This document shows positions 1 to 64,000 of a stretch of DNA of 64,000 nt, in pieces (positions within the stretch are counted from its first letter, which is position 1; every line of letters starts with the position of its first letter). The translations under genes were made by a program, and so were the position numbers. This DNA comes from Candidatus Nomurabacteria bacterium GW2011_GWE2_34_25 (lineage in GTDB: Bacteria; Patescibacteriota; Minisyncoccia; Phycocordibacterales; UBA9973), in NCBI GenBank assembly GCA_000990325.1, contig LBPS01000008.1, positions 97 to 64,096 on the forward strand, read 5' to 3'. Below the pieces are notes generated by a model. The model did no database searches, was not told the origin of the DNA, and saw only the letters and a program-made list of their open reading frames with translations.

Positions 1-1
1 C

Positions 2-1891
2 TACGGGCGTGTCTGTCCTATCCACACTCCAGAAGGTCCAAACATTGGTCTCATCTTACACTTATCTACTTATGCAAAGATAAATGAATTTGGTATTATT
101 GAAACTCCATATGTCAAAGTCAAGAATGGCAAGATAACTTCTGAAGTTGTTTACCTAAATGCTCTCGAAGAAGAAAAGTACAACATTGCTCATGCAGGTA
201 TCGACTACGATGATAAAGGAAATATATTGGAAGACAAAGTAGAGGCTCGTCTTAAGACAAAGCCAGGTATGATTTCTAAAATGGAAATCGATTTTATCGA
301 CGTAGCTACGAATCAAGCTTTCTCCGTTGCTACGAGTATGATTCCATTCCTCGAACACGATGATGCTCACCGTACACTCATGGGAAGTAATATGCAGAAA
401 CAGGCTCTTCCTTGTATTATCCCTGAGGTTCCTCTAGTTGCCACTGGCATAGAAGAGTTGGCAAGTCGTGATTCTGGACGTTTAATAATTTCAGAAGTAA
501 CGGGTGTTATCTCTTATGTAGATGCCAAGAAGATAACAGTCAAAGATGATAAAGGTAAAGATCATACATACCCACTTATTACATTTTCTCGTACAAACAA
601 TTTCTCAATATTCCATCAGCGTCCTTCTGTCTCTATGGGGGACAAGATAAAGAAGGGAGACGTTCTTGCTGATACAAGCACCACCGATCATGGCCAGATT
701 GCTATTGGACAGAATGCTCTTATTGCCTTTATGTCATGGGGTGGAGCAAACTACGAAGATGCTATTATTCTCTCAGAAAGATTAGTCAAAGAAAGTAAAT
801 TTACAAGTATTTATGTTACAGAATTCGTTTGTAATGTTCGTGACACAAAGCTTGGACCTGAGATAACAACTCGTGATATCCCAAATGTTGGAGAAAATAA
901 ATTAAAAGACTTAGATGAAGATGGTATCATTGTTGTCGGAGCAGAAGTTGTTGAGAACGATATTCTTGTTGGTAAGATTACTCCAAAAGGGGAGACAGAA
1001 CTTACTCCAGAAGAGAGACTCCTACGTTCTATCTTTACTGAAAAAGCTCGCGACGTGAAGGACACATCACTACGTCTTGAACATGGCAAGAAAGGTAGAG
1101 TTACTGGTGTTAAGATATTCTCCCGTGATCAAGGACACAATCTTGAATCCGGAATTATAAAGAGAATCGTTGTTGAAATCGCACAAATCAGAAACATCTC
1201 AGTTGGAGATAAGCTTTCAGGACGTCACGGAAACAAAGGTGTTATTTCAGTTATCTTACCCGAAGAAGAAATGCCATTCATGGCCGATGGTACACCTGTC
1301 GATGTTATTTTGACCCCTCTTGGAGTTCCATCTCGTATGAACTTAGGACAGGTTTTGGAAATGCATCTTGGTTATGCAGCTCATACACTTGGATATCAAG
1401 CTATCGTTCCTCCGTTTTCTTCAGCAACTGTAGATGAAATCAAAGGAGAACTTGTAAAAGCAGGAATGCCAGAGTCTGGGAAAGTAACTTTATATGACGG
1501 ACGTACAGGTGATGCATTTGATCAAGATGTTGCTATTGGATACATGTATATGCTTAAGCTTCACCACATGGTGGAAGACAAGCTTCACATGCGTTCTATC
1601 GGACCTTACTCTCTCATTACTCAACAGCCTCTCGGTGGTAAAGCTCAAGGTGGAGGTCAGCGTTTCGGAGAAATGGAAGTCTGGGCTCTTGAAGGTCATG
1701 GTGCTGCTTACTCACTTCGTGAAATGTTGACAATTAAATCCGATGATATTATGGGTCGCTCACAGACATTTGACGCAATTATCAAAGGGTTACCAATCGG
1801 TGAACCAAATGTTCCAGCCTCATTCAATGTTCTACTTAATTATCTACGCGGACTATCTCTTGATGTCGAATTAAAAAAGTCGAATGAATAA
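2..1891 (+). CDS. rpoB: DNA-directed RNA polymerase beta subunit, C-terminal part (5' end lies outside the window)
   Basis: The frame stays open from base 2. The translation starts YGRVCPIHTPEGPNIGLI, a universally conserved rpoB motif. The 554-aa ORF called at 227 is the same frame. rpoC follows 25 bp downstream. Confidence 0.97.
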   Translation, partial: YGRVCPIHTPEGPNIGLILHLSTYAKINEFGIIETPYVKVKNGKITSEVVYLNALEEEKYNIAHAGIDYDDKGNILEDKVEARLKTKPGMISKMEIDFIDVATNQAFSVATSMIPFLEHDDAHRTLMGSNMQKQALPCIIPEVPLVATGIEELASRDSGRLIISEVTGVISYVDAKKITVKDDKGKDHTYPLITFSRTNNFSIFHQRPSVSMGDKIKKGDVLADTSTTDHGQIAIGQNALIAFMSWGGANYEDAIILSERLVKESKFTSIYVTEFVCNVRDTKLGPEITTRDIPNVGENKLKDLDEDGIIVVGAEVVENDILVGKITPKGETELTPEERLLRSIFTEKARDVKDTSLRLEHGKKGRVTGVKIFSRDQGHNLESGIIKRIVVEIAQIRNISVGDKLSGRHGNKGVISVILPEEEMPFMADGTPVDVILTPLGVPSRMNLGQVLEMHLGYAAHTLGYQAIVPPFSSATVDEIKGELVKAGMPESGKVTLYDGRTGDAFDQDVAIGYMYMLKLHHMVEDKLHMRSIGPYSLITQQPLGGKAQGGGQRFGEMEVWALEGHGAAYSLREMLTIKSDDIMGRSQTFDAIIKGLPIGEPNVPASFNVLLNYLRGLSLDVELKKSNE

Positions 1892-1916
1892 TTACTAATC
1901 ATAATATATAAAACAT

Positions 1917-4900
1917 ATGAAAATAATTGATACAACAAATTTCGACTCAATAACTCTCAAGCTTGCTTCTCCTGAACGTATAAAGGAGTGGTCTTATGGA
2001 GAAGTTACAAAACCAGAAACTATAAATTACAGAACAGGGCGTAGCGAACGCTCTGGACTATTCGACGAGAGAATATTCGGACCAGAAAAAGACTATGAAT
2101 GTTACTGTGGTAAATATCGAAGAATTCGTTATAAGGATATTATCTGTGAAAAATGTGGAGTGGAAGTTACTCGCTCTATAGTTCGTCGTGACCGTATGGG
2201 TCACATTGAGCTTGCAAGTCCTGTCTCACATATCTGGTTTCTACGTGGTGTGCCTTCACGTATGTCTACTTTGCTCAACATTACAGTCTCAGATCTTGAG
2301 AAAGTTATTTATTTTGCTGGATATATTGTTATCAAAGTTTCAGCAGAAGAGAAAGAAACTATCTCAAAGAATTTAGAGAGTGAATTCAAGTCCAAGATTA
2401 AAAGTGCCAACAATGAAGAAGAAAAGGAAAAGCTAAAGGAGCTTCTCTTAAGTACAAAGCGTGAGATAGCCGAGATAGTTCCAGGTAAAGTTTTGAATGA
2501 AATAGCTTATCATCACTTTGGACTCAAATACGGAAGTTGTTTTGAAGCAAGTATTGGAGCTGAAGCTATCTTTACTATTTTCAAGAATTTAGATTTAGAA
2601 AAATTAAAGACCGAGACCTTAGCGATGCTTCCAAAAGCTTCAAGTATAGACAAAGAAAAGCTTGAGAAAAGAATGTCCCTTATCCGTTCAATGCTTCACT
2701 CTGGTATCCGTCCCGAGTGGATGTTCCTGACAGTTATCCCAGTTATACCTCCAGCTTTACGCCCTATGGTGGCTCTAGATGGTGGACGTCATGCAACTTC
2801 AGACTTAAATGATCTTTATCGCCGTGTTATCAACAGAAATAATCGTCTAAAGAAATTAAAAGAAATTGGTGCTCCAGATGTAATCCTCCGAAATGAAAAA
2901 AGAATTCTACAAGAAGCAGTAGATGCCCTTATCGATAATTCTATTGCCAAGCAAAATGATTCTCAGGCTGTCTCTGCTTCACAGAAGCGTGCACTTAAAT
3001 CTTTGTCCGATAACTTGAAGTCCAAGCAAGGTCTCTTCCGTCAGAATTTGCTCGGTAAGCGCGTAGATTACTCTGGGCGTTCTGTTATCGTTGTGGGTCC
3101 TGGACTCAAGCTCAACCAGTGTGGACTTCCTAAGCACATGGCTCTTGAACTTTTCAAACCATTTGTAATTTCTAAAATTCTTGAGACAGAGCTTGCTTTC
3201 AACATTCGTGGAGCCAATCGCTTAATAGAAGAAAGTATTCCCGAAGTTTGGGCAATACTTGAAGAAGTAATTCGTGGTAAGTACGTACTTCTAAACCGTG
3301 CGCCTACGCTTCACAGACTAGGTATTCAAGCTTTCAATCCTATTCTTATCGAAGGTCACGCTATCCAAGTGCACCCTCTAGTCTGTGCCGGATTCAACGC
3401 CGACTTCGATGGAGACCAGATGGCTGTCTACGTACCTCTTTCCGATATGGCTCAAATGGAAGCACGTGAATATATGGCTTCTAACAAGAACTTGCTCAAG
3501 CCTCAAGATGGTTCTCCTATTATTTTACCGAAAATGGATATTGTTCTTGGTTGTTACTGGATGACGAAAACAGTTGATGGTGAAAAGGGTGAGGGAATGT
3601 ACTTTGCAAGTCCCAACCAAGCTATCACAGCTTTCGATCTTGGTATTATTACTTTCCGTGCCAAGATTAAAGTCTTAGGTACAGAAACAGCAAGATACGA
3701 TAAATATGAAAATAAAGTTTTCGAAACAACAGTTGGAAGATTGTTCTTCAACAGTATTTTCCCAAATGATTTCCCTTATTTAAATGAAGAAATAACTATT
3801 AAGAGAATGTCTCTACTTGTCGATGAACTCATTGTTCACTATGGTATAGATGCTACTCCAAAAGTCTTAGATAAAATTAAAGACTTTGGATATCACTATG
3901 CAACTTACTCAGGTGTTACTTGGGGTATTGATAGTGTGACAGTACCAGTTGGTAAAAAAGAAATTGTGAAGAAATTTAGAAAAGAAGAAGAAGTAGTTCG
4001 TGAACAATTCGCAGAAGGTCTCCTCTCAGAAGATGAACAATATCAAAAGGTTATTGAAATATGGGAGCATGCCAAGAAAGAAATAGAAAAGTTAATTCCA
4101 GCAACTCTCGATCCGAACGGTTCCACTTACGATCTTATTACTTCAGGAGCTCGCGGAAGTATGGGTTCCATGGTACAGATGTGTGGTATGAAGGGACTCA
4201 TTGTAAATACTTCAGGAGCCACTCTCGACTTCCCAATTATTCCATCATACATAGAAGGTCTATCACCACTTGAATACTTCATTACAACTCACGGTTCTCG
4301 TAAGGGTGCCGCCGACACAGCTCTAAATACTGCTAAGGCAGGGTACCTTACACGCCGTCTAGTAGATGTCGCTCAGGATGTGGTAGTGACAGAAGAAGAC
4401 TGTGGTACGAAGAATGGAAAGAAAATTGTAGCAATTGGTAATGATTTTGCTAAATACATACATGGACGTGTTTTGCTAGCCGACATAAAAGGGGCTGATG
4501 GTGTTGTCCTATTTAAGAAAGGCACACTCATAATGAAAGAAGATGCAAGACTTCTAGAAAAGGTTGGAGTCAAAGAAGCTTTAGTTCGTACCCCTCTTTC
4601 TTGTGAGACTACTCACGGCATCTGTCGCATTTGTTATGGTCTAGATCTAGGGCGTAACATCATGGTAGAACTTGGACAAGCAGTTGGTATTATCGCCGCT
4701 CAAGCTATCGGTGAGCCTGGAACACAGCTTACTCTTCGTACTTTCCATGCTGGAGGAGTTGCTACTGTCGATATTACGACAGGTCTTCCTCGTGTTGAAG
4801 AAATTTTTGAAAGACGTATTCCAAAGAATCCTGCAATAATTTCTCAGACAGACGGTGAAGTTCTTGAAATTACCGACAATGGGAAAGAGAAGACTATTAA

Positions 4901-5540
4901 AGTTCTCTCAGATACTAAAACTGATGGTAAGAAAAATGAGATGGAGTACACAGTTGCTTTCCGTCGTCAGCCATTAGTTAAAGCAGGCGCTCATATCAAA
5001 AAAGGTGATCTTCTTACTGATGGATCTGCCGATATCAATGAAATAGTGAAGTATGGAGGCAAGGAAGTTGCTGAAGAGTACATCGTAGATGAGATAAACA
5101 AAGTTTATGATTTACAGAGTGCTTCTATTTCCAGAAAGCATATTGAGATAATTATTCGTCAAATGTTCTCACGTAAAAAGATTAAAGATGCAGGCGATAC
5201 TACCTTCTCGCCAGGAGAAATAGTTGAAACTATTGAACTTATAGAAGAGAACAATCGTTTACAGGAAGAGGGTGGAGGTACTCCTGCTACTGCAGGAACT
5301 ATCGTTCTTGGTATTACTGAAGTTTCTCTTACTACCAAGAGTTGGCTCTCAGCTGCTTCATTCCAAAACACAAACAGAGTCCTCATCAACAATGCTATTC
5401 GTGGAGGAGTTGATAATCTACGTGGACTTAAAGAGAATGTTATCATTGGTAATCTTATCCCAGCTGGTACAGGCTTTGGTGTAAAACGTGTAAGTAAAAA
5501 TGAAAAAGAGGAAGTAAACGAAGAAGAAAGTGTTGCTTAG
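1917..5540 (+). CDS. rpoC: DNA-directed RNA polymerase beta' subunit
   Basis: 1207 aa with the Zn-binding CxxC cluster [23 protein letters not shown], the [11 protein letters not shown] catalytic motif, and the classic rpoB-rpoC synteny. Confidence 0.97.
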
Positions 5541-5548
5541 TAAATAAT

Positions 5549-5577
5549 GCCAGCCCTAAGCGTGGCTTAGGACTGGC
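5549..5577 (+). terminator. GC-rich stem-loop after rpoC (gccagccctaagc-gtg-gcttaggactggc)
   Basis: A 13-bp inverted repeat with one mismatch lies immediately 3' of the rpoC stop. No strong T-tract follows. Confidence 0.45.
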
Positions 5578-5598
5578 CGGGCGCAAGTCCTTAAAATT

Positions 5599-7269
5599 AT
5601 GCAAAGCGAAACAAAAAATTGCCAGAATTGCAAAAAAGACTTCACTATAGAGTCGGATGATTTTTTGTTTTACGAGAAAATAAAAGTCCCTCCTCCAACA
5701 TGGTGTCCTGATTGTAGACAGCAAAGACGGTATGCATGGAGAAATGAAAGAACTCTTTATAGAAGAGATTGTAATTTGTGTGGCAAGAGTACAGTTACAA
5801 TTTATTCACCAAATAAAGATTTAAAAGTTTATTGTTTGAAATGTTGGTGGGGAGATGGTTGGGATCCATCATCTTATGGTAAGGATTTTGATTTTTCTCG
5901 ACCCTTTTTTGAACAGTATAAGGAGTTACAAAAAATAGTTCCAAGAATGGCTGTTTTGAGTAAAAATACAATTAATTCAGAATATACCAATCATTGTCGA
6001 GACAACAAGAATGTTTATCTTACTTTTACTTGTACTGATAGTGAAGATATTTCATATTCAACATGGATAATGAAATCAAGAAATTGTATGGATTGTAGTT
6101 ATATTTATGAAGGAGGAGAAAGACTATATGAGTGTATAGATTCACGCAAGGTATATCATTGTCAATATGGAATTCTTTTAGAGAATTGTGTTGATTGCTA
6201 TTATTGTTACGATTGTCATAATTGTAATGATTGTTTCATGTCTTCAAATTTAAGGAATAAAAGTTTTGTTTTTAAAAATCAACAATATTCTCGTGAAGCA
6301 TATTTAGAAAAAATATCTGAATATAATTTAAATTCATATCTAAATCGTGAAAAATTATATAAAGAATTTCTTGATTTTATGGTCTTTAATTCTATCCATC
6401 GTTATGTTATAAGTGAACGTAATGTAAATTCCATTGGCAATATGTTGTTTAACAGTAAAAATGCAATTAATTGTTTTGATTCTGAAGTTATTGAAGATGT
6501 GAAAAATGCATATGCAGTTTTAGTCTTAAAAAATTCAATGGATTTATATCATATTGGATGGAATACAGAATTAGCTTATGAAGATCATGGGTGTACCAAG
6601 ATCTATAATTGTCAGTTTTGTCATCTTTGCTATGATGATTCTCACTTAATATATTGTGATTCTTGCCAAAATAGTCAAAATCTTTTTGGTTGTATTTCGA
6701 TCAAGAAAGGAGAATATATGATTTTAAATAAGAAATACTCAAAAGAAGAATATTTAGAGTTAAAAGAAAAGATAATAGAACATATGAAAAAAATAGGTGA
6801 ATATGGAGAATTTTTTCCACCATCCATTTCCCCAGTTTGTTATAATGAAACGCAAGGTAATTATTATATGCCAGAAACTAAGGAAGAGATTTTATCTCGT
6901 GGTTGGCTTTGGGAAGATAAGATACCAGGTATTTTTGGTAAAGAAACAATTCAACCAGAAGATATTCCAGATAGTATAAAAGATGTAGATAACTCTATTT
7001 CAAAAGAGATATTAAAATGTATTTCTTGTACAAAAAATTATAATATTGTACCAGATGAATTGACTTTTTATCGTCGAGAAGAGATTCCTATTCCAAGAAA
7101 TTGTCCAGAATGTAGATATAAAAAGAGATTTAATTTGCGATTACCTCGTAAGCTCTGGCGTCGTTCCTGTATGAAGGAAGGCTGTAATAACGAATTTGAA
7201 ACTTCATATGCACCAGAGAGGCTTGAGATAGTGTATTGTGAGCAGTGTTATCAACAGGAAGTGTATTAG
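5599..7269 (+). CDS. Cys-rich repeat protein with N- and C-terminal tandem zinc ribbons (paralog 1 of 4)
   Basis: 556 aa. The N-terminus reads CQNCKKDFTI...FYEKIKVPPPTWCPDCR...RDCNLCG...VYCLKCW. The C-terminus reads CISCTKNYNI...FYRREEIPIPRNCPECR...RSCMKEGCNNEFETSYAPERLEIVYCEQCYQQEVY. Internal repeats follow the pattern NCxDCxxCxNLxNKxYxIxNKxYSKEEY. The same architecture recurs at 21768, 38663 and 46757. Confidence 0.8.
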   Translation: MQSETKNCQNCKKDFTIESDDFLFYEKIKVPPPTWCPDCRQQRRYAWRNERTLYRRDCNLCGKSTVTIYSPNKDLKVYCLKCWWGDGWDPSSYGKDFDFSRPFFEQYKELQKIVPRMAVLSKNTINSEYTNHCRDNKNVYLTFTCTDSEDISYSTWIMKSRNCMDCSYIYEGGERLYECIDSRKVYHCQYGILLENCVDCYYCYDCHNCNDCFMSSNLRNKSFVFKNQQYSREAYLEKISEYNLNSYLNREKLYKEFLDFMVFNSIHRYVISERNVNSIGNMLFNSKNAINCFDSEVIEDVKNAYAVLVLKNSMDLYHIGWNTELAYEDHGCTKIYNCQFCHLCYDDSHLIYCDSCQNSQNLFGCISIKKGEYMILNKKYSKEEYLELKEKIIEHMKKIGEYGEFFPPSISPVCYNETQGNYYMPETKEEILSRGWLWEDKIPGIFGKETIQPEDIPDSIKDVDNSISKEILKCISCTKNYNIVPDELTFYRREEIPIPRNCPECRYKKRFNLRLPRKLWRRSCMKEGCNNEFETSYAPERLEIVYCEQCYQQEVY

Positions 7270-7270
7270 T

Positions 7271-7296
7271 TTTTTGACATAAGTCCGACTTATGTC
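7271..7296 (+). terminator. Rho-independent-type hairpin (T-run then gacataagt-ccg-acttatgtc)
   Basis: A 9-bp perfect stem with a ccg loop, preceded by TTTTTT. The AAGTCCGACTT core recurs at 46649. Confidence 0.5.
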
Positions 7297-7328
7297 TGGA
7301 AAGTAAAATTAGGTAATTAATCAAAACA

Positions 7329-9098
7329 ATGAGTACAAATAATAATGTTGAGAAAATCAAAGAAAGGCTTTCCATTGTTGATGTTATTTCTTCGTACATG
7401 CAAGTGGAGCAGTCGGGGAAGAATTTCAAAGCGAAGTGTCCATTTCACAACGAGAAGACGCCATCCTTTTTCATATCTCTAGATCGGGGGACTTACTACT
7501 GTTTTGGTTGTGGAGAGAAGGGGGACATATTCTCTTTCATTCAAAAATTCGAAGGAACAGATTTTATGGGAGCACTGAAATTACTTGCTGAAAAAGCAGG
7601 AGTAACTCTTGAGACAAGGTCTAAAGATTCTGACGGTAAAGATAAGGAAAAGAAAGAACTTTATTATGAAATAATGGATGAAGCCACCAAGTTTTTCGAA
7701 AGTAATTTTGATAAAGAGCCAAAGGCACGCGCATATCTTTTGAGTAGAGGTTTAACAGATGCAACTATTAAGAATTTTCGTGTTGGTTTTGCGAAAGATG
7801 AGTGGAGGTCGCTGTCTGACTATCTAACTACAAAAGGTTATAAAATACAAGATTTGGAAATTGTTGGCTTGGTAAAAAAATCTGAGAAGGGTACATATGA
7901 TCGTTTCCGCTCTAGAATAATTTTCCCTATAAGTGATTCAAGTGGTAGAGTCATAGCTTTCTCGGGGCGTATCTTTGGCAAGGATGATGCAACAGAAGCT
8001 AAATATTTAAATAGTCCCGACACCCCACTTTTCAATAAATCCAATGTACTATTTGGTATAGATAAAGCCAAATTAGCTATTAGGAAGAGAGGCTATAGTA
8101 TTGTAGTTGAAGGACAGATGGACTTGATTCTTTCTCATCAAGCAGATTTTCTAAATACAGTAGCTGTTTCAGGTACTGCCTTTACTGATGACGTTGTAGA
8201 TAATGAAGATAAGATAAATAACTTAGGTTTGATACGCAGACTTTCTTCGAACATTATATTTGCTTACGACGGGGACTCTGCCGGTATAAGGGCTGCTAGC
8301 CGTTCAGCTATCATAGCTTTATCACTTGATATGCAAGTAAAAATAGCTAAATTACCAGAGGGGAAAGATCCAGCAGATATTATAAAAGAGAATCCCGATG
8401 AATGGAAAGAAATTATTAAAAATTCCACAGATATTATAACTTTTCACGTAGATAGAATCTGTAAAAATACAAACGACATAAGGCAAAGAGGTAAGCTCGT
8501 GAGGGATATTATTTTTCCATTTTTAGTCGTAATTAAAAGTTCAATAGATAGATCTTCTTATGTTTCTATAATTAATTCTAAAACAGGTATACCCTCAAGC
8601 GCAATTATTGAGGACTTCATAGTTTATGAAAGGAACCATAAGGTAGAGAACAATACAAGTAAAGATAAAGATATTCTCATAAAAAAAGAAGAATTATCAA
8701 GAAGAGATAATTTAGAAAAAAGACTTTTTGGTATAATTTTCTGGCAAGCACAGAATGACTTAGGTATAGTAGTAGAGGATATATATAAATCACTAGAAGA
8801 AAAAATTGGTAAAGATTTATTCCTACAGATAAGAGATACCCATGAGCCATATAAAGATATTCTCGCATCTGAAGCAGAAATGTGGTATGGTAACAGGATA
8901 AAAGACATATCTCGCGATATTAGAGAGATAATGCTTAATTTAGAAGAGGAAATCCTAAATGAACGTAAAATATTTTTACAAAATCAAATAAATGAACAAA
9001 AGGATAAAGGTGAAGATTTTGACCCCGGTCCCATACTTATAGATTATCAACAAACAGTCGAACGTATAGCAAAAATAAAAAATCATAGATCACAATAA
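7329..9098 (+). CDS. dnaG: DNA primase
   Basis: Zinc-ribbon motif [11 protein letters not shown]...[17 protein letters not shown] motifs VVEGQMD and YDGDSAG, and rpoD lies 4 bp downstream (dnaG-rpoD operon). Confidence 0.93.
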
Positions 9099-9102
9099 TT
9101 TT

Positions 9103-10440
9103 ATGGTAAAAAAGACAAAACAAAAAACAAAAAAGGTAGTTACTAAGAAAAAGGTTATTAAAAAGCCAGTCAAAAAATTGGTTAAAAAAGTTGCACATAA
9201 AAAAATTTCTAATAAAAAGAAAGTTGTAAAAAAAACGAAACAAAAAAACAAAAAAACAGTTACAAAGAAAAAAGTTGTAAAAAAGCCAGTAAAGAAAGTG
9301 GTAAAGAAAACTGTCCCTAAAAAAATATCACCTAAAAGTTTTTCTAAAAAAGAGGCGCTAGAGAAGAGGCAGAAGGACGAAGAAACCAGGGCCGTTCTAA
9401 TGATAGAAAAGGGAAAGAAGAGAGGATTTGTGACTTATGATGAGATTATCAAAGAATTTCCAGATATAGAAACAAACATTTTATTTTTAGATGATTTATA
9501 TGATCGTTTTGCTGTTGCTGGGATTGATGTACTTGAGGGGGGTAATTTGCTTGATACAAGTGGCGACATGGAGAAACTTGCTTTGAAATATAGTAAAGAT
9601 GCTAAGACTTATGATTCGATCCAAATGTATTTAAAAGAGATAGGTCAGTATCCACTGATTGCTGCTGGTGAAGAAAGGGAGCTAGCGAAAAGAATTGAGA
9701 AAGGAGATATAGAAGCCAAGAATTTACTTGCTCGTGCAAATCTTCGCCTTGTTGTTTCCATTGCTAAAAAGTATGTAGGACGAAGTTCAGATCTTACTTT
9801 ACTTGATCTTATTCAAGAAGGGAATCTAGGTTTGTTCAAAGCTGTTGAGAAATTTGACTGGACAAAGGGTTATAAATTCTCAACTTATGCTACATGGTGG
9901 ATTCGTCAGTCTATTACTCGTGCCCTAGCCGACCAGTCTCGTACTATTCGTATTCCTGTTCACATGGTAGAGACAATTTCTAAATACAAGCAGGTAGTCA
10001 GACGTTTGTCTCAAGATTTAGGTCGTGAACCTCTCGTAGAGGAGATAGCCACAGAGATGAATTTGGAAGTTGAGAAGATTCATATAATAGAACAGATCAA
10101 CCAAGAGACTGTATCACTTGAGCAACCAATAGGGGACGATGATGAGAAGTCCACACGAGGTGAATTTATACCAGATGACAAGATTCTTCGACCAGACCAA
10201 GATTCTTCACGCAGAATTCTTTCTGACCAGATAAGAGAAGTACTTGAGACTTTGAGTCCAAAGGAGAGGAAGATTCTAGAGCTTCGCTATGGGCTTATGG
10301 ACGGTGTACAGCATACGCTTGAAGAGGTAGGACAAGAGTTCGGTGTTACTCGTGAACGTATTCGTCAGATCGAAGCTAAGGTTCATGAAAAGCTTCGTAA
10401 TAATGAAAAAATCGCAAGATTAAAGAATTACTTTGATTAA
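9103..10440 (+). CDS. rpoD: RNA polymerase sigma-70 (primary sigma factor) with a lysine-rich N-terminal extension
   Basis: Region 2 ([28 protein letters not shown]) and region 4 ([18 protein letters not shown]) motifs. The N-terminal ~85 aa are an H1-like K-rich tandem repeat. Confidence 0.93.
9106..9340 (+). repeat. Tandem direct repeat (~2 x 120 bp) encoding the K-rich N-terminal extension of RpoD
   Basis: The peptide [29 protein letters not shown] is repeated as [29 protein letters not shown]. The DNA repeats are near-identical. Confidence 0.7.
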
Positions 10441-10453
10441 TTAAAATACAAAT

Positions 10454-10484
10454 AGCACCGCCAACAAGTTGGCGGTGCTATTTG
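10454..10484. terminator. Bidirectional rho-independent terminator (agcaccgccaac-aagt-tggcggtgct + TTTG)
   Basis: A perfect 12-bp GC-rich stem between convergent rpoD (+) and the DsbA-like gene (-), flanked by A and T runs on both sides. Confidence 0.8.
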
Positions 10485-10503
10485 TATTAAATTTCTAATT
10501 GTC

Positions 10504-11268
10504 TTATAAATTATCTGTTGGTTCTACATCATCGGCTGTTTTCATAAGCCCAAAGACTAAATCAATATATTTCCAGAAAGCATTATTATCTTTTAGTTTA
10601 GCCACACATTCAGATGCGGCTGCTTTTTGAAGAGCATATTGACCCTTGCTTGTATTTACATGAACTGGCCAGTGACGATAAATCCAAGCAACCTTACCAT
10701 TTGATTCCGCTACTATCTTTTTTGCGGTCACACTAAATGCTTTACAATAAGGGCATTCAAGATCTGAATACTCTATAATAGTAACTAAGGCATCTAAATT
10801 ACCAATAATATGATCTTTTTCATTTGGTAATGGAATTTCCCCTTTATAATTTGAAATAGCTGTACCGGCTAACATGTTATCTATGGTTGTTTTAACTCCT
10901 TTTTGTTTTTCTGTAACGTCAGGAATATTATAATCATCATATGGAATATTGCCTAGCAGTTCCATTTTTGTTCCATCTTTGCCCACAAGTACAATATATG
11001 GAGTTCCTCTTTGTAGGGCAGGTATATCTTTCATTACAATATCTGCACTAGTTGCGGTTGAACTATATAAATCTTCCAGATTAGTATCTTTCATACAAGA
11101 ATCCATAGCTTCTTTTTTAACTCCAACTTGTTCTGATAAAGTTTTTTCTTTTTCTATCTTATTTCCTACTCCACTACTATTAGTTACTAAAATTGCTATC
11201 ATAATGAGCACTCCTGCAACTATAATAGCTGTAGGTGTATTAATACTTTGTTTTTTTTCGTTTTCCAT
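10504..11268 (-). CDS. DsbA-family thiol:disulfide oxidoreductase (thioredoxin fold) with N-terminal membrane anchor
   Basis: CPYC active-site motif (SDLECPYCKAF), an N-terminal hydrophobic segment, and a thioredoxin-like C-terminal region. Confidence 0.75.
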   Translation of the reverse strand: MENEKKQSINTPTAIIVAGVLIMIAILVTNSSGVGNKIEKEKTLSEQVGVKKEAMDSCMKDTNLEDLYSSTATSADIVMKDIPALQRGTPYIVLVGKDGTKMELLGNIPYDDYNIPDVTEKQKGVKTTIDNMLAGTAISNYKGEIPLPNEKDHIIGNLDALVTIIEYSDLECPYCKAFSVTAKKIVAESNGKVAWIYRHWPVHVNTSKGQYALQKAAASECVAKLKDNNAFWKYIDLVFGLMKTADDVEPTDNL

Positions 11269-11397
11269 TTGATTATTATATCACCCTATAGTTAATTTTG
11301 AAAGTTAAATATTTGATACCTAATTATAAAGATTAAGCATCCAATATCTGTTATAGGACATCATTTAATTAGATAAAGTTATTACCCAAAAATCTCT

Positions 11398-11424
11398 TGA
11401 AATTGTTAATAAATATGATATAAT
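11398..11424 (+). promoter_or_regulatory. Candidate sigma-70 promoter (TTGAAA ... extended -10 TGaTATAAT) for the glycosyltransferase operon
   Basis: Near-consensus hexamers lie roughly 10 bp upstream of the ATG at 11435, implying a very short leader. Confidence 0.4.
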
Positions 11425-11434
11425 ACTAAATATA

Positions 11435-12682
11435 ATGCTTATAACCGATATTCTTCTTTATACTACGATTTTCGCTTCTGTCTATGTACAGGTCCTCTTT
11501 TTGCTATCCTTTTTCGAGAAAAAAGAACTGTTACAAAAGTATAATTTAAATAATATTATTAACGAAAACGAGTTGCCCCCTGTAACTTTTTTGGTTCCAT
11601 GTTGGAATGAAGAAAAAACTATTTCAAAGACGATTAATTCAATTAAAAATTTGACATATCCTGCAAATAAAATTTTCATTCATATGATTGATGATGGATC
11701 TAAAGATAACACCTGGAAAGAATTATCTAAATTTTCAAATGATCCACAGATCTCTATTTTTAAAAAAGAAAATGGTGGAAAATTTTCTGCTCTCAATTAT
11801 TCTCTTCCAGAAGTCAAAACAGAATTTGTTGCTTCGTTTGATGCAGATACAACAATAAATGAAGATGCCTTATTAAAAATTATTTCTTATTTTACAAAAG
11901 ACAAAGACATTTCAGCTGTTGGTGGTTCTATCCTGATAAAATCTCCTAAGACAATGGCTCAAAAAGCTCAAAGTGTTGAATATCAAATGTTTTCCTTTTC
12001 AAAAAAAGTACTTGCGCTTTTAGGAGGCCCTCTGGTTGTACCAGGAGCCTTTTCTGTCTTTAAAATAGATACCTTACGTAAAGTAGGAGGATGGAAGGAT
12101 GGACACGGGCTTGAAGATTTAGAACTTACATACAGGATGCAAGTAAATGGGTATAAGGTTGAACATTCTCATGATTCTATAGCTTTCACTACAGGACCTA
12201 AAACAATTCGTAATTTATTTACACAACGATTACGTTGGGGGTATGGTTTTCTAAAAAATACAAAAGATTACAAATCGGCAATTTTTAATAAGAAATTTGG
12301 TAATTTTGGAATTTTCACCTTGCCTATGAGCTTGATGTCATATTTTATTATTGTAATTGTGTTTGGAATAAGTTGGTATAATATTTTTTTATTTTTATAT
12401 GATAAATTCCTGGTATTAAAGCTCCTTGGTGTTAGAGCTTTATTTGGTCATATTTCTTTTAATTTATTTTACTTTAATACTAAAGCTATTGTCTTTCTAT
12501 CGATTCTTACCATAATATTTTTTGCTATTACTATTATATTTGGTCGTAAAATTTCAAATGTTCGTGAGAAAAATTTTGGACATATATTTTATTTCTTTAT
12601 TTTATATAGTTTAATTGTGCCATTTTGGGTCATAAAAAATATTTGGAATGCTCTTATTTCTAATAGGCCTGCGTGGCGTTAA
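11435..12682 (+). CDS. Family 2 glycosyltransferase (membrane-bound, processive type)
   Basis: DxD region MIDDGSKDNT, the QRLRWGYG motif (QxxRW) and C-terminal transmembrane segments. Confidence 0.8.
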   Translation: MLITDILLYTTIFASVYVQVLFLLSFFEKKELLQKYNLNNIINENELPPVTFLVPCWNEEKTISKTINSIKNLTYPANKIFIHMIDDGSKDNTWKELSKFSNDPQISIFKKENGGKFSALNYSLPEVKTEFVASFDADTTINEDALLKIISYFTKDKDISAVGGSILIKSPKTMAQKAQSVEYQMFSFSKKVLALLGGPLVVPGAFSVFKIDTLRKVGGWKDGHGLEDLELTYRMQVNGYKVEHSHDSIAFTTGPKTIRNLFTQRLRWGYGFLKNTKDYKSAIFNKKFGNFGIFTLPMSLMSYFIIVIVFGISWYNIFLFLYDKFLVLKLLGVRALFGHISFNLFYFNTKAIVFLSILTIIFFAITIIFGRKISNVREKNFGHIFYFFILYSLIVPFWVIKNIWNALISNRPAWR

Positions 12683-12686
12683 TTTT

Positions 12687-13502
12687 ATGTTCTGGAAAAG
12701 ATACTTAATTTCTTTTGCGATAACCATCATCTTCTTTATTGGAGCTTTTTATTTGAGCAATCAGTTGGCTCAAAAAAAGATTGACCAAGTGAGGGTTATT
12801 CAGGACAAGATTTCTACTGATATTTTATCTACTGAAACACGTTTTATACTTCTAGGTTCATCTTCGTGCAAGCATGTTCAGTCCAGTGAAGAATTCGAAG
12901 CAAGTTTAACCGAAGAGCTTTCTGAAATGGCTAGACGTGTTAAATTTATGGAAAGTCAGCTGGGTTATGACGATGAGAGAGTCTTGTTAATAAAAAATCA
13001 ATATTCACTTTTTCAAATTAAAGATTATTTACTACATAGACAAATTGCAGAACGTTGCGGAGAAGAGATTACTACAATTTTATCATTTCACAATTTAACA
13101 TGTTCTGATTGTAAAGAACAGTCTATTGTGTTAGATGAAATACACAATAAATACCCAGCAGTTAGAATCTATTGGTTAGACACAGATAGCAATACTCCAG
13201 CAGTTAAAACATTAGTTTCAATGTTTGATGTTAAGTCAACTCCAACGATAGTCATAGGAGAAAAGAAATATGAAGGATTTCAATCGATAGAAGTATTGTC
13301 AGAAATTTTTGATAATATAGAAAAATTAAAACAAAAAGCGATAGATTTAAAGGCAAAACAAAAAAGTTCAAAACCTACTTCTACTAATATAGTTCCTACG
13401 GTTTCTCCGACATCTAAAAATATAACAACTCCAGTTGTTTCAGATACAGCTACCACCGTAGAATCTAAGACAACAACTAATGCACCAGAAGTCAAGAATT
13501 AA
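12687..13502 (+). CDS. Membrane-anchored thioredoxin-like protein with Ser/Thr-rich C-terminal tail
   Basis: An N-terminal TM helix, a CSDC (CxxC) motif, and a cis-Pro-like STPTIVI motif. The start is chosen at the internal Met and is uncertain. Confidence 0.5.
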   Translation: MFWKRYLISFAITIIFFIGAFYLSNQLAQKKIDQVRVIQDKISTDILSTETRFILLGSSSCKHVQSSEEFEASLTEELSEMARRVKFMESQLGYDDERVLLIKNQYSLFQIKDYLLHRQIAERCGEEITTILSFHNLTCSDCKEQSIVLDEIHNKYPAVRIYWLDTDSNTPAVKTLVSMFDVKSTPTIVIGEKKYEGFQSIEVLSEIFDNIEKLKQKAIDLKAKQKSSKPTSTNIVPTVSPTSKNITTPVVSDTATTVESKTTTNAPEVKN

Positions 13503-13577
13503 TTGAAGTCTTAAGGTGTAAATAATAAAAAACCAAAGATCATATTCTTTGATATTAGAAATATGATTTGTTTATAT

Positions 13578-14642
13578 ATGAAACTTAGCTTAATAATCCC
13601 AACATATAACGAAAAAGAAAACATTAGAATCCTCATTCTTAAATTAGAGGAGGAGTTTAATCTAAATAAAATTGATGGAGAAATAATAGTTGTTGATGAT
13701 AATTCCCCAGATGGTACGGGTATTATTTTAGATGATTTAAAAATGAAATATGTTTTTCTTAGGGTAATTCACAGAGAAGGAAAGTTGGGACTTTCTTCGG
13801 CTGTTGTAGCAGGGTTTAACCTTGCAAAAGGGGATATATTAGGGGTTATGGATGCCGATTTAAGCCATTCTCCCGAAAAGGTCAATGAAATGTATCAAGA
13901 GATAATAAAGGGTGCAGATTTTGTGGTTGGGAGTAGGTATATAAAAGGAGGTAAAATAGAGGGTTGGAATATTTATAGAAAATTATTATCACTAGGCGCA
14001 ACTTTATTTGCTCGAGTTTATACTAGTGTCAAAGATCCCATGTCTGGATTTTTTATGTTTAAAAAAGACCTTTTATTAAACAAAGAAATAAATCCAAAAG
14101 GTTTTAAAATTTTACTTGAATTATTGATTAAATTAGAATACAAACAAATAGTAGAAATACCGATTGTTTTTATAAATAGGACAGTAGGGAAGAGCAAGGC
14201 TGGAACCAGAGAGATAATTTATTATTTAGAAAATTTAATCAAATACCTTCCTTATAAAAAAGAGGTCATTGGAGAATTTTTAAAATTCATATTAGTAGGG
14301 TTAGTCGGAACTTTTGTAAATATAATCATCTTATACTCATTTACTGAATATTATAATGTTTATTATTTATATTCAGCCCTCCTTTCTTTTGTTGTTGCAG
14401 TTACTGTTAATTTCATTCTAAATAAAATATGGACCTTTAATGAGAAAATAGGCTATAAAATATTTCAAAAATACATAAAATTCTTTTCAGTAAGTCTTTT
14501 TGCTCTTTCTGTCAATATATTTTTTTTAATTTTACTAACGGAAGTATTTGGATTATATTATATATATTCTCAGATCCTAGCCATAGGTATGTCTTTAGTT
14601 ATAAATTTTATTGGTAATAAAATTTGGACATTTTGCAAATAA
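13578..14642 (+). CDS. Polyprenol-phosphate glycosyltransferase (DPM1-like GT2 domain) fused to a GtrA-like 4-TM domain
   Basis: MKLSLIIPTYNEKENI...VVDDNSPDGTG...DADLSH motifs, and a C-terminal GtrA-like hydrophobic domain. Confidence 0.8.
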   Translation: MKLSLIIPTYNEKENIRILILKLEEEFNLNKIDGEIIVVDDNSPDGTGIILDDLKMKYVFLRVIHREGKLGLSSAVVAGFNLAKGDILGVMDADLSHSPEKVNEMYQEIIKGADFVVGSRYIKGGKIEGWNIYRKLLSLGATLFARVYTSVKDPMSGFFMFKKDLLLNKEINPKGFKILLELLIKLEYKQIVEIPIVFINRTVGKSKAGTREIIYYLENLIKYLPYKKEVIGEFLKFILVGLVGTFVNIIILYSFTEYYNVYYLYSALLSFVVAVTVNFILNKIWTFNEKIGYKIFQKYIKFFSVSLFALSVNIFFLILLTEVFGLYYIYSQILAIGMSLVINFIGNKIWTFCK

Positions 14643-16108
14643 TAAAAAAAATAAAGGAATACTGGCTTAGTCTTGATAAAATAGATAAATACATTATCTT
14701 ATTGTTAGTTTTTTCTTTTTTAATTAGAATAACTTTTCTAACTTATTCTCCTCTTAGAGGGTGGGATGAAACTGTTTATATGAATTTAGGTAGTGATTTA
14801 AGTCATAATCCTTTCTTCTACTCACTTGAAAAAAGTGGCTGGAATGACTTTATATCAATTCCTGAACCTGTATATGAGTGGCCCAATATTGGATTTAGAG
14901 CTCCTTTGTTGCCATATCTATTATCTATTTTTTATTCTTTAAATCTAATTTTTTTGATTCCATTTTTGATTCCATTTTTTGCAACACTTAGTGTTTTCCT
15001 AGTTTACATTTTAGGCAAGAACATGTTTAATAAGAAAATTGGATTTTATGGTGCTACTCTTTTTTCTCTAGTACCGATAAATATATTGAGTAGTGAAAAA
15101 ATATGGACTGATTCATTGGTTGTCTTTTTTTTACTTCTGACTTTTATTAGTTTCTGGAAAGGTTACGAAAAAAATGATAATAAACATAAGGTATTTTTTG
15201 GTATATTTTTAGCATTATCTTTAATGACTAGATATACAACTCTATGGATTACTCCCGTGTTTCTTCTATACTTCTTGATAAGAGACAAATCTTTGAAATT
15301 TATGCTTGATAAATATCTTTGGAGAGCTATTTTATCATTTTTCGTTGTTCTAATTCCTTGGTTTATTTATGGTTGTGTCTTTTACCAAAATCCGATTGGG
15401 GGCTTTATACACGGTTTTAAGGCAGCTGCTTATTGGGGAGGAGTGCAATCCTGGAGCTTTTTCATTGATAATTCATGGTTAATATTTTCAATTATTGGAT
15501 GGTTATTTTTGTTTTCAATTATTTATATCTTTTACAAGAAAGAGTTTTTAAGAAGAGATATTTATTTGTTGCTACTGTGGAGTCTTTTTTTCTCTTCGAT
15601 AGTTATGGCTATGCCACACAAAGAAGAAAGATTTATAACACCAATAATTCCAGCCATCTGTCTAATTTCTGCATTCTTTGTTTATCAATTAAAAAAATAT
15701 AAGAATATATTTTTTATAATGATATGTTTAACTTTGCTGTATTCATCTTATCTTTTATATAAAGCTAATGTAAAAGAGTCATTAAATACAGTTAATATAT
15801 GTTTTTCGTCAGGAAATAATTTTCTTGCTACAGAAACTGGTGTTGATTCATTAATAATAACAAATCAGGATTCAATCGTTCATTACTATACACAGAGAGA
15901 CACGATTATTTATCCAAAAGTTTGGAGTTTAAAAAATCTTAAAACAACAATAGATGTAATGTACCCATATAGTAATGTTTATGTTTATTTTTCAAACTAT
16001 GACATGTATATACCAAGTAGAATTAAAAATGATCTTGATGAAAATTTTGAGAAGATATATGAATGTAATATAGAAATAGGACATTCTTATGTTTATAAGT
16101 ATAGATAA
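14624..16108 (+). CDS. GT-C family glycosyltransferase (ArnT/PMT-like, family 39/83) integral membrane protein
   Basis: About 12 predicted TM helices and an N-terminal loop typical of dolichyl/undecaprenyl-phosphate sugar transferases. The start is uncertain. Confidence 0.65.
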   Translation: MDILQIIKKIKEYWLSLDKIDKYIILLLVFSFLIRITFLTYSPLRGWDETVYMNLGSDLSHNPFFYSLEKSGWNDFISIPEPVYEWPNIGFRAPLLPYLLSIFYSLNLIFLIPFLIPFFATLSVFLVYILGKNMFNKKIGFYGATLFSLVPINILSSEKIWTDSLVVFFLLLTFISFWKGYEKNDNKHKVFFGIFLALSLMTRYTTLWITPVFLLYFLIRDKSLKFMLDKYLWRAILSFFVVLIPWFIYGCVFYQNPIGGFIHGFKAAAYWGGVQSWSFFIDNSWLIFSIIGWLFLFSIIYIFYKKEFLRRDIYLLLLWSLFFSSIVMAMPHKEERFITPIIPAICLISAFFVYQLKKYKNIFFIMICLTLLYSSYLLYKANVKESLNTVNICFSSGNNFLATETGVDSLIITNQDSIVHYYTQRDTIIYPKVWSLKNLKTTIDVMYPYSNVYVYFSNYDMYIPSRIKNDLDENFEKIYECNIEIGHSYVYKYR

Positions 16109-16123
16109 AAGAAGTTGGAGCCG

Positions 16124-16251
16124 GCAAACGAGTTTCGGTCACAAATCTTTTTCTACTGAAAAAGTTCGCGACCCCGGCTCGGCTCGTCAGCCTGCGCCTT
16201 TCGAATCCTCGTGCCGGCAAAAAAGATGTCATTTAGACATCTTTTTTATTG
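16124..16251 (-). repeat. tRNA-adjacent structured repeat element (copy D), ending in an inverted and a direct copy of the tRNA-Thr 3' end
   Basis: The core on the minus strand (ggctgacgagccgag...ctttttcagtagaaaaag...gtgaccgaaa) is homologous to the cores at 57085, 49320 and 58190. An inverted copy ttcgaatcctcgtgccggc sits at 16200-16218. A direct partial copy gagccggcaaacgag sits at 16126-16140. The hairpin aaaaagatgtc-atttag-gacatcttttt lies internally. Confidence 0.7.
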
Positions 16252-16324
16252 AGCCGGCACGAGGATTCGAACCCCGGACATCCACTTTACAAAAGTGGCG
16301 CTCTACCAACTGAGCTATGCCGGC
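16252..16324 (-). tRNA. tRNA-Thr (anticodon TGT)
   Basis: Cloverleaf GCCGGCA/TGCCGGC acceptor, GCTC/GAGC D-stem, anticodon loop TTTGTAA, and T-loop TTCGAAT. Read by eye. Confidence 0.85.
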
Positions 16325-16394
16325 ATATTTAAAATATGCAAAATTTAACATCCAACCTAACGAAACTACTTTCTTACTAAGCTATACTAGCATA

Positions 16395-16859
16395 TTATAG
16401 GATTTTATCAACTTCACTTATTTCCTTATTAGTTTCAACATCTGTTGATGATTCTAACTTGTCTTCATGTTCTTTTTGAATTTTTTCCTTTACTTTTTTA
16501 ATCTTTATTTTAGACTCAATTACAGCTCTTTGTATAAATGAAATTTTTCTAGAATCAAATATGCCTTCTTTTTTCTTGAATAATTTATTTATTTTTGGCA
16601 ATTTGTTTTGGAATAGAACTTTAGTTTTTGCAACAATGAGGAACCACACTTTCACACTAGAAAGGACTATCCATTGGATAATATGTTTTGTTAAAAATAA
16701 AAATATTTTTTCAAAATATCTAAAAGATAAATTTGGAGTAAATTTATCTTGTTCGTCAATTATGATAATTCTCTTTGTTCTTAATTTCCAATCACGAACT
16801 ATTAGCATTCCAAATGCCAAGATTATCGCTATGAAAAAAATGATAATAATTAAAGTCAT
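16395..16859 (-). CDS. Hypothetical membrane protein
   Basis: An ORF with an N-terminal TM helix immediately downstream of tsf. No recognisable motifs. Confidence 0.35.
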   Translation of the reverse strand: MTLIIIIFFIAIILAFGMLIVRDWKLRTKRIIIIDEQDKFTPNLSFRYFEKIFLFLTKHIIQWIVLSSVKVWFLIVAKTKVLFQNKLPKINKLFKKKEGIFDSRKISFIQRAVIESKIKIKKVKEKIQKEHEDKLESSTDVETNKEISEVDKIL

Positions 16860-16865
16860 AATTAT

Positions 16866-17648
16866 TTAACCAATAACTTCATGAATGAAACTTACGAAAG
16901 TAGCACCTTTCTCTTTGAGTAGATTACCAACAGTTAATTCAGGATTTTTTATAAATGCTTGCTCCATAAGAGTTTGTTCTTTGAAGTAAGTAGAAATCTT
17001 ACCATCTAGCATTTTCTTCTTTATATCTTCAGGTTTATCTGATTCTGCTACTTCTTTTTCAAATACTTCTATAACTTTAGCCTTATCTTCTTCTGTTATA
17101 TCATCTGTTTTTATAAATGCAGGCTTCATTGCTGCTATATGCATAGCTATATCTTTTGCCAATTCTGTTGTTCCTCCTGTTAGAGTCACTATGACAGCTC
17201 TCTTAGTTCCGTGAACATAGCTACCTATTGTAGTCCCTTCCACTAATTCCACTTTTCCAAGCTCAATCTTTTCTCCTACTTTTTGAACCACAGGATTAAT
17301 CATATCTAAAGATTTTATTTGCATAGTTTCTACTCCTTCACTCCACGCTAATTGTGCGAGTTCATTTGCAAGTGCAATAAAGTCTGCATTTCTAGCTACG
17401 AAGTCAGTTTCAGAATGAAGAGTAAGAAGTAAGGCTTTCCCTGTATCTTCAACTACCACAATGATTCCATCGTGGGCAGTACGGTCAGACTTTTTCATTG
17501 CGATACTACTTGATTTCTTTTTAAGAATTATAAGAGCTTTTTCCATATCTCCCTCTGCTTCTTCTAGGGCATTTTTACATTGCATGACAGAGACTCCTGT
17601 ACTATCTCTTAATTCTTTTACTAATTCTGCAGTTATTTTTATAGACAT
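16866..17648 (-). CDS. tsf: Elongation factor Ts
   Basis: The N-terminus reads ITAELVKELRDSTGVSVMQCKNAL, the UBA-like EF-Ts signature. rpsB lies upstream. Confidence 0.93.
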   Translation of the reverse strand: MSIKITAELVKELRDSTGVSVMQCKNALEEAEGDMEKALIILKKKSSSIAMKKSDRTAHDGIIVVVEDTGKALLLTLHSETDFVARNADFIALANELAQLAWSEGVETMQIKSLDMINPVVQKVGEKIELGKVELVEGTTIGSYVHGTKRAVIVTLTGGTTELAKDIAMHIAAMKPAFIKTDDITEEDKAKVIEVFEKEVAESDKPEDIKKKMLDGKISTYFKEQTLMEQAFIKNPELTVGNLLKEKGATFVSFIHEVIG

Positions 17649-17693
17649 AATTTATTATGGATTGGTCATATGACCTTAACAAATAATTTTTTA

Positions 17694-18395
17694 TTACTTC
17701 TTGTCTCCTCCTGCTACACCTTTATTGTAAGCATTTTTGATTTGAGTTAAGAAGAAGCTAATACTAGATACAGAGGCATCATTGGCAATAATAGGGAATT
17801 CGGAGTGCTTGATATTACAGTCTGTATTCATAAGAGAAATAACAGGAAGGTTCATCTTATGAGCTTCAGTCACAGCTATATGTTCTTTTTTAGGATCGAC
17901 AACAAACATTGCATCAGGAGTGCGAGTAATACCAGTAAGACCTTGGAAATTTTTTGTCATGTCATCCATTTCTCTGTCAATTAGGAGCCTTTCTTTTTTA
18001 GTATATTTATCCAAGCCCCCTTTTTCTTTTTGGTCACGGAGGTCAAGAAGCTTAGTGATACGTTTTTTAATTTCAGGGAAATTTGTAAGAGCTCCTCCAA
18101 CCCAACGTTCAGAAACATAAGGCATATTGAGAGAAAGGGCAGTCTCTATAATTTGCTGACGAGCTTCTGCTTTTGTTCCAACGAAAAGTATTGTTTTACC
18201 AGCTTGGGCGAGTGCGGTCACTTTTTCGATTGCTTTATCAAAAAGTTCGTTAGTTTTTTCAATATTTATAATATCTACTCCATTTTTTGTTGCGAAAATA
18301 TAAGGAGTTGTAGATGGATGGCGACGACTCTTTGAATATCCATAATGAGTACCATTTGCAAACATTTCTTCTATAACACTATTTTGTGTAGTCAT
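17694..18395 (-). CDS. rpsB: 30S ribosomal protein S2
   Basis: Motifs FANGTHYGYSKSRRHP, LFVGTK and VVDPKKEHIAVTEAHKMNLPVI. The start is chosen at the internal Met. Confidence 0.93.
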   Translation of the reverse strand: MTTQNSVIEEMFANGTHYGYSKSRRHPSTTPYIFATKNGVDIINIEKTNELFDKAIEKVTALAQAGKTILFVGTKAEARQQIIETALSLNMPYVSERWVGGALTNFPEIKKRITKLLDLRDQKEKGGLDKYTKKERLLIDREMDDMTKNFQGLTGITRTPDAMFVVDPKKEHIAVTEAHKMNLPVISLMNTDCNIKHSEFPIIANDASVSSISFFLTQIKNAYNKGVAGGDKK

Positions 18396-18551
18396 AATTT
18401 TGTTTTCTATGATTAATTTATAATACCTTCCGTTTTTAAGCATCCCAGCTTATTTACAAAGGTCTTTTAAACAAAAAAGTCCTTCACGGAAAGTATTCAA
18501 ATAGTACCAGAAAAAGCATTATTTTGCAAGTTGAAAATAACCTTTTGTTTT

Positions 18552-18580
18552 TTGACTGTAAGGGGTTTTTAGGGTAGTAT
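18552..18580 (+). promoter_or_regulatory. Candidate sigma-70 promoter TTGACT-17bp-TAGTAT driving proS, probably leaderless
   Basis: Near-consensus -35 and -10 hexamers with a 17-bp spacer. The -10 ends about 6 nt before the ATG at 18587. Confidence 0.45.
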
Positions 18581-19846
18581 GTGGGTATGAGACAATCACA
18601 ACTATTCACTAAAACAAAGAAGGAGAGTCCAGCTGACGAAGTATCATTAAATGCTGAACTTTTAATCAGAGCAGGCTTTATTAATAAAGAAATGGCAGGG
18701 GTTTATTCTTATCTACCTTTGGGTTTACGTGTTATAAAGAAGATTGAGAATATTATAAGAGAAGAAATGAATGCTATAGGAGGTATTGAGATGAAAACAA
18801 GTATTATTCAAAGTAAAGAGGTTTGGGAAAAGTCTGGAAGATGGAGTGATGATGTTGTTGATAATTGGTTTAAGACAAAATTAAAAAATGGAACAGAGGT
18901 TGGTTTGTCATTCACAAACGAAGAGGCTTATTCAAACATTTTAAAACAATACATAAGTTCATACAAAGATTTACCTATTTATCCTTATGACTTTAAAGAT
19001 ATATTTAGAAATGAAACAAGAAGTAAATCTGGAATTTTAAGAGGTAGGGAATTTTACTGGAAGGCACTTTATTCTTTTTCTAAGAATGCAGAAGAACATA
19101 ATGTTTTCTACGAGAAATCAAAAGAAGCATATAAAAATATCTTTAATAAAGTTGGCATTGGTCATTTAACTTACCTGACTTTTGCATCTGGTGGAACTTT
19201 CTCAAAATTTTCTCATGAATTTCAGACCATTACTTCTGCGGGAGAAGATACTATATATGTGGATCCCAATAATGGTATTGCTGTAAATAAAGAAGTTTAT
19301 AATGATGAAGTCCTCGAAAGTTTAGGGCTTAAGAAAGAAGATATGGTTGAAAATAAAGCCATAGAAGTTGGGAATATTTTCTCATTGGGGACAAAATTTT
19401 CAACACCTTTTGATTTAAAATATAAAGATGAAAAAGGGGAAGATAATTTAGTTGTTATGGGTTGTTATGGTATAGGATTAGGAAGACTCATGGGGACTAT
19501 TGTTGAGACTCTCTCTGATGATAAAGGTATTATATGGCCAGAGAGTATTGCTCCATTTAAGGTTCATTTATTGTCACTAGGGGATGATGAAAATGTAAAA
19601 AATAGAGCAGAAGAACTTTACAATAGTTTAACAGCGAAAGGAATAGAAGTTTTGTTTGATGACCGCACAGATATAAGTGCTGGAGAAAAATTTGCAGACT
19701 CTGATTTGATTGGTGTTCCTTACCGAGTTGTTGTTTCAAAACGTAGTTTGGCTGATGGAGGTTTTGAAATTAAAAAACGTGTTGAATCTAATGGAAAAAT
19801 AATCACGATCGATGAATTAGTTAATCTACTAGAAGCCAAAAGATAG
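18581..19846 (+). CDS. proS: Prolyl-tRNA synthetase (compact form lacking the bacterial editing insertion)
   Basis: The N-terminus reads MRQSQLFTKTKKESPADEVSLNAELLIRAGFI...YSYLPLGLRV, typical of ProRS. A class II core and a C-terminal anticodon-binding region are present. Confidence 0.85.
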   Translation: MGMRQSQLFTKTKKESPADEVSLNAELLIRAGFINKEMAGVYSYLPLGLRVIKKIENIIREEMNAIGGIEMKTSIIQSKEVWEKSGRWSDDVVDNWFKTKLKNGTEVGLSFTNEEAYSNILKQYISSYKDLPIYPYDFKDIFRNETRSKSGILRGREFYWKALYSFSKNAEEHNVFYEKSKEAYKNIFNKVGIGHLTYLTFASGGTFSKFSHEFQTITSAGEDTIYVDPNNGIAVNKEVYNDEVLESLGLKKEDMVENKAIEVGNIFSLGTKFSTPFDLKYKDEKGEDNLVVMGCYGIGLGRLMGTIVETLSDDKGIIWPESIAPFKVHLLSLGDDENVKNRAEELYNSLTAKGIEVLFDDRTDISAGEKFADSDLIGVPYRVVVSKRSLADGGFEIKKRVESNGKIITIDELVNLLEAKR

Positions 19847-19867
19847 TTACTAGAACCTAATTTATAT

Positions 19868-20914
19868 ATGTTCAAAAAAATATACCAAATGTTTTCTAAT
19901 GATATTGGAATCGATTTAGGAACAGCCAACACGCTGGTGTATTTGAAGGGGCACGGCATCGTTATCAACGAACCTTCTGTTGTTGTTGTAAACCAGAAAA
20001 CAGGTCAGATCGTCGCTGTTGGGGCTGAAGCCAAGCAAATGCTTGGGCGTACTCCAGGTCACGTGCGAGCTATTCGTCCTATTGTCGACGGAGTCATATC
20101 TGATTTTGAAGTCACAGAAGAAATGCTTTCATATCTTATAAATAAAGCTGAGAAAATTTCAAAGAAGTTCATTCGTCCACGTGTGGTTCTGGGAGTTCCG
20201 ACTGGTATAACCAACGTAGAGATAAGAGCAGTAGAAGATGCAGCACGTTCCGCTGGGGCACGTGAAGTTTACATTATCGAAGAGCCAATGTCAGCTGCGA
20301 TAGGGATACGCTTGCCAGTCAAAGAAGCTGTCGGGTCTGTTATTGTAGATATTGGAGGGGGTACTACCGATGTTGCTGTTATTTCACTCTCTGGGGTTGT
20401 TCGTTCAAAGAATTTGAAAATTGCAGGCGATCTTCTTAACCTCAATATTATAAATTACATGAAAGATGAATTTAAATTATTGATCGGAGAAAGAACCGCT
20501 GAAGGGGTGAAGATTGCTATAGGTTCTGCTATTGAAGGTGATTCTATGGAAGCTGAAGTTAGAGGCAGAGATTTGGTTACAGGGTTACCTCGTCAAGTAA
20601 TAGTTACAGATTCAGACATAAGAGAAGCTATTTTGCCTTCAATTATGAGCTTGGTTGATGGGGTTAAAGAAGTGCTTGAAACTACTCCACCAGAAATACT
20701 TTCAGATATTATGCACAGAGGATTAGTTCTTTCAGGAGGTGGAGCTCTTATACGAGGCTTAGATGTTTTACTACGAAAAACATTGAAAATTCCTATCTAT
20801 ATAGCAGAAGATCCACTTACGGCCGTTGCTCGTGGTACAGGTGTGGTGCTCGATGATTTTGATTCTTATCAAGAAGTTTTATTAAACACAGATGATTCAT
20901 CAGTTCCGAGATAA
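19868..20914 (+). CDS. mreB: Rod shape-determining protein MreB
   Basis: Actin-fold motifs IGIDLGTANTLVY, NEPSVV and DIGGGTTD. Confidence 0.93.
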   Translation: MFKKIYQMFSNDIGIDLGTANTLVYLKGHGIVINEPSVVVVNQKTGQIVAVGAEAKQMLGRTPGHVRAIRPIVDGVISDFEVTEEMLSYLINKAEKISKKFIRPRVVLGVPTGITNVEIRAVEDAARSAGAREVYIIEEPMSAAIGIRLPVKEAVGSVIVDIGGGTTDVAVISLSGVVRSKNLKIAGDLLNLNIINYMKDEFKLLIGERTAEGVKIAIGSAIEGDSMEAEVRGRDLVTGLPRQVIVTDSDIREAILPSIMSLVDGVKEVLETTPPEILSDIMHRGLVLSGGGALIRGLDVLLRKTLKIPIYIAEDPLTAVARGTGVVLDDFDSYQEVLLNTDDSSVPR

Positions 20915-21689
20915 AAAACAAATAGCCAAGAGAAAAAGATTAATTAAGAATATTATTTTCTTTGTGGGATTTTTATTGTTAGCTGTTAGTGGAATTCTTG
21001 CGTATACAAGTGGATTAATACACTCTATTGGTAGGCCTATATGGAAGACTAAGATTGCTGTAGAGAATGTAGTAGAGGATACAGGCTATGTTTTTCGCTC
21101 AAAGTCATCGGTTTACAAAGAGAATGAAAATTTATTAAGAGAAAATGCGGATCTTAAAAATTTAATGATTGACTACAATATTTTGAAGAATGAAAACATT
21201 GTTTTGAAAGAATTATTTAATCGCACCTTACCAGAGAACAATCTTGTTCTGTCAAATATTTTAACGAAACCAAATTATTCGCCTTACGATACTATCATTA
21301 TAGATATTGGCGCCAATGAGAAAATTGCAGTTGGAGATAAAGTTTATTCAAATATTGTTACCCCGATAGGAGAGGTAAGTGTTGTATACAATAATTCTTC
21401 ACTAGTCACCTTATATTCCAATCCAGGGCAAGTTACTGAGGCCATGATAGATGGTTCAAATACAAGTGTAGAGCTTGTTGGTCGTGGCGGAGGCAATTTT
21501 GAAATGACAATACCTATCGATTTACCTTTTACAACTGGAGCATTTGTTTATTTGCCAAATATAGAGACGGAGGTAGTAGCTACGATTGAAGATGTTATTT
21601 CTTCTCCCAATGACCCTGTAAAAAAGGTTCTTCTAAGTTCTCCTGTAAATGTACAAAGTCTAAAATGGGTTTTTGTAAAAAGAAATTAA
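20892..21689 (+). CDS. mreC: Rod shape-determining protein MreC
   Basis: Overlaps the 3' end of mreB. It has an N-terminal TM helix, a coiled-coil region and C-terminal beta domains. Confidence 0.7.
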   Translation: MIHQFRDKKQIAKRKRLIKNIIFFVGFLLLAVSGILAYTSGLIHSIGRPIWKTKIAVENVVEDTGYVFRSKSSVYKENENLLRENADLKNLMIDYNILKNENIVLKELFNRTLPENNLVLSNILTKPNYSPYDTIIIDIGANEKIAVGDKVYSNIVTPIGEVSVVYNNSSLVTLYSNPGQVTEAMIDGSNTSVELVGRGGGNFEMTIPIDLPFTTGAFVYLPNIETEVVATIEDVISSPNDPVKKVLLSSPVNVQSLKWVFVKRN

Positions 21690-21707
21690 ACATTGTATAA
21701 TTATAAG

Positions 21708-21735
21708 TATTCTACAATTCTATAGAATTGTAGAA
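21708..21735. promoter_or_regulatory. 28-bp perfect palindrome ATTCTACAATTCTATAGAATTGTAGAAT (candidate operator) upstream of paralog 2
   Basis: Exactly self-complementary, and 33 bp upstream of the start at 21768. Near-identical palindromes occur at 23493 and 48432, with a half-site at 23789. Confidence 0.7.
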
Positions 21736-21767
21736 TAGATTAATCTTAGATAATATTAATTAAATAT

Positions 21768-23465
21768 ATGCAAAGTGAAATTAAAATTTGTCAAAACTGT
21801 AAAAATGATTTCACTATAGATCCTGAGGATTTTTTATTTTATGAGAAAATAAAAGTTCCTCCACCAACCTTTTGTCCACATTGTCGGTTTGTACGACGAT
21901 TAATATGGAAAAACGAACGGTCTTTATATAAAAGAAAATGTGATATGTGCCAAGAAAGTATTATTTCAATGTATAATGAAAAAGTAGCTTTTTATGTATA
22001 TTGTTCTTCTTGTTACAAAAGTGATAAATGGGAAGCAGGAGAATATGCGCAAAACTATGATTTTAGTAAAGCATTTTTTACACAATGGAAAGAATTGTTT
22101 AATAAAGTTTCAAGGCAGTCACTATGGCAATTTGGTGATTGTATAGATTCAGAATATGCTAATTTTGTATATTTTTCTAAAAATGTATATTTAAGTAGTT
22201 CTATTATAGACGGGTCCGAAGATGTATATTTTTCAAATAACGTTGATGGATCAAAACAAGTAATAGATTCATTTAATGTATTAAAGAGCGAATTAATTTA
22301 TCAAAATATCAGTGGAAATAAAAATTATAATTGTCAATACTCATATTGGTCAACTGGATGTATAGATTGTAATTTCATACTTGATTGTAATAATTGCCAA
22401 GATTGTTTTGGTTGTGTAAATTTACAAAATAAAAGATATTGTATTTGGAATATTCAATATACAAAAGAACAGTATGAAGAGAAGATGAAAGAATTAAATA
22501 CAGGCAAGCACTCTTTTGTTGAAGAGTTTTCAAAAATATTTTGGGAATTTACATTAGAATTTCCAAGGAAACATGCAAGAATTATTAATTCTATTGATTC
22601 TACTGGTGATGAGCTTAGAAATAATAAAAATACCTCAAGTTCTTTTAATGTTTATGATTCTGAAAATCTTAAATATACATACAGATGTGTTCACGCAAAA
22701 GATTCCATGGATATTTGTCATTCATATGCAGAGCACGCGTATGAGCATGCTTTTGCTGGTGCTGAGAACAGTCAGAACATTAAATTTGTTATTACAGGAG
22801 AAGTTGCTTTAAGCATGGTTGAGTATTTAGATGCCTGTAAATCTTCCTCTAATCTCTTCGGTTGCATAGGTCTCAAAAACAAACAGTATTGTATTTTAAA
22901 TAAGCAATATACAAAAGAAGAATACGAAGAAATGATACCAAAAATTAAACAACATATGGATGAAATGCCGTATATAGATAGTAAGGGCAGGGTATATAAG
23001 TATGGAGAATTCTTTCCTTATGAACTATGTCCATTTGGATACAACGAAGCTGTTATAAATGATCATTTTCCATTAACCAAAGAAGAAACAATAGAAAGGG
23101 GATATCCATACAAAGAAAAGATAGATAACAAATATACAATTACTTTAAAAGCCAAAGATATACCAGATGATATAAAAGATGTAGACGATTCTATACTAAA
23201 TGAAGTTATAGAGTGTGAAGCATCAGGTAAAGCATTTAAAATAACTCCATTTGAACTTCAATTTTACAAACGTATGAATATTCCCATCCCTAGACTTCAT
23301 CCAGATGAAAGATACAAGAAACGCTTAGCTCTGAGGAATCCGATGACTCTATATACTCGCACTTGTATGAATGAAGGTTGCACAAATACATTTGAGACTA
23401 CCTATGCTCCAAATAGGCCAGAGATAGTATATTGTAAAGAATGTTACCAGAGGGAAGTGTATTAG
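21768..23465 (+). CDS. Cys-rich repeat protein with terminal tandem zinc ribbons (paralog 2 of 4)
   Basis: 565 aa. N-terminal CQNCKNDFTI...FYEKIKVPPPTFCPHCR, C-terminal RTCMNEGCTNTFETTYAPNRPEIVYCKECYQREVY, and internal NCNNCQDCFGCVNLQNKRYCIWNIQYTKEQYEE repeats. Confidence 0.8.
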   Translation: MQSEIKICQNCKNDFTIDPEDFLFYEKIKVPPPTFCPHCRFVRRLIWKNERSLYKRKCDMCQESIISMYNEKVAFYVYCSSCYKSDKWEAGEYAQNYDFSKAFFTQWKELFNKVSRQSLWQFGDCIDSEYANFVYFSKNVYLSSSIIDGSEDVYFSNNVDGSKQVIDSFNVLKSELIYQNISGNKNYNCQYSYWSTGCIDCNFILDCNNCQDCFGCVNLQNKRYCIWNIQYTKEQYEEKMKELNTGKHSFVEEFSKIFWEFTLEFPRKHARIINSIDSTGDELRNNKNTSSSFNVYDSENLKYTYRCVHAKDSMDICHSYAEHAYEHAFAGAENSQNIKFVITGEVALSMVEYLDACKSSSNLFGCIGLKNKQYCILNKQYTKEEYEEMIPKIKQHMDEMPYIDSKGRVYKYGEFFPYELCPFGYNEAVINDHFPLTKEETIERGYPYKEKIDNKYTITLKAKDIPDDIKDVDDSILNEVIECEASGKAFKITPFELQFYKRMNIPIPRLHPDERYKKRLALRNPMTLYTRTCMNEGCTNTFETTYAPNRPEIVYCKECYQREVY

Positions 23466-23492
23466 TAGTTTATTTTATATTATAAATAGTAT

Positions 23493-23520
23493 TCTATAAT
23501 TCTATAGAATTATAGAATAG
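23493..23520. promoter_or_regulatory. 28-bp perfect palindrome ATTCTATAATTCTATAGAATTATAGAAT, 12 bp upstream of the ArsR-like gene
   Basis: Perfectly self-complementary. It shares the TTCTATAGAA core with 21708 and 48432. Confidence 0.7.
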
Positions 23521-23531
23521 AAATAAATATT

Positions 23532-23804
23532 ATGAGAAAAACAAATAGAGAATTAGAAAGAATAGTTAAAGGGTTTGCAAATCACAGAAGAATTGAAATA
23601 TTATTCCTACTAGATAAGAATCCAGATTTGTCTGTTCTTGCGATTTCTGATAGATTGAAGTCTGATTTTAAAAATATTTCAGCTCATATAAGTAAAATGT
23701 ATATTGCGGGACTTTTAGTTAAAAGAAGTATGGGGAATACAGTTTGTCATAAACTTACGAAGCGTGGTAAATCTATTCTACAATTCGTTAGAATTATAGA
23801 ATAG
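23532..23804 (+). CDS. ArsR/SmtB-family winged-helix transcriptional regulator
   Basis: 90 aa containing ANHRRIEILFLL...LSVLAISDRL...NISAHISKMYIAGLL, the ArsR HTH signature. Confidence 0.7.
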   Translation: MRKTNRELERIVKGFANHRRIEILFLLDKNPDLSVLAISDRLKSDFKNISAHISKMYIAGLLVKRSMGNTVCHKLTKRGKSILQFVRIIE

Positions 23805-23806
23805 AT
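23789..23806. promoter_or_regulatory. Half-site copy (GAATTATAGAATAG) of the palindromic motif, upstream of tgt
   Basis: Matches the right arm of the 28-bp palindrome. It lies about 30 bp upstream of the tgt start. Confidence 0.4.
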
Positions 23807-23833
23807 TTATTTTAAATTTAAAAAATATATTAG

Positions 23834-25079
23834 ATGAAAGCGATTGATTTTAAAATAGAAAAAAAGTTGGAAGGATTTTTAGGTAGAGCAGGGACTCTGA
23901 CTACACCTCATGGAGTTATAGAGACTCCATCTTTTGTCGTTGTGGGGACGAAGGGGACAGTCAAAGCTATGACTCCCGAACAGCTCAAGGAGATAGGTGT
24001 GCAAGTTACACTTGCCAATACTTACCATCTTTATTTACAACCAGGAAGTGATTTAGTACGTGAGGCAGGAGGCTTACATAAGTTTATGAATTGGCAGGGG
24101 CCCATGATGACAGACTCTGGTGGATTCCAAGTATTTTCTCTTGGTGTGGCTTACGGCAAAGAGCTTTCCAAAGTTGTTTCTGTAAAGGCTTGCAACCATA
24201 GGGAACGACGGAGTTTCTTTCCGATCACACTTAGATGGATCGCTTCATTATATAACTCCAGAGAAGTCTATCGAGATTCAGCACAACTTAGGAGCCGATA
24301 TTATATTTGCTTTTGATGAATGTACCTCGCCGACAGAAAGTGAACGCTATCAAGATGAAGCATTGTCTCGCACTCACTCTTGGGCCAAGAGGAGTTTGGA
24401 GGAGCATAAGAAACGGGAGGAAGCAAAGCAAGAATATGCGAATTCTTCACGCTTTACCCTAGAGGGGCCCTACGCTGATAAGAATTTTCATATTCCTATT
24501 TCGCCTTGGCCCCAGGCTCTCTTTGGCATTGTCCAAGGAGGACGTAGTGAAGAGCTTAGGAAGAAGTCTGCTAAAGTTATAGGAGAAATGGACTTCGATG
24601 GTTTTGGGATTGGTGGATCTTTTGCCAAAGAGGATATGTCGACTGCTGTAAAGTGGGTCAATGAAGTGCTCCCAGAAGACAAACCTCGCCATTTACTAGG
24701 TATCGGTGAACCGGAAGATCTTTTCTCTGGAGTAGAAAACGGGGTTGATCTTTTTGATTGTGTGGCACCCACTCGTATTGCTCGCAACGGAACGATGTTT
24801 ACAAAGAACGGCAAGATAAATATTTTGAATGCTAAGTTTGTAAAAGATTTTAATCCGATAGACGAAGGGTGCAAGTGTAATACTTGTACAAATTATACTC
24901 GTGCATATCTTTCACACCTCTTTCGTGCTAAAGAAATGCTAGGAGCAACTTTGGCTTCTATTCACAATGTCTACTTTATAACCAATCTAGTAAAACAAAT
25001 GCGCGATGCTATACTAAATGATACGTTTCAAGATTTTAAAAATGAATTTTTAAAAAATTATGACAGACAAAGTATTTAA
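23834..25079 (+). pseudogene. tgt: Queuine tRNA-ribosyltransferase interrupted by a +1 frameshift near 24180 (pseudogene or sequence error)
   Basis: Frame 2 encodes the N-terminal TGT part up to [11 protein letters not shown]. After a TAA at 24183, frame 3 continues with [21 protein letters not shown]...DECTSP... and the C-terminal Zn site CKCNTCTNYTRAYLSHL. The two pieces align end to end with canonical Tgt. Confidence 0.85.
24440..24491 (+). repeat. In-frame palindromic insertion element inside tgt (encodes NSSRFTLEGPYADKNFH)
   Basis: gaattcttcacgctttaccctagaggggccctacgctgataagaattttcat is about 80% identical to a segment inside uvrA at 28637-28690. It is absent from canonical Tgt at this position. 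Confidence 0.65.
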
Positions 25080-27273
25080 ATTAAAGAGTGGGTACAAGCC
25101 CGATGGCGACCAGCCAAAGGCCATAAAAGAGCTTCTGGAAGGTCTTAAGAAGGGTTTTGATAAACAGACGCTCCTAGGTGCTACTGGTACAGGGAAGACT
25201 TTCACGATAGCCAATGTTATCGAAGAGTGGGGGAAGCCGACCTTGGTCATAGCCCACAACAAGACTCTCGCTGCTCAGCTGGCTCAAGAATTTAGGGAGT
25301 TTTTCCCTGATGCCGCTGTACACTATTTTGTGTCTTATTATGATTACTATCAGCCAGAAGCATACATGCCAGTGACCGATACTTATATAGAGAAAGATGC
25401 TCAGATAAACAAAGAGATAGATAGGCTTCGCCATGCCACTACGCAGTCACTTCTTACACGCAAGGACGTTATTATTGTGGCTTCTGTTTCTTGTATTTAT
25501 GGTCTTGGAAGTCCAGAAGAATACGAGAAGGTAAATTTGAAACTTGAAATTGGATCCAAGATTGGAAGGACAGAATTAATGCGAAAGTTACTCGGAGTTC
25601 ATTTTGAAAGAACGAACTCAGACCTTACTCCAGGAACTTTCCGTTCTATTGGAGATAGAGTAGAAGTCATGCCTATATCGGAGACTTTTGTATATCAAAT
25701 AGAATTTGTAGGAGGTGCTATTTCTAAAATTTTAAAAGTAGACCCTGTGTCTGCCCATGTTCTGAAAGAAGAGAGTGGTATTTTCCTTTTTCCAGCCAAG
25801 CACTTTATTACCGAGACAGAGAAAGTAAAAGTGGCATTAAAGAATATTAAACTTGAGCTTACACAACAATTAAAAAAGTTTGAGAAGGAAGGCAAGCTTC
25901 TGGAGGCAGAAAGGATAAAGAGAAGAACCAATTATGATTTAGCAATGATCAAGGAAGTTGGATATTGTAGTGGTATCGAGAATTATAGTAGACAGCTTTC
26001 TGGCAAGAAGGAAGGGGAAGCTCCAGATACACTTCTCTCGTATTTCAAGAGTGATTTCTTAACTATTATCGATGAATCTCATGTGACTCTTCCTCAGCTA
26101 GGTGGTATGTATGCAGGCGATGCTTCTCGCAAGAAGACTCTTGTAGACTTCGGCTTCCGTCTGCCTTCTGCCAAGGACAATAGGCCTCTTAAGTATAATG
26201 AATTTGAAGAAAGAATTGGAGATGTGATATATGTATCAGCAACCCCAAGCGAGACAGAGAGGACAACTAGTGCTCAAGTTGTTGAACAGATTATTCGCCC
26301 AACAGGATTGATAGATCCAGAAATATTGGTAAGACCGGTTTCTGCAACAGAGGCTTCAGAATTTTTGAAAAATAATCGCTTATCCCTACCGAATTCTGAC
26401 AGTAGTCAGAATTCGGCGCGCGTCCACACCTACGATTATTTTTCTAAAAATTCTTTCGCCTCTTATCCTGGCCAAATTGAAGACTTTGTAGAAGAAGCAA
26501 ACCGAGTTATTAAAAAGGGTTTCCGTGCTATTGCTACGACTTTGACCAAGAATATGGCGGAGGACCTAACTTTATTTTTGAAAGAAAAGGGATTCAAAGC
26601 AGAGTACTTACATAGTGATATTAAAACCATAGAGAGAATTCAAATACTTTCTTCTTTTAGAAGAGGGGACTTTGATATTCTTATAGGAGTCAATTTACTC
26701 CGCGAAGGATTAGACTTACCCGAGCTAGCCTTGATAGGAATCTTGGATGCAGACAAGGAAGGTTTCCTTCGTTCGGAAACTTCTCTGATTCAGATTATAG
26801 GAAGAGCTGCTCGAAACGTAGAGGGGAGAGTTGTACTTTATGCTGATCGTATGACCAAGGCCCTAGAGAGTGCCATAGGAGAGACAAATAGAAGAAGAGA
26901 TATCCAGATAGCTTACAACAAGAAGCATGGTATTACTCCCCAGACTATTATAAAAAAGATTAATGATATTACCGAAGAGCTCGAGAACAAGCACGAGAAG
27001 GCGGTGAATGCAGAGCTAGACTTAGATGTAGAATTGTTCAAGAAGACTTTTGTAACAAGTAAAAGTAATAAGGGTAAAGGGGAAAGAGAATCTATCAAGA
27101 ATTTACTTCTTTCAGATGAAGATAGGAACAAATCTATTTATGAAAAAATTATAAAGATAAAAGAGAAGGAAATGAATAAAGCGGTGAAGGAACTAGACTT
27201 CGAAACTGCTGCTATATTACGAGATGAGATTATTATTTTGAATGATAAGTTTTTAAATAAAAATACAAAATAA
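25060..27273 (+). CDS. uvrB: Excinuclease ABC subunit B
   Basis: Walker A GATGTGKTF, helicase motifs, and the C-terminal UvrB/UvrC interaction motif ELDFETAAILRDEI. It carries an extra ~40-aa insertion. Confidence 0.95.
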   Translation: MTDKVFKLKSGYKPDGDQPKAIKELLEGLKKGFDKQTLLGATGTGKTFTIANVIEEWGKPTLVIAHNKTLAAQLAQEFREFFPDAAVHYFVSYYDYYQPEAYMPVTDTYIEKDAQINKEIDRLRHATTQSLLTRKDVIIVASVSCIYGLGSPEEYEKVNLKLEIGSKIGRTELMRKLLGVHFERTNSDLTPGTFRSIGDRVEVMPISETFVYQIEFVGGAISKILKVDPVSAHVLKEESGIFLFPAKHFITETEKVKVALKNIKLELTQQLKKFEKEGKLLEAERIKRRTNYDLAMIKEVGYCSGIENYSRQLSGKKEGEAPDTLLSYFKSDFLTIIDESHVTLPQLGGMYAGDASRKKTLVDFGFRLPSAKDNRPLKYNEFEERIGDVIYVSATPSETERTTSAQVVEQIIRPTGLIDPEILVRPVSATEASEFLKNNRLSLPNSDSSQNSARVHTYDYFSKNSFASYPGQIEDFVEEANRVIKKGFRAIATTLTKNMAEDLTLFLKEKGFKAEYLHSDIKTIERIQILSSFRRGDFDILIGVNLLREGLDLPELALIGILDADKEGFLRSETSLIQIIGRAARNVEGRVVLYADRMTKALESAIGETNRRRDIQIAYNKKHGITPQTIIKKINDITEELENKHEKAVNAELDLDVELFKKTFVTSKSNKGKGERESIKNLLLSDEDRNKSIYEKIIKIKEKEMNKAVKELDFETAAILRDEIIILNDKFLNKNTK
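26355..26475 (+). repeat. In-frame ~120-bp insertion in uvrB containing a 28-bp perfect palindrome (ccgaattctgacagtagtcagaattcgg) plus a segment related to the tgt/uvrA elements
   Basis: The perfect palindrome lies at 26389-26416. The downstream tttctaaaaattctttcgcctcttatcctgg resembles aaaaattcttcgcgctttaccctaaaggg in uvrA. The encoded ASEFLKNNRLSLPNSDSSQNSARVHTYDYFSKNSFASYPG is extra relative to canonical UvrB. Confidence 0.55.
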
Positions 27274-27276
27274 AAA

Positions 27277-27310
27277 AGCCACTCCAGTTGTTGGAATGGC
27301 CTTCGTTTTG
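27277..27310 (+). terminator. Hairpin after uvrB (gccactccag-ttgt-tggaatggc) followed by T-rich tract
   Basis: A 9-10 bp stem with one mismatch, followed by ttcgtttt. Confidence 0.5.
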
Positions 27311-27364
27311 ATTAGACATGTAATGGCGTAACCTGTCTCTTTATTGAGTGAAAAGAATTTTTGT

Positions 27365-27438
27365 AGCCGAAAACGAGGACTCGAACCCGCGACCCCAACC
27401 TTGTCCATGTTGTGCTCTACCAACTGAGCTATTTCGGC
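27365..27438 (-). tRNA. tRNA gene with a non-canonical anticodon and T arm; isotype uncertain (best reading anticodon GAC, Val)
   Basis: Acceptor GCCGAAA/TTTCGGC. The D arm is identical to that of tRNA-Thr at 16252. Anticodon region CAACA-TGGACAA-GGTTG with G at position 33. The T arm pairs only with wobbles and an 8-nt loop. Confidence 0.6.
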
Positions 27439-27478
27439 ATATATTTATTTCAATTCCATATTACTTATTTTGAGATCT

Positions 27479-27507
27479 TTGTCAAGTCTAAGGTTTTGTG
27501 TTATCAT
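27479..27507 (+). promoter_or_regulatory. Candidate sigma-70 promoter TTGTCA-17bp-TATCAT upstream of uvrA
   Basis: Hexamers with a 17-bp spacer about 70 bp upstream of the uvrA start. A weak hairpin lies between promoter and start. Confidence 0.35.
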
Positions 27508-27577
27508 GTTAGTAACTAAATATCAGTATACACCCCCTAAGAACTTTGGGAGGTGTCGTTATGTGTTTAAGTAATTT

Positions 27578-30268
27578 ATGAAAAAAGATACAACAGACAA
27601 AATAATAATAAAAGGGGCTAGAACTCACAATTTGAAGAATATTAGTGTTGAGATGCCGAGGAATAAAATGATAGTTATTACTGGTATGTCTGGCTCTGGT
27701 AAGTCTTCTTTGGCATTCGATACTATATTTGCTGAAGGGCAAAGGCGCTATGTGGAGAGTCTCTCTGCTTATGCTCGCCAATTCTTGAACCAAATGCCGA
27801 AGCCAGATGTCGATGAGATTACTGGTCTTTCTCCAGCTATTTCTATCGACCAGAAGTCTAGGTCGAACAATCCTCGTTCAACAGTTGCAACCATCACAGA
27901 GATATATGACTATCTTCGTGTTCTTTATGCACGTATAGGGCATCCTCATTGCCCCGAGTGTGGCAATGAGATTAAGAAACTTTCCAATGATGAAATACTT
28001 CATTTTGCAATAGATAAGATAAAGAATTTTCAAAAGGATAATAAAAACCCCGTAAAAAAGCAAAGCTTTAACGGGGCGAGGAAAGTATTAGGTGTCGAGT
28101 GGAACGAAGCTCCTGTCTCAATTCTTTCTCCGGTAGTTAGAGGTAGGAAAGGTGAGTACTACCAACTTCTTTATGATTTACTCAACAAAGGTTTTGCCGA
28201 GGTTCGTCTAGATGGACAGATCAAGAAACTAAGAGAGAGGATTGATATTACGAAGACAAAAAAGCACGACATAGAAGTTATAGTAGACACATTCCAAATA
28301 CATGAATTCAAAGACAATGAAAAGGATTCATACTCACGTCTAGCAGAGAGTGTCGAGAGAGCCTTACTTGAATCCGATGGCCTTGTAATTATTAAAATAG
28401 ATGAAGACGAGTACCTTATGTCTTCCAAGTTTTCTTGTGCCAACGATGGTTTCGCTTTTCCTGAGATAGAGCCTAGGCTTTTCTCTTTCAATTCCCCATA
28501 TGGAGCTTGTCCTACTTGTAATGGACTTGGTACGAAGTATTTCGGTGGCACAGAACCTTGTGATGATTGTAAGGGTTTGCGATTACGACCTGAAGCACTT
28601 CATGTATATCTAGGTAAATCCGCTCCGCAGAAGCATAAAAATTCTTCGCGCTTTACCCTAAAGGGCTCCGACGCGGATAAGAATTTTCATGTTTCTGCTC
28701 CGCTAAATATTGTAGACGTTACTAAACTTTCCATTTCAGATGTTGCTGACTTTTTTATTGAACTACAGTTGAACGATCAAGAAAAAGAAATTTCAAAAGT
28801 AGTTATCAAAGAGATCGAGGCACGAATTCAGTTTTTACTAAACGTCGGGCTTGATTATTTATCTCTCGACCGAAAAGCCAATACTCTCTCTGGAGGAGAA
28901 GCGCAGAGAATACGTTTGGCTTCCCAGCTTGGTTCACGACTTGTCGGAGCTTTGTATGTGCTCGATGAACCGACGATAGGTTTACATCAGAGAGACAACG
29001 ACAAGCTTATTAAAACCCTTGAGAATCTTCGTGACTTAGGGAACACTATCATTGTCGTAGAGCACGATGAAGATACTATATATGCATCGGATTATATTGT
29101 AGATATAGGCCCGAAGGCTGGAGTACATGGAGGGCAAGTAATAGTGTCGGATTATTTACAAGATTTACTTGATGCACCAAAGAACGTTTCCAATTCTAGA
29201 ACTTTAGCATATCTTAGAAATGAAGCTAGAATAGAAGTTCCGGAGAAAAGAAGAAATAGCGATAAGGGTAGTATCAAAATAATTGGAGGTAAAATTTTCA
29301 ATATTGATAATCTCAATGCTGAGGTTCCTCTAGGTAAGCTTGTCACTATTACGGGAGTATCAGGAAGTGGGAAGAGTTCTTTCATGTATGAGATTATCCA
29401 CAAGAATCTTCAGGCAAGATATGAAAGGAAGTTTAGAACAGCAAAGATTTTCAACTGCGCATCTTTCACTGGGACGGAGTATGCTTCTCGCGTCGTTCTT
29501 ATCGATCAGTCTCCTATAGGCCGTACTCCTCGCTCCAACTTAGCTACTTACACAGGAGCATTTACTCATATCCGTGATATGTTCGCACTTAGTGAAGAAG
29601 CAAGACTGAAAGGTTGGAAAGCCAATAGATTCTCTTTCAATGTGAAGGGTGGACGCTGTGAGGCTTGTGAAGGGAATGGAGAGGTAGCGGTAGAGATGCA
29701 TTTCTTGCCGACTGTTTACGTCACTTGTGATGTTTGTAATGGTAAAAGATTTGACAAAGAGACTTTGACTGTGAAATATAAAAAGAAAAATATTTATGAA
29801 GTTCTTCAAATGACAGTTGAAGAAGCGATAACTTTCTGGGAAGATATTCCCGCTGTGTACGATCGCATGAAGACGCTTATGGAAGTCGGTCTTGGCTATG
29901 TGAAGCTTGGCCAGTCTGCTACAACTCTTTCGGGTGGAGAAGCACAACGCGTAAAAATTTCTTCAGAATTATTTAGACCGTATGAAGAGAAGACTATTTA
30001 TCTACTAGATGAGCCGACAGTTGGACTTCATTATGATGACGTAGCAAAGTTGCTTGAAGTTTTGAATAGACTTGTGAATAAGGGCAACAGCGTAGTAGTT
30101 ATAGAGCACAATATGGATATTATAAAATGTTCAGATCACATTATAGATATCGGCCCCGAAGGTGGTCTCGGTGGTGGCAAGATTGTAGCAAAGGGAACTC
30201 CTGAAGAAGTTGCTAATAATAAAAATTCACACACTGGTAAATATCTTAAGAAAGTTTTGAAAAAATAG
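27578..30268 (+). CDS. uvrA: Excinuclease ABC subunit A
   Basis: Two ABC ATPase modules (GMSGSGKSSL, GVSGSGKSS, LSGGEAQR x2) and Zn-finger CxxC pairs. Confidence 0.95.
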   Translation: MKKDTTDKIIIKGARTHNLKNISVEMPRNKMIVITGMSGSGKSSLAFDTIFAEGQRRYVESLSAYARQFLNQMPKPDVDEITGLSPAISIDQKSRSNNPRSTVATITEIYDYLRVLYARIGHPHCPECGNEIKKLSNDEILHFAIDKIKNFQKDNKNPVKKQSFNGARKVLGVEWNEAPVSILSPVVRGRKGEYYQLLYDLLNKGFAEVRLDGQIKKLRERIDITKTKKHDIEVIVDTFQIHEFKDNEKDSYSRLAESVERALLESDGLVIIKIDEDEYLMSSKFSCANDGFAFPEIEPRLFSFNSPYGACPTCNGLGTKYFGGTEPCDDCKGLRLRPEALHVYLGKSAPQKHKNSSRFTLKGSDADKNFHVSAPLNIVDVTKLSISDVADFFIELQLNDQEKEISKVVIKEIEARIQFLLNVGLDYLSLDRKANTLSGGEAQRIRLASQLGSRLVGALYVLDEPTIGLHQRDNDKLIKTLENLRDLGNTIIVVEHDEDTIYASDYIVDIGPKAGVHGGQVIVSDYLQDLLDAPKNVSNSRTLAYLRNEARIEVPEKRRNSDKGSIKIIGGKIFNIDNLNAEVPLGKLVTITGVSGSGKSSFMYEIIHKNLQARYERKFRTAKIFNCASFTGTEYASRVVLIDQSPIGRTPRSNLATYTGAFTHIRDMFALSEEARLKGWKANRFSFNVKGGRCEACEGNGEVAVEMHFLPTVYVTCDVCNGKRFDKETLTVKYKKKNIYEVLQMTVEEAITFWEDIPAVYDRMKTLMEVGLGYVKLGQSATTLSGGEAQRVKISSELFRPYEEKTIYLLDEPTVGLHYDDVAKLLEVLNRLVNKGNSVVVIEHNMDIIKCSDHIIDIGPEGGLGGGKIVAKGTPEEVANNKNSHTGKYLKKVLKK
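28622..28703 (+). repeat. In-frame ~80-bp near-perfect palindromic insertion inside uvrA (encodes APQKHKNSSRFTLKGSDADKNFHVS)
   Basis: ccgcagaagcataaaaattcttcgcg...cgcggataagaattttcatgtttctgctccgc has arms of ~25 bp that are reverse complements. Its core matches the tgt element at 24440. The region is extra relative to canonical UvrA. Confidence 0.7.
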
Positions 30269-30345
30269 CAGGGAAACCTGTCCCGTAGGAAGTAATCTTT
30301 CCTTCGGGATATTTGAAAAAGGTTTTGAGGAGGAAATAAAAAAAG

Positions 30346-30372
30346 AGCATCACTTTGTTGTGATGCTTCTTT
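30346..30372. terminator. Bidirectional terminator hairpin agcatcac-tttgt-tgtgatgct flanked by A-run and T-run
   Basis: A perfect 9-bp stem between convergent uvrA (+) and the ORF at 30384 (-). Confidence 0.75.
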
Positions 30373-30383
30373 TGATTTTTAAA

Positions 30384-30701
30384 TTAGTTTAGCCAAAGTC
30401 TGTAGGTTGATGTAATTGTTTCAATAAGGTACTCGTCCTCGTTAATTTTTAAGATCGATACAACTGGACTTGTTATTCCAATACCTCTTTTTTGTCTTAG
30501 TGGGTTGGGATTGTCAATTTCTCTGGTTTTTCTGATTGGCATCCCGGGTCTTATTGGAACGTATAAATCTAACTCAATGATTTTACCAACCTTTGTTTTT
30601 GATTTTTTACCTGGTTTAATGCCGAGCTTTTCAATTTTTGCCTTTGATCCAACCTCTCCTAGTTTTTCAAGGTAGCTACCTGAATTTTCATAACTCTCCA
30701 T
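30384..30701 (-). CDS. Hypothetical protein
   Basis: A 105-aa ORF with a K-rich segment. It sits between terminators and has a plausible promoter. No recognised motif. Confidence 0.4.
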   Translation of the reverse strand: MESYENSGSYLEKLGEVGSKAKIEKLGIKPGKKSKTKVGKIIELDLYVPIRPGMPIRKTREIDNPNPLRQKRGIGITSPVVSILKINEDEYLIETITSTYRLWLN

Positions 30702-30765
30702 AATTCCTCCGTTTTTAACAATTTAACATTTGTACAATATCTATTTTTAATCTAATATAATATAC

Positions 30766-31947
30766 GTGAATAGTCAACAGCTTAAGAAAATAGGGGTACC
30801 AGACAAGCCAGGGGTTTATTTTTTCCGTAAGGACAAAACTATACTTTATATAGGTAAGGCTACTTCGTTGCGGGATAGGGTAAAGAGCTATTTCTCAAAG
30901 GATATCATCGTTACCAGAGGGTCACATATATTAGATATGACGGTAAAAGCGGATAGGGTAGAATGGCAGGAGACGGATAGCGTTCTTGAATCTCTTATTT
31001 TAGAGGCAAATCTTATAAAGAAATTTAAGCCGAAATACAATACTAAAGAGAAGGATAACAAGAGCTTTAATTATGTTTGTATAACCAAAGAAAAGTTACC
31101 CAAAATTTTAATAGTTCGTGGTAGAGGAATGGATAAAAAGTTATATAGCAAAGTCTACGGTCCATTCCCAAATGGTCAGCAACTTAAAGAGGCAATGAAG
31201 ATTATTCGCAGAATTTTCCCATATTTTGACAATGATTCGTTAAAAAGGAATAATAGGGAATTTTACAAACAAATAGGACTAATTCCAGAAAAAGAATTTC
31301 AAGAAAATATAAAGAATATTAAGCTCTTATTTGAAGGAAAGAAGAAAAGTATTGTTATAAATCTTAAAGCTAAAATGGCAGCATTTTCAAAATCAAAAGA
31401 TTTTGAAAATGCTGCCAGAATTCGAGACCAAATATATGCCTTAAATCATATAAATGATATTTCCTTAATAAAAGAGGAAATATATGGAAGTCCGACTTCC
31501 ATATTTCGTATTGAAGCTTATGACGTGGCTCATATGGGAGGCAAGAATATGGTTGGAGTTATGACTGTTGTTGAGAATGGTGAAGTCAATAAAAGTGAAT
31601 ATAAGAAGTTTATTATCAGAACTCAAAGTGATGCCAATGACACAGGCGCACTCGAGGAAGTTCTTTCTCGTAGATTGCGTCATACAGAGTGGGGTTTGCC
31701 TAGTCTAATTGTTGTCGATGGTAGTACCGCCCAAGTAAATGTAGCTAAGAGAGTATTAAGTAGGTACCAGTTTGAGATACCAATAGTCGGAGTGGTGAAA
31801 GATGACAAACATAGACCAAAAGTGATAATAGGTAATGAAGAAATAATTAAAATATACAAAAAGCAGATCCTTCTTGCCAACAGTGAGTCACACAGATTTG
31901 CTATAACTTTCCATAAACAAAAGAGAAATAAAAGTTTTCTAAAATAG
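30766..31947 (+). CDS. uvrC: Excinuclease ABC subunit C, compact form (GIY-YIG nuclease + UVR domain + RNase H-like domain, lacking the C-terminal HhH)
   Basis: PGVYFFRKDKTILYIGKATSLRDRVKSYF (GIY-YIG), YGPFPNG, FENAARIRDQIYAL (UVR), and a C-terminal RNase H-like endonuclease region (EAYDVAHMGG). Confidence 0.85.
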   Translation: MNSQQLKKIGVPDKPGVYFFRKDKTILYIGKATSLRDRVKSYFSKDIIVTRGSHILDMTVKADRVEWQETDSVLESLILEANLIKKFKPKYNTKEKDNKSFNYVCITKEKLPKILIVRGRGMDKKLYSKVYGPFPNGQQLKEAMKIIRRIFPYFDNDSLKRNNREFYKQIGLIPEKEFQENIKNIKLLFEGKKKSIVINLKAKMAAFSKSKDFENAARIRDQIYALNHINDISLIKEEIYGSPTSIFRIEAYDVAHMGGKNMVGVMTVVENGEVNKSEYKKFIIRTQSDANDTGALEEVLSRRLRHTEWGLPSLIVVDGSTAQVNVAKRVLSRYQFEIPIVGVVKDDKHRPKVIIGNEEIIKIYKKQILLANSESHRFAITFHKQKRNKSFLK

Positions 31948-31970
31948 ATTATTGTTGATATAATATATTT

Positions 31971-32969
31971 ATGATAAAAGTTGGGGTTATACGTGGGGGG
32001 ACAAGTGGTGAGTACGAAGTATCTCTTAAGACAGGGAGCAATGTACTTTCTCATTTGAGGGGAGATAAGTTGAGTCAAACATATAAATCTATCGACATTC
32101 TTATCGATAAGGATGGAACTTGGCATATAAGTGGCAAGCCTGTATCGACAGCAGATGTATTCCATTCTGTGGATGTTATCTTCAATGCTTTGCATGGCGA
32201 CTTCGGAGAAGATGGCAAAGTTCAGCAAATGCTTGACCAGTGGAAGATTCCATATACTGGCTCAGGAGCTTTCGCTTCTGCCTTAGGATATAACAAAGTT
32301 TTAGCCAAAGAACAATTTAGTAGACTTGGAGTGAAGACACCCAATCATCTTGTCGTGTCTCAGTATCAAGAAGAGGATGGTGATTTTGAAACTTATGCTG
32401 TAAATGTTGCAAAGCAAATTCACGACAAGTTAGTACCTCCTTGGATAGTGAAGCCTCTTTCTGGTGGTTCTTCTGTTGGTATGAGAATGTGTAGGACTTA
32501 TCCAGAATTAATATCTGCTTTTATGGAAGGGGTAAACATGGAGACCGATGTTCTAGTAGAAGAACTTATAGAAGGGAAAGAAGCGACAGTAGGGGTTATA
32601 AATAATTTTCGTGATAAGGCTGTTTATGTGCTTCCTCCGATTGAGATAAGGATTCCTAAAAGCAAAGATTTTTTTGATTTTGAAGCAAAGTATACTGGAG
32701 TGTCAGAGGAAATTTGCCCTGGCAATTTCTCTCGTAGTGAAAAAGAGGAGCTCGAAAGACTAGCAGGAATTATTCATACAGGACTCAATCTCGATCATTA
32801 TTCTAGAAGTGATTTCATTGTACATCCGAAGAAGGGTATTTATGCGCTTGAAGTGAATACTTTACCAGGGCTAACCAACGAATCACTTGTTCCCAAAATG
32901 CTCAACGCTGTTGGGGCGACTGTCCCTGAATTTATTGATCACATTATTAAACTTGCATTAAAAAGGTAA
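31971..32969 (+). CDS. ddl: D-alanine--D-alanine ligase (copy 1)
   Basis: N-terminal VGVIRGGTSGEYEVSLKTG and ATP-grasp motifs (EELIEGKEATVGVI, LEVNTLPGLT). Confidence 0.85.
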   Translation: MIKVGVIRGGTSGEYEVSLKTGSNVLSHLRGDKLSQTYKSIDILIDKDGTWHISGKPVSTADVFHSVDVIFNALHGDFGEDGKVQQMLDQWKIPYTGSGAFASALGYNKVLAKEQFSRLGVKTPNHLVVSQYQEEDGDFETYAVNVAKQIHDKLVPPWIVKPLSGGSSVGMRMCRTYPELISAFMEGVNMETDVLVEELIEGKEATVGVINNFRDKAVYVLPPIEIRIPKSKDFFDFEAKYTGVSEEICPGNFSRSEKEELERLAGIIHTGLNLDHYSRSDFIVHPKKGIYALEVNTLPGLTNESLVPKMLNAVGATVPEFIDHIIKLALKR

Positions 32970-32970
32970 T

Positions 32971-33798
32971 ATGAAAATTTCTATTTTAGGTTATGGAACT
33001 TTTGGACAAGCTATTGCAACTCGTTTGATAATAAACGAACATGAAATTTTAATAAATGAAGTAAAAGGGAGCGACATGATACTTGTGGCAACTCCTTCGT
33101 ATAGAGTGAAAGAGGCTCTCTTAGAGCATAAAGATTTTATTATAAATCAGAAAATAATAATTTGTTCTAAAGGTTTTAATAAAGATGGGGATCTTATATC
33201 AACTGTCTTAGAAAAGGAATTCCCTCATAATTCAATTTATTTCTTATACGGTCCAACTTTAGCCGAAGGATTAATAAATGGAGATCTTTCAGCCATGGTC
33301 TTAGCTGGTGGAGCTGGTAAAGAAGAAATAAAGAAACAGATTGAATCACAGAATTTGAAAATTGAGTTAAGTAACGATGTAGTTGGAGTTCAAATAGGTG
33401 CTGCCATGAAAAATGTGGTAACTATTTTTGTGGGGATAGCTGAAGGAGCATCGTATGGCCAGAATACTCAAGCCTATATTTTTACTAAAGGATTACAAGA
33501 AATCCAGAAGTTGGGGGTTTCCTTGGGAGCAGAACCCAATACTTTTATGGGGTTAACATGTTCAGGGGACTTGTCTTTACGCTCTAGGAATCGTCTACTT
33601 GGGATTGAGATTGGCAAAGGGAGAAAGATAGAGGATATTTTAGCTAAGAAAAAATATATGCTGGAAGGATTGGCCACAATTAAAAATCACAAAAATATTA
33701 GTAGTAAACTCGGAGTAGAGTTACCGTTTGTTGATATTTTATTTTCGATAATTTTTGAAGGTGCCTCTATTGAGAAAGGGATAAGAAAGATTATATAG
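32971..33798 (+). CDS. gpsA: NAD(P)H-dependent glycerol-3-phosphate dehydrogenase (compact)
   Basis: Rossmann N-terminus ISILGYGTFGQAIA and the GpsA signature GAAMKNVVTIFVGIAEG...FMGLTCSGDLSLRSRNRLLGIEIGKG. Confidence 0.8.
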   Translation: MKISILGYGTFGQAIATRLIINEHEILINEVKGSDMILVATPSYRVKEALLEHKDFIINQKIIICSKGFNKDGDLISTVLEKEFPHNSIYFLYGPTLAEGLINGDLSAMVLAGGAGKEEIKKQIESQNLKIELSNDVVGVQIGAAMKNVVTIFVGIAEGASYGQNTQAYIFTKGLQEIQKLGVSLGAEPNTFMGLTCSGDLSLRSRNRLLGIEIGKGRKIEDILAKKKYMLEGLATIKNHKNISSKLGVELPFVDILFSIIFEGASIEKGIRKII

Positions 33799-34363
33799 TT
33801 TCTGTATTTTCTAATTTGTTTTCTTTTCGAAATAAATCTATCACAAAGAATGTGATCTTAATTCCGTTACCAGATAGATTAAAGAGTATTGCCACAGTGA
33901 AAAGTGACAAAGCCAGACTATTACTCAAAAAAGAAACAGCAATGGCGACAATAGCAGAACCAACAGGGAAGAGAATATGCATGTTAGCATGTTCATTTTC
34001 TTTTTTGGTGAAAGGCATATTTTCTATTGTCCCAGATTTTATCACATAGTTACGCATTTTAAACAGTGTAAGCCCAATGAAAATAATATTTAAAGCAAAG
34101 AAAATAATAGCAGTTTCAGAATTTACATATTGTCCCAAGAAACGAGAAGAGAAAGGTACAAGAGCAACAAAGAAAAGAAAAATTCCATTTAAATTTGAAA
34201 ACTTGGTATCAATATTTTTAGCAAGGACTGAAGCTATGAGGTGATGCGATCTCCAGTAAGTGAAAAGTAAAGAAAAACTAAGTAAATAGCTTAAGAAGAG
34301 GGGTGCCATTTCTACAAGTGTATTTAAGAGATGTTGTTCTGTGACTAATCCTGTATATGCCAT
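33791..34363 (-). CDS. Hypothetical integral membrane protein (about 5 TM helices)
   Basis: Hydrophobic segments throughout. No diagnostic motif recognised. Confidence 0.4.
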   Translation of the reverse strand: MAYTGLVTEQHLLNTLVEMAPLFLSYLLSFSLLFTYWRSHHLIASVLAKNIDTKFSNLNGIFLFFVALVPFSSRFLGQYVNSETAIIFFALNIIFIGLTLFKMRNYVIKSGTIENMPFTKKENEHANMHILFPVGSAIVAIAVSFLSNSLALSLFTVAILFNLSGNGIKITFFVIDLFRKENKLENTETI

Positions 34364-34421
34364 CGGAAAGTTGATCTAATCTTGATTGTTTCATATTTTT
34401 TATTATACCATATGAATTATT

Positions 34422-34956
34422 TTATTTAAATATCTCATCTACAAGAGTTAGAACCCCTTTTCTTGTTTTATTCGAGAAGGGGATTATAAGGTGGTCGCCA
34501 ACCACTTTTTTAATTTCTGCCATTTTTTTATGATAGTCGGATTGCTTTAGTTTATCTATCTTATTAGCCACGATTATGAAGTCTTTATGATGATTTCTAA
34601 GCTCGTTTAGCATGAGTATATCTTTGTCTGTCATGCCGACACCAGCATCGATAATCATCACAACTTTCTTTTGAGTATATATAGAGTTAAAAAGATATGA
34701 ATCTATAAGTTCTCCTATTTTCTCACGACCCAAGCCTGAAGCACGAGCGAAGCCGTATCCAGGCAAGTCTACCAAGTAGAAGGCATTATTTATCAGGAAT
34801 ATATTTATCTCTTGAGTTCTTCCTGGGAAGGAACTAGTACGGGCTTGATTTACCAACGTTCGAGCGCCCTATAAAGGCTATCTGGGGTATACCATCGGCT
34901 AGTATCTCATCATCTCCGACGATACCCTTCATGAATTTTGTAGTTGTTATTAACAT
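34422..34956 (-). pseudogene. engB: Ribosome-biogenesis GTPase EngB/YsxC with an internal deletion and frameshift between the G1 motif and switch region
   Basis: An upstream frame encodes MLITTTKFMKGIVGDDEILADGIPQIAFIGRSNVGKSS, then hits a stop. The main ORF resumes at ARTSSFPGRTQEINIFL...LVDLPGYGFA...NKIDKL. The ~10 residues between GKSS and ARTS are missing, and the frame changes. Confidence 0.75.
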
Positions 34957-35085
34957 ATTCACATATTAACAGATAAATGGTATTTGAGCTAAGTCGTGGT
35001 ATAATTTAATAGGTAGTTAATTGACATAAATATAAAAGGATAATTTAAAGCAGAAGTATTTTATTAATAATTTTTCATAAAATAT

Positions 35086-35517
35086 ATGACAATTTATTTT
35101 GAGTGGTCAGATGATCTTTCTGTTGGAGATGAAGTTATTGATTCTCAACACAAAAGATTATTGATCCAAATCAATAAAATTCTGGACGCCGTTGCTTTTG
35201 GTGTAGATTCCAAAGAAGTTCATGATAACATGATCCCGTTTTTAGATGAGTACATCAAAGAGCATTTTTGTTACGAAGAAGAATATATGAAGCAGATGAA
35301 TTATCCTAATATTAAGAGACACAAAAGAGAACATCATAATTTTATAAAAAATTACATTAAATTTAAAAAAGAATTTGAGAATGGAGCAGACAAGAAAGAA
35401 TTGATATCTAGAGTAGAAATATTTATGGGGACTTGGTGGATAAGACACATAGGAAAGGAAGACAAGGACTACCAGTTATTTTTAAAAAATCAAAAGAAAA
35501 ATAATAAAACACACTAA
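35086..35517 (+). CDS. Hemerythrin-like metal-binding protein (bacteriohemerythrin)
   Basis: His/Glu ligand pattern: HKRL, HF..EE..M, HKREHHNF, WWIRHI. Confidence 0.75.
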   Translation: MTIYFEWSDDLSVGDEVIDSQHKRLLIQINKILDAVAFGVDSKEVHDNMIPFLDEYIKEHFCYEEEYMKQMNYPNIKRHKREHHNFIKNYIKFKKEFENGADKKELISRVEIFMGTWWIRHIGKEDKDYQLFLKNQKKNNKTH

Positions 35518-35520
35518 AAT

Positions 35521-35545
35521 AACCTTATATTATAAGGTTATTTTA
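35521..35545 (+). terminator. Terminator hairpin aaccttata-t-tataaggtt followed by ATTTT
   Basis: A perfect 9-bp palindrome immediately after the hemerythrin stop. Confidence 0.55.
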
Positions 35546-35550
35546 CGCTG

Positions 35551-35624
35551 TGGACCCTACAGGACTCGAACCTGCCACCTCCTCATTGCAAATGAGGCGC
35601 TCTAGCCAGATGAGCTAAGGGCCC
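35551..35624 (-). tRNA. tRNA-Ala (anticodon TGC)
   Basis: Acceptor GGGCCCT/AGGGTCC with a G-U pair at position 3, anticodon stem CCTCA/TGAGG, loop TTTGCAA, and T-loop TTCGAGT. Confidence 0.85.
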
Positions 35625-35698
35625 AGCTAAATATCTCTCTATATTACCGTATTTTTAATTTTTTGCAAGACTGACTGATATTTTTATGTTGTTTTATT

Positions 35699-36994
35699 CT
35701 AGAACAGTGATATTGTCGCCGCTACAGCCGTGATACTCATAAGTATTGTAGCTATCCATCCTAGGGTTTTTGTGATAGGTTTATTTTTAAATTCACCCAT
35801 GATTTTTTGACTACTACTTATTTTTACTATAAAAACAAGAATTACAGGAGCTACTATTCCGTTGGCTATGGCAGAGTAGAGTAGTGCCTTTATGGGATCA
35901 ATACCAATAAAATTTAAAATTATTCCTATAATTATAGAAACAGCTATGACTCCATAGAAAGCATGAGCGGTTTTCCATTTACGATAAAGACCCTCTTTCC
36001 ACCCAAAGCTTTCAGTTATGGCATATGCAGTTGAACCGGCCAAGACTGGTATCGCTAGCAATCCAGTCCCGATGATTCCAATTGCAAAAAGAAGCGTTGC
36101 GAATGATCCCGCAAGAGGTTTCAATGCTAAGGCAGCATCAGCAGCTGTTTCTATGTTTGTGATTCCGTTTACAAAAAGAGTGTTTGCACATACTGCGATA
36201 ATGAAGAACATTACGAGATTTGAGAGGAACATTCCAACCCATATGTCCATTCGCATTTCTTTTATTTCACTATGAGTTGTTCCTTTACGTGAAGCTAAAG
36301 TTTTTTTACCATCCATTATTTCTTCCTCGATTTCCTCTGATGTTTGCCAGAAGAATAAATATGGAGAGATGGTTGTTCCCAGTATTCCAGTTATAAGTAA
36401 AATTTGAGTTTTTGAAAATGTTATATGAGGAATGATTCCGTCACGAAGAAGCAGAGACCAATCCATGTGGATTATAAGGCCAGTAACGATGTATGAGAAG
36501 ACCGCGATAACGAGCCATTTCAAATATTTTGTGTAAATACGATAAGGGACGATTATTTCTAAAAGTAGGCCTGCAATTCCAGTGAAAATAACAAGAAAAA
36601 CAAAAGAAGCCTTTGGAGCTAGTAGTTGCACTGCTTTGGCCATCGCCCCTAAGTCAGCTCCGATGTTTAATGTATTTGCAAAGAAGAGTAATATTGTACA
36701 AATATAAAGAATTTTCTTTGGGAAATTTCTTTTGATATTTGAAGCAAGTCCACGCCCTGTGACCATCGCTATACGAGCACACATTTCTTGGACTGTAGAT
36801 ACAAGTGGATAAATCCAGAGGGCCATCCAGAGTAATCCTGTTCCGTATTGAGCTCCTGTTTGTGAATAAGTAGTGATTCCAGAAGGATCATCATCTGCTG
36901 CTCCTGTTATGACTCCTGGTCCAATTTTTTTAAGATAATCTATTTTATCTTTCGATAAAGATTCTGTATTTTCTACTAATTCTTTTTCTTTCAT
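35699..36994 (-). CDS. mntH: Nramp-family divalent metal (Mn2+/Fe2+) transporter
   Basis: The signature GPGVITGAADDDPSGITTYSQTGAQYG and about 11 TM helices. The start is chosen at MKEKELVEN. Confidence 0.88.
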   Translation of the reverse strand: MKEKELVENTESLSKDKIDYLKKIGPGVITGAADDDPSGITTYSQTGAQYGTGLLWMALWIYPLVSTVQEMCARIAMVTGRGLASNIKRNFPKKILYICTILLFFANTLNIGADLGAMAKAVQLLAPKASFVFLVIFTGIAGLLLEIIVPYRIYTKYLKWLVIAVFSYIVTGLIIHMDWSLLLRDGIIPHITFSKTQILLITGILGTTISPYLFFWQTSEEIEEEIMDGKKTLASRKGTTHSEIKEMRMDIWVGMFLSNLVMFFIIAVCANTLFVNGITNIETAADAALALKPLAGSFATLLFAIGIIGTGLLAIPVLAGSTAYAITESFGWKEGLYRKWKTAHAFYGVIAVSIIIGIILNFIGIDPIKALLYSAIANGIVAPVILVFIVKISSSQKIMGEFKNKPITKTLGWIATILMSITAVAATISLF

Positions 36995-37129
36995 ATGAGA
37001 TGTATTATAACAACAAAAGAGGAGCACAACAAATGAATACTAATTCAATTTGTTGATGTCCGAGAGCCGTTGTTATATCGTACTCGATATACTTTTTATT
37101 ATAATTTGATACAATAAGGGTATCACTTT

Positions 37130-38623
37130 ATGGCACTAAATAAACCAAACAAAATCCAGATTATTAAGTATGCTCCACCACCACCAGATCTTCCAACTTT
37201 AGGTAGGGTAGATCCGAGTGATGTGACCTTTATCGGCCGTACGAATTATGTAGCTTCTTTAGAAGAAAAGAAGTTCGTTTTCGGATTCAAGCGTATTGAT
37301 CGTCGCCGTCATTTATACATTATTGGAAAGTCTGGCGTTGGTAAGTCAAAGCTTCAAGAATTGATGATTCGTCAAGATATAGCTTACGGACATGGTGTCT
37401 GTATTATTGATCCTCACGGAGAGCTTATAGAAGACATCTTGAATTTTATTCCAGAGGAGCGTATTGAAGATGTCTGTATTATTGATCCAGGAGATATAGA
37501 GTTCCCATCTTCATTTAATCCACTTGCAAATATTGATCCAACGTTCAAGCATCAACTAACCCAAGGATTGATCGAAGTTCTCCGTAAGCAATTCGGTGCC
37601 AACTGGACTCCACGTTTGGAGCACGTTTTCCGTTTTACAGTCCTAGCTCTTCTCGATTATCCGTTTGCAACAATGCGTGGGATGATTAGTATGCTTACTG
37701 ACAGAAATTATCGTCAGAAAGTAGTTGAATATATCGAAGACGACATGGTCAAACGCTTCTGGGCAATAGAATTCGCGGACTGGTCTGAGAAGTTCGATAC
37801 GGATGCCATCATCCCTTTGGTGAACAAGCTTGGGCAATTTCTTTCTGACCCAATGCTTCGAAATATTTTCGGACAAAAAGAAAACAAAATAGACCTCGAA
37901 GAAATAATGAACGGACAAAAGATTCTCTTAATCAATCTTTCCAAAGGTAAGATTGGGGAAGAGAATTCATCATTCTTCGGAGCCATGTTCCTAACGAAGA
38001 TTAAGCAAGCGGGTATGGCTCGTGCCAAGCTTGAGCCGAAAGATCGTGCGGACTTTTACTTATATGTCGATGAGTTCCAGAACATTGTTACAGATACTTT
38101 TGAAAACATTCTTTCCGAAGCTCGTAAGTACGGATTGAACCTTATTGTTGCCCACCAGTACGTCGCTCAGCTTTTACCTAAAGTTCAGCAAGCAGTTTTA
38201 GGAAATGTGGGATCTATTATTACCTTCCGTGTGGGAGGAGATGATGCGACGAAGCTCAAGCCAGAGTTTGCTCCAGTTTTCGACGTGAAAGATATGATCA
38301 ACTTAGGAGTGGGGGAATTCTATGTCAAAATGACGATAGATGGAGAGAGTTATGATCCATTTTCTGGAGAAACTTTACAAGTACTCCCCGCTACTCATCC
38401 GTCTTATAGACAAAGAATCATAGAAGCTTCTCGTCGTAAGTACTCCATACCAGCAGGTGATGCACAGAGGCTCATTGCCGAAGAAGAAGCTACTATCATC
38501 CGCAGCGCCCAAGAGAAAGCTGCTATTACAGGAAATAAAAAAGAAGAAAAAGACGAAGACGCCAATGACAATAAAAAAGAAGAAATAAAGAAAGAAGAAA
38601 AAGGAGGGGAACCATTAATATAA
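37130..38623 (+). CDS. Soluble TraD/TrwB/VirD4 (T4SS coupling protein)-like P-loop ATPase, paralog 1
   Basis: Walker A HLYIIGKSGVGKSKL, Walker B-like FYLYVDEFQNIVTD, the RKYGLNLIVAHQYVAQL motif, and no TM helices. It is paralogous to 42952-45225 and has a charged KE-rich C-terminus. Confidence 0.75.
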   Translation: MALNKPNKIQIIKYAPPPPDLPTLGRVDPSDVTFIGRTNYVASLEEKKFVFGFKRIDRRRHLYIIGKSGVGKSKLQELMIRQDIAYGHGVCIIDPHGELIEDILNFIPEERIEDVCIIDPGDIEFPSSFNPLANIDPTFKHQLTQGLIEVLRKQFGANWTPRLEHVFRFTVLALLDYPFATMRGMISMLTDRNYRQKVVEYIEDDMVKRFWAIEFADWSEKFDTDAIIPLVNKLGQFLSDPMLRNIFGQKENKIDLEEIMNGQKILLINLSKGKIGEENSSFFGAMFLTKIKQAGMARAKLEPKDRADFYLYVDEFQNIVTDTFENILSEARKYGLNLIVAHQYVAQLLPKVQQAVLGNVGSIITFRVGGDDATKLKPEFAPVFDVKDMINLGVGEFYVKMTIDGESYDPFSGETLQVLPATHPSYRQRIIEASRRKYSIPAGDAQRLIAEEEATIIRSAQEKAAITGNKKEEKDEDANDNKKEEIKKEEKGGEPLI

Positions 38624-38662
38624 TTACTGATTACAAATTACTAATTAATAATTTAAAAAATT

Positions 38663-40306
38663 ATGAAAAAGATTTGTGAACATTGCCAGAAAGAATTCAT
38701 TATTACTGATATAGAGAAATCTTTAAGTGAAAAGATTGGACTAGAATTATCTACCGTCTGTTCAAGGTGTCTTTTAAAACAGCAGTTGTCTTTTTGGTTA
38801 TTTGGTAAATTTCGTAAAAGTAAATCTGATTTATCAGGTGAGAGTTTTATAACTGTATTACCAGAAAGTCGTTATCCACTTTACTCACTAAAGGAATGGT
38901 ATAGTGATGCTTGGGATGCGATGGATTACGGAGCGAAATACAATCCAAGTGAATCATTTTTTAAACAACTACAATCTCTTCAAGAGAAAGTTCCTCACCC
39001 TCATCAAAATGGAATTAATAATACAGGATGTGATTATTGTGATGATGTTTGGAGTTGCAAGAATTGTTATTTAGCTCGATCTATGGTTGATTGTGAAGAT
39101 CTTTTATATTCTTACCGAAACATTAAGGTTAAAAATTCTATAGATGTAGCTATATGCTTTAGTTCCGAGAGATGTTTTTGTTCTCTTAATTGTATGAATT
39201 CATATAAACTTTTCTATTCTAGAGATTCAAAAGATTGCATAGATTCATATTTTCTTTTTGATTGTCGCAACTGCCAGAATTGCTTCATGTGCTGTAATTT
39301 AAGAGGGAAGAGTTATTGTATAGAGAATGTACAGTATACAAAAGAAGAATACAATGAAAAACTAAAAGATTTTAATTTAGGTTCATATTCTCAAATTAAA
39401 CTGTTTAAAGAACATTTTGAAGAAATGCTTAAAAATGTAGCAATCCATAGATTAAATTTTAATCTTAAAACTTATAATTCTACTGGTAACAATTTATTAA
39501 ATGTAAATAATTGTATAAATTGTAATACTATTTCTGATTCAGAAGATTGTGTTAATTGTACAAGAGGTACTAAAACCAAATCCTCTTTAAATTATGCTGG
39601 ATGTTTTGAAGGAGAGTTGCTAGGTAGTTGTAGTGGTTGTGTGAATGCATATAATTTGAAATATTCTTCTTGGTCTTCGTCAAGATATTCTGAATATTTG
39701 GATTTGTGTATTGACTGTGAATATTGTTTTGGCTGTGTGGGGCTTAAGAAGAAAAAGTATTGTATTTTAAACAAGCAATACACCAAAGAAGAGTATGAAA
39801 AATTAAAAGATGAAATTATAAATAAAATGAAAGAAGACGGAGAGTATGGCAAGTTCTTACCTTACTCTATGAGTCCAGGACCATTCAATTTCTCAACTAG
39901 TTATTTATATTTCCCCAATACGACCAAGGAAGAAATTTTGAAATTGGGTGGTTATTGGCAAGACATAGATGAAAGCAATATAGAGGGTATGTCCACAAGT
40001 GAATTGCCTGACTCTATAGATGATGTGGATGAAAGTATTTGTACCAAAGCATTGATTTGTCCTCTGACTGGTTGGCGTTTCAATATTTCCAACAATGAAT
40101 TAGGATTTTATAAACAGTACAATATTCCACTTCCTCGTAAGCATTTTGATGTAAGAATAAAAGATCTGTTGAAATATTCAACTGTACTAGAAACAACTCC
40201 ATATAATTGTTATTATTGCAAAAACAAAATAGAAGCTTTTTATCCGAGTGAATGGGGGTACAAGAATATTGCTTGCGAAAGTTGTTATCAACAGAATTTA
40301 AACTAA
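38663..40306 (+). CDS. Cys-rich repeat protein with terminal zinc ribbons (paralog 3 of 4, more divergent)
   Basis: 547 aa. N-terminal CEHCQKEFII...VCSRCL, internal CRNCQNCFMCCNLRGKSYCIENVQYTKEEYNEKL and CEYCFGCVGLKKKKYCILNKQYTKEEYEKL repeats, and a C-terminal ...NIACESCYQQNLN. It starts 40 bp after the ATPase at 37130. Confidence 0.75.
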   Translation: MKKICEHCQKEFIITDIEKSLSEKIGLELSTVCSRCLLKQQLSFWLFGKFRKSKSDLSGESFITVLPESRYPLYSLKEWYSDAWDAMDYGAKYNPSESFFKQLQSLQEKVPHPHQNGINNTGCDYCDDVWSCKNCYLARSMVDCEDLLYSYRNIKVKNSIDVAICFSSERCFCSLNCMNSYKLFYSRDSKDCIDSYFLFDCRNCQNCFMCCNLRGKSYCIENVQYTKEEYNEKLKDFNLGSYSQIKLFKEHFEEMLKNVAIHRLNFNLKTYNSTGNNLLNVNNCINCNTISDSEDCVNCTRGTKTKSSLNYAGCFEGELLGSCSGCVNAYNLKYSSWSSSRYSEYLDLCIDCEYCFGCVGLKKKKYCILNKQYTKEEYEKLKDEIINKMKEDGEYGKFLPYSMSPGPFNFSTSYLYFPNTTKEEILKLGGYWQDIDESNIEGMSTSELPDSIDDVDESICTKALICPLTGWRFNISNNELGFYKQYNIPLPRKHFDVRIKDLLKYSTVLETTPYNCYYCKNKIEAFYPSEWGYKNIACESCYQQNLN

Positions 40307-40311
40307 ACATA

Positions 40312-40345
40312 CACAGGTCTGACCTGTGACAGGTTGCATTTTTAT
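40312..40345 (+). terminator. Hairpin cacaggtc-tg-acctgtg followed by T-run
   Basis: It sits directly after the stop of 38663-40306, with gcattttta downstream. Confidence 0.55.
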
Positions 40346-40424
40346 TATATTGTGTTATAGTTTGAGCAAAATTTATCTTTGAAATATAACCAAAATCACC
40401 CACAAAGGAGGGGTTATTCACCAT

Positions 40425-41285
40425 ATGAGACAATTAAAGATTACAAAATCGATCACAATGCGCGAGAGCGCTTCCCTGGACAAGTATTTACAAGAGATTG
40501 AGAAAGAAGAACTTGTAACTCTTGAGGAAGAAGTGGAGTTAGCCCAGCGGATAAAAAAGGGTGATCGGGTAGCACTGGAGAAACTTACAAGAGCAAACTT
40601 GCGTTTCGTAGTTTCTGTAGCTAAACAGTACCAGAATCAGGGATTAAGTTTACCCGACCTTATCAATGAAGGTAATCTGGGATTGATTAAAGCCGCCGAG
40701 AAGTTTGATGAAACCAGAGGGTTCAAATTTATTTCCTATGCTGTATGGTGGATTCGTCAATCCATTTTGCAGGCATTGGCCGAGCAATCCAGAATTGTGC
40801 GGTTGCCTTTGAATCAACTTGGTTCGTTGAACAAAATCAACAAGGCATTTTCCAAACTGGAACAGGAGTATGAACGAAAGCCGACACCCGATGAGCTTGC
40901 CGAATCATTAGATCTCCCTGCCGACAAAGTGGCTGATACCCTTCGTATTTCAGGCCGTCATATTTCTTTTAATGCTCCTTTTGTTGAAGGAGAAGATAAC
41001 AGTTTGTTGGATGTTTTAATCAACAACGATTCGCCAAATGCTGACAGAGGTTTAATGATGGAGTCATTGGCCAGAGAAATTAAACGAGCTTTGGCAACTT
41101 TAACTGAACGGGAAAGCGATATTATTCGGTTCTTCTTCGGAATTGGCTGCCAGGCAATGACCCTTGAAGAAATTGGTGAACGTTTTGGACTAACCCGGGA
41201 ACGTGTACGTCAGATGAAGGAAAAAGCAATTCGCCGGTTAAGACACAGCTCAAGAAGTAAATTATTAAAAACATATCTCGGATAA
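40425..41285 (+). CDS. Compact 286-aa primary-type sigma-70 factor lacking region 1.1 (Bacteroidetes sigma-A-like)
   Basis: [11 protein letters not shown]... N-terminus, region 2 ([27 protein letters not shown]) and region 4 ([20 protein letters not shown]). The length and N-terminus match what I recall of the unusual Bacteroidetes primary sigma. The gene is visibly more G+C-rich than its neighbours. Confidence 0.8.
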
Positions 41286-41296
41286 CGAGATATTAG

Positions 41297-41330
41297 GAGG
41301 GATTCTCACTACATGGGAATCCCTCTTTTT
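41297..41330 (+). terminator. Rho-independent terminator gagggattc-tcactacatg-ggaatccctc + TTTTT
   Basis: A perfect 9-bp stem followed by a T5 run, right after the sigma gene. Confidence 0.75.
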
Positions 41331-41398
41331 GTTTACAAATTCAAGGAGAGTGTTACAATTATATTGTAAAGGTCGTAGTTAGCTTATCTATATATTTT

Positions 41399-41704
41399 AT
41401 GGTTTTTATATATACAACGTGTGAAAATATGGAAGAGGCAAAGAAACTAGGCGGACTTATAATAGATCAGAAGATCGCCGCTTGTGTAGATTTCTGGTCA
41501 ATATCATCTTGTTATAATTGGGAGGGGGAGTCAAAATGCGTAGAACAAGCCATGCTCCTTATTACAACCTTTGAAGCGAAGCTTGATGCTGTGAATCAGA
41601 TAATTTCTGAGAATCATACTTACAGTGTCCCTCTTATTGCTGGGGTCGATGTTCGTCGTATTAATCACCCTTACAAAGAATGGATGATGAAAGAAATAGT
41701 TTAA
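41399..41704 (+). CDS. cutA: Divalent-cation tolerance protein CutA
   Basis: About 100 aa with AACVDFWSISSCYNWEGE...HPYKEW, the CutA1 signature. Confidence 0.75.
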   Translation: MVFIYTTCENMEEAKKLGGLIIDQKIAACVDFWSISSCYNWEGESKCVEQAMLLITTFEAKLDAVNQIISENHTYSVPLIAGVDVRRINHPYKEWMMKEIV

Positions 41705-41705
41705 A

Positions 41706-42137
41706 ATGCCTGACCTTACTAATCAAAAGAAAATATTAATCTTCGGCGTTTTCGATGGTGTCCACGAAGGACATCTTTCTTTTATAAATGAAGCGAGGGA
41801 GCAAGGCAGTCAGCTTGTAGCTATTGTCACTCGCGATAGTATGGTAGAGAAGATGAAAGGTAAGCTTCCTAAATATAATGAAGTAGAAAGAATCAAAAAT
41901 CTTTTAGAAATTCCCGAAGTCGATAGGGTACTCTTGGGCGACTTAGATATGGGTACATATAATATTTTAAAAGAAGTTGCTCCTGATATTGTATTCCTAG
42001 GTTACGATCAGAATGAATTATTTGATGATTTGAATTTAAAAATAAAAGAAGGGTATTTAAATAATATAGAAATTTTACAAGGCAGTCCCCACAAAGCAGA
42101 TACTCACCATTCTTCAATTTTGAATAAAAAAAGTTAG
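41706..42137 (+). CDS. Cytidylyltransferase-fold nucleotidyltransferase (archaeal RibL-type FAD synthase-like)
   Basis: The HxGH motif GVFDGVHEGH, and IVTRDSMVEKMKGKLPKYNEVERIKNLLEIPEVDRVLLGD...PDIVFLGYDQ, which resembles the RibL/GCT family. Confidence 0.6.
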   Translation: MPDLTNQKKILIFGVFDGVHEGHLSFINEAREQGSQLVAIVTRDSMVEKMKGKLPKYNEVERIKNLLEIPEVDRVLLGDLDMGTYNILKEVAPDIVFLGYDQNELFDDLNLKIKEGYLNNIEILQGSPHKADTHHSSILNKKS

Positions 42138-42276
42138 TTTACATATTTCAGTTATGACTGAGATATGTATTTTAAATAAATAGATAAAAAGATAGCCCGG
42201 AACAGTATGTCGTCCGGGCTAAACTCAATTAAAAAACATTACGAACTTATCGAACGTTTCGGCATGCAGTAGTGAA

Positions 42277-42738
42277 TCAAGTAATACTGTTTCCGCCGGC
42301 CAAATTTTCCATGCAAGCGCTGGTCATCAATGCTTTGAGTACATGGCATCCAGATCCATCCCTCAGGTTAGTAGCAACGGCATCATCCACGAAAGTTGTA
42401 AAATTAACACAATTATTACTTGCCAAAAATTGAACAGGTGGTTTGGTTTGTAACACCATAGAAGAAATAACTACACCAGGAGATAGTTCTTGGTTAGCAG
42501 TTTTTAGGATCACTTCATTCGCAACAGTAGCATTTTCCACTCTGGCAGTCGTCTGTGGTAATACTACAACCGGTAAGCTTATTTCCGGAGAAGCAACGGT
42601 CATATCCACTACTACAAAGTGCTTAGCAGGTGGAGATGAATTTGAAGAGCTTGCAATCCCTTTGTTATTTGAAAGCAACACAATACTGGTCACAATCATA
42701 ATAACAAGCATAAGAAAACGACTGAACGATTTCTTCAT
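42277..42738 (-). CDS. Hypothetical secreted protein (signal peptide), G+C-richer than genome background
   Basis: An N-terminal hydrophobic signal segment (MKKSFSRFLMLVIMIVTSIVLL) and no recognisable domain. Confidence 0.45.
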   Translation of the reverse strand: MKKSFSRFLMLVIMIVTSIVLLSNNKGIASSSNSSPPAKHFVVVDMTVASPEISLPVVVLPQTTARVENATVANEVILKTANQELSPGVVISSMVLQTKPPVQFLASNNCVNFTTFVDDAVATNLRDGSGCHVLKALMTSACMENLAGGNSIT

Positions 42739-42878
42739 GTTAATGATTTTAAATGTTAGAAAACAGTACATAATCATCAGTAGATTTCCTAGGTCTACGT
42801 GTATTATGATTATTTATTTTTTCAAATTAAGGATATCATATCTATATAATTCTTGTCAAATATTTTTGGTGGATAAAT

Positions 42879-42909
42879 GTTTAGGGTTTTGCGAAGCAAA
42901 ACCCTAAAC
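42879..42909. promoter_or_regulatory. 31-bp perfect palindrome gtttagggttttgc-gaa-gcaaaaccctaaac upstream of the second ATPase gene
   Basis: A 14-bp perfect stem with a 3-nt loop, located about 45 bp upstream of the start at 42952, between divergent genes. Confidence 0.5.
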
Positions 42910-42951
42910 CCTTTTGTAAATTTATAATTAAAGGTATAATATATTCATATC

Positions 42952-45225
42952 ATGGAAAATGAAATTCCACACAATCGTGACATAACATACTTTGCTAAGA
43001 CGAATTTTCGTAATAGTGACAATATTTTCGGTATTAAGCGTAAGGATCGTCGTCAGCATATGTACATTCTCGGAAAGTCAGGTACTGGTAAGTCTGTTTT
43101 ACTCTCAAATCTAATTGTTCAAAATATCCAAAATGGTGAAGGTGTTTGTGTTGTCGATCCTCACGGAGAGCTTGTCGAAGAAGTCCTGCATCTTATCCCA
43201 GAACACAGAAAGAAAGATGTTATTTATTTCAATCCTGCCGATACTGAATTCCACATAGGGTTCAACGTCATCCAGCTCGATGATCCAAAGTACAAGCACT
43301 TGGTAGCTTCAGGACTCATGGGTATCTTCACGAAGATTTGGGCCAATGCTTGGAGTTCTCGTATGGAGTACATTTTGAACAATGCGATTCTAGCCCTGCT
43401 CGACACCCCAGGTACGACTCTTCTCGGTATTCCACGTCTCTTAGTCGACAAAGATTATCGTCAAATGATCATTGGTAATTTAAAAGATCCAGTTGTGAAA
43501 GCTTTCTGGGTTCACGAGTACGAGCAGTGGCGTGAGCAGTTCAGAAATGAAGCCATCGCGCCGATTCAGAACAAGGTTGGGCAATTCCTCTCCACTTCGA
43601 TTATTCGTAATGTTGTCGGTCAGCCGAAGTCAACGATAGATATTTTCAAAATAATGAACGAAGGCAAGATCTTCCTTGTCAATGTTTCCAAGGGGCGTAT
43701 CGGTGAGGACAATTCAGCTTTGCTTGGAGGTATGATTATTACCAAGATCCAGCTTGCCGCCATGGAGCGTGTGCGTATTCCCGAGGACGAACGTAAAGAT
43801 TTCTATTTATATGTCGACGAATTTCAAAACTTTGCGACTGATTCATTTGCGAACATTCTCTCAGAAGCTCGTAAGTATCGTTTGAATCTGACAGTTGCTC
43901 ACCAGTACACTGCTCAACTTGAGAACAAAGATGGATCGAAGGTTCGTGATGCTGTCTTCGGTAACGTCGGAACCATGATTATTTTCCGTGTTGGTGCGGA
44001 CGACGCAGATTTTCTTGAAAAAGAATTTGAGCCAGAATTCATGGCTCAAGACTTAGTAAACTTACCGAACTTTCACGTTTATCTAAAGCTTATGATAGAT
44101 GGTATTACTAGTCGTCCCTTTTCTGCTTCGACTCTTCCTCCCCTTAAAGTTGATCCGACTTCAGGTGTGAAAGATGCAATCATAGCTTCTTCTCGTAAGC
44201 TTTACACTCGCTCTCGTCAAGAAGTTGAAGATGAAATCTCCAGATGGAGTGGAATGCTTCAAGTGGGTGATGGAGAAGCAAAGTACAAGGCTGACTGTTC
44301 TAATTGTGGCAAGGTTACAATGGTTCCTTTTGAACCTCAGGAAGGCAGACCTGTTTATTGTAAAGAATGTATGTTCAAGATAAAGAGTGGCGAGCTCAAG
44401 CCCGATAGTGGTTTTATTGCTTCTCGTTCTTCTCGCCAAGAAGAGAAAGTTTCAACTGCACCTTTGGCTGCTTTAGGTATAGAATTTGCTGTGACTGATA
44501 CAAACTTTAGAGTTTCAAAGAATCAAGAGCAGACGAATCCGAAAATACCAGAAAGAATTGACAGAAATATTAATACAAATAATAATACCAATAACAATCA
44601 TTACAATAATCATCAGTCGGATACAAATAGGAATCATTTTGTGAAAAATGAAAGGAAGCATTCAGGACCCTCACCACTTTTGAAAGGGTTATTGCAAAAG
44701 ATTGGTATGGGTAATAATAAAGGAGAAGCATCTTCTGTCCCCGAAGCAACAGAAATTAAAAAAGAAGTTCCAGCTCCTATATCTCTCTCTTCACTTAAGA
44801 AAGACACGATAAAAGATGTGAGGAAAGAATTCGTAGCCCCTGTCAAAGAAGCGACAGAGGAAAAGAAAGCATCACTTAAAGACTTGCTTGCAAAGACCGT
44901 AAATCATCATCACGAAGAGCATATTGTCGAAGTCGCCTCGAGGGCGGCAGTCAGAGAAGGCGGGAAGGAAGAGGAAGTTCCTGAAGTTAAAGAAGTAATT
45001 CCTGAAAAGAAAATTGAAATAATAGAAACAAAACCTGAAGTTAAAGAAGAAATATTTATACCTAAAGTAGAGGAAGTCCCTGTAGCACCTCCTTCTGTAC
45101 CATTGCCTCCTAAAAAAGAAGAGATAAAATCGGGTGGAGATGATATTGCGGATTCTCTTGCTTGGCAGAAACGTCAAGTGAAGAAGGAAGTTCCAGAAGA
45201 TGTGCTCCGTAAAGTCTTAGAATAA
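42952..45225 (+). CDS. Soluble TraD/VirD4-like P-loop ATPase, paralog 2, with C-terminal zinc ribbon and long low-complexity tail
   Basis: Walker A HMYILGKSGTGKSVL, FYLYVDEFQNFATD, and RKYRLNLTVAHQYTAQL. A C-terminal CSNCGKVTMVPFEPQEGRPVYCKECMF zinc ribbon is followed by N-rich and KE/P-rich low-complexity sequence. Confidence 0.75.
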   Translation: MENEIPHNRDITYFAKTNFRNSDNIFGIKRKDRRQHMYILGKSGTGKSVLLSNLIVQNIQNGEGVCVVDPHGELVEEVLHLIPEHRKKDVIYFNPADTEFHIGFNVIQLDDPKYKHLVASGLMGIFTKIWANAWSSRMEYILNNAILALLDTPGTTLLGIPRLLVDKDYRQMIIGNLKDPVVKAFWVHEYEQWREQFRNEAIAPIQNKVGQFLSTSIIRNVVGQPKSTIDIFKIMNEGKIFLVNVSKGRIGEDNSALLGGMIITKIQLAAMERVRIPEDERKDFYLYVDEFQNFATDSFANILSEARKYRLNLTVAHQYTAQLENKDGSKVRDAVFGNVGTMIIFRVGADDADFLEKEFEPEFMAQDLVNLPNFHVYLKLMIDGITSRPFSASTLPPLKVDPTSGVKDAIIASSRKLYTRSRQEVEDEISRWSGMLQVGDGEAKYKADCSNCGKVTMVPFEPQEGRPVYCKECMFKIKSGELKPDSGFIASRSSRQEEKVSTAPLAALGIEFAVTDTNFRVSKNQEQTNPKIPERIDRNINTNNNTNNNHYNNHQSDTNRNHFVKNERKHSGPSPLLKGLLQKIGMGNNKGEASSVPEATEIKKEVPAPISLSSLKKDTIKDVRKEFVAPVKEATEEKKASLKDLLAKTVNHHHEEHIVEVASRAAVREGGKEEEVPEVKEVIPEKKIEIIETKPEVKEEIFIPKVEEVPVAPPSVPLPPKKEEIKSGGDDIADSLAWQKRQVKKEVPEDVLRKVLE

Positions 45226-45234
45226 TTTATTTTT

Positions 45235-46626
45235 ATGATTATAAAAAGAATCAAATATTCCGTAATTTTTATTGTAATGCTTTTTGCTTTTTCACACTTA
45301 GCACAAGCTAATCTTGAAATTACCGAAGTGAATTATAATCCAGCAGTTAAAGCTAATCATCTTTGGATAAAAATTTTCAATAATACAACCGATGAGGTTG
45401 ACCTTACTATGTGGTCTGTATCAGATTATGATGGTACTTCATGGCACCATCATGCTATTAATGCAGATGGTTCTTCATTTTTATCTCCCAACTCGTATGC
45501 GATAGTGGCGAAAGCATCTTCTACCACTATTGATGATTTTAAAAGTAAAAATCCTGAAATTTCAGATATGTTATTTTATGGTAATTTAACTATTGAAAAC
45601 GAGGGGGTGTTAGGACTTAGCAATGACAAAAAGACCATTATTAGCAATAAATCATATGGTGGAGCTATTGTACCCTCAGATACAAATTCGGACAGCAATG
45701 CCAGTGATACAAGTAGCACCAGCACAAGTGGAAGTGTTTCAAGTTCTAGTTCATCAAAAGAAGAAACCAAAGTTTATAACATAACAACGAAGATTATTTC
45801 TCCGAAAATTGTAACTGCAGGAGTACCTTTCACTCTTGATCACAATACAACAGGCATAAAGAAGGAAAAGATTATCCTAGGTAAATTCGTTTGGAATTTT
45901 GGAGATGGTATGAAAAAAGAGGGAATTACTTCCGATCCATTTTCTTATATTTATCAGTATCCAGGTGAGTATGTTTTAACTCTTTCATATTCTGGTTCTT
46001 CTTTTAGTGCAAAACCAGATGCGACCGATAGGCTTATAGTAAAAGTTATCTCCTCTGGTATTGTTATAAGTTCAGTTGGTACATTTGCCGACCCGTATAT
46101 AGAAATAGAGAATAATTCAAACTATGAAATGTCTATGAGTAATTTTATTATAAAAGGCAGTGTTCATTATTTTATAATTCCAAACGGTATGATGATACTT
46201 CCTAAGAGCAAATTAAAATTATCCCCTAGAATCACTGGTTTTGATATCAATGATTTGACTTCTATTTCTATTATTGACACTTCTGGGCAGATTTTCGCGA
46301 CTTATCCAAACAAAGTAGCATCAACAATAAAATATTCAACAAGTAAAAATATAAATAATGTCACGTCTGAAAATATTGTAAAGTCAGATATTGCCACCGA
46401 CAATCAGAATGGAAATCCTAACAACGTTATAGATTTGAATAACCTTGGTGTCAGTGCTGTAAATTCAAAAGAGTTTAATTTAAGCAAAGGGGCTTATGCT
46501 TGGTTTGGGCTTGCTGTAATTCTTATCATTGGTATTGCAAGTGTAATTCTTATTCGTCGTAAGGAAGAAATTCCTGACTATGTGGAAGAGACGATAAGTG
46601 CCAAAGACATAACGATAATAGAGTAG
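45235..46626 (+). CDS. Secreted, C-terminally membrane-anchored surface protein with two lamin-tail domains (LTD) flanking a PKD-like domain
   Basis: A signal peptide; LTD-like ITEVNYNPAV...VDLTMWSVSD...SYAIVAK; the PKD signature FVWNFGDG...YIYQYPGEYVLTLS; a second LTD-like segment (YIEIENNSNYEMSMSNFIIKG); and a C-terminal TM helix followed by RRKEE. It starts 10 bp after the ATPase stop. Confidence 0.7.
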   Translation: MIIKRIKYSVIFIVMLFAFSHLAQANLEITEVNYNPAVKANHLWIKIFNNTTDEVDLTMWSVSDYDGTSWHHHAINADGSSFLSPNSYAIVAKASSTTIDDFKSKNPEISDMLFYGNLTIENEGVLGLSNDKKTIISNKSYGGAIVPSDTNSDSNASDTSSTSTSGSVSSSSSSKEETKVYNITTKIISPKIVTAGVPFTLDHNTTGIKKEKIILGKFVWNFGDGMKKEGITSDPFSYIYQYPGEYVLTLSYSGSSFSAKPDATDRLIVKVISSGIVISSVGTFADPYIEIENNSNYEMSMSNFIIKGSVHYFIIPNGMMILPKSKLKLSPRITGFDINDLTSISIIDTSGQIFATYPNKVASTIKYSTSKNINNVTSENIVKSDIATDNQNGNPNNVIDLNNLGVSAVNSKEFNLSKGAYAWFGLAVILIIGIASVILIRRKEEIPDYVEETISAKDITIIE

Positions 46627-46648
46627 CTAGTCACATAGCCACAAGTTA

Positions 46649-46669
46649 GCCACAAGTCCGACTTGTGGC
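46649..46669 (+). terminator. Hairpin gccacaagt-ccg-acttgtggc (shares the AAGTCCGACTT core with the hairpin at 7276)
   Basis: A perfect 9-bp stem with a ccg loop, 23 bp after the LTD gene stop. Confidence 0.5.
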
Positions 46670-46756
46670 TAGAATATAGACAAAGTAACATTAAAACTGT
46701 AAGCTTAATTTATAATTATAATATAAAGACTCCAGCAAGGCTGGTAAAATAATAAA

Positions 46757-48421
46757 ATGGAAACAAAGACTTGTCAAAACTGTAAAAATGACTTCATAAT
46801 TGAGCCAGATGACTTTTCTTTCTATGAGAAAATGAAAGTTCCTGTACCTAAAATTTGTCCAGATTGTCGCTTTAAAATGAGGGCAATGTGGAGAAATGAG
46901 ATGAGTATGTATTCAGGACGAAAGTGCGGTTTATGTGGCAAAAGTGTATTATCTATTTACAATCTCAAATCCCCATTTACAACATATTGTTATGAATGTT
47001 TTTATTCTGAAAAATGGAGTCCCAAAGATTATGCAACTCTATACGATAAGTCACGACCATTCTTTGATCAAATGGGGGAGTTTTTAATTAAAGTTCCTAA
47101 GATAAATTTAGGTATTTCTACTGGAGATGGACCAAATATAAATAGTGAATATGTGAATATGGCTGGAGGATGCAAGAATTGTTATCTTGTTTTTAATACA
47201 AGTCCTGCTGAAGAATTACTTTATTCTAGGGGTGTAAAGAGTGGTATTTTTTCTTCTGACATTTATTTTGGAGTGAAGTTTGAGAACTGTTACGATTGCG
47301 TGAGTATTCAAGAATCAGCCAATGTTTTCTGGGGACAAAACATTATGGGCTGTGTAGATTCCTATTTTATTTTAAATGGTAGTGGTCTCACGAATTGTTT
47401 TGGCTGTGTTAATTTAAGGAATAAAAGTAATTGTTGGTTTAATGAGCAATTAACTTCCGAAGAATATAAAACAAGATTGGGTGAAGTTATGGGTAGCTAT
47501 TCAAAAATATTAGAAGCTCGCAAGAAATTTGAAGAATTTTGTTTACAGCATCCACATAAAGAGAACAATAATTTAAAAACGATAAATTCTGTGGGGGACT
47601 ACTTAACTGAATGCAAAAATGTTGTAAATTCTTTTGAAGTGGCAAAATCAGAAGATTGTCGTTATATTTTTTCATCTAAAATGATTAAGGATTCTTTGGG
47701 AACAACTGGATTTGGGACAAAATCTGAAAGATTACTTGAAGTTGTTGCGACTGGACATTCTAGTAATATTATAGGTTCTTATTGGGCGGAAAATTGTAGT
47801 AATGTAATGTATTCTTTTGATTTGAGAAATTGCCATGATTGTATAGGGTGTGACGCTCTAAAGAATGGTAAATATGCCATTTTTAACAAAGAATATTCAA
47901 AGGAAGAATACGAGGAATTAAAGGCTCATATTGTTAAAGAGCTTACAGAACAGGGGATACATGGGCTCATGATGCCAGTAATTATCGCTCCATTTGCATA
48001 CAATGAAACAATTGCTCAAGATAATTTCTCACTAACCAAAGAGGAAGCATTGGCCCAAGGCTATAGGTGGGAAGATGATATACAGATGACTAAGGGCAAG
48101 GATACAATACAGCTAGATGACATAGAAGATAATATCAAAGATATTAGAGATTCTATAACAAGTGAAATATTGAAATGCATCTCTTGCGAAAGGAATTATA
48201 AGATTACGGAGCAAGAGCTACTTTTTTACAGAAAAATGGTCCTACCTATTCCTCGTCAGTGTTTCTATTGTCGTCATCAGGATAGAATAAAAAGGCGAGG
48301 TCCATATAAATTCTGGGATAGGAAATGTGATCATTGTGATAAAGATATTAAAACCAATTATTCACCAGAACGTAAGGAAATAATATACTGCGAGAAGTGT
48401 TATCAGCAGGAAGTAATATAG
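46757..48421 (+). CDS. Cys-rich repeat protein with terminal tandem zinc ribbons (paralog 4 of 4)
   Basis: 554 aa. N-terminal CQNCKNDFIIEPDDFSFYEKMKVPVPKICPDCR...RKCGLCG, C-terminal CISCERNYKI...FYRKMVLPIPRQCFYCR...CDHCDKDIKTNYSPERKEIIYCEKCYQQEVI, and internal CHDCIGCDALKNGKYAIFNKEYSKEEYEEL repeats. Confidence 0.8.
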   Translation: METKTCQNCKNDFIIEPDDFSFYEKMKVPVPKICPDCRFKMRAMWRNEMSMYSGRKCGLCGKSVLSIYNLKSPFTTYCYECFYSEKWSPKDYATLYDKSRPFFDQMGEFLIKVPKINLGISTGDGPNINSEYVNMAGGCKNCYLVFNTSPAEELLYSRGVKSGIFSSDIYFGVKFENCYDCVSIQESANVFWGQNIMGCVDSYFILNGSGLTNCFGCVNLRNKSNCWFNEQLTSEEYKTRLGEVMGSYSKILEARKKFEEFCLQHPHKENNNLKTINSVGDYLTECKNVVNSFEVAKSEDCRYIFSSKMIKDSLGTTGFGTKSERLLEVVATGHSSNIIGSYWAENCSNVMYSFDLRNCHDCIGCDALKNGKYAIFNKEYSKEEYEELKAHIVKELTEQGIHGLMMPVIIAPFAYNETIAQDNFSLTKEEALAQGYRWEDDIQMTKGKDTIQLDDIEDNIKDIRDSITSEILKCISCERNYKITEQELLFYRKMVLPIPRQCFYCRHQDRIKRRGPYKFWDRKCDHCDKDIKTNYSPERKEIIYCEKCYQQEVI

Positions 48422-48431
48422 ATAATATCTG

Positions 48432-48459
48432 TTCTCTAATTCTATAGAATTGTAGAATA
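48432..48459. promoter_or_regulatory. Near-perfect palindrome TTCTCTAATTCTATAGAATTGTAGAATA, 10 bp upstream of the methyltransferase gene
   Basis: One mismatch from perfect symmetry. It belongs to the same motif family as 21708 and 23493. Confidence 0.65.
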
Positions 48460-48468
48460 AAAAATAAA

Positions 48469-49245
48469 ATGCAAAATAAAAAACAAAAAAACAAAAAGGA
48501 TACTTCATGGAATAGTGTATCGAGTTGGTACGATGAATTGTTGAAAGGGGATGATAGCTATCAAGCGAAGGTTATATTGCCGAATTTACTTCGATTTCTT
48601 GATTTGAAGAAAGGAGAAACAGTTTTTGATCTTGCTTGTGGTCAAGGGTATTTTGCCAATGTTTTTGCTCATAATGGGGCAGATGTTACGGCTTCAGATT
48701 TATCCAAGAATTTAATAGAAACTGCCAAGAAGAATTCTAAAGAAAAAGTTGTTTTCTATATATCACCTGCACATAAGGCGCAATTTTTAAAAGATAGTTC
48801 CGTTGATACTATCGTTATTGTACTTGCTACTCAAAATATTGAAAACATAAACGAAGTCTTTGTTGAATGTAAAAGGGTTCTTAAAAAGAGTGGGCGAATG
48901 GTTCTAGTTTTGAATCATCCAGCTTTTCGTATTCCACAAGGTAGTGATTGGGTTTTTGAAAGTGGAGTTCAATCTCGTATTATTAGCCAGTATCTATCGC
49001 CATCCAAAATATTTATCGATATGACTCCAGGAGAGAAAAATCCAAAGAAGAAAATTAAAACAATATCTTTCCATCGCTCACTTCAAGATTATATGAAGGT
49101 TTTTTCTAAAAGTGGCCTTGTCATCACACGTCTTGAAGAGTGGATCTCGCACAAGCAAAGCGGGTCAGGTCCTCGTCAAATAGCTGAAGATAAAGCTCGC
49201 AAAGAAATTCCTATGTTTATGTGTATAGAGATTAAAAAAATATAA
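48469..49245 (+). CDS. Class I SAM-dependent methyltransferase
   Basis: Motif I VFDLACGQGYF and a post-I acidic residue (TASDLS). Rossmann-fold MTase pattern. Confidence 0.75.
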   Translation: MQNKKQKNKKDTSWNSVSSWYDELLKGDDSYQAKVILPNLLRFLDLKKGETVFDLACGQGYFANVFAHNGADVTASDLSKNLIETAKKNSKEKVVFYISPAHKAQFLKDSSVDTIVIVLATQNIENINEVFVECKRVLKKSGRMVLVLNHPAFRIPQGSDWVFESGVQSRIISQYLSPSKIFIDMTPGEKNPKKKIKTISFHRSLQDYMKVFSKSGLVITRLEEWISHKQSGSGPRQIAEDKARKEIPMFMCIEIKKI

Positions 49246-49291
49246 TTAATAACAAAAAGCTACTTCTCAAATAGCTCTCTTTGATAGCGTA

Positions 49292-49397
49292 TTCTTGAAT
49301 AGTCTTATCAGAGGGGCCGGCGGAGAGTGACGACTCGAGCAATGAGCAAATTTTCAGCAGAAAATTATGCGGACCCTCTGAGAAGAGCTATTCAAGA
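49292..49397 (+). repeat. Structured repeat element copy A (~105 bp), with terminal inverted repeats tcttgaatagtcttatcagagggg / ccctctgagaagagctattcaaga
   Basis: The core ggcggagagtgacgactcgagcaatgagcaaattttcagcagaaaattatgcgg is homologous to the cores at 57085 and 58190 (reverse complement) and 16140 (reverse complement). It lies between convergent genes. Confidence 0.75.
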
Positions 49398-49406
49398 AGA
49401 AGCTTA

Positions 49407-49985
49407 CTAATTTATTTTCTCCAATGCCTTAGGAATTTTATTGAAATCTTTTATAAGAGTTTCTCTCATTCCTCCATTATATAATGCAGCGGCAGGGTGG
49501 TAGAGGGGGAGGAAGGCTTGCTTTTTGCCTAGCTCAGGGATGGATTTGATTAAGAGCTTACCATGCACGTCAGAGATTTTTTCCGTAGGAAAAAATCGAA
49601 GCATTGAATGCCTCCCTAGGAATACAATAAGTTTAGGTGAAATTATTTTTAATTCGGCTATGAGCCACTCATTACATTCTTCTTTTTCATTTGGCTCCGG
49701 ATCTCTATTGTCAGGTGGACGATATTTTACAATATTTGTTATGTAGATATCCTCTCTTTTCATTCCTATACCTTCAAGCATTTCACTAAGGAACTTTCCT
49801 GCTGCTCCTATAAATGGTTTACCACCCTCATCTTCCTTTTTTCCTGGAGCTTCCCCTATAAAGACTATCTCACTTTCCGCATTACCATCGCCAAAAACGG
49901 CTTGTTTAGCAGTCTTTTTAAGATCACAAGTACAATTCTCTTGCCAATATATGTTCAACTTGTCTAATTGTTCTCGTTTTGACAT
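49407..49985 (-). CDS. Family 4 uracil-DNA glycosylase (Fe-S type)
   Basis: GEAPGKKEDEGGKPFIGAAGKFL motif, N-terminal Cys residues (ENCTCDL), and C-terminal HPAAALY. Confidence 0.8.
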   Translation of the reverse strand: MSKREQLDKLNIYWQENCTCDLKKTAKQAVFGDGNAESEIVFIGEAPGKKEDEGGKPFIGAAGKFLSEMLEGIGMKREDIYITNIVKYRPPDNRDPEPNEKEECNEWLIAELKIISPKLIVFLGRHSMLRFFPTEKISDVHGKLLIKSIPELGKKQAFLPLYHPAAALYNGGMRETLIKDFNKIPKALEKIN

Positions 49986-50025
49986 TTCACTATTATAACA
50001 TTTTGTAATTTGATATAATAGAAGA

Positions 50026-50622
50026 ATGCCAGACAAAATCATACTTAATCAAAAATTTTGGAATATGAGAGAAGAAGATCTACCTTGTCTTATTACTTAT
50101 GGGAACAAATCTGGTGGTTCATATTTTTCTGTTGTAACACTTGCCAATTTATTATTAGCTGGATCAAAAGTTTTATTATTTACGGCTTATCCTATGGCTA
50201 AAGATAATTTCTTGGGGCAAATTAAAGGAGGTGGACAAGATGTATCTTATATTTCAAATGAAAGTGAACTAAATAGCAAAACGGGAGCTATTATAATAGA
50301 AAGTGGTAATGAAGAATTATTCTTAAAAGCTCTTGAAAAATTAGATGACATAGAAGATCGTGTAGTTCTAATAAAGAATATTGAAGTATTTGATTCTACC
50401 ACTATTGAAGCTTGTTTAAAACTCAAGAAAGTAATCATTTCAGGTGATATAGATCTTTGTTCTTCCAACAAGCTTATTATGGATAAGCAGTTCAATACAA
50501 TCGTTATTTTTTCTAATCCAAAGGTAACATTATCATTTGATGTTCCAGAATTAGAAAAATATAAAGGTTATTTGTGGAGTATTAATAGTAAGGGCATCGT
50601 CGCTGTCCAAAAAGAAAATTAA
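50026..50622 (+). CDS. Hypothetical protein
   Basis: A 198-aa ORF with no recognised motif. Confidence 0.35.
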   Translation: MPDKIILNQKFWNMREEDLPCLITYGNKSGGSYFSVVTLANLLLAGSKVLLFTAYPMAKDNFLGQIKGGGQDVSYISNESELNSKTGAIIIESGNEELFLKALEKLDDIEDRVVLIKNIEVFDSTTIEACLKLKKVIISGDIDLCSSNKLIMDKQFNTIVIFSNPKVTLSFDVPELEKYKGYLWSINSKGIVAVQKEN

Positions 50623-50638
50623 TTATTATAATAATAGT

Positions 50639-51202
50639 ATGAATACATTATATAAAAGTTCTGCATTTATGACTTATCTTCAATATGTTATAAGTCCAGT
50701 AATATTAGGGTTATGTTTATATGGTTTTTATTATTTTTTTACTACAGGTAATACTGTTGAAAGTATACCAGTGTATTATTTGCCAATAATGGTTTGGGTC
50801 TCAATTGTTGTTATTATAAATATTATAAAATTAAGATATATAGAAGTTATTGCAAATAATATTTTAATTAAAAGTATAAGTGGAGAAAGAGTTTTAGATT
50901 ATAAGGACATAGAATGGATCAATCAGAATATTTTTGGTTCAAATTGGTACATACTTTCAATCAAATATAAAGATATTAAAACAGGTCAATCAAAAAGCAT
51001 TTTTGTATTTCCTGAAATGTATTCTATTAGAGAGAGGATAACAATGTTTGGTGAATTAAACATTACGAAGTATATAAGAGAACAAATCATTAAAGCTAAT
51101 CCTTCATATAATATCGAAAACGAGCCTTCTCGTTGGTATCTAGTTAAGTGGGTTTTCTTGTCTGTCATTCCTTTCCTTTTGGCTTCATTTCTATTGGTTT
51201 AA
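50639..51202 (+). CDS. Hypothetical membrane protein
   Basis: Two N-terminal TM helices and one C-terminal TM helix. No recognised motif. Confidence 0.35.
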   Translation: MNTLYKSSAFMTYLQYVISPVILGLCLYGFYYFFTTGNTVESIPVYYLPIMVWVSIVVIINIIKLRYIEVIANNILIKSISGERVLDYKDIEWINQNIFGSNWYILSIKYKDIKTGQSKSIFVFPEMYSIRERITMFGELNITKYIREQIIKANPSYNIENEPSRWYLVKWVFLSVIPFLLASFLLV

Positions 51203-51206
51203 AAAT

Positions 51207-51449
51207 ATGGTAAAGAATCAATGGAAAAAGGAGAATAATTCACTAGTAAAAACCTTTACATTTAAAGGGTTTGTTGAAGCTGTAGACTTTGTAAACAAGA
51301 TTGTTCCTCTAGTTGAGAAAGTACAACATCATCCAGATATAGAAATTTTCTCTTACAAGAAAGTCAAAGTGAAGCTAACTACACACGAAAAAGATAAAGT
51401 GACAGCAAGAGACACATCTCTATCTAAAAAAATTGATAAAATAAAATAA
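51207..51449 (+). CDS. Pterin-4a-carbinolamine dehydratase (PCD/DCoH)
   Basis: 80 aa with FTFKGFVEAVDFVNKI...EKVQHHPDIE...VKLTTHE, which matches the PCD signature. Confidence 0.75.
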   Translation: MVKNQWKKENNSLVKTFTFKGFVEAVDFVNKIVPLVEKVQHHPDIEIFSYKKVKVKLTTHEKDKVTARDTSLSKKIDKIK

Positions 51450-51467
51450 CAAAATTCCCACCAGTCA

Positions 51468-51510
51468 AACTTAAAACTCCCCTAGGCCGTGCCTAGGGGA
51501 GTTTTAAGTT
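51468..51510. terminator. Bidirectional terminator aacttaaaactcccctaggc-cgt-gcctaggggagttttaagtt
   Basis: A perfect 20-bp stem between convergent genes. Confidence 0.8.
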
Positions 51511-51515
51511 GATTA

Positions 51516-53027
51516 TTATTTCAAGATTTTTATATCAGCACCGATGGCATTTAATCGGTCAGCGATTTCTTCATAACCACGACTTATCATATATATGTTA
51601 CGGAGAATAGAGGTACCAGATGCGCTCAACATTCCGATAAGGATTATCATGGCGGGGCGAAGAGCAGGAGGGCAGACAACTTGAGCTGCCTTGAGAGGTG
51701 TGCCTCCTTGGATATATACTCTGTGTGGATCTGCTAGTGTAATACTGGCCCCAAGGCGGTTTAATTCTGTAAAGTATATAGCACGGTTCTCGTATAGCCA
51801 ATCATGGATCATCGTCTGACCCTTGGCCTTAATGGCAATCGGTACAAAGAATGGAAGGTTGTCCATGTTTATCCCTGGGTAAGGGTTAGCGTGTATTTTG
51901 TCATCTAATGCTTTAAGCTTAGAAGGGAAGACATGCAAATCTATCAAATTTGTTCTGTCATTATAGGATTTATATTTCTTAAGAATTTTGTATTTCAATC
52001 CCATTCTTTTTAATTTTTCAAGTTCAAGAGAAAGGAAGTCAATAGGGCAACGATTGATTATAAGTTCTGAATCAGTTGCAATAGCCGCTGATATGAACAT
52101 CATCGATTCAATAGGGTCTTCACTATTTGTATATTCTATGTCCATATCGATATCTTTTACTCCGTGAACAACAAGAGTTGAAGTCCCAATGCCATCTATT
52201 TGCACCCCTAAATTTTCAAGGAAGAAGCAAATTTCTTGGACCATGTAGTTGGCGCTAGCGAATCTAATAGTCGTTGTGCCGTCTATTTTAGCGACAGCTG
52301 TTAGAATGTTCTCACAAGCTGTATCTCCAGCTTCATACATTATAATGTTTGCTGGTTTAAGCTTCTTAGTCTCTATTTTATATTCTGAATTAGTTGTCTT
52401 TATTTTAGCCCCTAAATCTTCTAGGGCATAAGTGTGAGCTGATATGGTACGCTTGCCAAGTTTGCACCCAGAAGCATGAGGAATAGAGAATGATGGAAGG
52501 AGGTGTATAAGTGGACCGATAAGCATGATGACCGAGCGGGTTATAATAGCGGATTCCACATTTATTTTATCGAGATTAAATTTGACCGGCGGAGTAATCA
52601 ATACAGAGTTGTTGTCTATCCATTTTACAGAAACACCAATACTTTCCAGTATTTCTATGACTCTGTAAACTTCTTCTATACGAGCTATACCATGAAGTGT
52701 TGTTTTACCTTTATTTAGAAGGGAAGCACAGAGAAGACCGACTGCTCCATTCTTGGAAAAGTTGGTATTGATACTACCGCTTAATTTTCGTCCGCCCGTA
52801 ATTTTAAAGTCAATAGATTCATTTATAGAAACAATCTGGTGATTTAGGACCTCACTTATTTTCCCCAATGTTTCAGTACTAAAATTTTGCTCACCCTTTT
52901 CCATTCGGGCCACTGCACTTTGAGAAGTCTCCAATTCTTTGGCAAAAACTTCTTGGGTCATATTCTTCCTTTCTCGTAATTCCTTAATAAAAAGCCCTAT
53001 TTTTTGTTGTTCTGTCTGTTTTTTCAT
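51516..53027 (-). CDS. murA: UDP-N-acetylglucosamine 1-carboxyvinyltransferase fused to an N-terminal XRE-family HTH domain
   Basis: The N-terminal ~60 aa IGLFIKELRERKNMTQEVFAKELETSQSAVARMEKGEQNFSTETLGKISEVL form a Cro/C1-type HTH. The MurA part starts at FKITGGRKLSGSINT...GAVGLLCASLL. There is no Met at the domain junction. Confidence 0.85.
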   Translation of the reverse strand: MKKQTEQQKIGLFIKELRERKNMTQEVFAKELETSQSAVARMEKGEQNFSTETLGKISEVLNHQIVSINESIDFKITGGRKLSGSINTNFSKNGAVGLLCASLLNKGKTTLHGIARIEEVYRVIEILESIGVSVKWIDNNSVLITPPVKFNLDKINVESAIITRSVIMLIGPLIHLLPSFSIPHASGCKLGKRTISAHTYALEDLGAKIKTTNSEYKIETKKLKPANIIMYEAGDTACENILTAVAKIDGTTTIRFASANYMVQEICFFLENLGVQIDGIGTSTLVVHGVKDIDMDIEYTNSEDPIESMMFISAAIATDSELIINRCPIDFLSLELEKLKRMGLKYKILKKYKSYNDRTNLIDLHVFPSKLKALDDKIHANPYPGINMDNLPFFVPIAIKAKGQTMIHDWLYENRAIYFTELNRLGASITLADPHRVYIQGGTPLKAAQVVCPPALRPAMIILIGMLSASGTSILRNIYMISRGYEEIADRLNAIGADIKILK

Positions 53028-53091
53028 AATTTTCTAATAATTATTAATATGTCTATTTACAATTATATCTCATATATGATATAATTGCAAT

Positions 53092-54126
53092 ATGGTGGAG
53101 ATACAAGAATATGTGGATATCAAAAATTACTCGACTCTACATGCAGGAGGGCAATTTCGCTACTTCGCTACTATATCTTCTGTTCAAGAACTTACATCGG
53201 CATGTGCGATCGTTCATGGTGATGTAAAATACAAAAATATTTCTATCTTTATTTTAGGCGGAGGCTCCAATATGATTTTCTCTGATGGAGTTCTTCCGGT
53301 ACTGGCTTTAAAGATTGAGATTAATGGTTTTGAAATAATTAATGAGACAAATGAGTACACCGATATAAAAGTTGGGGCTGGGGAAAATTGGGACCAGATA
53401 GTAAAGATGACTGTCGACATGAATTTGTCGGGAATTGAAGCTCTTTCTGCCATACCAGGAATAGTTGGAGCGAGTCCTGTCCAAAATATTGGAGCTTATG
53501 GATCTGAAGTCAAAGACACAATTTTAGAAGTAGAAGTATTTGATATAAAAAAAGGATTAATCACCATGCTTTCAAACGAAGAATGTAAATTTAGTTATAG
53601 AGATAGTATTTTTAAAAGAGAAGCTAGGGGGAAATATGTTATTACGCAGGTTACATATAGATTGTCAAAATCAATGCCCGTGTTGCCAGATTATCCAGGA
53701 GTCAAGAAATATTTTATCGAAAATAATTTTAATAGTCCAACTCCCAAAAATATTCGTCAAGCGGTTATAAGTATTAGGCAAGGTAAATTACCTAATCCAA
53801 AAGAAATACCAAATGTTGGTTCTTTTTTCAAGAATCCAATAGTAGAGAAAACTATTGCTGATAAAATAAAAATGAAATTTCCTAACGTAAAACTTTTCCC
53901 GATTGACAGGAACTTTACAAAAATTCCGGCTGGTTTTCTTATAGAAAATGCAGGACTCAAAGGAAGGTCTTTTGGAAAAGTTTCTATTTACGAAAAGAAT
54001 GCCCTTGTTTTAATAAATACGCTCGATGCTACATCCCAAGATATAATTTCCGCCCGTGATGAAATTATTAGAATAGTTAAAGATAAATTTGGAATTGAGC
54101 TTGTTCAAGAACCAGAGATTTTATAA
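53092..54126 (+). CDS. murB: UDP-N-acetylenolpyruvoylglucosamine reductase
   Basis: FAD-binding N-terminus (TLHAGGQFRYF...ILGGGSNM) and MurB C-terminal motifs (GSFFKNP, IPAGFLIENAGLKG). Confidence 0.88.
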   Translation: MVEIQEYVDIKNYSTLHAGGQFRYFATISSVQELTSACAIVHGDVKYKNISIFILGGGSNMIFSDGVLPVLALKIEINGFEIINETNEYTDIKVGAGENWDQIVKMTVDMNLSGIEALSAIPGIVGASPVQNIGAYGSEVKDTILEVEVFDIKKGLITMLSNEECKFSYRDSIFKREARGKYVITQVTYRLSKSMPVLPDYPGVKKYFIENNFNSPTPKNIRQAVISIRQGKLPNPKEIPNVGSFFKNPIVEKTIADKIKMKFPNVKLFPIDRNFTKIPAGFLIENAGLKGRSFGKVSIYEKNALVLINTLDATSQDIISARDEIIRIVKDKFGIELVQEPEIL

Positions 54127-54135
54127 TTAAAAATT

Positions 54136-54166
54136 ACAATTAAGAAACGGCCGTTTCTTAATTGTA
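54136..54166 (+). terminator. Perfect palindrome acaattaagaaacgg-ccgtttcttaattgt after murB
   Basis: A 13-15 bp perfect stem 10 bp after the murB stop. Confidence 0.6.
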
Positions 54167-54202
54167 AAACAGCTAAACTTTAAAATTCAGCTGTTTTGTT
54201 TG

Positions 54203-54284
54203 TGCCGGAGGAGGGACTCGAACCCTCAAGTCTTGCGACACGCGATTTTGAGTCGCGCATGGTTACCAATTTCATCACTCCGGC
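54203..54284 (-). tRNA. tRNA-Leu (anticodon CAA), type II with long variable arm
   Basis: Acceptor GCCGGAG/CTCCGGC, anticodon stem CGCGA/TCGCG, loop CTCAAAA, a long variable arm, and T arm GAGGG-TTCGAGT-CCCTC. Confidence 0.85.
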
Positions 54285-54358
54285 AATATTAGTATTCTAA
54301 CAGAAAAGCCAGAAAAATCAATTTTGAAAAATTCTCTTATTTGGCGTATAGTAGTTGT

Positions 54359-55462
54359 ATGGTTCAAAAAGCTAAAAAACTTAAAATAGCCTTAGTGTTT
54401 GGGGGTAAGTCTGTTGAACACGAAGTGTCTTTACAATCAGTTAGAAATATTATAGATGCTCTAGACAAAACAAAATATGAAATTGTTTTAGTTGGAATAA
54501 ACAAAGATGGTTCTTGGAGTTTAAAAGACCGAAACAATTTCTTATTAAATTCAACTAATCCAAAACTTATAGCACTTAATAAAAACAGTACAAAATCAAA
54601 AGACATAGAAAATAGTTTAGCTATAATATCTCAAGAAGAAAAAAGGGGGAAGATTGATGTTGTATTTCCTGTTTTGCATGGACCATATGGTGAAGATGGT
54701 ACAATGCAGGGATTTTTAAAATTGGCTGGGATTCCTTTTGTTGGACCTTCTGTCTTGGGTTCATCTATAGGTTTTGATAAAGATATAACTAAAAGATTAT
54801 TGAGTGAAGCTGGAATTCCAAATACTAAATTTATTTCATTTAGAAATGGGGATGGTATTTCTTTTTTAAAAGTTAAAAAAATATTAGGATTACCAATGAT
54901 AGTCAAACCAGCAAATGCTGGGTCTTCTGTAGGTATTAATAAAATTTCAAATGAGAAAGAATTTAAGAAGGCAATCAAAGAAGCTTTTCTATTTGATTCG
55001 AAAATTATAATAGAAAAATTTATTGAGGGTAAAAGGGAAATAGAATGTGCTGTTTTGGGGAATGAAAATCCAAAAGCTTCTGTGTGTGGAGAAGTTATTA
55101 CTGATTCTAAGCATAAGTTTTATTCTTATGAAGCAAAATATATTGACGAGATAGGAGCTAAACTAGAAATACCTGCCAATATATCAAAAAGTCTTCAAAG
55201 GAAAATTCAAGACCTAGCAATTAAAACATTTAAGGTATTAGAGCTTGAAGGAATGGCTCGAGTGGATTTCTTTATTGATAAAAAAGGTAAAATATTTGTA
55301 AATGAAGTTAATACTATTCCAGGGTTTACAAATATAAGTATGTATCCTGCACTTTGGAAAGCGAGTGGATTGTCGTATACTAAACTAATTGATGAATTAG
55401 TTGATTTAGCGATAGAAAGATTTAATAGAGAGCAGAAACTGAAAACTTCTTATAATAAATAA
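54359..55462 (+). CDS. ddl: D-alanine--D-alanine ligase (copy 2)
   Basis: KIALVFGGKSVEHEVSL, HGPYGEDGTMQGFLKLAGIPFVG, and ATP-grasp motifs. It lies adjacent to alanine racemase. Confidence 0.88.
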   Translation: MVQKAKKLKIALVFGGKSVEHEVSLQSVRNIIDALDKTKYEIVLVGINKDGSWSLKDRNNFLLNSTNPKLIALNKNSTKSKDIENSLAIISQEEKRGKIDVVFPVLHGPYGEDGTMQGFLKLAGIPFVGPSVLGSSIGFDKDITKRLLSEAGIPNTKFISFRNGDGISFLKVKKILGLPMIVKPANAGSSVGINKISNEKEFKKAIKEAFLFDSKIIIEKFIEGKREIECAVLGNENPKASVCGEVITDSKHKFYSYEAKYIDEIGAKLEIPANISKSLQRKIQDLAIKTFKVLELEGMARVDFFIDKKGKIFVNEVNTIPGFTNISMYPALWKASGLSYTKLIDELVDLAIERFNREQKLKTSYNK

Positions 55463-55466
55463 TAAA

Positions 55467-56600
55467 ATGCAAAACAAATCACTTTCATACATAGAAATCT
55501 CAAAAGATAATTTGATACACAATATCAGGCAGTTTAGAGTTCTTTTGAAGAATAAGACGAAAATTGCTGTAGTGGTGAAGGCCAATGCTTACGGTCATGG
55601 AGACATGGAGGTAGCCAAGATCGTAAATCCTTACGTGGATTATTTTCAGGTAGATAGTATAGAGGAGGCCGAGAGAGTAAGAAAGGTAAGCAAGAAACCT
55701 ATTCTAATATTTGGATATACAAATGAAGATGGGGTAAAAAGAGCTATAAAGATAGGGGCGATAATTTCTGCTTTTGATTTGATACATCTTTTGAAGATTA
55801 ATCGTGTTGCAGAAATTTCTAAAAAGAAAATAAAAGTTCATCTTGCGATAGATTCGTATTTAGGCAGAGAGGGTATCATGCCTTCTCAAGTAGAGAATAT
55901 AATAAAAGAAATAAAAAATTTAAATAATATAGTTTTAGATGGAGTATATTCACATTTTGCAAACATCGAGGATACAATGAATTCTACTCATGCCAACAGA
56001 CAGATAGATACATATCATAAGTGTGTAGAGATTTTTAGGGAAAATGGTTACAAAAATATCAATACACACATATCAGCGACTTCAGGGATTTTGGTTTATG
56101 AAAAAGGGGATAATTTACACAGTATTGTTCGTCTTGGTATTGGGCTTTATGGTATGTGGCCAAGTGAACACTTGGAATATTTGAATAAAAAGAAAATAAA
56201 TTTGAAGCCAGTTTTGAAATGGGTCACTCATGTTGCTCAAGTGAAAGTTATCCCTGCCAATCATCCCATAGGTTATGGTCTGACTTACATTACCAAGAAA
56301 GCGACCAAGATAGCCGTCATTCCTCAGGGCTATTACGATGGGCTCACGCGTTCAATGTCTAATAATGGGGAATTCTTGATAAGAGGCAAAAAAGCGAAGA
56401 TTATAGGCCGAGTTGCCATGAATATGATCGTAGTAGATGTATCACACATTAAAGATGTTCGAGCAGATGATGAGGTGGTTATAATAGGCATACAAGGTAA
56501 AGCTAAAATCACAGCTGAAGATATGGCGAAAAGGATGGATACTATAAATTATGAAGTAACTACGAAAATAAGTGCCTTATTGCCAAGAGTGATTATATAA
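55467..56600 (+). CDS. alr: Alanine racemase
   Basis: PLP-lysine motif AVVKANAYGHG and a C-terminal beta domain. It starts 5 bp after ddl. Confidence 0.88.
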   Translation: MQNKSLSYIEISKDNLIHNIRQFRVLLKNKTKIAVVVKANAYGHGDMEVAKIVNPYVDYFQVDSIEEAERVRKVSKKPILIFGYTNEDGVKRAIKIGAIISAFDLIHLLKINRVAEISKKKIKVHLAIDSYLGREGIMPSQVENIIKEIKNLNNIVLDGVYSHFANIEDTMNSTHANRQIDTYHKCVEIFRENGYKNINTHISATSGILVYEKGDNLHSIVRLGIGLYGMWPSEHLEYLNKKKINLKPVLKWVTHVAQVKVIPANHPIGYGLTYITKKATKIAVIPQGYYDGLTRSMSNNGEFLIRGKKAKIIGRVAMNMIVVDVSHIKDVRADDEVVIIGIQGKAKITAEDMAKRMDTINYEVTTKISALLPRVII

Positions 56601-56710
56601 AAGGTGAAAATGTTTAAAATTTACGAGTAGGTGTGGGCGCGCCGTAGCGTAACGAAGTGAAGCGGAGAGGGATAAGCGAGTAAATTTGAAACATTTTCAC
56701 CTTTTATATA
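56593..56710. repeat. 118-bp palindromic element: ~33-bp near-perfect inverted repeats (ttatataaaaggtgaaaatgtttaaaatttacgag) flanking a 48-bp G+C-rich centre containing GGCGCGCC
   Basis: The arms are reverse complements with one mismatch. The centre (gtgggcgcgccgtagcgtaacgaagtgaagcggagagggataagcgag) shares the gcggagag...cgag motif with the repeat cores at 49320 and 57090. Confidence 0.7.
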
Positions 56711-56750
56711 CTAGTTGCATTTTTATGAGTTTTATAGTATTGTATGCAAT

Positions 56751-56909
56751 ATGTCACAAGATAGACTTTTCAAATTAGGCTGTACTAAATGCAAGCGCAT
56801 TAACTACTGGTCAAGCAAAAACAAGAAACTCGTTACTAAAAAGATCGAGCTCAAGAAGTATTGCAAATGGTGTAAAGTAAACACTAAACACAAAGAGGTT
56901 AAAAAGTAA
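56751..56909 (+). CDS. rpmG: 50S ribosomal protein L33
   Basis: 52 aa with Cys pairs (LGCTKCKRINYWSSKNKK...KKYCKWCKVNTKHKEVK). The classic rpmG with tRNA-Trp arrangement. Confidence 0.85.
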   Translation: MSQDRLFKLGCTKCKRINYWSSKNKKLVTKKIELKKYCKWCKVNTKHKEVKK

Positions 56910-56936
56910 AAAATCCCCATCTGGGGATTTTTTACT
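56908..56936 (+). terminator. Rho-independent terminator aaaaatcccca-tctg-gggattttt
   Basis: A perfect stem with flanking A and T runs immediately after the rpmG stop. Confidence 0.8.
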
Positions 56937-56962
56937 TTTTATGCTATATTATGTACGTTATT

Positions 56963-57033
56963 GGGCGATTAGTTTAGTGGTAGAACGATGGTCTCCAAAA
57001 CCATTGGTGGGGGTCCGATTCCTCCATCGCCCG
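56963..57033 (+). tRNA. tRNA-Trp (anticodon CCA)
   Basis: Acceptor GGGCGAT/ATCGCCC, anticodon stem ATGGT/ACCAT, loop CTCCAAA, and T arm GGGGG-TCCGATT-CCTCC. Confidence 0.85.
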
Positions 57034-57035
57034 CA

Positions 57036-57182
57036 AGAAAATAAACAAGATGTTATCTTGTCTATTTTAGATGGAAGAATCGGAAGACGGAGGCTGACGA
57101 GCCGAGTTGGGGTCGAGAGATTTTTCAGCAGAAAAATAATCGTGACCGAAAGTGTAATCACGATTCCTCCATCGTTCGCAGT
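57036..57182 (+). repeat. tRNA-adjacent structured repeat element (copy C), with an inverted and a direct copy of the tRNA-Trp 3' end
   Basis: Hairpin aacaagat-gtt-atcttgt, inverted copy gatggaagaatcg, core ggaggctgacgagccgagttggggtcgagagatttttcagcagaaaaataatcgtgaccgaaag, then direct copy cgattcctccatcgttcg (compare tRNA cgattcctccatcgcccg). Same layout as copy D at tRNA-Thr. Confidence 0.75.
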
Positions 57183-58136
57183 TTATTTCAAAAACTTTTT
57201 TATTTCTTTCAAAGCTTTTGCTTCTTCAGATTTTTTAGTTGGATTTATCCAAATAGTATTTAAATCACGCTTAAACCATGTTTTTTGGCGTTTGGCATAG
57301 TGCCATGTTTCAGTATTTATTTTTTCTATCATATCATCTCTTGAAATTTTCTTTTGTAAATACTGTGCCCCATATCTATATTCAAGTCCTAGAGCCTCCA
57401 TTCTCTTCCATGACAATCCAGCCTTATGAAGATTCTCAATCTCTTTCAGCATTCCTTTCTTAATACGGGCAAGTAGGCGAGCCTGGATTCTCTCTTTTAG
57501 TATTTCATCTGGTACAGTAAGTCCAATTTTTAAAACCTCAAATTTCGGGAGTTTAGAAACCTCTACAAACTCTGCCATGGCAGAGTTTGTAGAGGTTTTA
57601 TTATTTATTATTTTAGGGATTTTACCCAAGGCTTTAGCTATTTCTATAGCACGAATTAGGCGGACAGGATTGTTTATATCAATATTTTTTGCTCTCTCTT
57701 TATCTAACTTTTTTAATATTTTAAAAAGTTCCCCCGTAGATTTTTTAGAAAGTTCTTCGCGAAGTTCCTTATTGGGAGGGACTTCAGGGAAGGTTACTCC
57801 ATTTACAACTGCATCTATGTAGAAGCCTGTACCACCACAAATTATTGGAATCTTTTTATTTTTTATTATTTTTTTGATTTTCTTATCGACGAGTTTTTTA
57901 AAATCAGAGACAGTAAAAACTTTTTTTGGTGAAGCTACATCAAGCAAATGGTGAAGCACACCCTTCCTCTCTTTCTTTGTTATTTTCCCTGTACCCAAGT
58001 CCATACCTTTATACACTTGCCTAGAATCAGCAGAGATTATTTCTCCTCCTATTTCTTTAGCAACTTCCACAGCAAAATCACTCTTACCAGTGGAAGTTTG
58101 ACCTAGAATTACAATAATTTTGGGCTTTATTTTCAT
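57183..58136 (-). CDS. miaA: tRNA dimethylallyltransferase
   Basis: P-loop IIVILGQTSTGKS and motif DSRQVYKGMDLGTGK. The start is chosen at MKIKPK. The longer ORF upstream merely translates repeat copy B. Confidence 0.88.
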   Translation of the reverse strand: MKIKPKIIVILGQTSTGKSDFAVEVAKEIGGEIISADSRQVYKGMDLGTGKITKKERKGVLHHLLDVASPKKVFTVSDFKKLVDKKIKKIIKNKKIPIICGGTGFYIDAVVNGVTFPEVPPNKELREELSKKSTGELFKILKKLDKERAKNIDINNPVRLIRAIEIAKALGKIPKIINNKTSTNSAMAEFVEVSKLPKFEVLKIGLTVPDEILKERIQARLLARIKKGMLKEIENLHKAGLSWKRMEALGLEYRYGAQYLQKKISRDDMIEKINTETWHYAKRQKTWFKRDLNTIWINPTKKSEEAKALKEIKKFLK

Positions 58137-58164
58137 TTTGTGTGTGAATATATAAATTAGCTTC

Positions 58165-58262
58165 TTTCGAAATGCACACATAATTTTCTGCTGAAAATTT
58201 GCTCTTCTCGACCCGTCGGTCTCCGAAAGGCATTTCTTAAGAACTAATTTATATATTCGCAT
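58165..58262 (-). repeat. Structured repeat element copy B (minus-strand orientation) in the miaA upstream region
   Basis: The reverse complement reads ggagaccgacgggtcgagaagagcaaattttcagcagaaaattatgtgtgc. A 26-bp stretch is identical to copy A. It is flanked by imperfect inverted repeats (ctttcgaaatgc / gcatttcttaag). Confidence 0.7.
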
Positions 58263-58294
58263 AAATATCACTTTTTTGCTATAATCAATCTATT

Positions 58295-58597
58295 ATGGGA
58301 TTTAAATCATTTATAACAAAAAAGGCTCTTCAAATGAAGGGAATGTCTGCCGATCAAGCAGAAGCAATAGCAAAGCAACTAGACGAAAATCCGGAAATTG
58401 CCGAGAGTTTAAAGGCTTTAGAAAGCAATAAGGAAGTCAAAGAACTTTTTGAGAAAATTACAAAAGAAATAGAAGAGAAGAAGAAAGCTGGTACGGCTGA
58501 GCAATACGCAGCGATTTTAGTTATGAACAAATACAAAGCTGAAATCATGAAGCATCGCGAAGCCCTCGCTCCACTCCTAAGTTTGATGCAGAAATAA
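58295..58597 (+). CDS. Hypothetical protein (helical, charged)
   Basis: A 100-aa ORF with no recognised motif. Confidence 0.35.
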   Translation: MGFKSFITKKALQMKGMSADQAEAIAKQLDENPEIAESLKALESNKEVKELFEKITKEIEEKKKAGTAEQYAAILVMNKYKAEIMKHREALAPLLSLMQK

Positions 58598-58602
58598 TAT
58601 TC

Positions 58603-59436
58603 ATGATTGGCATTATTTTAGCAACATTGGGAACTTTTTTTGATGAAATCTCTCTTTCTTTTGGAAAGTGGGCTGTATCACACAACAAAGAAAATATTTA
58701 TACTTTTGGTTTTTTAAATTTCTTTTGGATGTTAATAATATTCATTATTTTTGCTATAGCCAAAAATAGTTTTATTTTTGACCCTGCTTCTATACCACTC
58801 TTTATCGTCTTAATAATTTTAGAAATTGCCCAAGTCTACTCGTCTTTAAATGCGATAGTCAAAGCCGACAGAAGTACTTCTGGATTTTTGTTGATTATCA
58901 CGATCCCTCTTTTGTTGATTGTTGATACTTTTTTGGGTTATAAAATAGGGATATATAGTCTATTGGGAGTTGTTGTTATCATAGTTGGTCTTATAATTTT
59001 ACTCACAAATCATGGTTTAAATAAAAAAGGTATATGGTATGTTATCTTCAGTGCTGTGAATGCTGTAGCCACTATCTCTATTTACAAATATTGTATTACT
59101 CATTACAACTCAGTCGAAGCTCAACAGATAATTATTTCTGTTTTCATGCTGATTTTCTTGTACATAATGTCAGTTTGGAAATCAAAAGAAAGTCCCTTAA
59201 AATATATTTTCAAAAAAGAATTTTTTATACGATCAGTTAGTATGGGTATTGGCAGTGTGATTATAAGTTTCGCTTATCTCTTTGCTCCATCTTCAATTAT
59301 AACTTCAGCCAAGAGGGCATCTTCTATTTTGTGGTCTATAATTTCTGGTAATCATTACTTTCACGAAAAGCATATTTTAGTTAAAATTACAGCCTTTCTT
59401 CTAATAATTGTTGGGCTAGCTTTAATGCTTTTTTAA
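58603..59436 (+). CDS. DMT/EamA-like integral membrane transporter (about 10 TM)
   Basis: A uniformly hydrophobic 277-aa protein with an internal duplication pattern typical of the drug/metabolite transporter superfamily. Confidence 0.5.
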   Translation: MIGIILATLGTFFDEISLSFGKWAVSHNKENIYTFGFLNFFWMLIIFIIFAIAKNSFIFDPASIPLFIVLIILEIAQVYSSLNAIVKADRSTSGFLLIITIPLLLIVDTFLGYKIGIYSLLGVVVIIVGLIILLTNHGLNKKGIWYVIFSAVNAVATISIYKYCITHYNSVEAQQIIISVFMLIFLYIMSVWKSKESPLKYIFKKEFFIRSVSMGIGSVIISFAYLFAPSSIITSAKRASSILWSIISGNHYFHEKHILVKITAFLLIIVGLALMLF

Positions 59437-59480
59437 GCTTAATAAAAAATCAGGAGGTAACTTTCGTTACCTCCCTCGAT

Positions 59481-59759
59481 TTATGTTATCTTGGATATTT
59501 CTTCCAATAGATCGGCGCTAGCGTCCGGTTCTACAGGTAATAAAACTTGTTCGGCGGGGAAAGGCCCACAGCAACTTCTTTTATAAAAATCTGATAGTTT
59601 TTTAGCTATCTCTGGGTATTTTGTTTTAAACTCTAAAGAGAAATTTTTTATACCCATCTCTTCAATATCAATAGCTCTATCGCTATCTTTTAGAGTATAA
59701 TAAATCTTGTTACCATCTATACCCTTACTACGAATAATAATCTTTTCAGTTTTTTCCAT
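59481..59759 (-). CDS. Hypothetical protein
   Basis: A 92-aa ORF with no recognised motif. Confidence 0.3.
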   Translation of the reverse strand: MEKTEKIIIRSKGIDGNKIYYTLKDSDRAIDIEEMGIKNFSLEFKTKYPEIAKKLSDFYKRSCCGPFPAEQVLLPVEPDASADLLEEISKIT

Positions 59760-59907
59760 TACGATGGTTTTAAATGGTGAATATTTAATTTAATTATAAT
59801 CCTTTGTACCATACCTGGCAAGAACGTTTTTATAGATTATTTATTTAATTAAAGTTTTTAATAAAATAAAATTATCGAATTTTCAGAAAATCTGCTATAT
59901 TTTAACC

Positions 59908-61020
59908 ATGTCACTATCAATCGGAATTGTAGGTTTGCCAAACGTCGGGAAGTCGACACTTTTTAATGCCCTTACAAAGAAGAGTGTTCCTTGTGAGAAC
60001 TATCCATTTTGCACCATAGATCCATCTGTGGGTGTTGTGGCTGTTCCCGATGAAAGACTTTGGAAGCTGTCCGTTTTTTCAAAATCAACAAAAACAATTC
60101 CAGCAGTTATTGAGTTTGTCGATATTGCCGGCCTTGTAAAAGGTGCTTCAGAAGGCGAAGGACTTGGTAATAAATTTTTAGCAAATATTCGTGAGGTAGA
60201 TGCTATCCTTGAGATGGTCCGCATCTTTCCACTAAAGGGTGACAAGGGCGATGAGATACTTCACGTCATGGGAGACATAGATCCACTTCGTGATATTGAA
60301 ATAATAAATTTAGAGCTTATCTTGGCTGATTTAGAAACGGTAGCGAAAAGGAAGAATAATATTACCAAAGAAGTAAGAAGAGGAGATAAGGAATTTATAC
60401 TAGAGGATGAAGCCCTTGCAAAACTTATACCAACCCTTGAGGCCGGTAAATTAGCGAACACAATAAATTTCACAGAAAAAGAAATAGAAAAAGTTAAACA
60501 ACTAGGACTCTTAACCATGAAGCCATTTATTTATGGACTCAATAAGAGGGCTGGCTCAGAGAATTTAGATGAATCAAATGCTGAAATTTTTAAAGAACTG
60601 ACTGACTATATAGAAAGCATGGGTTCTAGATATGTGGTGATAGATGCAAAGATTGAGCATGAGCTTATGGATTTTGAGGGGGAAGAAAAGGAGATGTTTC
60701 GTAAAGAGCTTGGAGGAGAGGATGATGGGATAAATAGTTTGATTACAGAAGGTTATAAACTTCTAGGTCTTGATACATATTTTACTACAGGAGAAGATGA
60801 AACTCGGGCTTGGACTATCAAGAAGGGTAGTACTGCCCCTGTCGCAGGCATGGCTATACACACAGACTTCAAAGACAAATTTATTCGTGCAGAAGTTGTA
60901 TTCTGGAGTGATTTACTTGAATCAGGAAGCTATGGTGAAGCTCGCTCAAAAGGAAAAGTAAGAACAGAAGGTAAAGAATATATAGTTAAGAATGGTGATG
61001 TCGTAGAGTTCAAAATTTAA
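59908..61020 (+). CDS. ychF: Ribosome-binding ATPase YchF (Obg-family GTPase)
   Basis: IGIVGLPNVGKSTLFNALTK, the NYPFCTIDP G motifs, and a C-terminal TGS domain. Confidence 0.9.
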   Translation: MSLSIGIVGLPNVGKSTLFNALTKKSVPCENYPFCTIDPSVGVVAVPDERLWKLSVFSKSTKTIPAVIEFVDIAGLVKGASEGEGLGNKFLANIREVDAILEMVRIFPLKGDKGDEILHVMGDIDPLRDIEIINLELILADLETVAKRKNNITKEVRRGDKEFILEDEALAKLIPTLEAGKLANTINFTEKEIEKVKQLGLLTMKPFIYGLNKRAGSENLDESNAEIFKELTDYIESMGSRYVVIDAKIEHELMDFEGEEKEMFRKELGGEDDGINSLITEGYKLLGLDTYFTTGEDETRAWTIKKGSTAPVAGMAIHTDFKDKFIRAEVVFWSDLLESGSYGEARSKGKVRTEGKEYIVKNGDVVEFKI

Positions 61021-61595
61021 TGCAAAAAGATTGGCTCAAAGTTGAAAAGGTTTTAAAAAGTGGGGGGATTGCTGTAATTCCTACGGATACTTTGTATGGG
61101 CTAGTTGCGAGTGCATTTGACAAAAAGGCAATAGAGAAAATTTATAAAATAAAAGAAAGGGACAAAAGTAAGGCTTTGATAGTTCTGATTTCTTCCTTCA
61201 AAGATTTGGAGAAATTTGGAATAAAAGTAATTAAGGAGCAGGCCAAAATTTTGGAAAAATTTTGGCCTGGGCAAGTTAGTGTTTTGCTGTCATGCAAGAG
61301 CAATAAATTTAAATATATACATAGTGGGACAGGTGAAATAGCTTTCAGAATGATAGGACCTAGAAACAAAAATTTATATAATCTGTTACGGAAGGTTGGC
61401 CCCATTGTGGCTCCAAGTGCCAATAGAGAAAATGGAAAGCCTGCCGAGACTATAAAAGAAGCTAAAGAGTATTTTGATGATAAAGTAGACTATTATATAA
61501 ATAGTGGTAAAAAAGTCGGGGAACCGTCTACTCTAGTTCGGGTAAAAGAGGGTAAGATTGAGGTACTAAGACAAGGTAGAGTTTTTTTGATATAA
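61020..61595 (+). CDS. tsaC: L-threonylcarbamoyladenylate synthase (YrdC/TsaC domain)
   Basis: VIPTDTLYGL, the hallmark YrdC motif. Confidence 0.8.
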   Translation: MQKDWLKVEKVLKSGGIAVIPTDTLYGLVASAFDKKAIEKIYKIKERDKSKALIVLISSFKDLEKFGIKVIKEQAKILEKFWPGQVSVLLSCKSNKFKYIHSGTGEIAFRMIGPRNKNLYNLLRKVGPIVAPSANRENGKPAETIKEAKEYFDDKVDYYINSGKKVGEPSTLVRVKEGKIEVLRQGRVFLI

Positions 61596-61604
61596 TGGGT
61601 CATT

Positions 61605-62645
61605 ATGGAAACAACAATAAAAAATTCAAAATTAACACCAAGATTCTTCTTTATCTCTCTTGGGGTTATTGTCACTCTTATTACTAGCGTATCTTCGTTT
61701 CTAGTTTTGTTATTTGAGTCTTTAAATAAAAAGTTCCCTGATGCTTTGAATTCTGTCTATCAATATGGGTACAATAGTTACAATTTTGAGACGATTCGTG
61801 CCTCACTTGCTACTCTTATCATATTCTTTCCAGTATTTATATTTATTTCATATCTTTGGCTAAGAGAATCAAAGGAAGATATTGGTTATAACAACCTGAC
61901 TTTACGTAAATGGATGATTTACCTGATTTTATTCTTGGCAAGTCTTTTGATTGTTATAGACTTAGTCACCCTAGTTCGATATTTTGTTTCAGGAGAGATA
62001 ACTACACGATTTATATATAAAGTTTCAGGGACTCTCTTAGTAGCTTTCCTTGTGGATTCATATTATTCACTAAAGATGAGGAATGTAAACTTCAATAGCG
62101 ATAAGTCAAAAAAGTGGGGACTTGTAATTGGAATTATATCAATAATTTTGTTTTCAGGACTAATAGTTTGGAGCTTTGCTGTTATGGGTAGTCCTGCCAA
62201 GCAACGTGCATGGAGACTAGACGAGAGAAGAGTAAATGACTTACAGAGTATTCAATATCAGGTTATAAATTACTGGCAACAGAAAGAGAAGTTACCAGTC
62301 ACACTCTCCGAATTAGCTGATCCTATATCAAGCTTTTCTATCCCCGTTGACCCAGAATTTGAGAAAGGGAAAACTTATGAATATATTCTTGGTGCAGATA
62401 AAAGTAAGCTTTCTTTTGACCTATGTGCCACATTTATGGAAGATATGCCAAAGGGTTGGCAAGAAAATAACTACGGAGGACCAGTCATACCTATGATGGC
62501 AGTAGAGAAGAGAGATATCGCCACTTCTTCAAGTTTTTATCCTTATCCAGGCGGTGGAGTAAACAATTCCTGGGATCATAAGGTTGGACGCACTTGCTTT
62601 ACACGTACTATAGACAAGGATTTATATCCAGTATTTAAGAAATAA
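61605..62645 (+). CDS. Hypothetical membrane protein (4 N-terminal TM helices plus a C-terminal soluble domain)
   Basis: Hydrophobic N-terminal half. No recognised motif. Confidence 0.4.
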   Translation: METTIKNSKLTPRFFFISLGVIVTLITSVSSFLVLLFESLNKKFPDALNSVYQYGYNSYNFETIRASLATLIIFFPVFIFISYLWLRESKEDIGYNNLTLRKWMIYLILFLASLLIVIDLVTLVRYFVSGEITTRFIYKVSGTLLVAFLVDSYYSLKMRNVNFNSDKSKKWGLVIGIISIILFSGLIVWSFAVMGSPAKQRAWRLDERRVNDLQSIQYQVINYWQQKEKLPVTLSELADPISSFSIPVDPEFEKGKTYEYILGADKSKLSFDLCATFMEDMPKGWQENNYGGPVIPMMAVEKRDIATSSSFYPYPGGGVNNSWDHKVGRTCFTRTIDKDLYPVFKK

Positions 62646-62666
62646 AGAGCTTTACTTTAAAACAAA

Positions 62667-64000
62667 ATGAAAAATTACGATCATAGAAAAATAGAAAAAA
62701 AATGGCAAGGCGCATGGGAGAAGGGTAAAATTTACGAAGCCAAAACTGGTATAAAAGGAAAGACCTTTTATGGACTCATAGAATTCCCATATCCATCAGG
62801 AGCTGGTCTTCATGTGGGGCATATTCGTAGTAATACAGCTATGGATATTATCACTCGCAAGCGTATGCCATTAAGATGGGGATAGATCCTGCCAAGGTTA
62901 CCAAGACTAATACCGATATCTTTAGAAAGCAGTTGAAGTCTGTAGGTTTTGGATTTGATTGGTCTCGAGAGATAGACACTACAGATCCAGCATATGTAAA
63001 ATGGACTCAGTGGATATTCTTGCAAATGTACAAGAAAGGTCTTGCTTATAAAGCACGTACTACTATAAACTGGTGTACATCATGTAAGATAGGTCTTGCA
63101 AATGAAGAAGTAGTGGGGGGAGAGTGTGAACGTTGTGGAGGTAAGGTTGTCAAAAGAGAAAAAGAGCAATGGATGCTTGCTATCACTAAATATGCAGATA
63201 GGCTAGACAAAGATTTAGATAAAGTAAATTATTTAGAGAAAATAAAAATTCAGCAGAGAAATTGGATTGGCAAAAGTGAGGGAAGTGAAATTGAATTTAG
63301 CTTTTGTCCATGTGCCATAGAAAATATTCCAAACTTGAAAAAAATTAAAGTATTTACAACCCGTGCTGATACTATTTTTGGTGCTACTTATGTCGTACTT
63401 GCTCCAGAACATGAATTAATAAATGATATAAAATCAAGAATTACAAATTGGAAAGAAGTAGAAACTTATATTAAACAAGTGAAAGATAAGCCAGATATGG
63501 AGAGAACTGCTGAGGATAAAGTAAAGACAGGGGTAGAATTAAAGGGAGTTAAGGCTCTTAATCCTGCTACTAATGAAGAGATACCTATTTGGATTGCCGA
63601 CTATGTTCTATCGACTTATGGGACAGGGGCAATAATGGCGGTACCACAACATGATGAAAGAGACAGAGATTTTGCCACTAAATTTAACTTACCAATAATA
63701 GATAAACCACTAGTAGACGCAAAAGAAATTACAGATAAGGTTCATGGTAAAATTGTCACCAAATACAAACTTCGTGATTGGGTTTTCTCAAGACAAAGAT
63801 ACTGGGGAGAGCCAATTCCTATAATACATTGTGATAAATGTGGATATGTTCCAGTGCCAGAGAAAGACCTTCCTGTGGTATTACCGAAAGTTAAATCATA
63901 TACACCGACCGACAATGGTGAGTCACCTCTGGCTATTATTTCAAAATGGGTCAATACAACTTGTCCTAAATGTAAAGGTAAAGCAAAGCGTGAGACAGAT
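62667..64000 (+). pseudogene. leuS: Leucyl-tRNA synthetase 5' region with an internal deletion and frameshift near 62860 (gene continues beyond the window)
   Basis: Frame 1 reads ...FPYPSGAGLHVGHIRSNTAMDIITRKRM, then hits a stop. LeuS then continues in another frame (YAIKMGIDPAKVTKTNTDIFRKQLKSVGFGFDWSREIDTTDPAYVKWTQWIFLQMYKKGLAY...). The ~19 residues expected between (GYNVLFPMGWDAFGLP) are absent. Confidence 0.8.

Follow-up and report, generated by a model that had tools for sequence, protein, structure and literature searches.

The window analysed here is a stretch of 64,000 nt from Candidatus Nomurabacteria bacterium GW2011_GWE2_34_25 (GCA_000990325.1, contig LBPS01000008.1, positions 97-64,096, forward strand). 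Two of its five tRNA genes, tRNA-Thr(UGU) and tRNA-Trp(CCA), are each followed by a copy of a structured repeat (copies D and C, respectively), and two further copies (A and B) lie in intergenic DNA. The other three tRNA genes are free of the element. The features are listed in Table 1.

Table 1. Features of the four copies in the window. MFE-based boundary calls for the short type over-extend and define no target-site duplications.
Feature	Position	Strand	Description	Basis
tRNA-Thr(UGU)	16251..16324	-		ARAGORN; Rfam tRNA 70.2 bits
X of D	~16271-16253	-	tRNA-Thr 3' part from T-loop C56	sequence
Hairpin of D	16219..16247	-	A-run / GATGTC-taaat-GACATC / T-run	sequence; read-through transcript fold
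X' of D	16200..16218	-	GCCGGCACGAGGATTCGAA; 19/19 reverse complement of tRNA-Thr 3' end	
J1/2 and P2 of D	P2 16198-16176	-	J1/2 GAAA; P2a, GCA/GA internal loop, GGCU-GACG-AGCC	MFE fold and helix covariation
J2/3 and P3 of D	P3 16173-16137	-	J2/3 GG; P3 loop AGUA	MFE fold and helix covariation
X* of D	16118..16137	-	CGAAACTCGTTTGCCGGCTC; decayed direct copy of tRNA-Thr 3' end	local alignment, homology from -19
Core of D	16135-16204	-		covariance model, 84.9 bits (partly circular)
Remnant upstream of A	49262..49285	+	agctacttctcaaatagctctc; 5'-arm-like, ~20/24 match to reverse complement of 3' arm	by eye
Copy A	49292..49398	+	P1 arms 49292-49315 / 49374-49398 with bulged G; core 49316-49373	
Core of A	49313-49378	+		covariance model, 46.3 bits
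tRNA-Trp(CCA)	56963..57034	+		ARAGORN; Rfam
X of C	57016-57033	+	left direct repeat	sequence
Hairpin of C	57045..57061	+	ACAAGAT-gtt-ATCTTGT, between X and X'	sequence; fold
X' of C	57070..57083	+	GATGGAAGAATCGG; antisense to tRNA-Trp T-arm/acceptor, one mismatch	
Core of C	57080-57149	+		covariance model, 79.2 bits (partly circular)
P2 of C	57086-57108	+	GAC/GUU, GGA/GA loop, GGCU-GACG-AGCC	fold
P3 of C	57111-57147	+	loop AGCA	fold
Mini-hairpin of C	57152..57161	+	optional; GUG-UAAU-CAC, between P3 and X*	
X* of C	57161..57178	+	CGATTCCTCCATCGTTCG; direct copy of tRNA-Trp 3' end, 14 nt identical	
Copy B	58146..58258	-	P1 arms 58258-58230 / 58175-58146; core 58229-58176	
Core of B	58176-58233	-		covariance model, 50.8 bits

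Downstream of tRNA-Thr, the order is a hairpin, an inverted copy of the tRNA 3' end (X'), the conserved core and a direct near-copy of the tRNA 3' end (X*). This is exactly the layout given in a preliminary description of this DNA. The 3' part of the tRNA gene (X) is the left direct repeat and also the 5' strand of P1 of the element. The duplex of X' with X has an energy of -38.7 kcal/mol, versus -24.0 kcal/mol with X*. In the fold of the read-through transcript, X pairs with X', the tRNA body is closed by X*, and the hairpin lies at the tip of the X:X' helix. X* abuts the stop codon of a convergent GT39 gene (ORF end 16108). The apparent CCA in this X* is uninformative, because relatives encode CCA in the gene flank. 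Relatives compared through the GT39 gene, at 64-70% identity, do not keep tRNA-Thr there. Spurious ORFs of 69-74 aa overlie copy D.

Copy C has the same layout from the tRNA through to the direct copy, again exactly as described. The direct copy reads cgattcctccatcgTTcg, against cgattcctccatcgCCcg in tRNA-Trp itself, and the duplex energies of X' are -24.1 kcal/mol with X and -18.2 kcal/mol with X*. The mini-hairpin of copy C recurs in two related loci (L039 and L008:4600-4669). The hairpins after both tRNAs had been called terminator-like. They are flanked by A/T and resemble terminators by eye, but a simple terminator scan makes no call for either of them. Every copy had been described as closed by an outer inverted repeat, and each copy folds with an outer stem; in the tRNA-type copies, the X'/X* helix is the weaker alternative.

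Copies C and D represent a long architecture, and copies A and B a short one. Copy A lies between two convergent genes annotated by Pfam, a methyltransferase gene (48469-49245, plus strand) and a UDG gene (49407-50042, minus strand). This site is empty in L181 and L182, where the two genes overlap, and in L179 it contains a match in the opposite orientation, which is weak and diverged (20.8 bits). The 5'-arm-like sequence upstream of copy A is probably the leftover of an older copy, judging from its resemblance to the arm. Copy B is located just upstream of miaA (IPP transferase by Pfam, start ~58136, minus strand). Copies A and B look like the junction of C and D opened at the distal tip of P1, which gives a long-stem hairpin in intergenic DNA. 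No third copy of the arm was found around the short-type elements.

A covariance model, one of the checks proposed in the preliminary description, was built from 58 homologues of other genomes together with window copies C and D, and was scanned against the window and related loci. In the window it has exactly four matches (D, C, B and A), at essentially the places where at least four copies of a conserved core had been described. The scores of copies C and D are partly circular, because both are in the training alignment. The fifth-best match in the window reaches 17.9 bits (E ~0.01) and lies within an ORF. In 697 kb of the loci listed, at least 120 in number, it has 131 matches. The motif TTTTCAGCAGAAAA occurs nine times in the window with up to two mismatches, against 2.4 expected, and none of 100 shuffles reached nine. 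All four copies fold as a three-way junction closed by an outer stem, with MFE z-scores of -5.1 (D), -3.3 (C), -5.7 (A, -52.3 kcal/mol) and -7.6 (B, -41.9 kcal/mol). The copy density is ~4 per 64 kb in the window.

What is conserved in the element is a three-way junction specific to one strand. Its joining segments are GAAA or GCAA (J1/2) and GG (J2/3). In P2, a P2a of 3 bp is followed by a G(N)A/GA internal loop and by a hairpin that varies but usually has a GACG loop; P3, a long hairpin that usually has an AGCA loop, contains a conserved G·U pair and a bulged A and ends in ...GUGAC(C). In the long type, 95.8% of the cells are paired and 15 of the 23 pairs show double changes. This level of pairing was reached by none of 500 shuffles, and slid controls gave 37-48%. 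In the short type, P2b and P3 are paired at 97.8% and 96.9%, respectively. G·U pairs outnumber A·C pairs (101 versus 10), and for 59 of 64 short copies and 55 of 59 long copies the better fold is that of the given strand rather than that of its complement. The earlier suggestion of an ncRNA-style covarying structure is thus upheld by strong, strand-specific covariation. The compensatory change reported between the stems of the two tRNA-type copies is present (C-UUUUUC/GAAAAA-G in D, A-UUUUUC/GAAAAA-U in C). The conserved central hairpin needs a correction: its stem covaries, but neither the loops (GACG and AGCA) nor the U-rich stem is invariant. The conserved nucleotides are those proximal to the junction; farther out, the hairpins vary or exchange positions. 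Alignments A1 and A2 overstate the conservation of GACG and AGCA, because the sampling was seeded with an exact pattern and drew on the matches listed. The junction is made of different nucleotides in the short and the long type. Perfect stems reach 38 bp.

Among the matches listed, at least 120 Patescibacteria species genomes carry the family, and nearly all named records belong to Patescibacteria lineages; two metagenome bins are labelled Bdellovibrionales (L025) and Pseudomonadales (L034). Only three model matches were found on viral contigs, all of them short IMG/VR contigs, and a viral origin was rejected on this ground. With Rfam 15 at the gathering score, the window gave matches to tRNAs only; a search at E up to 10 with copies D and C gave nothing beyond tRNA-related and chance matches, and only rRNA, tRNA and RNase P were found in 18 related loci. 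No description of this element was found in open-access papers, where the nearest subject was group I introns in Patescibacteria tRNA genes. The family is large, apparently undescribed, ~100-150 bases long and gene-less, and has so far been seen in Patescibacteria (CPR) only. A protein partner was sought by clustering 894 ORFs within 1.2 kb of the copies, and the recurrent families were all housekeeping ones, as are the Pfam-annotated neighbours of the copies in the window. The earlier statement that the element carries no integrase holds: the unit of 130-150 nt is ORF-less, and no protein family recurs among its neighbours. Copies are positioned at the ends of genes. Among short-type copies between co-directional genes, 20 of 29 are antisense and 9 are sense.

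Many copies are associated with tRNA genes. Of the 63 long copies, 25 have a tRNA on the same strand within the 160 nt upstream of them, and the tRNA-type copies are always co-oriented with the tRNA. The repeat homology starts at C56 in 11 cases, and the counted cases comprise tRNA-Ser, Leu, Glu, Gly, Trp and Thr; the direct repeats starting there are 14-29 nt long. In a second insertion class (five cases), the homology starts from the acceptor end. Beyond the T-loop, no obvious short motif is shared by the insertion sites. Cores at different tRNAs are 92-95% identical, and the arms match the local tRNA. The proximal copy of the repeat completes the tRNA recognised by ARAGORN and Rfam, and the distal copy is degenerate. 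The inserted unit includes a functional tRNA 3' end and the hairpin after it. In 19 of 24 cases, X is a better pairing partner for X' than X* is, and P1 of the element is therefore a closed X:X' hairpin. The inserted unit runs from the new tRNA 3' end (X) through the trailer with its terminator-like hairpin and the antisense X' to P2 and P3. Pairing of X and X' gives the unit its own closed P1, so that the element ends meet at the junction, and the old tRNA 3' end (X*) is pushed downstream as a direct repeat and decays. Such an insertion would be harmless, because the tRNA is intact and the hairpin after it is kept. Both putative junctions of copy D read C|GA(A/U)UCC. A TT|CGAA sequence (BstBI-type site) falls on the U55|C56 junction; the centre of the palindrome is the hairpin loop, not this sequence.

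The preliminary description had made its mobile-element reading depend on whether orthologous tRNA-Thr loci of relatives include sites that lack the element. Behind an identical tRNA-Thr, the element follows in ~21 metagenome loci and is absent in ~27. Because both empty and filled sites exist, the mobile-element reading survives this comparison. Alignment of an empty locus (L145) with a filled one (L130) shows a ~135-nt insertion in the latter, and the sequence after X* in L130 is homologous to that after the tRNA in L145. This alignment and the tRNA 3'-end repeats support a miniature tRNA-targeting mobile element. In L175, the segment from the tRNA through X' is 100% identical to the window over 122 nt, including the trailer, hairpin and X' of copy D, and the flanking genes are 70-78% identical; in L149, the identity is 92% over 210 nt, versus 69-81% in the flanks. 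Full and truncated units in tandem were found in L149, L162, L147, L165 and L128, and most remnants keep the 3' end only. L009 contains a nested insertion flanked by AGATT. The repeats are 5 nt in L009, 9-10 nt in L096 and 14-29 nt in the tRNA type; this range of direct repeats is unlike that of any single transposase. L002 and L099 carry orthologous copies that keep P1 through compensatory changes. Such old, vertically inherited-looking positions would also fit a resident function. Overall, the family is mobile, or recently was.

The observed family, with its structure, strand specificity, insertion polymorphism, sites and architecture, is probably best explained as an ORF-less mobile family of ~100-150 nt with a three-way junction and with tRNA and short types, which would move by a single-stranded, homology-guided route. 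For the movement itself, we infer a single-stranded, probably circular intermediate. A circular molecule of this kind would explain the two permuted architectures, and it would more likely be RNA than ssDNA. Its X' strand may pair with a target resembling its own X, and strand exchange would occur immediately 5' of X. Candidate catalysts are a host enzyme acting in trans and the junction RNA itself. Homologous recombination, with the conserved tRNA gene as its anchor, could also spread the element among relatives at the same tRNA. A simple read-through transcript is an awkward active form, because the short-type copies are more often antisense than sense (20 versus 9).

The same observations can be read without any movement. 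The element may be a resident cis-acting RNA, namely a structure of tRNA trailers or UTRs that works as a terminator or insulator, as a platform for RNase III or RNase P, or as a switch in which X' chooses between the tRNA 3' end and the decoy X*, with copies arising by local duplication. Such an RNA would account for the strand-specific, RNA-like covariation with GNRA-like and tandem-GA motifs, the constant co-orientation with the tRNA, the two mutually exclusive pairings of X', the positions at gene ends and the compensatory changes in P1 of the L002 and L099 orthologues, and RNase III would find substrates in the perfect stems, which reach 38 bp. However, a resident RNA does not easily explain why the same tRNA and the same intergenic site are filled or empty, with a diverged opposite-orientation copy at the latter, or why nested and tandem truncated copies occur. 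It also leaves aside the fully identical segment shared by genomes that are 70-78% identical elsewhere, the 20 of 29 antisense copies between co-directional genes, and the three of five window tRNAs that lack the element. A pure tRNA-trailer RNA, as previously proposed, in particular misfits copies A and B and the many copies antisense to operons. We therefore give a resident RNA little probability. Movement as a ssDNA hairpin, mobilised in trans by an HUH/Y1 transposase (as in IS200/IS605-derived elements) or by a tyrosine recombinase acting on a folded site such as integron attC or the CTX-phage attP, with the X:X' hairpin mimicking a double-stranded target, seems rather unlikely. A structure conserved above sequence on one strand only, a folded P1 that reproduces the duplex of the tRNA gene 3' end, and base-pairing-like homology in target choice would all suit this route; T-loop integration, the tRNA 3'-end repeat and tandem arrays are known products of tRNA-targeting recombinases. 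Nevertheless, no transposase or integrase recurs beside the copies, the T-loops of at least six tRNA species serve as targets, each with arms to match, and the repeats vary in length. Features such as GNRA-like junctions, tandem G·A and many G·U pairs are more typical of RNA. Moreover, the subtypes show opposite orientation biases relative to genes, and thus no single replication-strand rule applies.

The element may also act at the RNA level in the manner of an intron. A small self-cleaving and self-ligating ribozyme, or a substrate of a host endonuclease and ligase, would be cut 5' of X and of X*, released as a circular RNA (X, hairpin, X', P2, P3) and inserted into T-loops by the reverse reaction, with fixation in DNA by reverse transcription or recombination. 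The read-through transcript of copy D, which folds as a tRNA with the element in its T-loop and has matching putative junctions, is in line with this model, as are the meeting of the element ends at the conserved three-way junction beside the conserved G·U pair and the conservation of junction-proximal nucleotides next to variable or swapped distal hairpins. Also in its favour, the two architectures resemble circular permutations of one molecule, remnants mostly keep the 3' end only, and no protein partner was found near the copies. We still consider this model improbable, because searches at E up to 10 give no match to a known ribozyme class, the junction nucleotides differ between short and long types, and many copies are antisense to surrounding transcription. 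The functional tRNA of copy D clearly uses X rather than X*, and therefore needs no splicing. The source of a reverse transcriptase is not evident: group II introns, and hence their reverse transcriptases, are reported to be absent from Patescibacteria (PMC13011429), which weakens an RNA-to-DNA route. Highly doubtful is the far-reaching version in which the element would be a protein-independent, RNA-guided integrating circular-RNA replicon of ~100-150 nt. Strand exchange immediately 5' of the X'-pairing sequence would be reversible and would be catalysed by its junction, or by a general RNA ligase or endonuclease that the junction recruits; the element would thereby enter and leave tRNA T-loops and other RNA ends rich in hairpins, with subsequent fixation in DNA.

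The homology-guided mobile family that we favour can be compared with known systems. Elements with tyrosine integrases reportedly integrate in the T-loop, the anticodon loop or the 3' end of tRNA genes. Prophages, ICEs and islands that target tRNA genes resemble the present element in the insertion into the tRNA 3' part with a displaced direct repeat, the replacement 3' end and the tandem arrays. In contrast to them, the element is only ~130-150 nt long, without a linked integrase or any gene, contains an antisense copy of the tRNA end and an RNA-like three-way junction, and exists in versions for at least six tRNA species at the T-loop.

Correia/NEMIS, ERIC, RUP, BOX, REP/BIME and the Rickettsia palindromic elements are small palindromic intergenic repeats. 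Like these repeats and MITEs, the element is small, ORF-less, multi-copy, palindromic, intergenic at gene ends and insertion-polymorphic, and its long stems are likely to affect transcripts. The pattern of a conserved apex with variable arms is opposite to that of TIR-defined MITEs; the covariation is strand-specific, and one lineage is specialised for tRNA T-loops. Shared TIRs and a target-site duplication of fixed length were not found, as the arms differ by copy and the repeats vary in length. No autonomous partner was found among the neighbouring ORFs, and we know of no parent transposon.

Integron attC sites, the CTX-phage attP and the IS200/IS605 ends are folded single-strand sites, and the target of IS200/IS605 is read by guide base pairing. 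The element shares with them a one-strand hairpin whose shape is conserved above its sequence. Unlike them, it has no R/L boxes, no conserved tetranucleotide target and no nearby cognate enzyme, and it conserves the three-way junction rather than the stem base. By eye, the R''/R' boxes of attC (RYYYAAC ... GTTRRRY) are absent from the stem bases, which are tRNA-derived or locus-specific, and no integrase is nearby. In palindromic elements derived from IS200/IS605 (PATEs), a Y1 TnpA recognises subterminal hairpins, and insertion is 3' of a fixed tetra- or pentanucleotide; TnpA or TnpB does not recur among the ORFs neighbouring the copies.

The group I introns in Patescibacteria tRNA genes occur in the same phylum, target tRNA genes, are RNA-structured and lack protein genes, as does the element. 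They are, however, group I ribozymes that RF00028 detects, occupy position 35/36 of the anticodon loop and depend on splicing, whereas the element lies at C56 or the acceptor end, is 2-3 times smaller and follows a complete tRNA. A group I intron was rejected because there is no RF00028 match, the core is only ~70 nt and a complete tRNA precedes the element. Retrozymes, viroid-like circular RNAs and tRNA-related SINEs are small non-autonomous elements defined by structured RNA. The element resembles them in these respects, and a circular intermediate is plausible for it; it differs in its bacterial host and in having no hammerhead, hairpin or twister motif, LTR or PBS. A hammerhead is suggested by CUGACGAG...CGAAA in copies C and D, but copy A reads GUGACGA and copy B reads CCGACGG. 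This candidate was rejected, since its bases belong to the covarying P2b stem and loop in 58 and 68 homologues and Rfam gives no match. X' was rejected as an LTR-type tRNA primer-binding site, because neither the discriminator nor the CCA end has a complement in X', and priming by a mature tRNA is thus not feasible. A K-turn in P2 was also rejected, as the bulge of the internal loop is 1 nt by eye, not 3 nt.

A gene-less unit of ~130-150 nt that enters T-loops while repairing its target fits neither transposons nor integrase-driven islands nor known introns. Patescibacteria have among the smallest bacterial genomes. Should integration be directed by the junction or the X' arm, the element would represent a novel class of structured RNA and a novel insertion system, both minimal and programmable; should it depend on a host enzyme, the element would mark an unrecognised recombination pathway in an uncultivated phylum. 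Were it a circular-RNA replicon, it would be the bacterial equivalent of viroid- or retrozyme-like agents and would have a ribozyme or guide architecture of a new kind. Odd flanks of tRNA genes and pseudo-tRNA fragments in metagenome-assembled genomes are explained by the element, which is also a marker for strain-level variation. Its addition to RNA and repeat libraries would avoid spurious ORF annotation, such as that over copy D.

The window was searched with R1, a covariance model that comprises 58 sequences from other genomes and from copies C and D of the window. Exactly four strong matches were detected, and these are the four copies of the preliminary description, which are therefore real. 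The window is AT-rich and possesses five tRNA genes. The central motif was enriched (nine matches against 2.4 expected), and all four copies folded far better than shuffled sequence (z of -3.3 to -7.6). The next-best match in the window (48208-48267, minus strand, 17.9 bits) lies within a protein-coding ORF, as does a weak match of 25.9 bits in a tsaD homologue of another locus (L122:5092-5152, plus strand). Both are probably chance matches or very decayed copies.

Copies of the repeat family in the window and their scores with the model R1
Copy	Position	Strand	R1 score (bits)	Remark
D	16135-16204	-	84.9	partly circular, D is in the model
C	57080-57149	+	79.2	partly circular, C is in the model
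B	58176-58233	-	50.8	
A	49313-49378	+	46.3	

Every window copy folds into a three-way junction. P1 is a variable outer helix. In P2, a 3-bp P2a and a 4-bp P2b flank an internal loop in which G(G/C)A faces GA, and a GACG loop caps the helix. P3, a long hairpin, carries a bulged A and ends in an AGCA or AGUA loop. The long type (C and D) has a P3 extension (GGUC.../...GAC(C)); the short type (A and B) has a P1 of 25-38 bp. Among 58 long-type homologues, 95.8% of the cells were paired, compared with 77.8% in shuffled sequences and 37-48% when the partners were slid. Two-sided changes were observed in 15 of the 23 pairs, and none of 500 shuffles matched the observed covariation values. Thus, the covarying conserved structure claimed in the preliminary description is borne out for the long type. 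In 68 short-type homologues, P2b and P3 were paired in 97.8% and 96.9%, respectively.

G·U pairs greatly exceeded A·C pairs (101 versus 10), and the given strand gave the better fold of the two strands in 59 of 64 short copies and 55 of 59 long copies. Thus, the structure is strand-specific. One particular G·U pair was kept in 48 of the 58 long-type sequences. In copies that were detected with the model and not with the seed pattern, the distal modules vary or are even swapped; in a subtype of about 94 nt, P2 carries the U-rich/AGCA module and P3 the GA/GACG/GA module. In relatives, the loops and lengths of P2 and P3 at the tRNA-Thr locus differ between copies, and the constant string is junction-proximal (GAAAG-NCC-GGA...GA-GGN-GG-GGUCG...GUGAC). 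The truly conserved part is therefore the surroundings of the junction, and the distal modules are variable.

A tRNA gene was present on the same strand within 160 nt upstream in 25 of 63 long-type copies and in none of 66 short-type copies. At tRNA-Thr (copy D) and tRNA-Trp (copy C), the layout is as had been claimed: the tRNA is followed by an A/T-flanked hairpin, an inverted tRNA 3' end, the core and a direct tRNA 3' end. The sequence 3' of P3 (X*) repeats the tRNA's own 3' end (X). The homology begins at C56 of the T-loop in 11 cases (tRNA-Ser, Leu, Glu, Gly, Trp and Thr) and at the acceptor end (...CAC AAAG) in five, and it may continue into the trailer, as in L008, where 29 nt are identical. 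X', the 5' arm, is antisense to this tRNA segment, with 19 of 19 positions complementary in copy D. Since X' pairs more strongly with X than with X* in 19 of 24 cases, the stable structure is X, hairpin and X' (closed P1). P2 and P3 follow, so that the two ends of the unit come together at the junction. The minimum free energy fold of the copy D read-through transcript contained this closed P1 together with a tRNA body closed by X*. Thus, the transcript resembles a tRNA with an insertion in the T-loop.

Several further features were observed around these copies. An optional mini-hairpin, (A)AGUGUA(A/C)UCAC, lies between the P3 end and X* in three genomes (window 57152-57161, L039 and L008:4600-4669). 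Immediately 5' of tRNA-Trp, a strong 19-bp A/T-flanked hairpin (TAAAAAGTAAAAAATCCCC...GGGGATTTTTTACTTTTTA, window 56900-56941) was called terminator-like on the minus strand. Two mechanical ORFs spanning copy D and tRNA-Thr (16023-16232, minus strand, 69 aa; 16089-16313, plus strand, 74 aa) are artefacts that stem from the GC-rich, structured DNA, and annotation could mistake them for genes. In two other loci (L060:1500-1760 and L092:4190-4480), the copy is embedded in tRNA fragments: it is directly preceded by partial 5' fragments of tRNA-Arg(UCU) and tRNA-Asn(GUU), and the complete tRNA lies 60-100 nt downstream. The L092 core is followed by a segment antisense to the tRNA D/anticodon region.

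Metagenome contigs were scanned with the 3' end of the window tRNA-Thr, which gave 50 loci with the identical tRNA. Many of these share the same convergent downstream gene and are therefore orthologous. About 21 possess the element, about 27 possess an ordinary hairpin or the next gene only, and in one (L175) the trailer, hairpin and X' are present without the core. Filled and empty sites therefore both occur in the comparison that the preliminary description had proposed. Alignment of an empty locus (L145) with a filled one (L130) revealed an insertion of about 135 nt, and the L130 sequence beyond X* is homologous to the L145 sequence directly 3' of the tRNA. Thus, the inserted unit consists of one X plus trailer, hairpin, X', P2 and P3. 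Further downstream units were present at several loci, either full (hairpin, X', core and X*; L149 and L165) or truncated, mostly to the 3' part of P3 and X* (L137, L144, L147 and L162). Hairpin and X' alone are retained in L175 and L128.

Signs of mobility were also found at other sites. L009 has a nested copy: it possesses an intrinsic closed P1 (loop GGGA), lies between direct repeats of AGATT and is inserted in reverse orientation in the X* of an older element 3' of tRNA-Ser. L096 has a repeat of 9-10 nt. The methyltransferase/UDG intergenic site showed three states: empty with overlapping genes (L181 and L182), a diverged short-type match in the opposite orientation (L179; 20.8 bits, E of about 4e-4), and copy A with an arm remnant in the window. 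Furthermore, when cores from different genomes and different tRNAs were compared, their identity was 92-95%, and the arms matched the local tRNA. Thus, the core is portable. Short-type copies of two species occupy the same dprA-like/serS intergenic position (L002:2176-2239 and L099:2419-2482) in sense orientation upstream of serS; their distal P1 sequences differ and complementarity is kept.

An exact-pattern scan with one genome per species gave at least 120 loci, and nearly all named records were from Patescibacteria lineages. The matches listed include Nomura-, Kaiser-, Zambryski-, Yonath-, Niyogi-, Vogel-, Adler- and Moranbacteria, Paceibacterota and bins labelled Saccharibacteria. Two TPA bins labelled Bdellovibrionales and Pseudomonadales (L025 and L034) are taken to be binning or labelling errors. 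R1 detected 131 copies in 697 kb of the listed loci, and viral contigs had only three copies. No matching family was found in Rfam 15, even at E up to 10, and no description of the element was found in the open-access papers searched. The nearest published work concerns group I introns that interrupt Patescibacteria tRNA genes at position 35/36, and it reports that group II introns are missing from Patescibacteria (PMC13011429). Another short repeat family, with hairpins such as gtcatcctcgcgaagg... and gtcattcccgtgaagacgggaatcc, recurs beside or upstream of the element in L030, L094 and L096.

The element thus forms a widespread family of strand-specific, structured, ORF-less repeats in Patescibacteria, and its insertion is polymorphic. 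In one lineage, integration takes place at C56 of the T-loop, or else at the acceptor end, in many tRNA genes, and the element brings along a replacement for the 3' end as well as an antisense arm. The preliminary finding is real, and its main interpretation as a mobile tRNA-targeting element holds. The footprint is like that of tRNA-targeting integrative elements, but the integrase is absent. Size and abundance are like those of MITE/REP-type repeats, but conserved terminal repeats and a fixed target duplication are absent. Therefore, the element fails defining features of both.

Between relatives, spread at a given tRNA may be no more than homologous recombination anchored on the invariant tRNA gene. 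L149 and the window are 92% identical across the whole 210 nt and 69-81% identical in the flanks. L175:1600-1721 and window 16204-16325 are identical over all 122 nt (tRNA-Thr, trailer, hairpin and X' up to GGATT), compared with 70-78% identity in the flanking genes; L175 lacks the core and X*, and its X' lies directly against the convergent gene's stop codon. The abrupt stop of the identity in L175 is consistent with homology-facilitated illegitimate recombination. Truncated remnants may stem from instability of the long X*, hairpin and X' palindromes, or from abortive copying. For integration itself, the tRNA type (closed P1, ends at the junction) and the short type (open P1 tip) resemble circular permutations of a single molecule, and this suggests that the intermediate is single-stranded and circular. 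X' might act as a guide by pairing with a target that is similar to the X of the element itself, and strand exchange would occur immediately 5' of X; either a host enzyme or the RNA itself could be the catalyst. The chance of a categorically new mechanism is modest.

No recurrent protein family was found near the copies, and no third arm copy was found near the short-type copies. Relative to co-directional genes, short-type copies were antisense in 20 cases and sense in nine. The forward-strand conservation therefore probably comes from the mobile form or from selection against the sense orientation, rather than from a function in host mRNA. The neighbors in the window are housekeeping genes (GT39, methyltransferase, UDG, alanine racemase, Ddl and MiaA). 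Homologues of the GT39 glycosyltransferase adjoining copy D (14624-16108), with about 50% identity, are labelled Woesearchaeota, Nanoarchaeota, "archaeon" and Patescibacteria; the archaeal labels could reflect CPR/DPANN gene sharing or mis-binning.

Follow-up and report, generated by a model that had tools for sequence, protein, structure and literature searches.

What does a 28-bp palindrome that recurs beside genes of a Candidatus Nomurabacteria genome (CPR/Paceibacteria) do, and which protein reads it? The question was raised by an initial annotation of a 64,000-nt stretch of this genome (the window), which proposed that the neighbouring ArsR-like winged-helix protein uses the palindrome as its operator. 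Every computational check that was run was consistent with this proposal, and the element is probably the operator of the 90-aa ArsR/SmtB-superfamily protein and, at the same time, the core promoter of the genes that follow it. The operator assignment rests on comparative genomics.

The window was searched for ATTCTAYAATTCTATAGAATTRTAGAAT with up to three mismatches and exactly four matches were found, against 0.00 expected from 100 dinucleotide-preserving shuffles, so that the recurrence of the palindrome was confirmed as real. No extra full or half copies of the motif were present elsewhere in the 64 kb. The core decamer TTCTATAGAA with one mismatch occurred eight times where 7.5 were expected, i.e. 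at chance level, and was for this reason dropped as a signal by itself; the significance of the motif rests in the full 28-mer. The element consists of one hexamer used four times, as two direct and two inverted repeats (ATTCTA-NN-ATTCTA-TAGAAT-NN-TAGAAT), and its ATTC and GAAT tetranucleotides are spaced by N4, N12 or N20, never by N8. The copies and the genes next to them are located as follows.

21709–21736, + strand: putative operator copy 1, perfect 28-bp palindrome ATTCTACAATTCTATAGAATTGTAGAAT
21768–23465, + strand: Cys-rich paralog 2, predicted target (565 aa, 28 Cys)
23491–23518, + strand: putative operator copy 2, perfect palindrome ATTCTATAATTCTATAGAATTATAGAAT, proposed autoregulatory site
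23532–23804, + strand: ArsR/SmtB-superfamily winged-helix gene (90 aa), proposed trans-acting factor
23775–23802, + strand: putative operator copy 3, ATTCTACAATTCGTTAGAATTATAGAAT, with two central mismatches, within the 3′ end of the ArsR-like ORF
23834–25079, + strand: tgt (queuine tRNA-ribosyltransferase), downstream of the intragenic copy
46757–48421, + strand: Cys-rich paralog 4 (554 aa, 31 Cys), with no motif upstream
48431–48458, + strand: putative operator copy 4, GTTCTCTAATTCTATAGAATTGTAGAAT, with two mismatches to the consensus, in the distal arm
48469–49245, + strand: class I SAM-dependent methyltransferase (258 aa), predicted lineage-specific target

Copy 1 begins 19 nt past the MreC stop and lies 31 nt ahead of the paralog 2 ATG (21768); a sigma-70-like TTGTAA-17-TATAAT is found just 5′ of it, ending at 21701. 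Copy 2 lies 25 nt past the paralog 2 stop and 13 nt ahead of the ArsR-like ATG (23532). Copy 3 encodes the final nine residues of the regulator, ILQFVRIIE, its last T opens the stop codon TAG, and its end is 31 nt from the ATG of tgt, a gene that a 53-bp deletion following 24184 splits in the window. Copy 4 lies 9 nt past the stop of Cys-rich paralog 4 and 10 nt ahead of the methyltransferase ATG (48469). The initial annotation had correctly recognised copies 1 and 2 as perfect palindromes, while its placements (21708–21735, 33 bp before the gene, and 23493–23520, 12 bp before the gene) had to be replaced by those above; for copy 4 the distance of 10 bp stood, and the position (48432–48459) and the count of one mismatch did not. 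A supposed half-site before tgt (23789–23806) turned out to be the full 28-bp copy 3 inside the ArsR-like coding sequence.

The ArsR-like protein scored 22.2 bits with Pfam HTH_5 (cut-off 22.0) and 37.4 bits with NCBIfam HTH_metalloreg (cut-off 55), and a PDB search with a profile of 20 homologs returned HlyU (3.4e-8, best), CadC (5e-5) and also CzrA. In its AF2 model (pLDDT 86.5) the topology is a1-a2-a3-a4-b1-b2-a5, with helices at residues 5–14, 18–29, 35–42, 46–58 and 77–85 and strands at 62–67 and 70–75; the model thus predicts the winged helix-turn-helix fold with a C-terminal helix of the ArsR/SmtB superfamily. Foldseek against the PDB gave SqrR (6o8k) as the top match with a TM of 0.77; HlyU, CadC, CzrA and SmtB were also at TM 0.7–0.77, and the best 36 matches were all ArsR-family chains except ZitR and AspA (a MarR-family protein and a plasmid centromere-binding protein, respectively). 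Metal ligands (alpha3/alpha3N Cys and alpha5 Asp-His...His-Glu) were absent from the homolog alignment: the single cysteine, C72, is not conserved (Arg in most homologs), and a5 (RGKSILQFVRIIE) is without a His or Asp pair. Other sets of sensor residues known from the ArsR family were likewise missing, as far as they were checked. The invariant H18, H52 and H73 seem, by eye and without a SqrR alignment, to match DNA-contacting positions of SqrR (bioRxiv 10.64898/2026.05.15.721447).

Orthologous loci were sampled from metagenomes by protein alone, blind to the motif, which gave 80 ArsR-like loci, 76 of them evaluable upstream. An upstream copy was present in 76/76 (at most 6 mismatches in 24 positions; at most three in 64 loci), and it ended 6–9 nt before the ATG in 55/76. 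In four further protein-fetched loci, with a gene context different from that of the window (GatB-aldolase-ArsR-FAD oxidase/L25), one copy stopped 9 nt short of the ATG and another lay in the 3′ end (4/4). A dyad-symmetric site is thus kept at the start of the regulator's own gene across orthologs; this upstream conservation, which had been put forward as a check on the operator proposal, supports the autoregulation predicted along with it.

All 80 loci selected by protein also had the second copy, placed inside the gene at its 3′ end. Codons 82–90 each occurred as a single codon in 10 diverse orthologs (ATT CTA CAA TTC GTT AGA ATT ATA GAA), in contrast to codons 2–81, where several codons were used at 54 of the 57 positions with a conserved residue and a degenerate code (Fisher p = 5.9e-9 for the difference in synonymous variation). 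The intragenic copy is under DNA-level selection, and it was kept in every ortholog examined, whichever gene comes next. This is a clear dual-coding case, in which a protein C-terminus and a putative DNA operator occupy the same 27 nt.

Within a locus, the upstream copy agreed with the intragenic one at 23.25 of 26 positions, compared with 21.51 ± 0.21 for shuffled pairings (0/10,000 shuffles attained 23.25), with the caveats that this covariation is confounded by common ancestry and that, for the flanking copies, it could partly be gene conversion between direct repeats 280 bp apart. Lineage-specific centres were common to both copies (CTGCAG in L180, CTTAAG in L178/L181), and the 'MLE' lineage carried G9 and GT21-22 in both. 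Third sites shared the variants of their genome as well; one of them, L159:2535, precedes a 125-aa gene, and the other, L184:5014, a Cys-rich gene. The N-terminus of the 125-aa protein looked RidA-like by eye.

When 185,579 species genomes were scanned for an exact 20-mer, 92 loci were returned, about 82 of them in Nomurabacteria, Paceibacterota or Patescibacteria; the regulator family has the same phyletic range as the motif, and genomes other than that of the window carry at least 5–6 copies. Among 112 CPR sites, 80 had a gene start within 45 nt, seven lay between convergent genes and 12 had neither a gene end nor a gene start within 45 nt. The wider motif search that had been suggested at the outset found the motif almost entirely confined to the clade having the regulator and overwhelmingly promoter-proximal, in line with the description of the sites as promoter-proximal and not 3′ of stops. 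Convergent or isolated sites have no obvious job for an operator-promoter, and they count against the best explanation. Five of the approximately 10 non-CPR matches were in Chloroflexi, where the same four-hexamer motif lies 2–6 nt before a 221-aa ArsR(HTH_5)-rhodanese gene whose product is 31% identical to the CPR ArsR-like protein; the Chloroflexi are an independent lineage that pairs the motif with an ArsR-family gene.

Genes of the Cys-rich family were the commonest predicted target (33/112 CPR sites precede one), as anticipated when this family was placed in the regulon; since the target list was drawn from motif-ascertained loci, these frequencies are not regulon proportions. At 12 sites the 3′ end of a Cys-rich gene is no more than 45 nt away, and within the window the motif is upstream of only one of the four Cys-rich paralogs. 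The motif also stands ahead of housekeeping genes (DHFR, class I aminoacyl-tRNA synthetases, methionine aminopeptidase). The methyltransferase and tgt, assigned to the regulon from the start (tgt as a possible member), are retained as predicted targets, as lineage-specific and not conserved ones. The Cys-rich targets are 550–590-aa multi-zinc-ribbon proteins with 5–7% Cys, and the family comprises at least 7159 homologs; paralog 2 had no match in Pfam or NCBIfam, and its AF2 model (pLDDT 77) had none in a PDB fold search. Some targets are suggestive of a zinc or metal regulon (Cys-rich zinc-ribbon, tgt, class I aminoacyl-tRNA synthetase and UvrA-like genes; cf. SmtB-SmtA), and others are unrelated (DHFR, FAD oxidase, NUDIX, the RidA-like gene and a 212–220-aa protein that is DUF218-like by eye). 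With these unrelated targets and no metal-ligand set in the protein, a zinc- or metal-sensing regulon was set aside as speculation.

The distance from motif end to ATG peaked at 8–9 nt (26/76) and at −2 (11/76), and the distance from the end of a TAGAAT hexamer to the ATG was 6 nt in the −2 class and otherwise 8–9 nt, with no Shine-Dalgarno (SD) sequence. For comparison, start codons in the window were analysed: TAnAAT ended 4–12 nt before the start in 14 of 57 genes, most often at 6 nt, against 2.1 ± 1.4 for random positions, and an SD-like sequence was seen in only six of 57. The hexamers of the motif thus stand at the genome's usual −10 position, and we propose that each site is promoter and operator at once. 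Position 3 of the hexamer is a nearly invariant G, in contrast to TATAAT in other promoters of the window. The motif promoters have neither a −35 box nor the TGn extension of the genome's other promoters, so that their intrinsic strength, and with it the choice between repression and activation, is uncertain.

This geometry would also fit an element that is only a promoter, with TAGAAT as −10 elements, the palindrome as bidirectional or duplicated −10 boxes, and no dedicated repressor, perhaps read with a sigma-70 paralog. The hexamer conforms to TAnAAT at the typical position, and two sigma-70 family genes (9103–10440 and 40425–41285) are encoded in the window, which therefore has transcription proteins besides the ArsR-like one, described at the outset as the only regulator in the neighbourhood. 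On the other hand, the distal arm is as well conserved as the proximal arm, even though a gene is present on just one side of most sites, the G at position 3 departs from the other promoters, and seven sites between convergent genes have no place in this account. It also leaves unexplained the pairing with the ArsR-like gene at 76/76 loci, the frozen synonymous sites of the intragenic copy and the ArsR-rhodanese case of the Chloroflexi, and we regard it as unlikely.

A second alternative accepts the element as a true operator and assigns it to another DNA-binding protein, the ArsR-like gene being a conserved target and not the regulator. Recognition-helix and operator variants without a one-to-one mapping speak for it: the recognition helix KNISAHINKM is the same in groups A and B, yet their operators differ, and a simple code from recognition-helix residues to operator bases was sought and none was found beyond group D. 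In group D, by contrast, a different recognition helix (KTASEH...) goes with ATTCCA/TGGAAT outer hexamers. A site that is universally present on the gene's own promoter is moreover what one classically sees with autoregulated factors. The motif also accompanies a different ArsR-family gene in an unrelated phylum, and the ArsR branch closest in structure is known to use ATTC/GAAT half-sites (PMC9774250). We consider a different binder very improbable, and infer that the ArsR-like protein itself binds the element.

A recombination or mobility site, built 11-6-11 like Xer/dif or pdif and flanking the ArsR-like and Cys-rich genes as repeat-bounded cassettes, was judged less probable again. The length of 28 bp, the position of the ArsR-like gene always (and of Cys-rich genes often) between two copies, the concerted evolution of the two copies, the differing neighbourhoods of the regulator, and CGTT-centre sites beyond ArsR genes, which suggest copied 3′ ends, would agree with it. 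However, no recombinase was found among the Pfam matches of the scanned window ORFs or the genes listed for the loci, one 'repeat' of the pair is coding sequence, sites also precede the housekeeping genes named above, and the distance to the start codon is fixed. A dif site occurs once per chromosome and has a consensus unlike that of the 28-bp element, of which the 64 kb alone contain four copies and genomes elsewhere at least 5–6 each. A dif/Xer site or cassette was dropped as the main explanation for its many copies, fixed ATG distance, coding copy and lack of a recombinase domain in the scanned window ORFs.

A nucleic-acid hairpin after stop codons (terminator, RNA-stability or attenuator stem, or REP-like cruciform), to which the folding of the window's perfect palindromes (−10.4 to −12.3 kcal/mol, z = −5 to −6), the terminator-like rating of site 1 on both strands in a simple scan, an upstream stop usually 3–5 nt before the motif and the 12 sites at 3′ ends of Cys-rich genes and seven between convergent genes would lend themselves, is the least probable of all and was dropped, because mirrored spacers are complementary at only 11/76 sites (positions 7/22) and 30/76 (8/21) with the hexamers invariant, the commonest variant fails to fold (−4.8 kcal/mol, z = −1.5), no U-tract follows the stem, in which G-C pairs make up 3/13, and an Rfam search gave no match. 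All four hexamers are conserved, the arm outside the search pattern being kept at 70–75 of 76 sites, and the fixed gap of 6–9 nt to the next ATG together with the −2 overlap class indicates a start-site function.

For the preferred reading as operator and promoter, the following mechanism is proposed. TAGAAT, read towards the gene, would serve as a −10-like hexamer 6–10 nt before the start codon, where the genome puts TATAAT, and transcripts would in consequence have no leader or almost none. RNA polymerase would be blocked by one or two regulator dimers sitting over both the −10 region and the start of transcription. Site 2 would mediate negative autoregulation of the ArsR-like gene, site 1 co-regulation of Cys-rich genes, and site 4 control of lineage-specific genes such as the methyltransferase. 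Site 3, in the last nine codons of the regulator, would be the promoter-operator of the next gene, here tgt; as a leaderless gene requires its promoter right before the ATG, the promoter-operator of the next gene would come to lie in those last codons. More tentatively, and with less than even confidence, the regulator gene may, together with both of its operators, be a portable and self-contained module that automatically recruits downstream genes, with a 3′ segment that spread and a regulator that acts as master regulator of the Cys-rich family of Paceibacteria; copies of the 3′ segment, marked by the coding-imposed CGTT centre, have apparently spread to other genes. As part of this possibility, the regulator would be among the few transcription factors kept by reduced genomes.

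Among known systems, the SqrR/BigR/YgaV/HlyU branch consists of winged-helix repressors that act as homodimers on operators with two-fold symmetry, placed where RNA polymerase recognises the repressor's own operon (PMC9774250), and the operators of the SqrR branch have ATTC and GAAT half-sites in a 'sqr box', ATTC-N8-GAAT (bioRxiv 10.64898/2026.05.15.721447). The element resembles these in that the same tetranucleotides form the core of its hexamers, and the ArsR-like protein has its best structural (SqrR, TM 0.77) and PDB profile (HlyU) matches in this branch. It differs in having spacings of N4, N12 and N20 in place of N8 and four hexamers in place of two half-sites; hexamer centres 6, 8, 14 or 22 bp apart fit none of the solved ArsR-DNA complexes, the SqrR box having 12 bp. 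Unlike the SqrR/BigR persulfide sensors, the ArsR-like protein has no redox-active cysteine pair, and no sulfide-metabolism genes were among the motif-predicted targets, whereas the Chloroflexi relatives with the same motif do have a rhodanese domain.

The metalloregulators SmtB, CzrA and CadC have the same fold as the ArsR-like protein and operators of similar size (26 against 28 bp here). Their genes are autoregulated, and their operators are long imperfect 12-2-12 palindromes able to take two dimers. SmtB represses the metallothionein gene smtA, and the ArsR-like protein is likewise predicted to regulate cysteine-rich proteins, although its targets are large multi-zinc-ribbon proteins and not metallothioneins; it also lacks the alpha3N Cys and the alpha5 Asp/His/His/Glu set, and the operator sequence of these metalloregulators is unrelated to the 28-bp element. 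Auxiliary operators within genes are known from lacO2 in lacZ and galOI in galE, where protein-coding and protein-binding constraints meet in one coding sequence as they do here; in the present case it is the last nine codons of the regulator itself that contain the putative operator, which is proposed as the promoter-operator of the next gene, not as a looping partner. Promoters of leaderless mRNAs in Actinobacteria, Deinococcus and archaea have their −10 box about 6–7 nt before the AUG. The TAnAAT found here 6–10 nt before the start codon, without an SD sequence, is similar, and differs in that the −10 hexamer is present four times in a dyad and apparently doubles as the recognition element of a repressor.

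A literature search on the motif, on CPR (Candidate Phyla Radiation) regulons and on leaderless promoters in CPR bacteria returned nothing relevant to the motif or to the regulon of the regulator, and CPR regulatory networks are essentially uncharted. The 90-aa protein and the 28-bp site form a concrete candidate pair, accessible to synthesis and in vitro assays even though the organism is not in hand as a culture. Promoters in these genomes appear to sit directly on start codons, which would imply leaderless mRNAs. For the Cys-rich family, with its at least 7159 members and neither annotation nor structural relative, the pair provides a first handle.

The window was searched with ATTCTAYAATTCTATAGAATTRTAGAAT at up to three mismatches and exactly four matches were obtained, against an expectation of 0.00 for the 28-mer in dinucleotide-preserving shuffles of the window, so that the recurrent palindrome described in the initial annotation is real:

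21709–21736: motif copy 1, 0 mismatches
23491–23518: motif copy 2, 0 mismatches
23775–23802: motif copy 3, 2 mismatches, within the 3′ end of the ArsR-like ORF (23532–23804, + strand)
48431–48458: motif copy 4, 2 mismatches, before the SAM methyltransferase gene

Positions first assigned to these copies had been shifted by 1–2 nt, the methyltransferase copy had been credited with one mismatch instead of two, and the supposed half-site upstream of tgt proved to be complete and to lie within the 3′-terminal part of the ArsR-like ORF, where it codes for ILQFVRIIE and ends on the first base of the stop codon. Half-site and single-unit searches of the window yielded no extra copies. All four sites were located in, or bordering, short spacers separating same-strand genes. 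Around them the window encodes MreB, MreC, Cys-rich paralog 2, the ArsR-like protein, tgt, UvrB and UvrA and, farther along, Cys-rich paralog 4 and the SAM methyltransferase. A 53-bp deletion after 24184 breaks the tgt gene of the window (23834–25079) into ORFs of 160 and 238 aa, relative to contigs from this population that match it in all other respects (L001 and others; L-numbers denote loci fetched from other genomes or metagenomes, with the position there after the colon) and carry an intact 432-aa TGT; either strain variation that left a pseudogene or an artefact of assembly accounts for the split.

The 90-aa ArsR-like protein, the candidate binder, occurs with identical sequence on Candidatus Nomurabacteria contigs (GW2011_GWF2_35-type, GCA_000990275.1, Rifle groundwater), which places the window in a CPR/Paceibacteria genome. 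It scored barely over threshold with Pfam HTH_5 and under threshold with NCBIfam HTH_metalloreg; a profile of 20 sequences run against the PDB matched HlyU (3e-8), CadC, CzrA, PagR and NolR. The AF2 model (pLDDT 86.5) had the canonical α1-α2-α3-α4-β1-β2-α5 topology and was closest to SqrR (TM 0.77), HlyU, CadC and CzrA. Homologs, spread over many Paceibacteria, were almost always 90 aa long, with 59–100% identity. Neither a conserved cysteine nor an α5 metal-ligand set was found in the protein and its homologs, and it is therefore not recognisable as a metal or persulfide sensor.

Conservation of the motif was analysed at ArsR-like loci selected by protein. Four distant homologs were fetched from another context, GatB-aldolase-ArsR-FAD oxidase/L25, and in 4/4 the motif ended 9 nt before the ATG and a second copy occupied the last nine codons. 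A further 80 metagenome loci were picked by protein alignment, blind to the motif, and 76 were evaluable for the upstream copy. Conservation upstream of orthologs, a check proposed in the initial annotation, held in 76/76 evaluable genes at ≤6/24 mismatches (≤3 in 64), with the copy ending 6–9 nt before the ATG in 55/76; the intragenic copy was present at every one of the 80 loci.

The intragenic copy was constrained at the DNA level. Codons 82–90 were invariant across 10 diverse orthologs (ATT CTA CAA TTC GTT AGA ATT ATA GAA), whereas in the rest of the gene 54/57 conserved degenerate positions used two to five codons (codons 82–90 versus remainder, Fisher p = 5.9e-9). Coding for Phe-Val imposes a CGTT centre on this copy; the consensus TATA centre would give Phe-Tyr. 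The site stayed constant despite a changing downstream gene, which is tgt here and elsewhere an S51 peptidase, FAD oxidase, L25, Cys-rich, NUDIX or other gene. CGTT-centred sites were also seen outside any ArsR ORF (L184:5014, 7 nt before a Cys-rich gene; L149:1562; L123:1650), which points to copying of the regulator gene's 3′ terminus as a preformed promoter-operator.

Upstream and intragenic copies of the same locus were identical at 23.25/26 positions, compared with 21.51 ± 0.21 on random between-locus pairing (0/10,000 shuffles reached the observed value). Both copies had the centre CTGCAG in L180 and CTTAAG in L178/L181, and in the ...FVRMLE lineage both carried G at position 9 and GT at positions 21–22. 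Third sites of the same genomes carried the same variants, namely L159:2535, before a 125-aa gene with an N-terminus judged by eye to be RidA-like, and L184:5014, before its Cys-rich gene, which argues for a shared trans-acting reader and not only local gene conversion, although common ancestry confounds the comparison.

For anatomy, 76 non-redundant sites were oriented by their downstream gene. All four hexamers were conserved, the arm outside the search pattern being kept in 70–75/76, and the element reached outward to a T at position 0 and an A at position 29. Both spacers were variable and complementary in 11/76 (positions 7/22) and 30/76 (positions 8/21). A conserved stem was rejected: the perfect palindromes of the window fold at −10 to −12 kcal/mol, and yet the spacers are mostly non-complementary and the commonest variant, ATTCTAATATTCTATAGAATTATAGAAT, forms no hairpin (−4.8 kcal/mol, z = −1.5). 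Conserved hexamers with non-complementary spacers fit a predicted protein recognition of double-stranded DNA.

The distance from motif end to ATG in these 76 sites had two peaks, at 8–9 nt and at −2, where the ATG overlaps the element (TAGAATG). An SD-like sequence was present in only 6/57 window genes, and TAnAAT ended 4–12 nt before the start in 14/57, most often at 6 nt, against 2.1 ± 1.4 for random positions; the form TGATATAAT-N6-ATG was common among these (examples with starts of this type: 10504–11268 on the − strand, 31971, 50026, 50639 and 53092). This suggests that leaderless mRNAs may be widespread in this largely Shine-Dalgarno-less Nomurabacteria genome. The distance peaks and the placement of TAnAAT in the window together put TAGAAT at the −10 position of leaderless-type promoters, held by the outer TAGAAT in the 8–9 nt class and by the inner TAGAAT, 6 nt before the ATG, in the −2 class. 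The element would then be promoter and operator in one, and bound regulator would occlude the −10 region and the start site; given protein binding, the position of the sites makes repression the somewhat likelier sign of regulation. A leaderless gene would need its promoter directly on its own ATG; since the promoter must adjoin the next ATG, a regulated promoter would overlap the end of the regulator gene, which would explain the intragenic copy.

Distribution was analysed by scanning the exact 20-mer ATTCTATAGAATTRTAGAAT in one genome per species (185,579 species). The scan returned 92 loci, ~82 of them from Nomurabacteria, Paceibacterota or Patescibacteria MAGs, with several genomes supplying 4–6 loci each. 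In the CPR set (112 sites, ≤4 mismatches), 33 sites lay −2 to 35 nt before genes of the Cys-rich family (N-terminus MxSETKxCQNCK), which upholds its initially proposed place in the predicted regulon; 12–13 lay before the ArsR-like gene, 13 were the intragenic copy and ~35 preceded other genes. Among the latter were DHFR (4), FAD-linked oxidase (4, the gene after ArsR), class I aminoacyl-tRNA synthetases (3), methionine aminopeptidase (2), histidine phosphatase (2), ABC transporter (2), S51 peptidase (2) and single cases including DHODH, riboflavin synthase, 6PGD, NUDIX and a UvrA-like protein. Of the 112 sites, 68 were flanked by the end of one gene and the start of another, 12 by a start alone and 13 by an end alone; 12 had no gene boundary within 45 nt and 7 lay between convergent genes, so that the sites are mostly promoter-proximal. 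This, with a number of sites per genome that runs from a few to perhaps two dozen, fits a predicted regulon and not a generic repeat.

The seven convergent-gene sites (L048:3534, L086:5273, L033:1753, L057:5185, L062:5713, L063:2839 and L104:5116) were 3–20 nt from both stop codons, with a Cys-rich neighbour in L048 and L086, and had no evident target for a promoter-operator. One of the 12 orphan sites, L030:2276–2319, is a 44-bp perfect palindrome, AAATAACAATTCTACAATTCTATAGAATTGTAGAATTGTTATTT, located between two terminator-like hairpins with no ORF start near; a second perfect 28-mer is 1.8 kb off (L030:442). Relics, roadblocks and promoters for small genes that the annotation misses are possible readings of the 7 convergent and 12 orphan sites. 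In L013 the intragenic operator is followed by a long inverted repeat (10290–10335, GTAATTCTATCAAAATGCTCGAGCGTTTTGATAGAATTAC) with arms AATTCTAT...ATAGAATT flanking a 20-nt centre, which may act as a terminator or be another form of the binding site.

The Cys-rich family is represented in the window by four paralogs (547–565 aa, 28–38 Cys, mutual identity 33–44%), just one of which (1/4) has a site upstream:

5599–7269: Cys-rich paralog 1
21768–23465: Cys-rich paralog 2
38663–40306: Cys-rich paralog 3
46757–48421: Cys-rich paralog 4

At least 7159 homologs were found, every one annotated hypothetical, and no Pfam or NCBIfam family matched. In the AF2 model (pLDDT 77) the middle regions were beta-solenoid-like at low confidence, Foldseek against the PDB gave no fold match, and the N-terminal double zinc ribbon (~86 aa) recurred at the C-terminus. 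The window also holds two sigma-70 family paralogs (9103–10440 and 40425–41285, 40% identical), of which one follows Cys-rich paralog 3 at ~120 nt and the second lies one gene (~1.8 kb) past paralog 1, and two TrwB/TraG-like coupling-protein paralogs (37130–38623 and 42952–45225, 48% identical); the doubling of the Cys-rich...sigma and TrwB-like...Cys-rich blocks may point to a segmental duplication.

Five of the ~10 non-CPR matches were Anaerolineae/Chloroflexota loci (L029, L031, L039, L040 and L071). Their element, ATTCTA-TA-ATTCTA-TAGAAT-AC-TGGAAT, has four hexamers as in CPR and ends 2–6 nt ahead of a gene for a 221-aa protein that combines ArsR-type HTH_5/HTH_20 with rhodanese domains and shares 31% identity with the CPR protein in the DNA-binding domain; each Chloroflexota MAG had at least two motif copies. 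These loci may reflect shared DNA specificity or horizontal transfer of regulator with operator. In Moraxella lacunata (L036:3821 and L059:2747) the element ATTCTATAATTCTATAGAATTATATTAAATTCTATAGAATTTTTATAG occurs twice on one chromosome at a distance of ~1 kb, each time 43 nt ahead of a 101-aa ORF; the two ORFs are identical and have no Pfam match. This element is probably unrelated, though it has the core in common with the 28-mer.

Among known systems, the SqrR/BigR/YgaV/HlyU branch stands nearest to the ArsR-like protein. SqrR has the box ATTC-N8-GAAT, and YgaV covers the site at which RNA polymerase recognises its own operon (PMC9774250; bioRxiv 10.64898/2026.05.15.721447). The ATTC/GAAT tetranucleotides are common to this box and the 28-mer, but the spacing is N8 there and N4, N12 and N20, with four hexamers, here. 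Two interdigitated dyads (hexamers 1+3 and 2+4, centres 14 bp apart) or nested dyads are possible dimer layouts. SmtB and CzrA operators are 12-2-12, which the size of the 28-mer and its possible two-dimer occupancy recall. As in SmtB-SmtA, an ArsR-type regulator is paired with predicted cysteine-rich targets; unlike there, the regulator lacks the sensor residues, and 550–590-aa multi-zinc-ribbon proteins make up these targets. Several independent comparative tests (conservation, codon constraint, covariation and distribution) support the proposed interpretation of the element as the predicted operator of the adjacent ArsR-like protein. As an autoregulated ArsR-family operator, the element would be of a known kind; what is unusual is its construction from −10-like hexamers and the fixing of a second predicted operator in the last codons of the regulator gene itself.

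What the first reader, a model, noticed from the sequence alone, without database searches (positions are those of the whole stretch)
24440..28703. Short palindromic elements inserted in-frame inside tgt, uvrB and uvrA (RPE-like coding-sequence invaders)
An ~55-bp segment in tgt (24440-24491) and an ~80-bp near-perfect palindrome in uvrA (28622-28703) are about 80% identical at the DNA level. They share the pattern ...AATTCTTC(A/G)CGCTTTACCCTA(G/A)AGGG..CC.ACGC.GATAAGAATTTTCAT. They add the related peptides NSSRFTLEGPYADKNFH and NSSRFTLKGSDADKNFH at positions where canonical Tgt and UvrA have no such segment.

uvrB carries a different ~120-bp in-frame insertion (26355-26475). It contains a 28-bp perfect palindrome (ccgaattctgacagtagtcagaattcgg) plus a stretch resembling the same element.

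The elements keep the reading frame. They resemble Rickettsia palindromic elements in behaviour, namely selfish palindromic repeats that survive inside essential genes as surface-loop insertions.
Basis: partly seen in the sequence, partly recalled or inferred. Interest (0 to 1): 0.75.

Follow-up and report, generated by a model that had tools for sequence, protein, structure and literature searches.

The report
Mobile palindromes inside CPR repair genes
Three essential genes of this ultra-small (CPR, Nomurabacteria-like) bacterium carry short hairpin-forming selfish DNA repeats that are read through as extra protein loops, extending to a new phylum what is known from Rickettsia palindromic elements and from REP repeats inside genes.

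Summary

**Elements in the window**
- tgt (24423-24504) and uvrA (28622-28703) carry two copies of one hairpin element, "type A".
- uvrB (26350-26462) carries a second family, "type B". Another type B copy lies in the alr-rpmG spacer (56594-56710).
- A third family, "C", has four intergenic copies.

**Distribution**
- The window is from a CPR bacterium (Ca. Nomurabacteria/Paceibacterota).
- The type A core occurs 67 times among 185,579 species genomes, apart from a few unclassified records only in MAGs titled as CPR/Patescibacteria, with up to 10 copies per genome.
- About half of those copies are intergenic.
- The rest are in frame, always sense and in one frame (xSRFTLKGSDxxxN), in tgt, uvrA, uvrC, rnhB, ileS, leuS and an rluD-like gene.
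- Type B has at least 116 metagenomic copies.

**Evidence for mobility**
- Close relatives show filled and empty alleles.
- The same sites hold different families, or the same family in opposite orientations.

**Architecture**
- A conserved asymmetric core sits at the apex of a stem whose sequence varies while staying paired.
- Mismatches show no G·U excess, which points to a constraint on DNA rather than RNA.

**Unresolved**
- The mobiliser is unknown. RAYT-like Y1 transposases occur nearby in relatives but are flanked by other hairpins.

**Verdict:** a new variant of a known kind.

The parts
24423..24504 (+). Type A palindromic element inside tgt. The core lies at about 24445-24481. It encodes ..QEYANSSRFTLEGPYADKNFHIPIS... 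This copy is degenerate.
   Evidence: nhmmer E = 1.7e-15. Fold z = -2.2. Insertion relative to Z. mobilis TGT 193-194. The site is empty in L038 and holds other hairpins in L004 and L071.
28622..28703 (+). Type A palindromic element inside uvrA. It has 20-nt arms and the core TTCGCGCTTTACCCTAAAGGGCTCCGACGCGGATAA. It encodes QKHKNSSRFTLKGSDADKNFHVSAP.
   Evidence: E = 7.9e-23. Fold -32.1 kcal/mol, z = -4.8. Absent from canonical UvrA and from CPR UvrA of L030/L012.
26350..26462 (+). Type B palindromic element inside uvrB. It consists of 29-nt outer arms, the junction CGCTTATCCCT, an inner 12-bp hairpin (26389-26416) and the junction GCGCGCGTCCACACCTAC. It encodes most of UvrB residues 428-470.
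   Evidence: z = -8.5; E = 4e-13. AF2 pLDDT is below 50 over residues 429-466.
56594..56710 (-). Intergenic type B element between the alr stop codon and rpmG, with 31-nt arms. The alr stop codon lies in the outer left arm.
   Evidence: I9, I22; z = -10.7; E = 1.8e-19. The site is empty in L187, holds type B in the opposite orientation in L186, and holds a family C element in L188.
28048..28076 (+). Small hairpin CCCCGT..ACGGGG giving a 30-nt (10-codon) in-frame insertion in uvrA; the window reads NPVKKQSFNGAR where L001/L004 read KK. It is present in the window, L005 and L038, and absent from L001, L004 and L019.
31482..31504 (+). Mini-hairpin ATATGGAAGT-CCG-ACTTCCATAT in uvrC, at the site where relative L001 carries a full type A element.
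31376..31417 (+). Perfect palindrome with 19-nt arms inside conserved UVR-domain codons of uvrC. There is no length change against L001, which differs at many positions over the same stretch and is not palindromic there.
   Evidence: (I8).
57557..57598 (-). 42-nt perfect palindrome inside miaA, encoding KTSTNSAMAEFVEV. MiaA of relatives is shorter at this point.
   Evidence: (I3).
16120..16218 (+). Family C hairpin element, intergenic, next to tRNA-Thr.
   Evidence: (I1).
49257..49405 (-). Family C hairpin element, intergenic.
   Evidence: I3; I12.
57074..57151 (-). Family C hairpin element, intergenic, after tRNA-Trp.
   Evidence: (I1).
58143..58261 (+). Family C hairpin element, upstream of miaA.
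   Evidence: I3; I16.
23834..25079 (+). Host gene tgt. Its reading frame is broken by a 53-nt deletion at 24183/24184.
25060..27273 (+). Host gene uvrB (737 aa).
27578..30268 (+). Host gene uvrA (896 aa).
30766..31947 (+). Host gene uvrC (393 aa).

Best explanation
The tgt, uvrA and uvrB segments are copies of non-autonomous, hairpin-forming mobile DNA repeats found, as far as the records are classified, only in CPR/Patescibacteria. There are at least three families (A, B, C), and they behave like REP/REPIN or RPE-type elements.

**Anatomy (shown).** Each element is one long imperfect palindrome. A conserved, asymmetric core of about 37-55 nt sits at the apex. It is flanked by a 17-30-bp stem whose sequence differs between loci but stays complementary.

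**Distribution (shown).** Elements land both between genes and inside genes.

**Survival inside genes (inferred).** Only copies that keep the reading frame and avoid stop codons persist, in permissive linker regions of essential proteins. They are simply translated as extra, probably disordered, loops. The conserved peptide (SRFTLKGSD...) is a by-product of nucleotide-level conservation of the core.

**Recurrent colonisation (shown).** The same sites are occupied by different families, or by the same family in either orientation.

**Level of constraint (inferred).** The hairpin is maintained at the DNA level, as a single-stranded DNA hairpin or cruciform, not as an RNA structure.

**Mobiliser (inferred, weak).** Spread may use single-stranded DNA intermediates acted on in trans by the RAYT-like Y1 (HUH) tyrosine transposases present in these genomes. 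Alternatively it may proceed by template switching between hairpins.
For: **Repeat family**
- The 21-nt type A core has 67 exact matches in 64 loci among 185,579 species genomes. Apart from a few records titled only 'bacterium' or 'uncultured bacterium', all are MAGs titled as CPR/Patescibacteria. One genome carries 10 matches. There are none in viral contigs.
- Type B has at least 116 metagenomic loci.

**Coding copies**
- 29 of 29 type A copies inside long ORFs are sense and in one frame. Two of them proved to be 5' leaders on inspection.
- Hosts are tgt, uvrA (3 sites), uvrC (2 sites), rnhB, ileS, leuS and an rluD-like gene.
- Type B is translated sense in uvrB. It is translated antisense in tgt, tsaD and a glycosyltransferase.

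**Presence/absence between relatives**
- Empty UvrB sites in about 40 of 120 orthologues, with at least 5 different insert families in the rest.
- uvrC is filled in L001 but not in the window.
- tgt is empty in L038, and uvrA is empty in L030/L012.
- The alr-rpmG spacer is empty in L187, carries type B on the minus strand in the window, type B on the plus strand in L186, and family C in L188.

**Nucleotide-level conservation**
- Intergenic and genic copies share the same core.

**Stem covariation (type B outer stem)**
- 85.9% of cells paired, against 49.8% in shuffles.
- 666 cells changed on both sides, against 209.
- Covariation score 0.805, against 0.186 in shuffles and at most 0.26 in slid controls.

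**DNA-level constraint**
- G·T is not enriched over A·C mismatches: 56 against 79 for type B and 22 against 30 for type A.

**Within-genome subfamilies**
- Some copies in one genome share stems, for example L014, L017 and L041.

**Candidate mobiliser**
- Y1_Tnp/RAYT-like genes lie in 6 of 64 8-kb type A loci and beside tgt in L001.

**Tolerance of the insert**
- The UvrB insert has pLDDT below 50 with no secondary structure, between strand 421-425 and helix 472-485.

**Precedents**
- RPEs (PMC10969869).
- Intragenic REPs concentrated in uvrA/uvrB and other repair genes in other phyla (PMC3733652).
- Compensatory changes in REPIN hairpins (PMC3116915).
Against: - No transposition intermediate, excision junction or demonstrable target-site duplication was found. 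The short direct repeats CTTCR flanking type A belong to the inserted DNA and are absent from empty alleles.
- The Y1 transposase genes are flanked by their own lineage-specific perfect hairpins, not by A, B or C cores. None lies in the 64-kb window.
- Stems are almost unique per locus while cores are near-identical across distant CPR classes. A simple copy-and-paste MITE does not predict this.
- Three of the six frames of the type A core are stop-free, yet only one is seen in genes (my reading of the sequence). Either peptide-level selection or a directional mechanism must be added.
- Translation of the inserts is inferred from intact frames only.
Confidence: 0.75

Rival explanations
1. The hairpins are functional cis-acting RNA structures selected by the host, such as terminators, mRNA stabilisers, RNase or protein-binding sites, or translational pause sites. 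Under this view the conserved cores are RNA recognition motifs, and the coding copies are tolerated or exploited.
For: - Conserved core plus covarying helices is the classical signature of a structured RNA.
- Many type B copies sit at gene ends, with outer stems that look like intrinsic terminators: G+C-rich stems flanked by A and T runs.
- Type A is biased toward the sense orientation. All 29 ORF copies are sense. Intergenic copies are 26 in the same direction and 7 opposite relative to the dominant coding strand.
Against: - G·U-type pairs show no excess over A·C mismatches on the core strand, so the constraint is strand-symmetric.
- Type B occurs in both orientations relative to neighbouring genes, and in opposite orientations at the very same spacer in close relatives.
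- Sites are empty in close relatives.
- No Rfam family matches.
- An RNA gene or regulator is not expected in frame inside ten different essential ORFs.
Confidence: 0.1
2. The spread is real but does not depend on a transposase. Cores would be copied from hairpin to hairpin by replication template switching or gene conversion, using the shared A/T-rich inner stem as microhomology. Arms would be kept or made complementary by quasipalindrome-templated correction. Pre-existing hairpins would act as landing pads.
For: - The same site holds different cores while keeping a related outer stem. At tgt the left arm reads GCGAAGCAGGAATATGC with type A and GCGAAAAAGATATTGC with antisense type B.
- Mini-hairpins sit at otherwise 'empty' sites (L038 tgt, window uvrC).
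- A perfect palindrome with 19-nt arms arose in conserved uvrC codons with no length change.
- Outer arms extend into native flanking sequence at uvrC site 2 and at the alr stop codon.
- Mismatch statistics are strand-symmetric.
- Y1 genes are not flanked by these cores.
Against: - The alr-rpmG empty allele has no hairpin at all, and the empty uvrB and uvrA alleles show none either. A landing pad is therefore not required.
- There is no direct evidence for template switching.
- Near-identical cores across distant CPR classes imply horizontal movement, which template switching within a genome does not provide.
Confidence: 0.1
3. The segments are ordinary lineage-specific protein loops in indel-prone linkers. 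Their DNA similarity and palindromy would be incidental or convergent, and nothing would be mobile.
For: - The sites are hypervariable linkers that tolerate many different sequences.
- The window's tgt copy is degenerate.
Against: - The same core of about 37 nt occurs in at least 7 unrelated genes and in about 35 intergenic sites.
- Similarity statistics: E = 5e-13, with 0 matches expected by chance.
- Canonical orthologues lack the segments.
Confidence: 0.03
4. The inserts are removed or skipped during gene expression, as intron-like excision or translational bypassing of a hairpin, so the proteins are canonical.
For: - Stable hairpins are what bypass or processing elements use.
- Nothing tested here shows that the peptides exist.
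Against: - All 27-29 genic type A copies and all genic type B copies keep the frame and lack stop codons. That would be unnecessary if they were removed.
- Copies in other frames or the other orientation, which splicing would tolerate, are not seen for type A.
- There is no match to a ribozyme or intron family.
Confidence: 0.02

Closest known systems
Rickettsia palindromic elements (RPE-1 to RPE-10; Ogata et al. 2000, 2002, as summarised in PMC10969869)
   Same: - Palindromic, hairpin-forming, multi-copy repeats in a reduced genome.
- Found both between genes and in frame inside many unrelated housekeeping genes.
- Always in a frame that yields one conserved peptide.
- Thought to sit in permissive parts of the protein.
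- No known transposase.
   Different: - Different phylum (CPR) and different sequences. Homology to RPEs was not tested.
- The elements are shorter (about 80-115 nt against about 100-150).
- Only the apical core is conserved, while the stem varies and covaries.
- The same site is occupied by different families, or by the same family in opposite orientations.
REP/REPIN elements with RAYT (REP-associated tyrosine transposases), including intragenic REPs in uvrA/uvrB and other repair genes (Di Nocera et al. 2013, PMC3733652; Bertels & Rainey 2011, PMC3116915)
   Same: - Small palindromic repeats forming hairpins in single-stranded DNA.
- Compensatory changes preserve the hairpin.
- Several families occur per genome.
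- Intragenic copies encode 20-30 residues and are notably found in excinuclease genes.
- Y1/HUH transposase genes flanked by short hairpins are present in the same genomes.
   Different: - In REPINs the two ends (the REPs) are conserved and the central spacer varies. Here the centre is conserved and the arms vary.
- There is no clear GTAG or CGTC tag at the foot of a short stem. Type B has GTAG only on the complementary strand, at an internal junction.
- The Y1 genes sampled are not flanked by A, B or C cores.
- The best NCBIfam score for REP_Tyr_transpos is 43.9 bits, against a cut-off of 80.
Classical bacterial MITEs (Correia/NEMIS, ERIC, RUP, Nezha and others)
   Same: Non-autonomous, about 100 nt, fold into hairpins, are dispersed, and occasionally make in-frame fusions with ORFs.
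   Different: - No conserved terminal inverted repeats.
- No demonstrable target-site duplication.
- No parent insertion sequence with matching ends.

Membership tests
Rickettsia palindromic elements (RPE) | Palindromic repeat predicted to fold into a stable hairpin | tested here: met
   Fold z-scores range from -2.2 to -10.7. All 69 type A copies fold the same way.
Rickettsia palindromic elements (RPE) | Dispersed and multi-copy, in both intergenic and genic positions | tested here: met
Rickettsia palindromic elements (RPE) | In-frame insertion in unrelated protein-coding genes, yielding a conserved peptide | tested here: met
   The peptide xSRFTLKGSDxxxN occurs in tgt, uvrA, uvrC, rnhB, ileS, leuS and an rluD-like gene.
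Rickettsia palindromic elements (RPE) | Sequence homology to RPE consensus sequences, and a Rickettsia host | tested here: not met
   The host is a CPR bacterium (Ca. Nomurabacteria/Paceibacterota). The exact core occurs, as far as the records are classified, only in CPR genomes. No direct alignment to RPE consensus sequences was run.
REP / REPIN-RAYT system | Short (20-40 nt) imperfect palindrome carrying an unpaired GTAG or CGTC tag at one end | tested here: inconclusive
   In type B the 3' junction CACACCTAC reads GTAGGTGTG on the other strand, but it lies at an internal junction about 13 nt from the inner stem. Type A has CGTC only inside GACGCG/CGCGTC. Neither element has the layout of a REP.
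REP / REPIN-RAYT system | REPIN layout: two conserved inverted REPs at the ends and a variable spacer in the middle | tested here: not met
   The conserved part is central and the arms vary.
REP / REPIN-RAYT system | RAYT gene flanked by members of the same repeat family | tested here: not met
   Seven Y1_Tnp genes were inspected. Each is flanked by its own perfect short hairpin, and none by A, B or C cores. The Y1 protein scores 43.9 bits on NF047646, below the cut-off of 80. It scores 39.3 bits on Pfam Y1_Tnp, above the cut-off of 23.
REP / REPIN-RAYT system | Hairpin preserved by compensatory changes | tested here: met
   For comparison, the same is reported for REPINs in PMC3116915.
Classical MITE | Conserved terminal inverted repeats recognised by a transposase | tested here: not met
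   Outer stems differ between loci, and only subfamily-level similarity is seen.
Classical MITE | Target-site duplication | tested here: inconclusive
   The direct CTTCR repeats flank type A, but they are absent from empty alleles and so are part of the insert. No clean pair of filled and empty alleles from near-identical genomes was available for type A.
Classical MITE | Parent autonomous insertion sequence with matching ends | not tested
   Only the Y1 genes in the fetched loci were examined. Whole genomes were not available to the tools.
Known structured RNA family (Rfam 15) | Match to a curated covariance model | tested here: not met
   Only tRNAs reach gathering scores. Relaxed searches over the elements gave only sub-threshold generic hairpin hits.

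The most novel reading that the evidence does not exclude
The elements may be modular. Under this reading the short asymmetric core is the unit that is recognised and propagated, and it is delivered repeatedly, in either orientation, to the same few 'landing pads': linker codons of essential genes and gene ends. The long stem would be rebuilt or kept paired by strand-symmetric, hairpin-templated repair.

That would be a previously undescribed mode of spread for prokaryotic repeats. It could be driven by the RAYT-like Y1 enzymes acting in trans on unrelated hairpins, or it could need no transposase at all.

It would continuously remodel the linkers of UvrABC, Tgt, aminoacyl-tRNA synthetases and other core proteins across the CPR. 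It might also explain why excinuclease genes are recurrent hosts of palindromic repeats in several phyla.
Probability: 0.2. Interest if true: 0.8.

Novelty: new variant of a known kind. Interest (0 to 1): 0.6.

Why it matters
**Rarity.** Protein-coding palindromic repeats have been treated as a peculiarity of Rickettsia and a few other lineages. Finding several abundant families in CPR/Patescibacteria shows that the phenomenon recurs in independently reduced genomes. The literature searches run here found no report of it in this group.

**Practical consequences**
- The inserts inflate and diversify 'core' proteins used for CPR phylogeny and annotation.
- They create hypervariable sites that can serve as strain markers.
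- They can confuse gene calling.

**Conceptual consequences**
- The architecture (conserved apex, covarying stem), the strand-symmetric constraint and the repeated occupation of identical sites by different families give a tractable system. It can address how transposase-less palindromic repeats move, and why uvrA, uvrB and uvrC are hit again and again across phyla, a bias noted earlier for REPs in PMC3733652.

Tried and rejected
**Searches that led nowhere**
- Rfam at gathering thresholds and at E up to 10 over all elements: nothing beyond tRNAs and generic hairpin noise. Known ribozymes, introns and sRNAs are therefore rejected.
- Searching the 30-residue uvrA insert peptide against 1.84 billion representative proteins: 0 hits at E up to 0.001, because the query is too short.
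- A word-index search with three concatenated variants of the peptide: one RNase HII hit.
- Viral contigs: no type A core, so there is no sign of a phage vector.
- Literature searches for CPR/Patescibacteria/Parcubacteria combined with palindromic, MITE or in-frame terms: nothing relevant.

**Ideas tested and rejected or left open**
- Cores always insert into the apex of a pre-existing hairpin (terminator). Rejected as a requirement, because the empty alr-rpmG allele and the empty uvrB and uvrA alleles have no hairpin. It remains possible at some sites.
- One arm of each stem is native target sequence. True only for the outermost few bases at uvrC site 2 and at the alr stop codon, not for uvrB or uvrA.
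- The Y1 transposase next to tgt in L001 is flanked by type A or B elements. It is not.
- A tRNA fragment or integration site explains the 16133-16210 / 57074-57151 repeat. Rejected: the two are family C copies.
- The inner hairpin (P2) of type B is universal. Not supported: the commonest subfamily (CTCCGCTCGTTCCTCGCTCCGG) does not form a clean stem (my reading).

Full report
**1. What is in the window**

The region encodes tgt (23834-25079), uvrB (25060-27273), a tRNA-Val on the minus strand, uvrA (27578-30268) and uvrC (30766-31947). UvrB homologues identify the organism as a CPR bacterium, Ca. Nomurabacteria/Paceibacterota. One ENA contig is 99% identical.

- tgt 24441-24504 and uvrA 28640-28703 are 83% identical without gaps. 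blastn gives E = 5e-13.
- The shared 26-mer pattern occurs exactly twice, against none in 100 shuffles.
- Both segments are imperfect palindromes.
- uvrB carries a different 113-nt palindrome (26350-26462) with 29-nt arms and an inner hairpin with 12-bp arms.

I call the tgt/uvrA element type A and the uvrB element type B.
- A second type B copy lies, inverted, in the spacer between alr and rpmG (56594-56710).
- A and B share only an 11-12-nt junction motif, CGCTT(TA/AT)CCCT. It is found four times in the window and only in these four elements.
- A third family, C, has four intergenic copies: 16120-16218, 49257-49405, 57074-57151 and 58143-58261.
- Profile searches find no further A or B copies in the window.

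**2. They are insertions**

- Against Bacillus UvrB, residues 428-470 of the window protein face a single residue, between 'VRPV' and 'GQIEDF'.
- Against a solved canonical UvrA, the type A segment lies between 'CxxCxGxRL..ALxVxLGK' and 'NIxxV', which are contiguous in the reference.
- Against Z. mobilis TGT, 27 residues face 2 (using the intact allele of L005).
- In an AF2 model of UvrB of mediocre overall quality (mean pLDDT 63.5), the insert at residues 429-466 has pLDDT below 50 and no secondary structure. It lies between strand 421-425 and helix 472-485. This fits a tolerated linker loop but is weak evidence.

**3. Presence and absence among relatives**

*UvrB.* In an alignment of 120 orthologues (75-99% identity), the site is empty in about 40. 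In the others it is filled by at least five unrelated peptide families:
- KNRLSL..RRAHTYDF, which is type B;
- LFxRSSDEGGxGARPSQK;
- GSHRSDLGA..SLGPTYGP;
- PLLxKEG..FLINSP;
- others.

*Other genes, from DNA of relatives.*
- L001 (92% UvrB identity) has a type A copy in uvrC that the window lacks.
- At that uvrC position the window has only a 10-bp mini-hairpin (31482-31504).
- L038 lacks the tgt element, and L030 and L012 lack the uvrA element.
- L004 has different palindromes at both of those sites.
- The window has an extra 30-nt hairpin in uvrA (28048-28076) that L001 and L004 lack.

*alr-rpmG spacer.*
- L187 is empty, with the stop codon directly followed by GTTGCATTTTT.
- The window has type B on the minus strand.
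- L186 (92% Alr identity) has type B on the plus strand with a different stem.
- L188 has a family C element.

*tgt site in L071, L111 and L136.* It holds a type B element in antisense orientation, translated as ..NRRCGRAGARNERRGISDF...

Identical sites are therefore colonised repeatedly and independently.

**4. Dispersed families found almost only in CPR**

- The type A core TTCNCGCTTTACCCTARAGGG has 67 exact matches in 64 loci among one genome for each of 185,579 species. Apart from a few records titled only 'bacterium' or 'uncultured bacterium', all are MAGs titled as Patescibacteria/CPR (Nomurabacteria, Paceibacterota, Nealsonbacteria, Vogelbacteria and others).
- Copies per genome with matches: 10 in fen_1328, 8 in SO_2017_GW3_9, and 7 in the 704-kb GW2011_GWD2_36_14 contig.
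- No match occurs in viral contigs.
After false positives were removed, 88 distinct copies were aligned.

**5. Coding behaviour**

- All 29 type A copies that lie in long open frames are on the sense strand and in one frame, giving xSRFTLKGSDxxxN. Two of them are really 5' leaders.
- They occupy ten different sites in seven host genes: tgt, uvrA (three sites), uvrC (two sites), RNase HII, IleRS, LeuRS and an RluD-like pseudouridine synthase.
- Three of the six frames of the core are free of stop codons (my reading of the sequence). If those frames were equally likely, ten of ten sites agreeing has a probability of about 5e-5 (my calculation). Either peptide-level selection or a directional mechanism is therefore at work.
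- Intergenic type A copies are also biased: 26 in the direction of the dominant coding strand and 7 against it.
- Type B is less constrained. It is sense in uvrB but antisense in tgt, tsaD and a glycosyltransferase, and it has mixed orientation between genes.
- Intergenic and genic copies have the same core. The conserved peptide is therefore a by-product of nucleotide conservation.

**6. Architecture**

*Type A.* In all 69 copies the MFE fold is one long hairpin.
- The apical part is nearly invariant over about 37 nt: TTC(G/C)CGCTTTACCCTAAAGGGCTCCGAC(G/A)CG followed by ACTCA or GATAA.
- The 17-27-bp stem differs from locus to locus yet remains complementary.

*Type B.*
- It has a unique outer stem, often resembling a terminator stem.
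- Inside that is an A/T-rich inner stem that falls into subfamilies.
- The junctions CGCTTATCCCT and GCGCGC(C/T)CCACACCTAC are conserved.
- Between the junctions lies a variable insert that is a clean hairpin in some subfamilies only.

*Covariation in the type B outer stem.*
- 85.9% of cells pair, against 49.8% in shuffles.
- 666 cells change on both sides, against 209.
- The covariation score is 0.805, against 0.186 in shuffles and at most 0.26 when the partner columns are slid.
- The sequences are related, so the shuffle control overstates significance. The slid control does not have that weakness.

*DNA or RNA.* G·T mismatches are not commoner than A·C mismatches on the core strand: 56 against 79 for B and 22 against 30 for A. 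An RNA structure would tolerate G·U but not A·C. The symmetry therefore indicates a constraint that acts on both DNA strands, as hairpin or cruciform, rather than on a transcript.

*Rfam.* There is no match.

**7. Mechanism: what is shown and what is inferred**

Shown:
- dispersal;
- gain and loss between relatives;
- recurrent use of the same sites;
- frame-preserving survival in genes;
- DNA-level hairpin maintenance;
- subfamilies sharing stems within a genome (for example L014, L017 and L041), which shows that the stem is inherited on copying.

Inferred:
- The elements are non-autonomous and move through single-stranded hairpin intermediates.
- The candidate enzyme is a RAYT-like Y1 tyrosine transposase. 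Pfam Y1_Tnp scores 39 bits and passes. NCBIfam REP_Tyr_transpos scores 43.9 bits, below the cut-off of 80.
- That gene lies 3 kb from tgt in L001 and occurs in 6 of the 64 8-kb type A loci.

Against this:
- Each such gene is flanked by its own lineage-specific perfect hairpin, not by A, B or C cores.
- None lies in the window.
- No target-site duplication could be shown. The CTTCR direct repeats around type A are part of the insert.

A transposase-free route remains open: template switching between hairpins combined with quasipalindrome correction. Four observations suggest it:
- mini-hairpins at 'empty' sites;
- a perfect palindrome with 19-nt arms created in conserved uvrC codons with no length change (31376-31417);
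- stems that extend into native flanking bases;
- related outer stems under different cores at the tgt site.

**8. Comparison with known systems**

- *RPEs.* The behaviour matches Rickettsia palindromic elements: palindromic repeats inserted in frame in many unrelated genes and giving a conserved peptide (PMC10969869).
- *Intragenic REPs.* Di Nocera et al. reported that these lie preferentially in uvrA, uvrB, uvrD, polA and recBCD in several phyla (PMC3733652).
- *REPINs.* Compensatory changes that keep a hairpin are described for REPINs (PMC3116915).
- *Membership.* It fails for each family on at least one defining feature:
  - not Rickettsia, and no tested homology to RPEs;
  - not the REPIN layout, because here the centre is conserved and the arms vary, and there is no clear GTAG or CGTC tag;
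  - no RAYT flanked by the same repeats;
  - no conserved terminal inverted repeats or target-site duplication, as classical MITEs have.
- *Prior reports.* Searches of the paper library found no description of such elements in CPR bacteria.
- *Conclusion.* I file this as a new variant of a known kind.

**9. Caveats**

- Translation of the inserts is inferred only from intact frames.
- tgt in this window carries a 53-nt frameshifting deletion (24183/24184) and a degenerate type A copy (six core differences, fold z = -2.2). It may be decaying, or the deletion may be an assembly error. The near-identical contig L005 has an intact tgt.
- Copy numbers are lower bounds, because only exact core matches were counted.
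- Orientation relative to replication could not be measured.

Noticed in passing
window 24173-24197 (junction at 24183/24184): tgt is split into two frames by a 53-nt deletion relative to L001, L004 and L005. The deletion removes TDPSLLIPERSTAEDGVP. This is either a pseudogene or an assembly error. The near-identical contig L005 has an intact 431-aa tgt.
   Followed up: partly
window 21708-21737, 23490-23519, 23774-23803, 48430-48459: A 30-nt palindrome, TATTCTACAATTCTATAGAATTGTAGAATA, occurs four times in intergenic DNA. It flanks a 565-aa ORF with no Pfam domain (21768-23465; paralogues at about 5594-7269 and 46746-48421) and a 90-aa winged-helix/ArsR-like gene (23532-23804). It looks like an operator for that regulator. 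The two-gene block is present between mreC and tgt in the window and L005 but absent in L001 and L004.
   Followed up: partly
window 31376-31417: A perfect palindrome with 19-nt arms lies within conserved UVR-domain codons of uvrC (MAAFSKSKDFENAAR). It has the same length as in L001, where the stretch differs at many positions and is not palindromic. This suggests hairpin-templated (quasipalindrome) mutation in this genome.
   Followed up: partly
window 57557-57598 (miaA, minus strand): A 42-nt perfect palindrome with no loop encodes KTSTNSAMAEFVEV in MiaA. Relatives L186 and L188 are about 12-15 residues shorter here. L186 has an RSDLG-type hairpin at this point instead.
   Followed up: partly
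window 27578-30268: This UvrA (896 aa) and its CPR relatives lack roughly 90 residues that canonical class I UvrA has between the first zinc-finger region and the second CxxC motif. In the alignment, query residues 320-376 face reference residues 305-448.
   Followed up: no
L001 4836-5572; L013, L040, L043, L033, L054, L007: RAYT-like Y1 transposase genes (about 200-228 aa) in relatives are each bracketed by identical short perfect hairpins that differ between lineages, for example CCGACTAGG-TCTTG-CCTAGTCGG in L001. The layout resembles a REPtron. None is present in the window.
   Followed up: partly
L001 uvrB insert; L186 miaA; UvrB of P0002, P0006, P0032, P0060, P0097: Another palindrome family, built on CCTAGGTCGGACCTAGG (peptide RSDLG), recurs in frame in uvrB and miaA of the closest complete genome. 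It shares words (CTAGG, GTCGG) with the hairpins flanking that genome's Y1 transposase.
   Followed up: no
L062, L053 (uvrC, uvrA); L004 uvrA: A further coding repeat family has the peptide F(Q/S)xVLGRGGREPVPDH. It occupies uvrA and uvrC sites that hold type A elements in other genomes.
   Followed up: no
L014, L041, L013, L017 (downstream of intergenic type A copies): Some intergenic type A copies share an additional conserved module of about 25 nt, GGAAAYRAAATAGTCYTA, just 3' of the hairpin. The repeated unit may therefore be longer than the palindrome in that subfamily.
   Followed up: no
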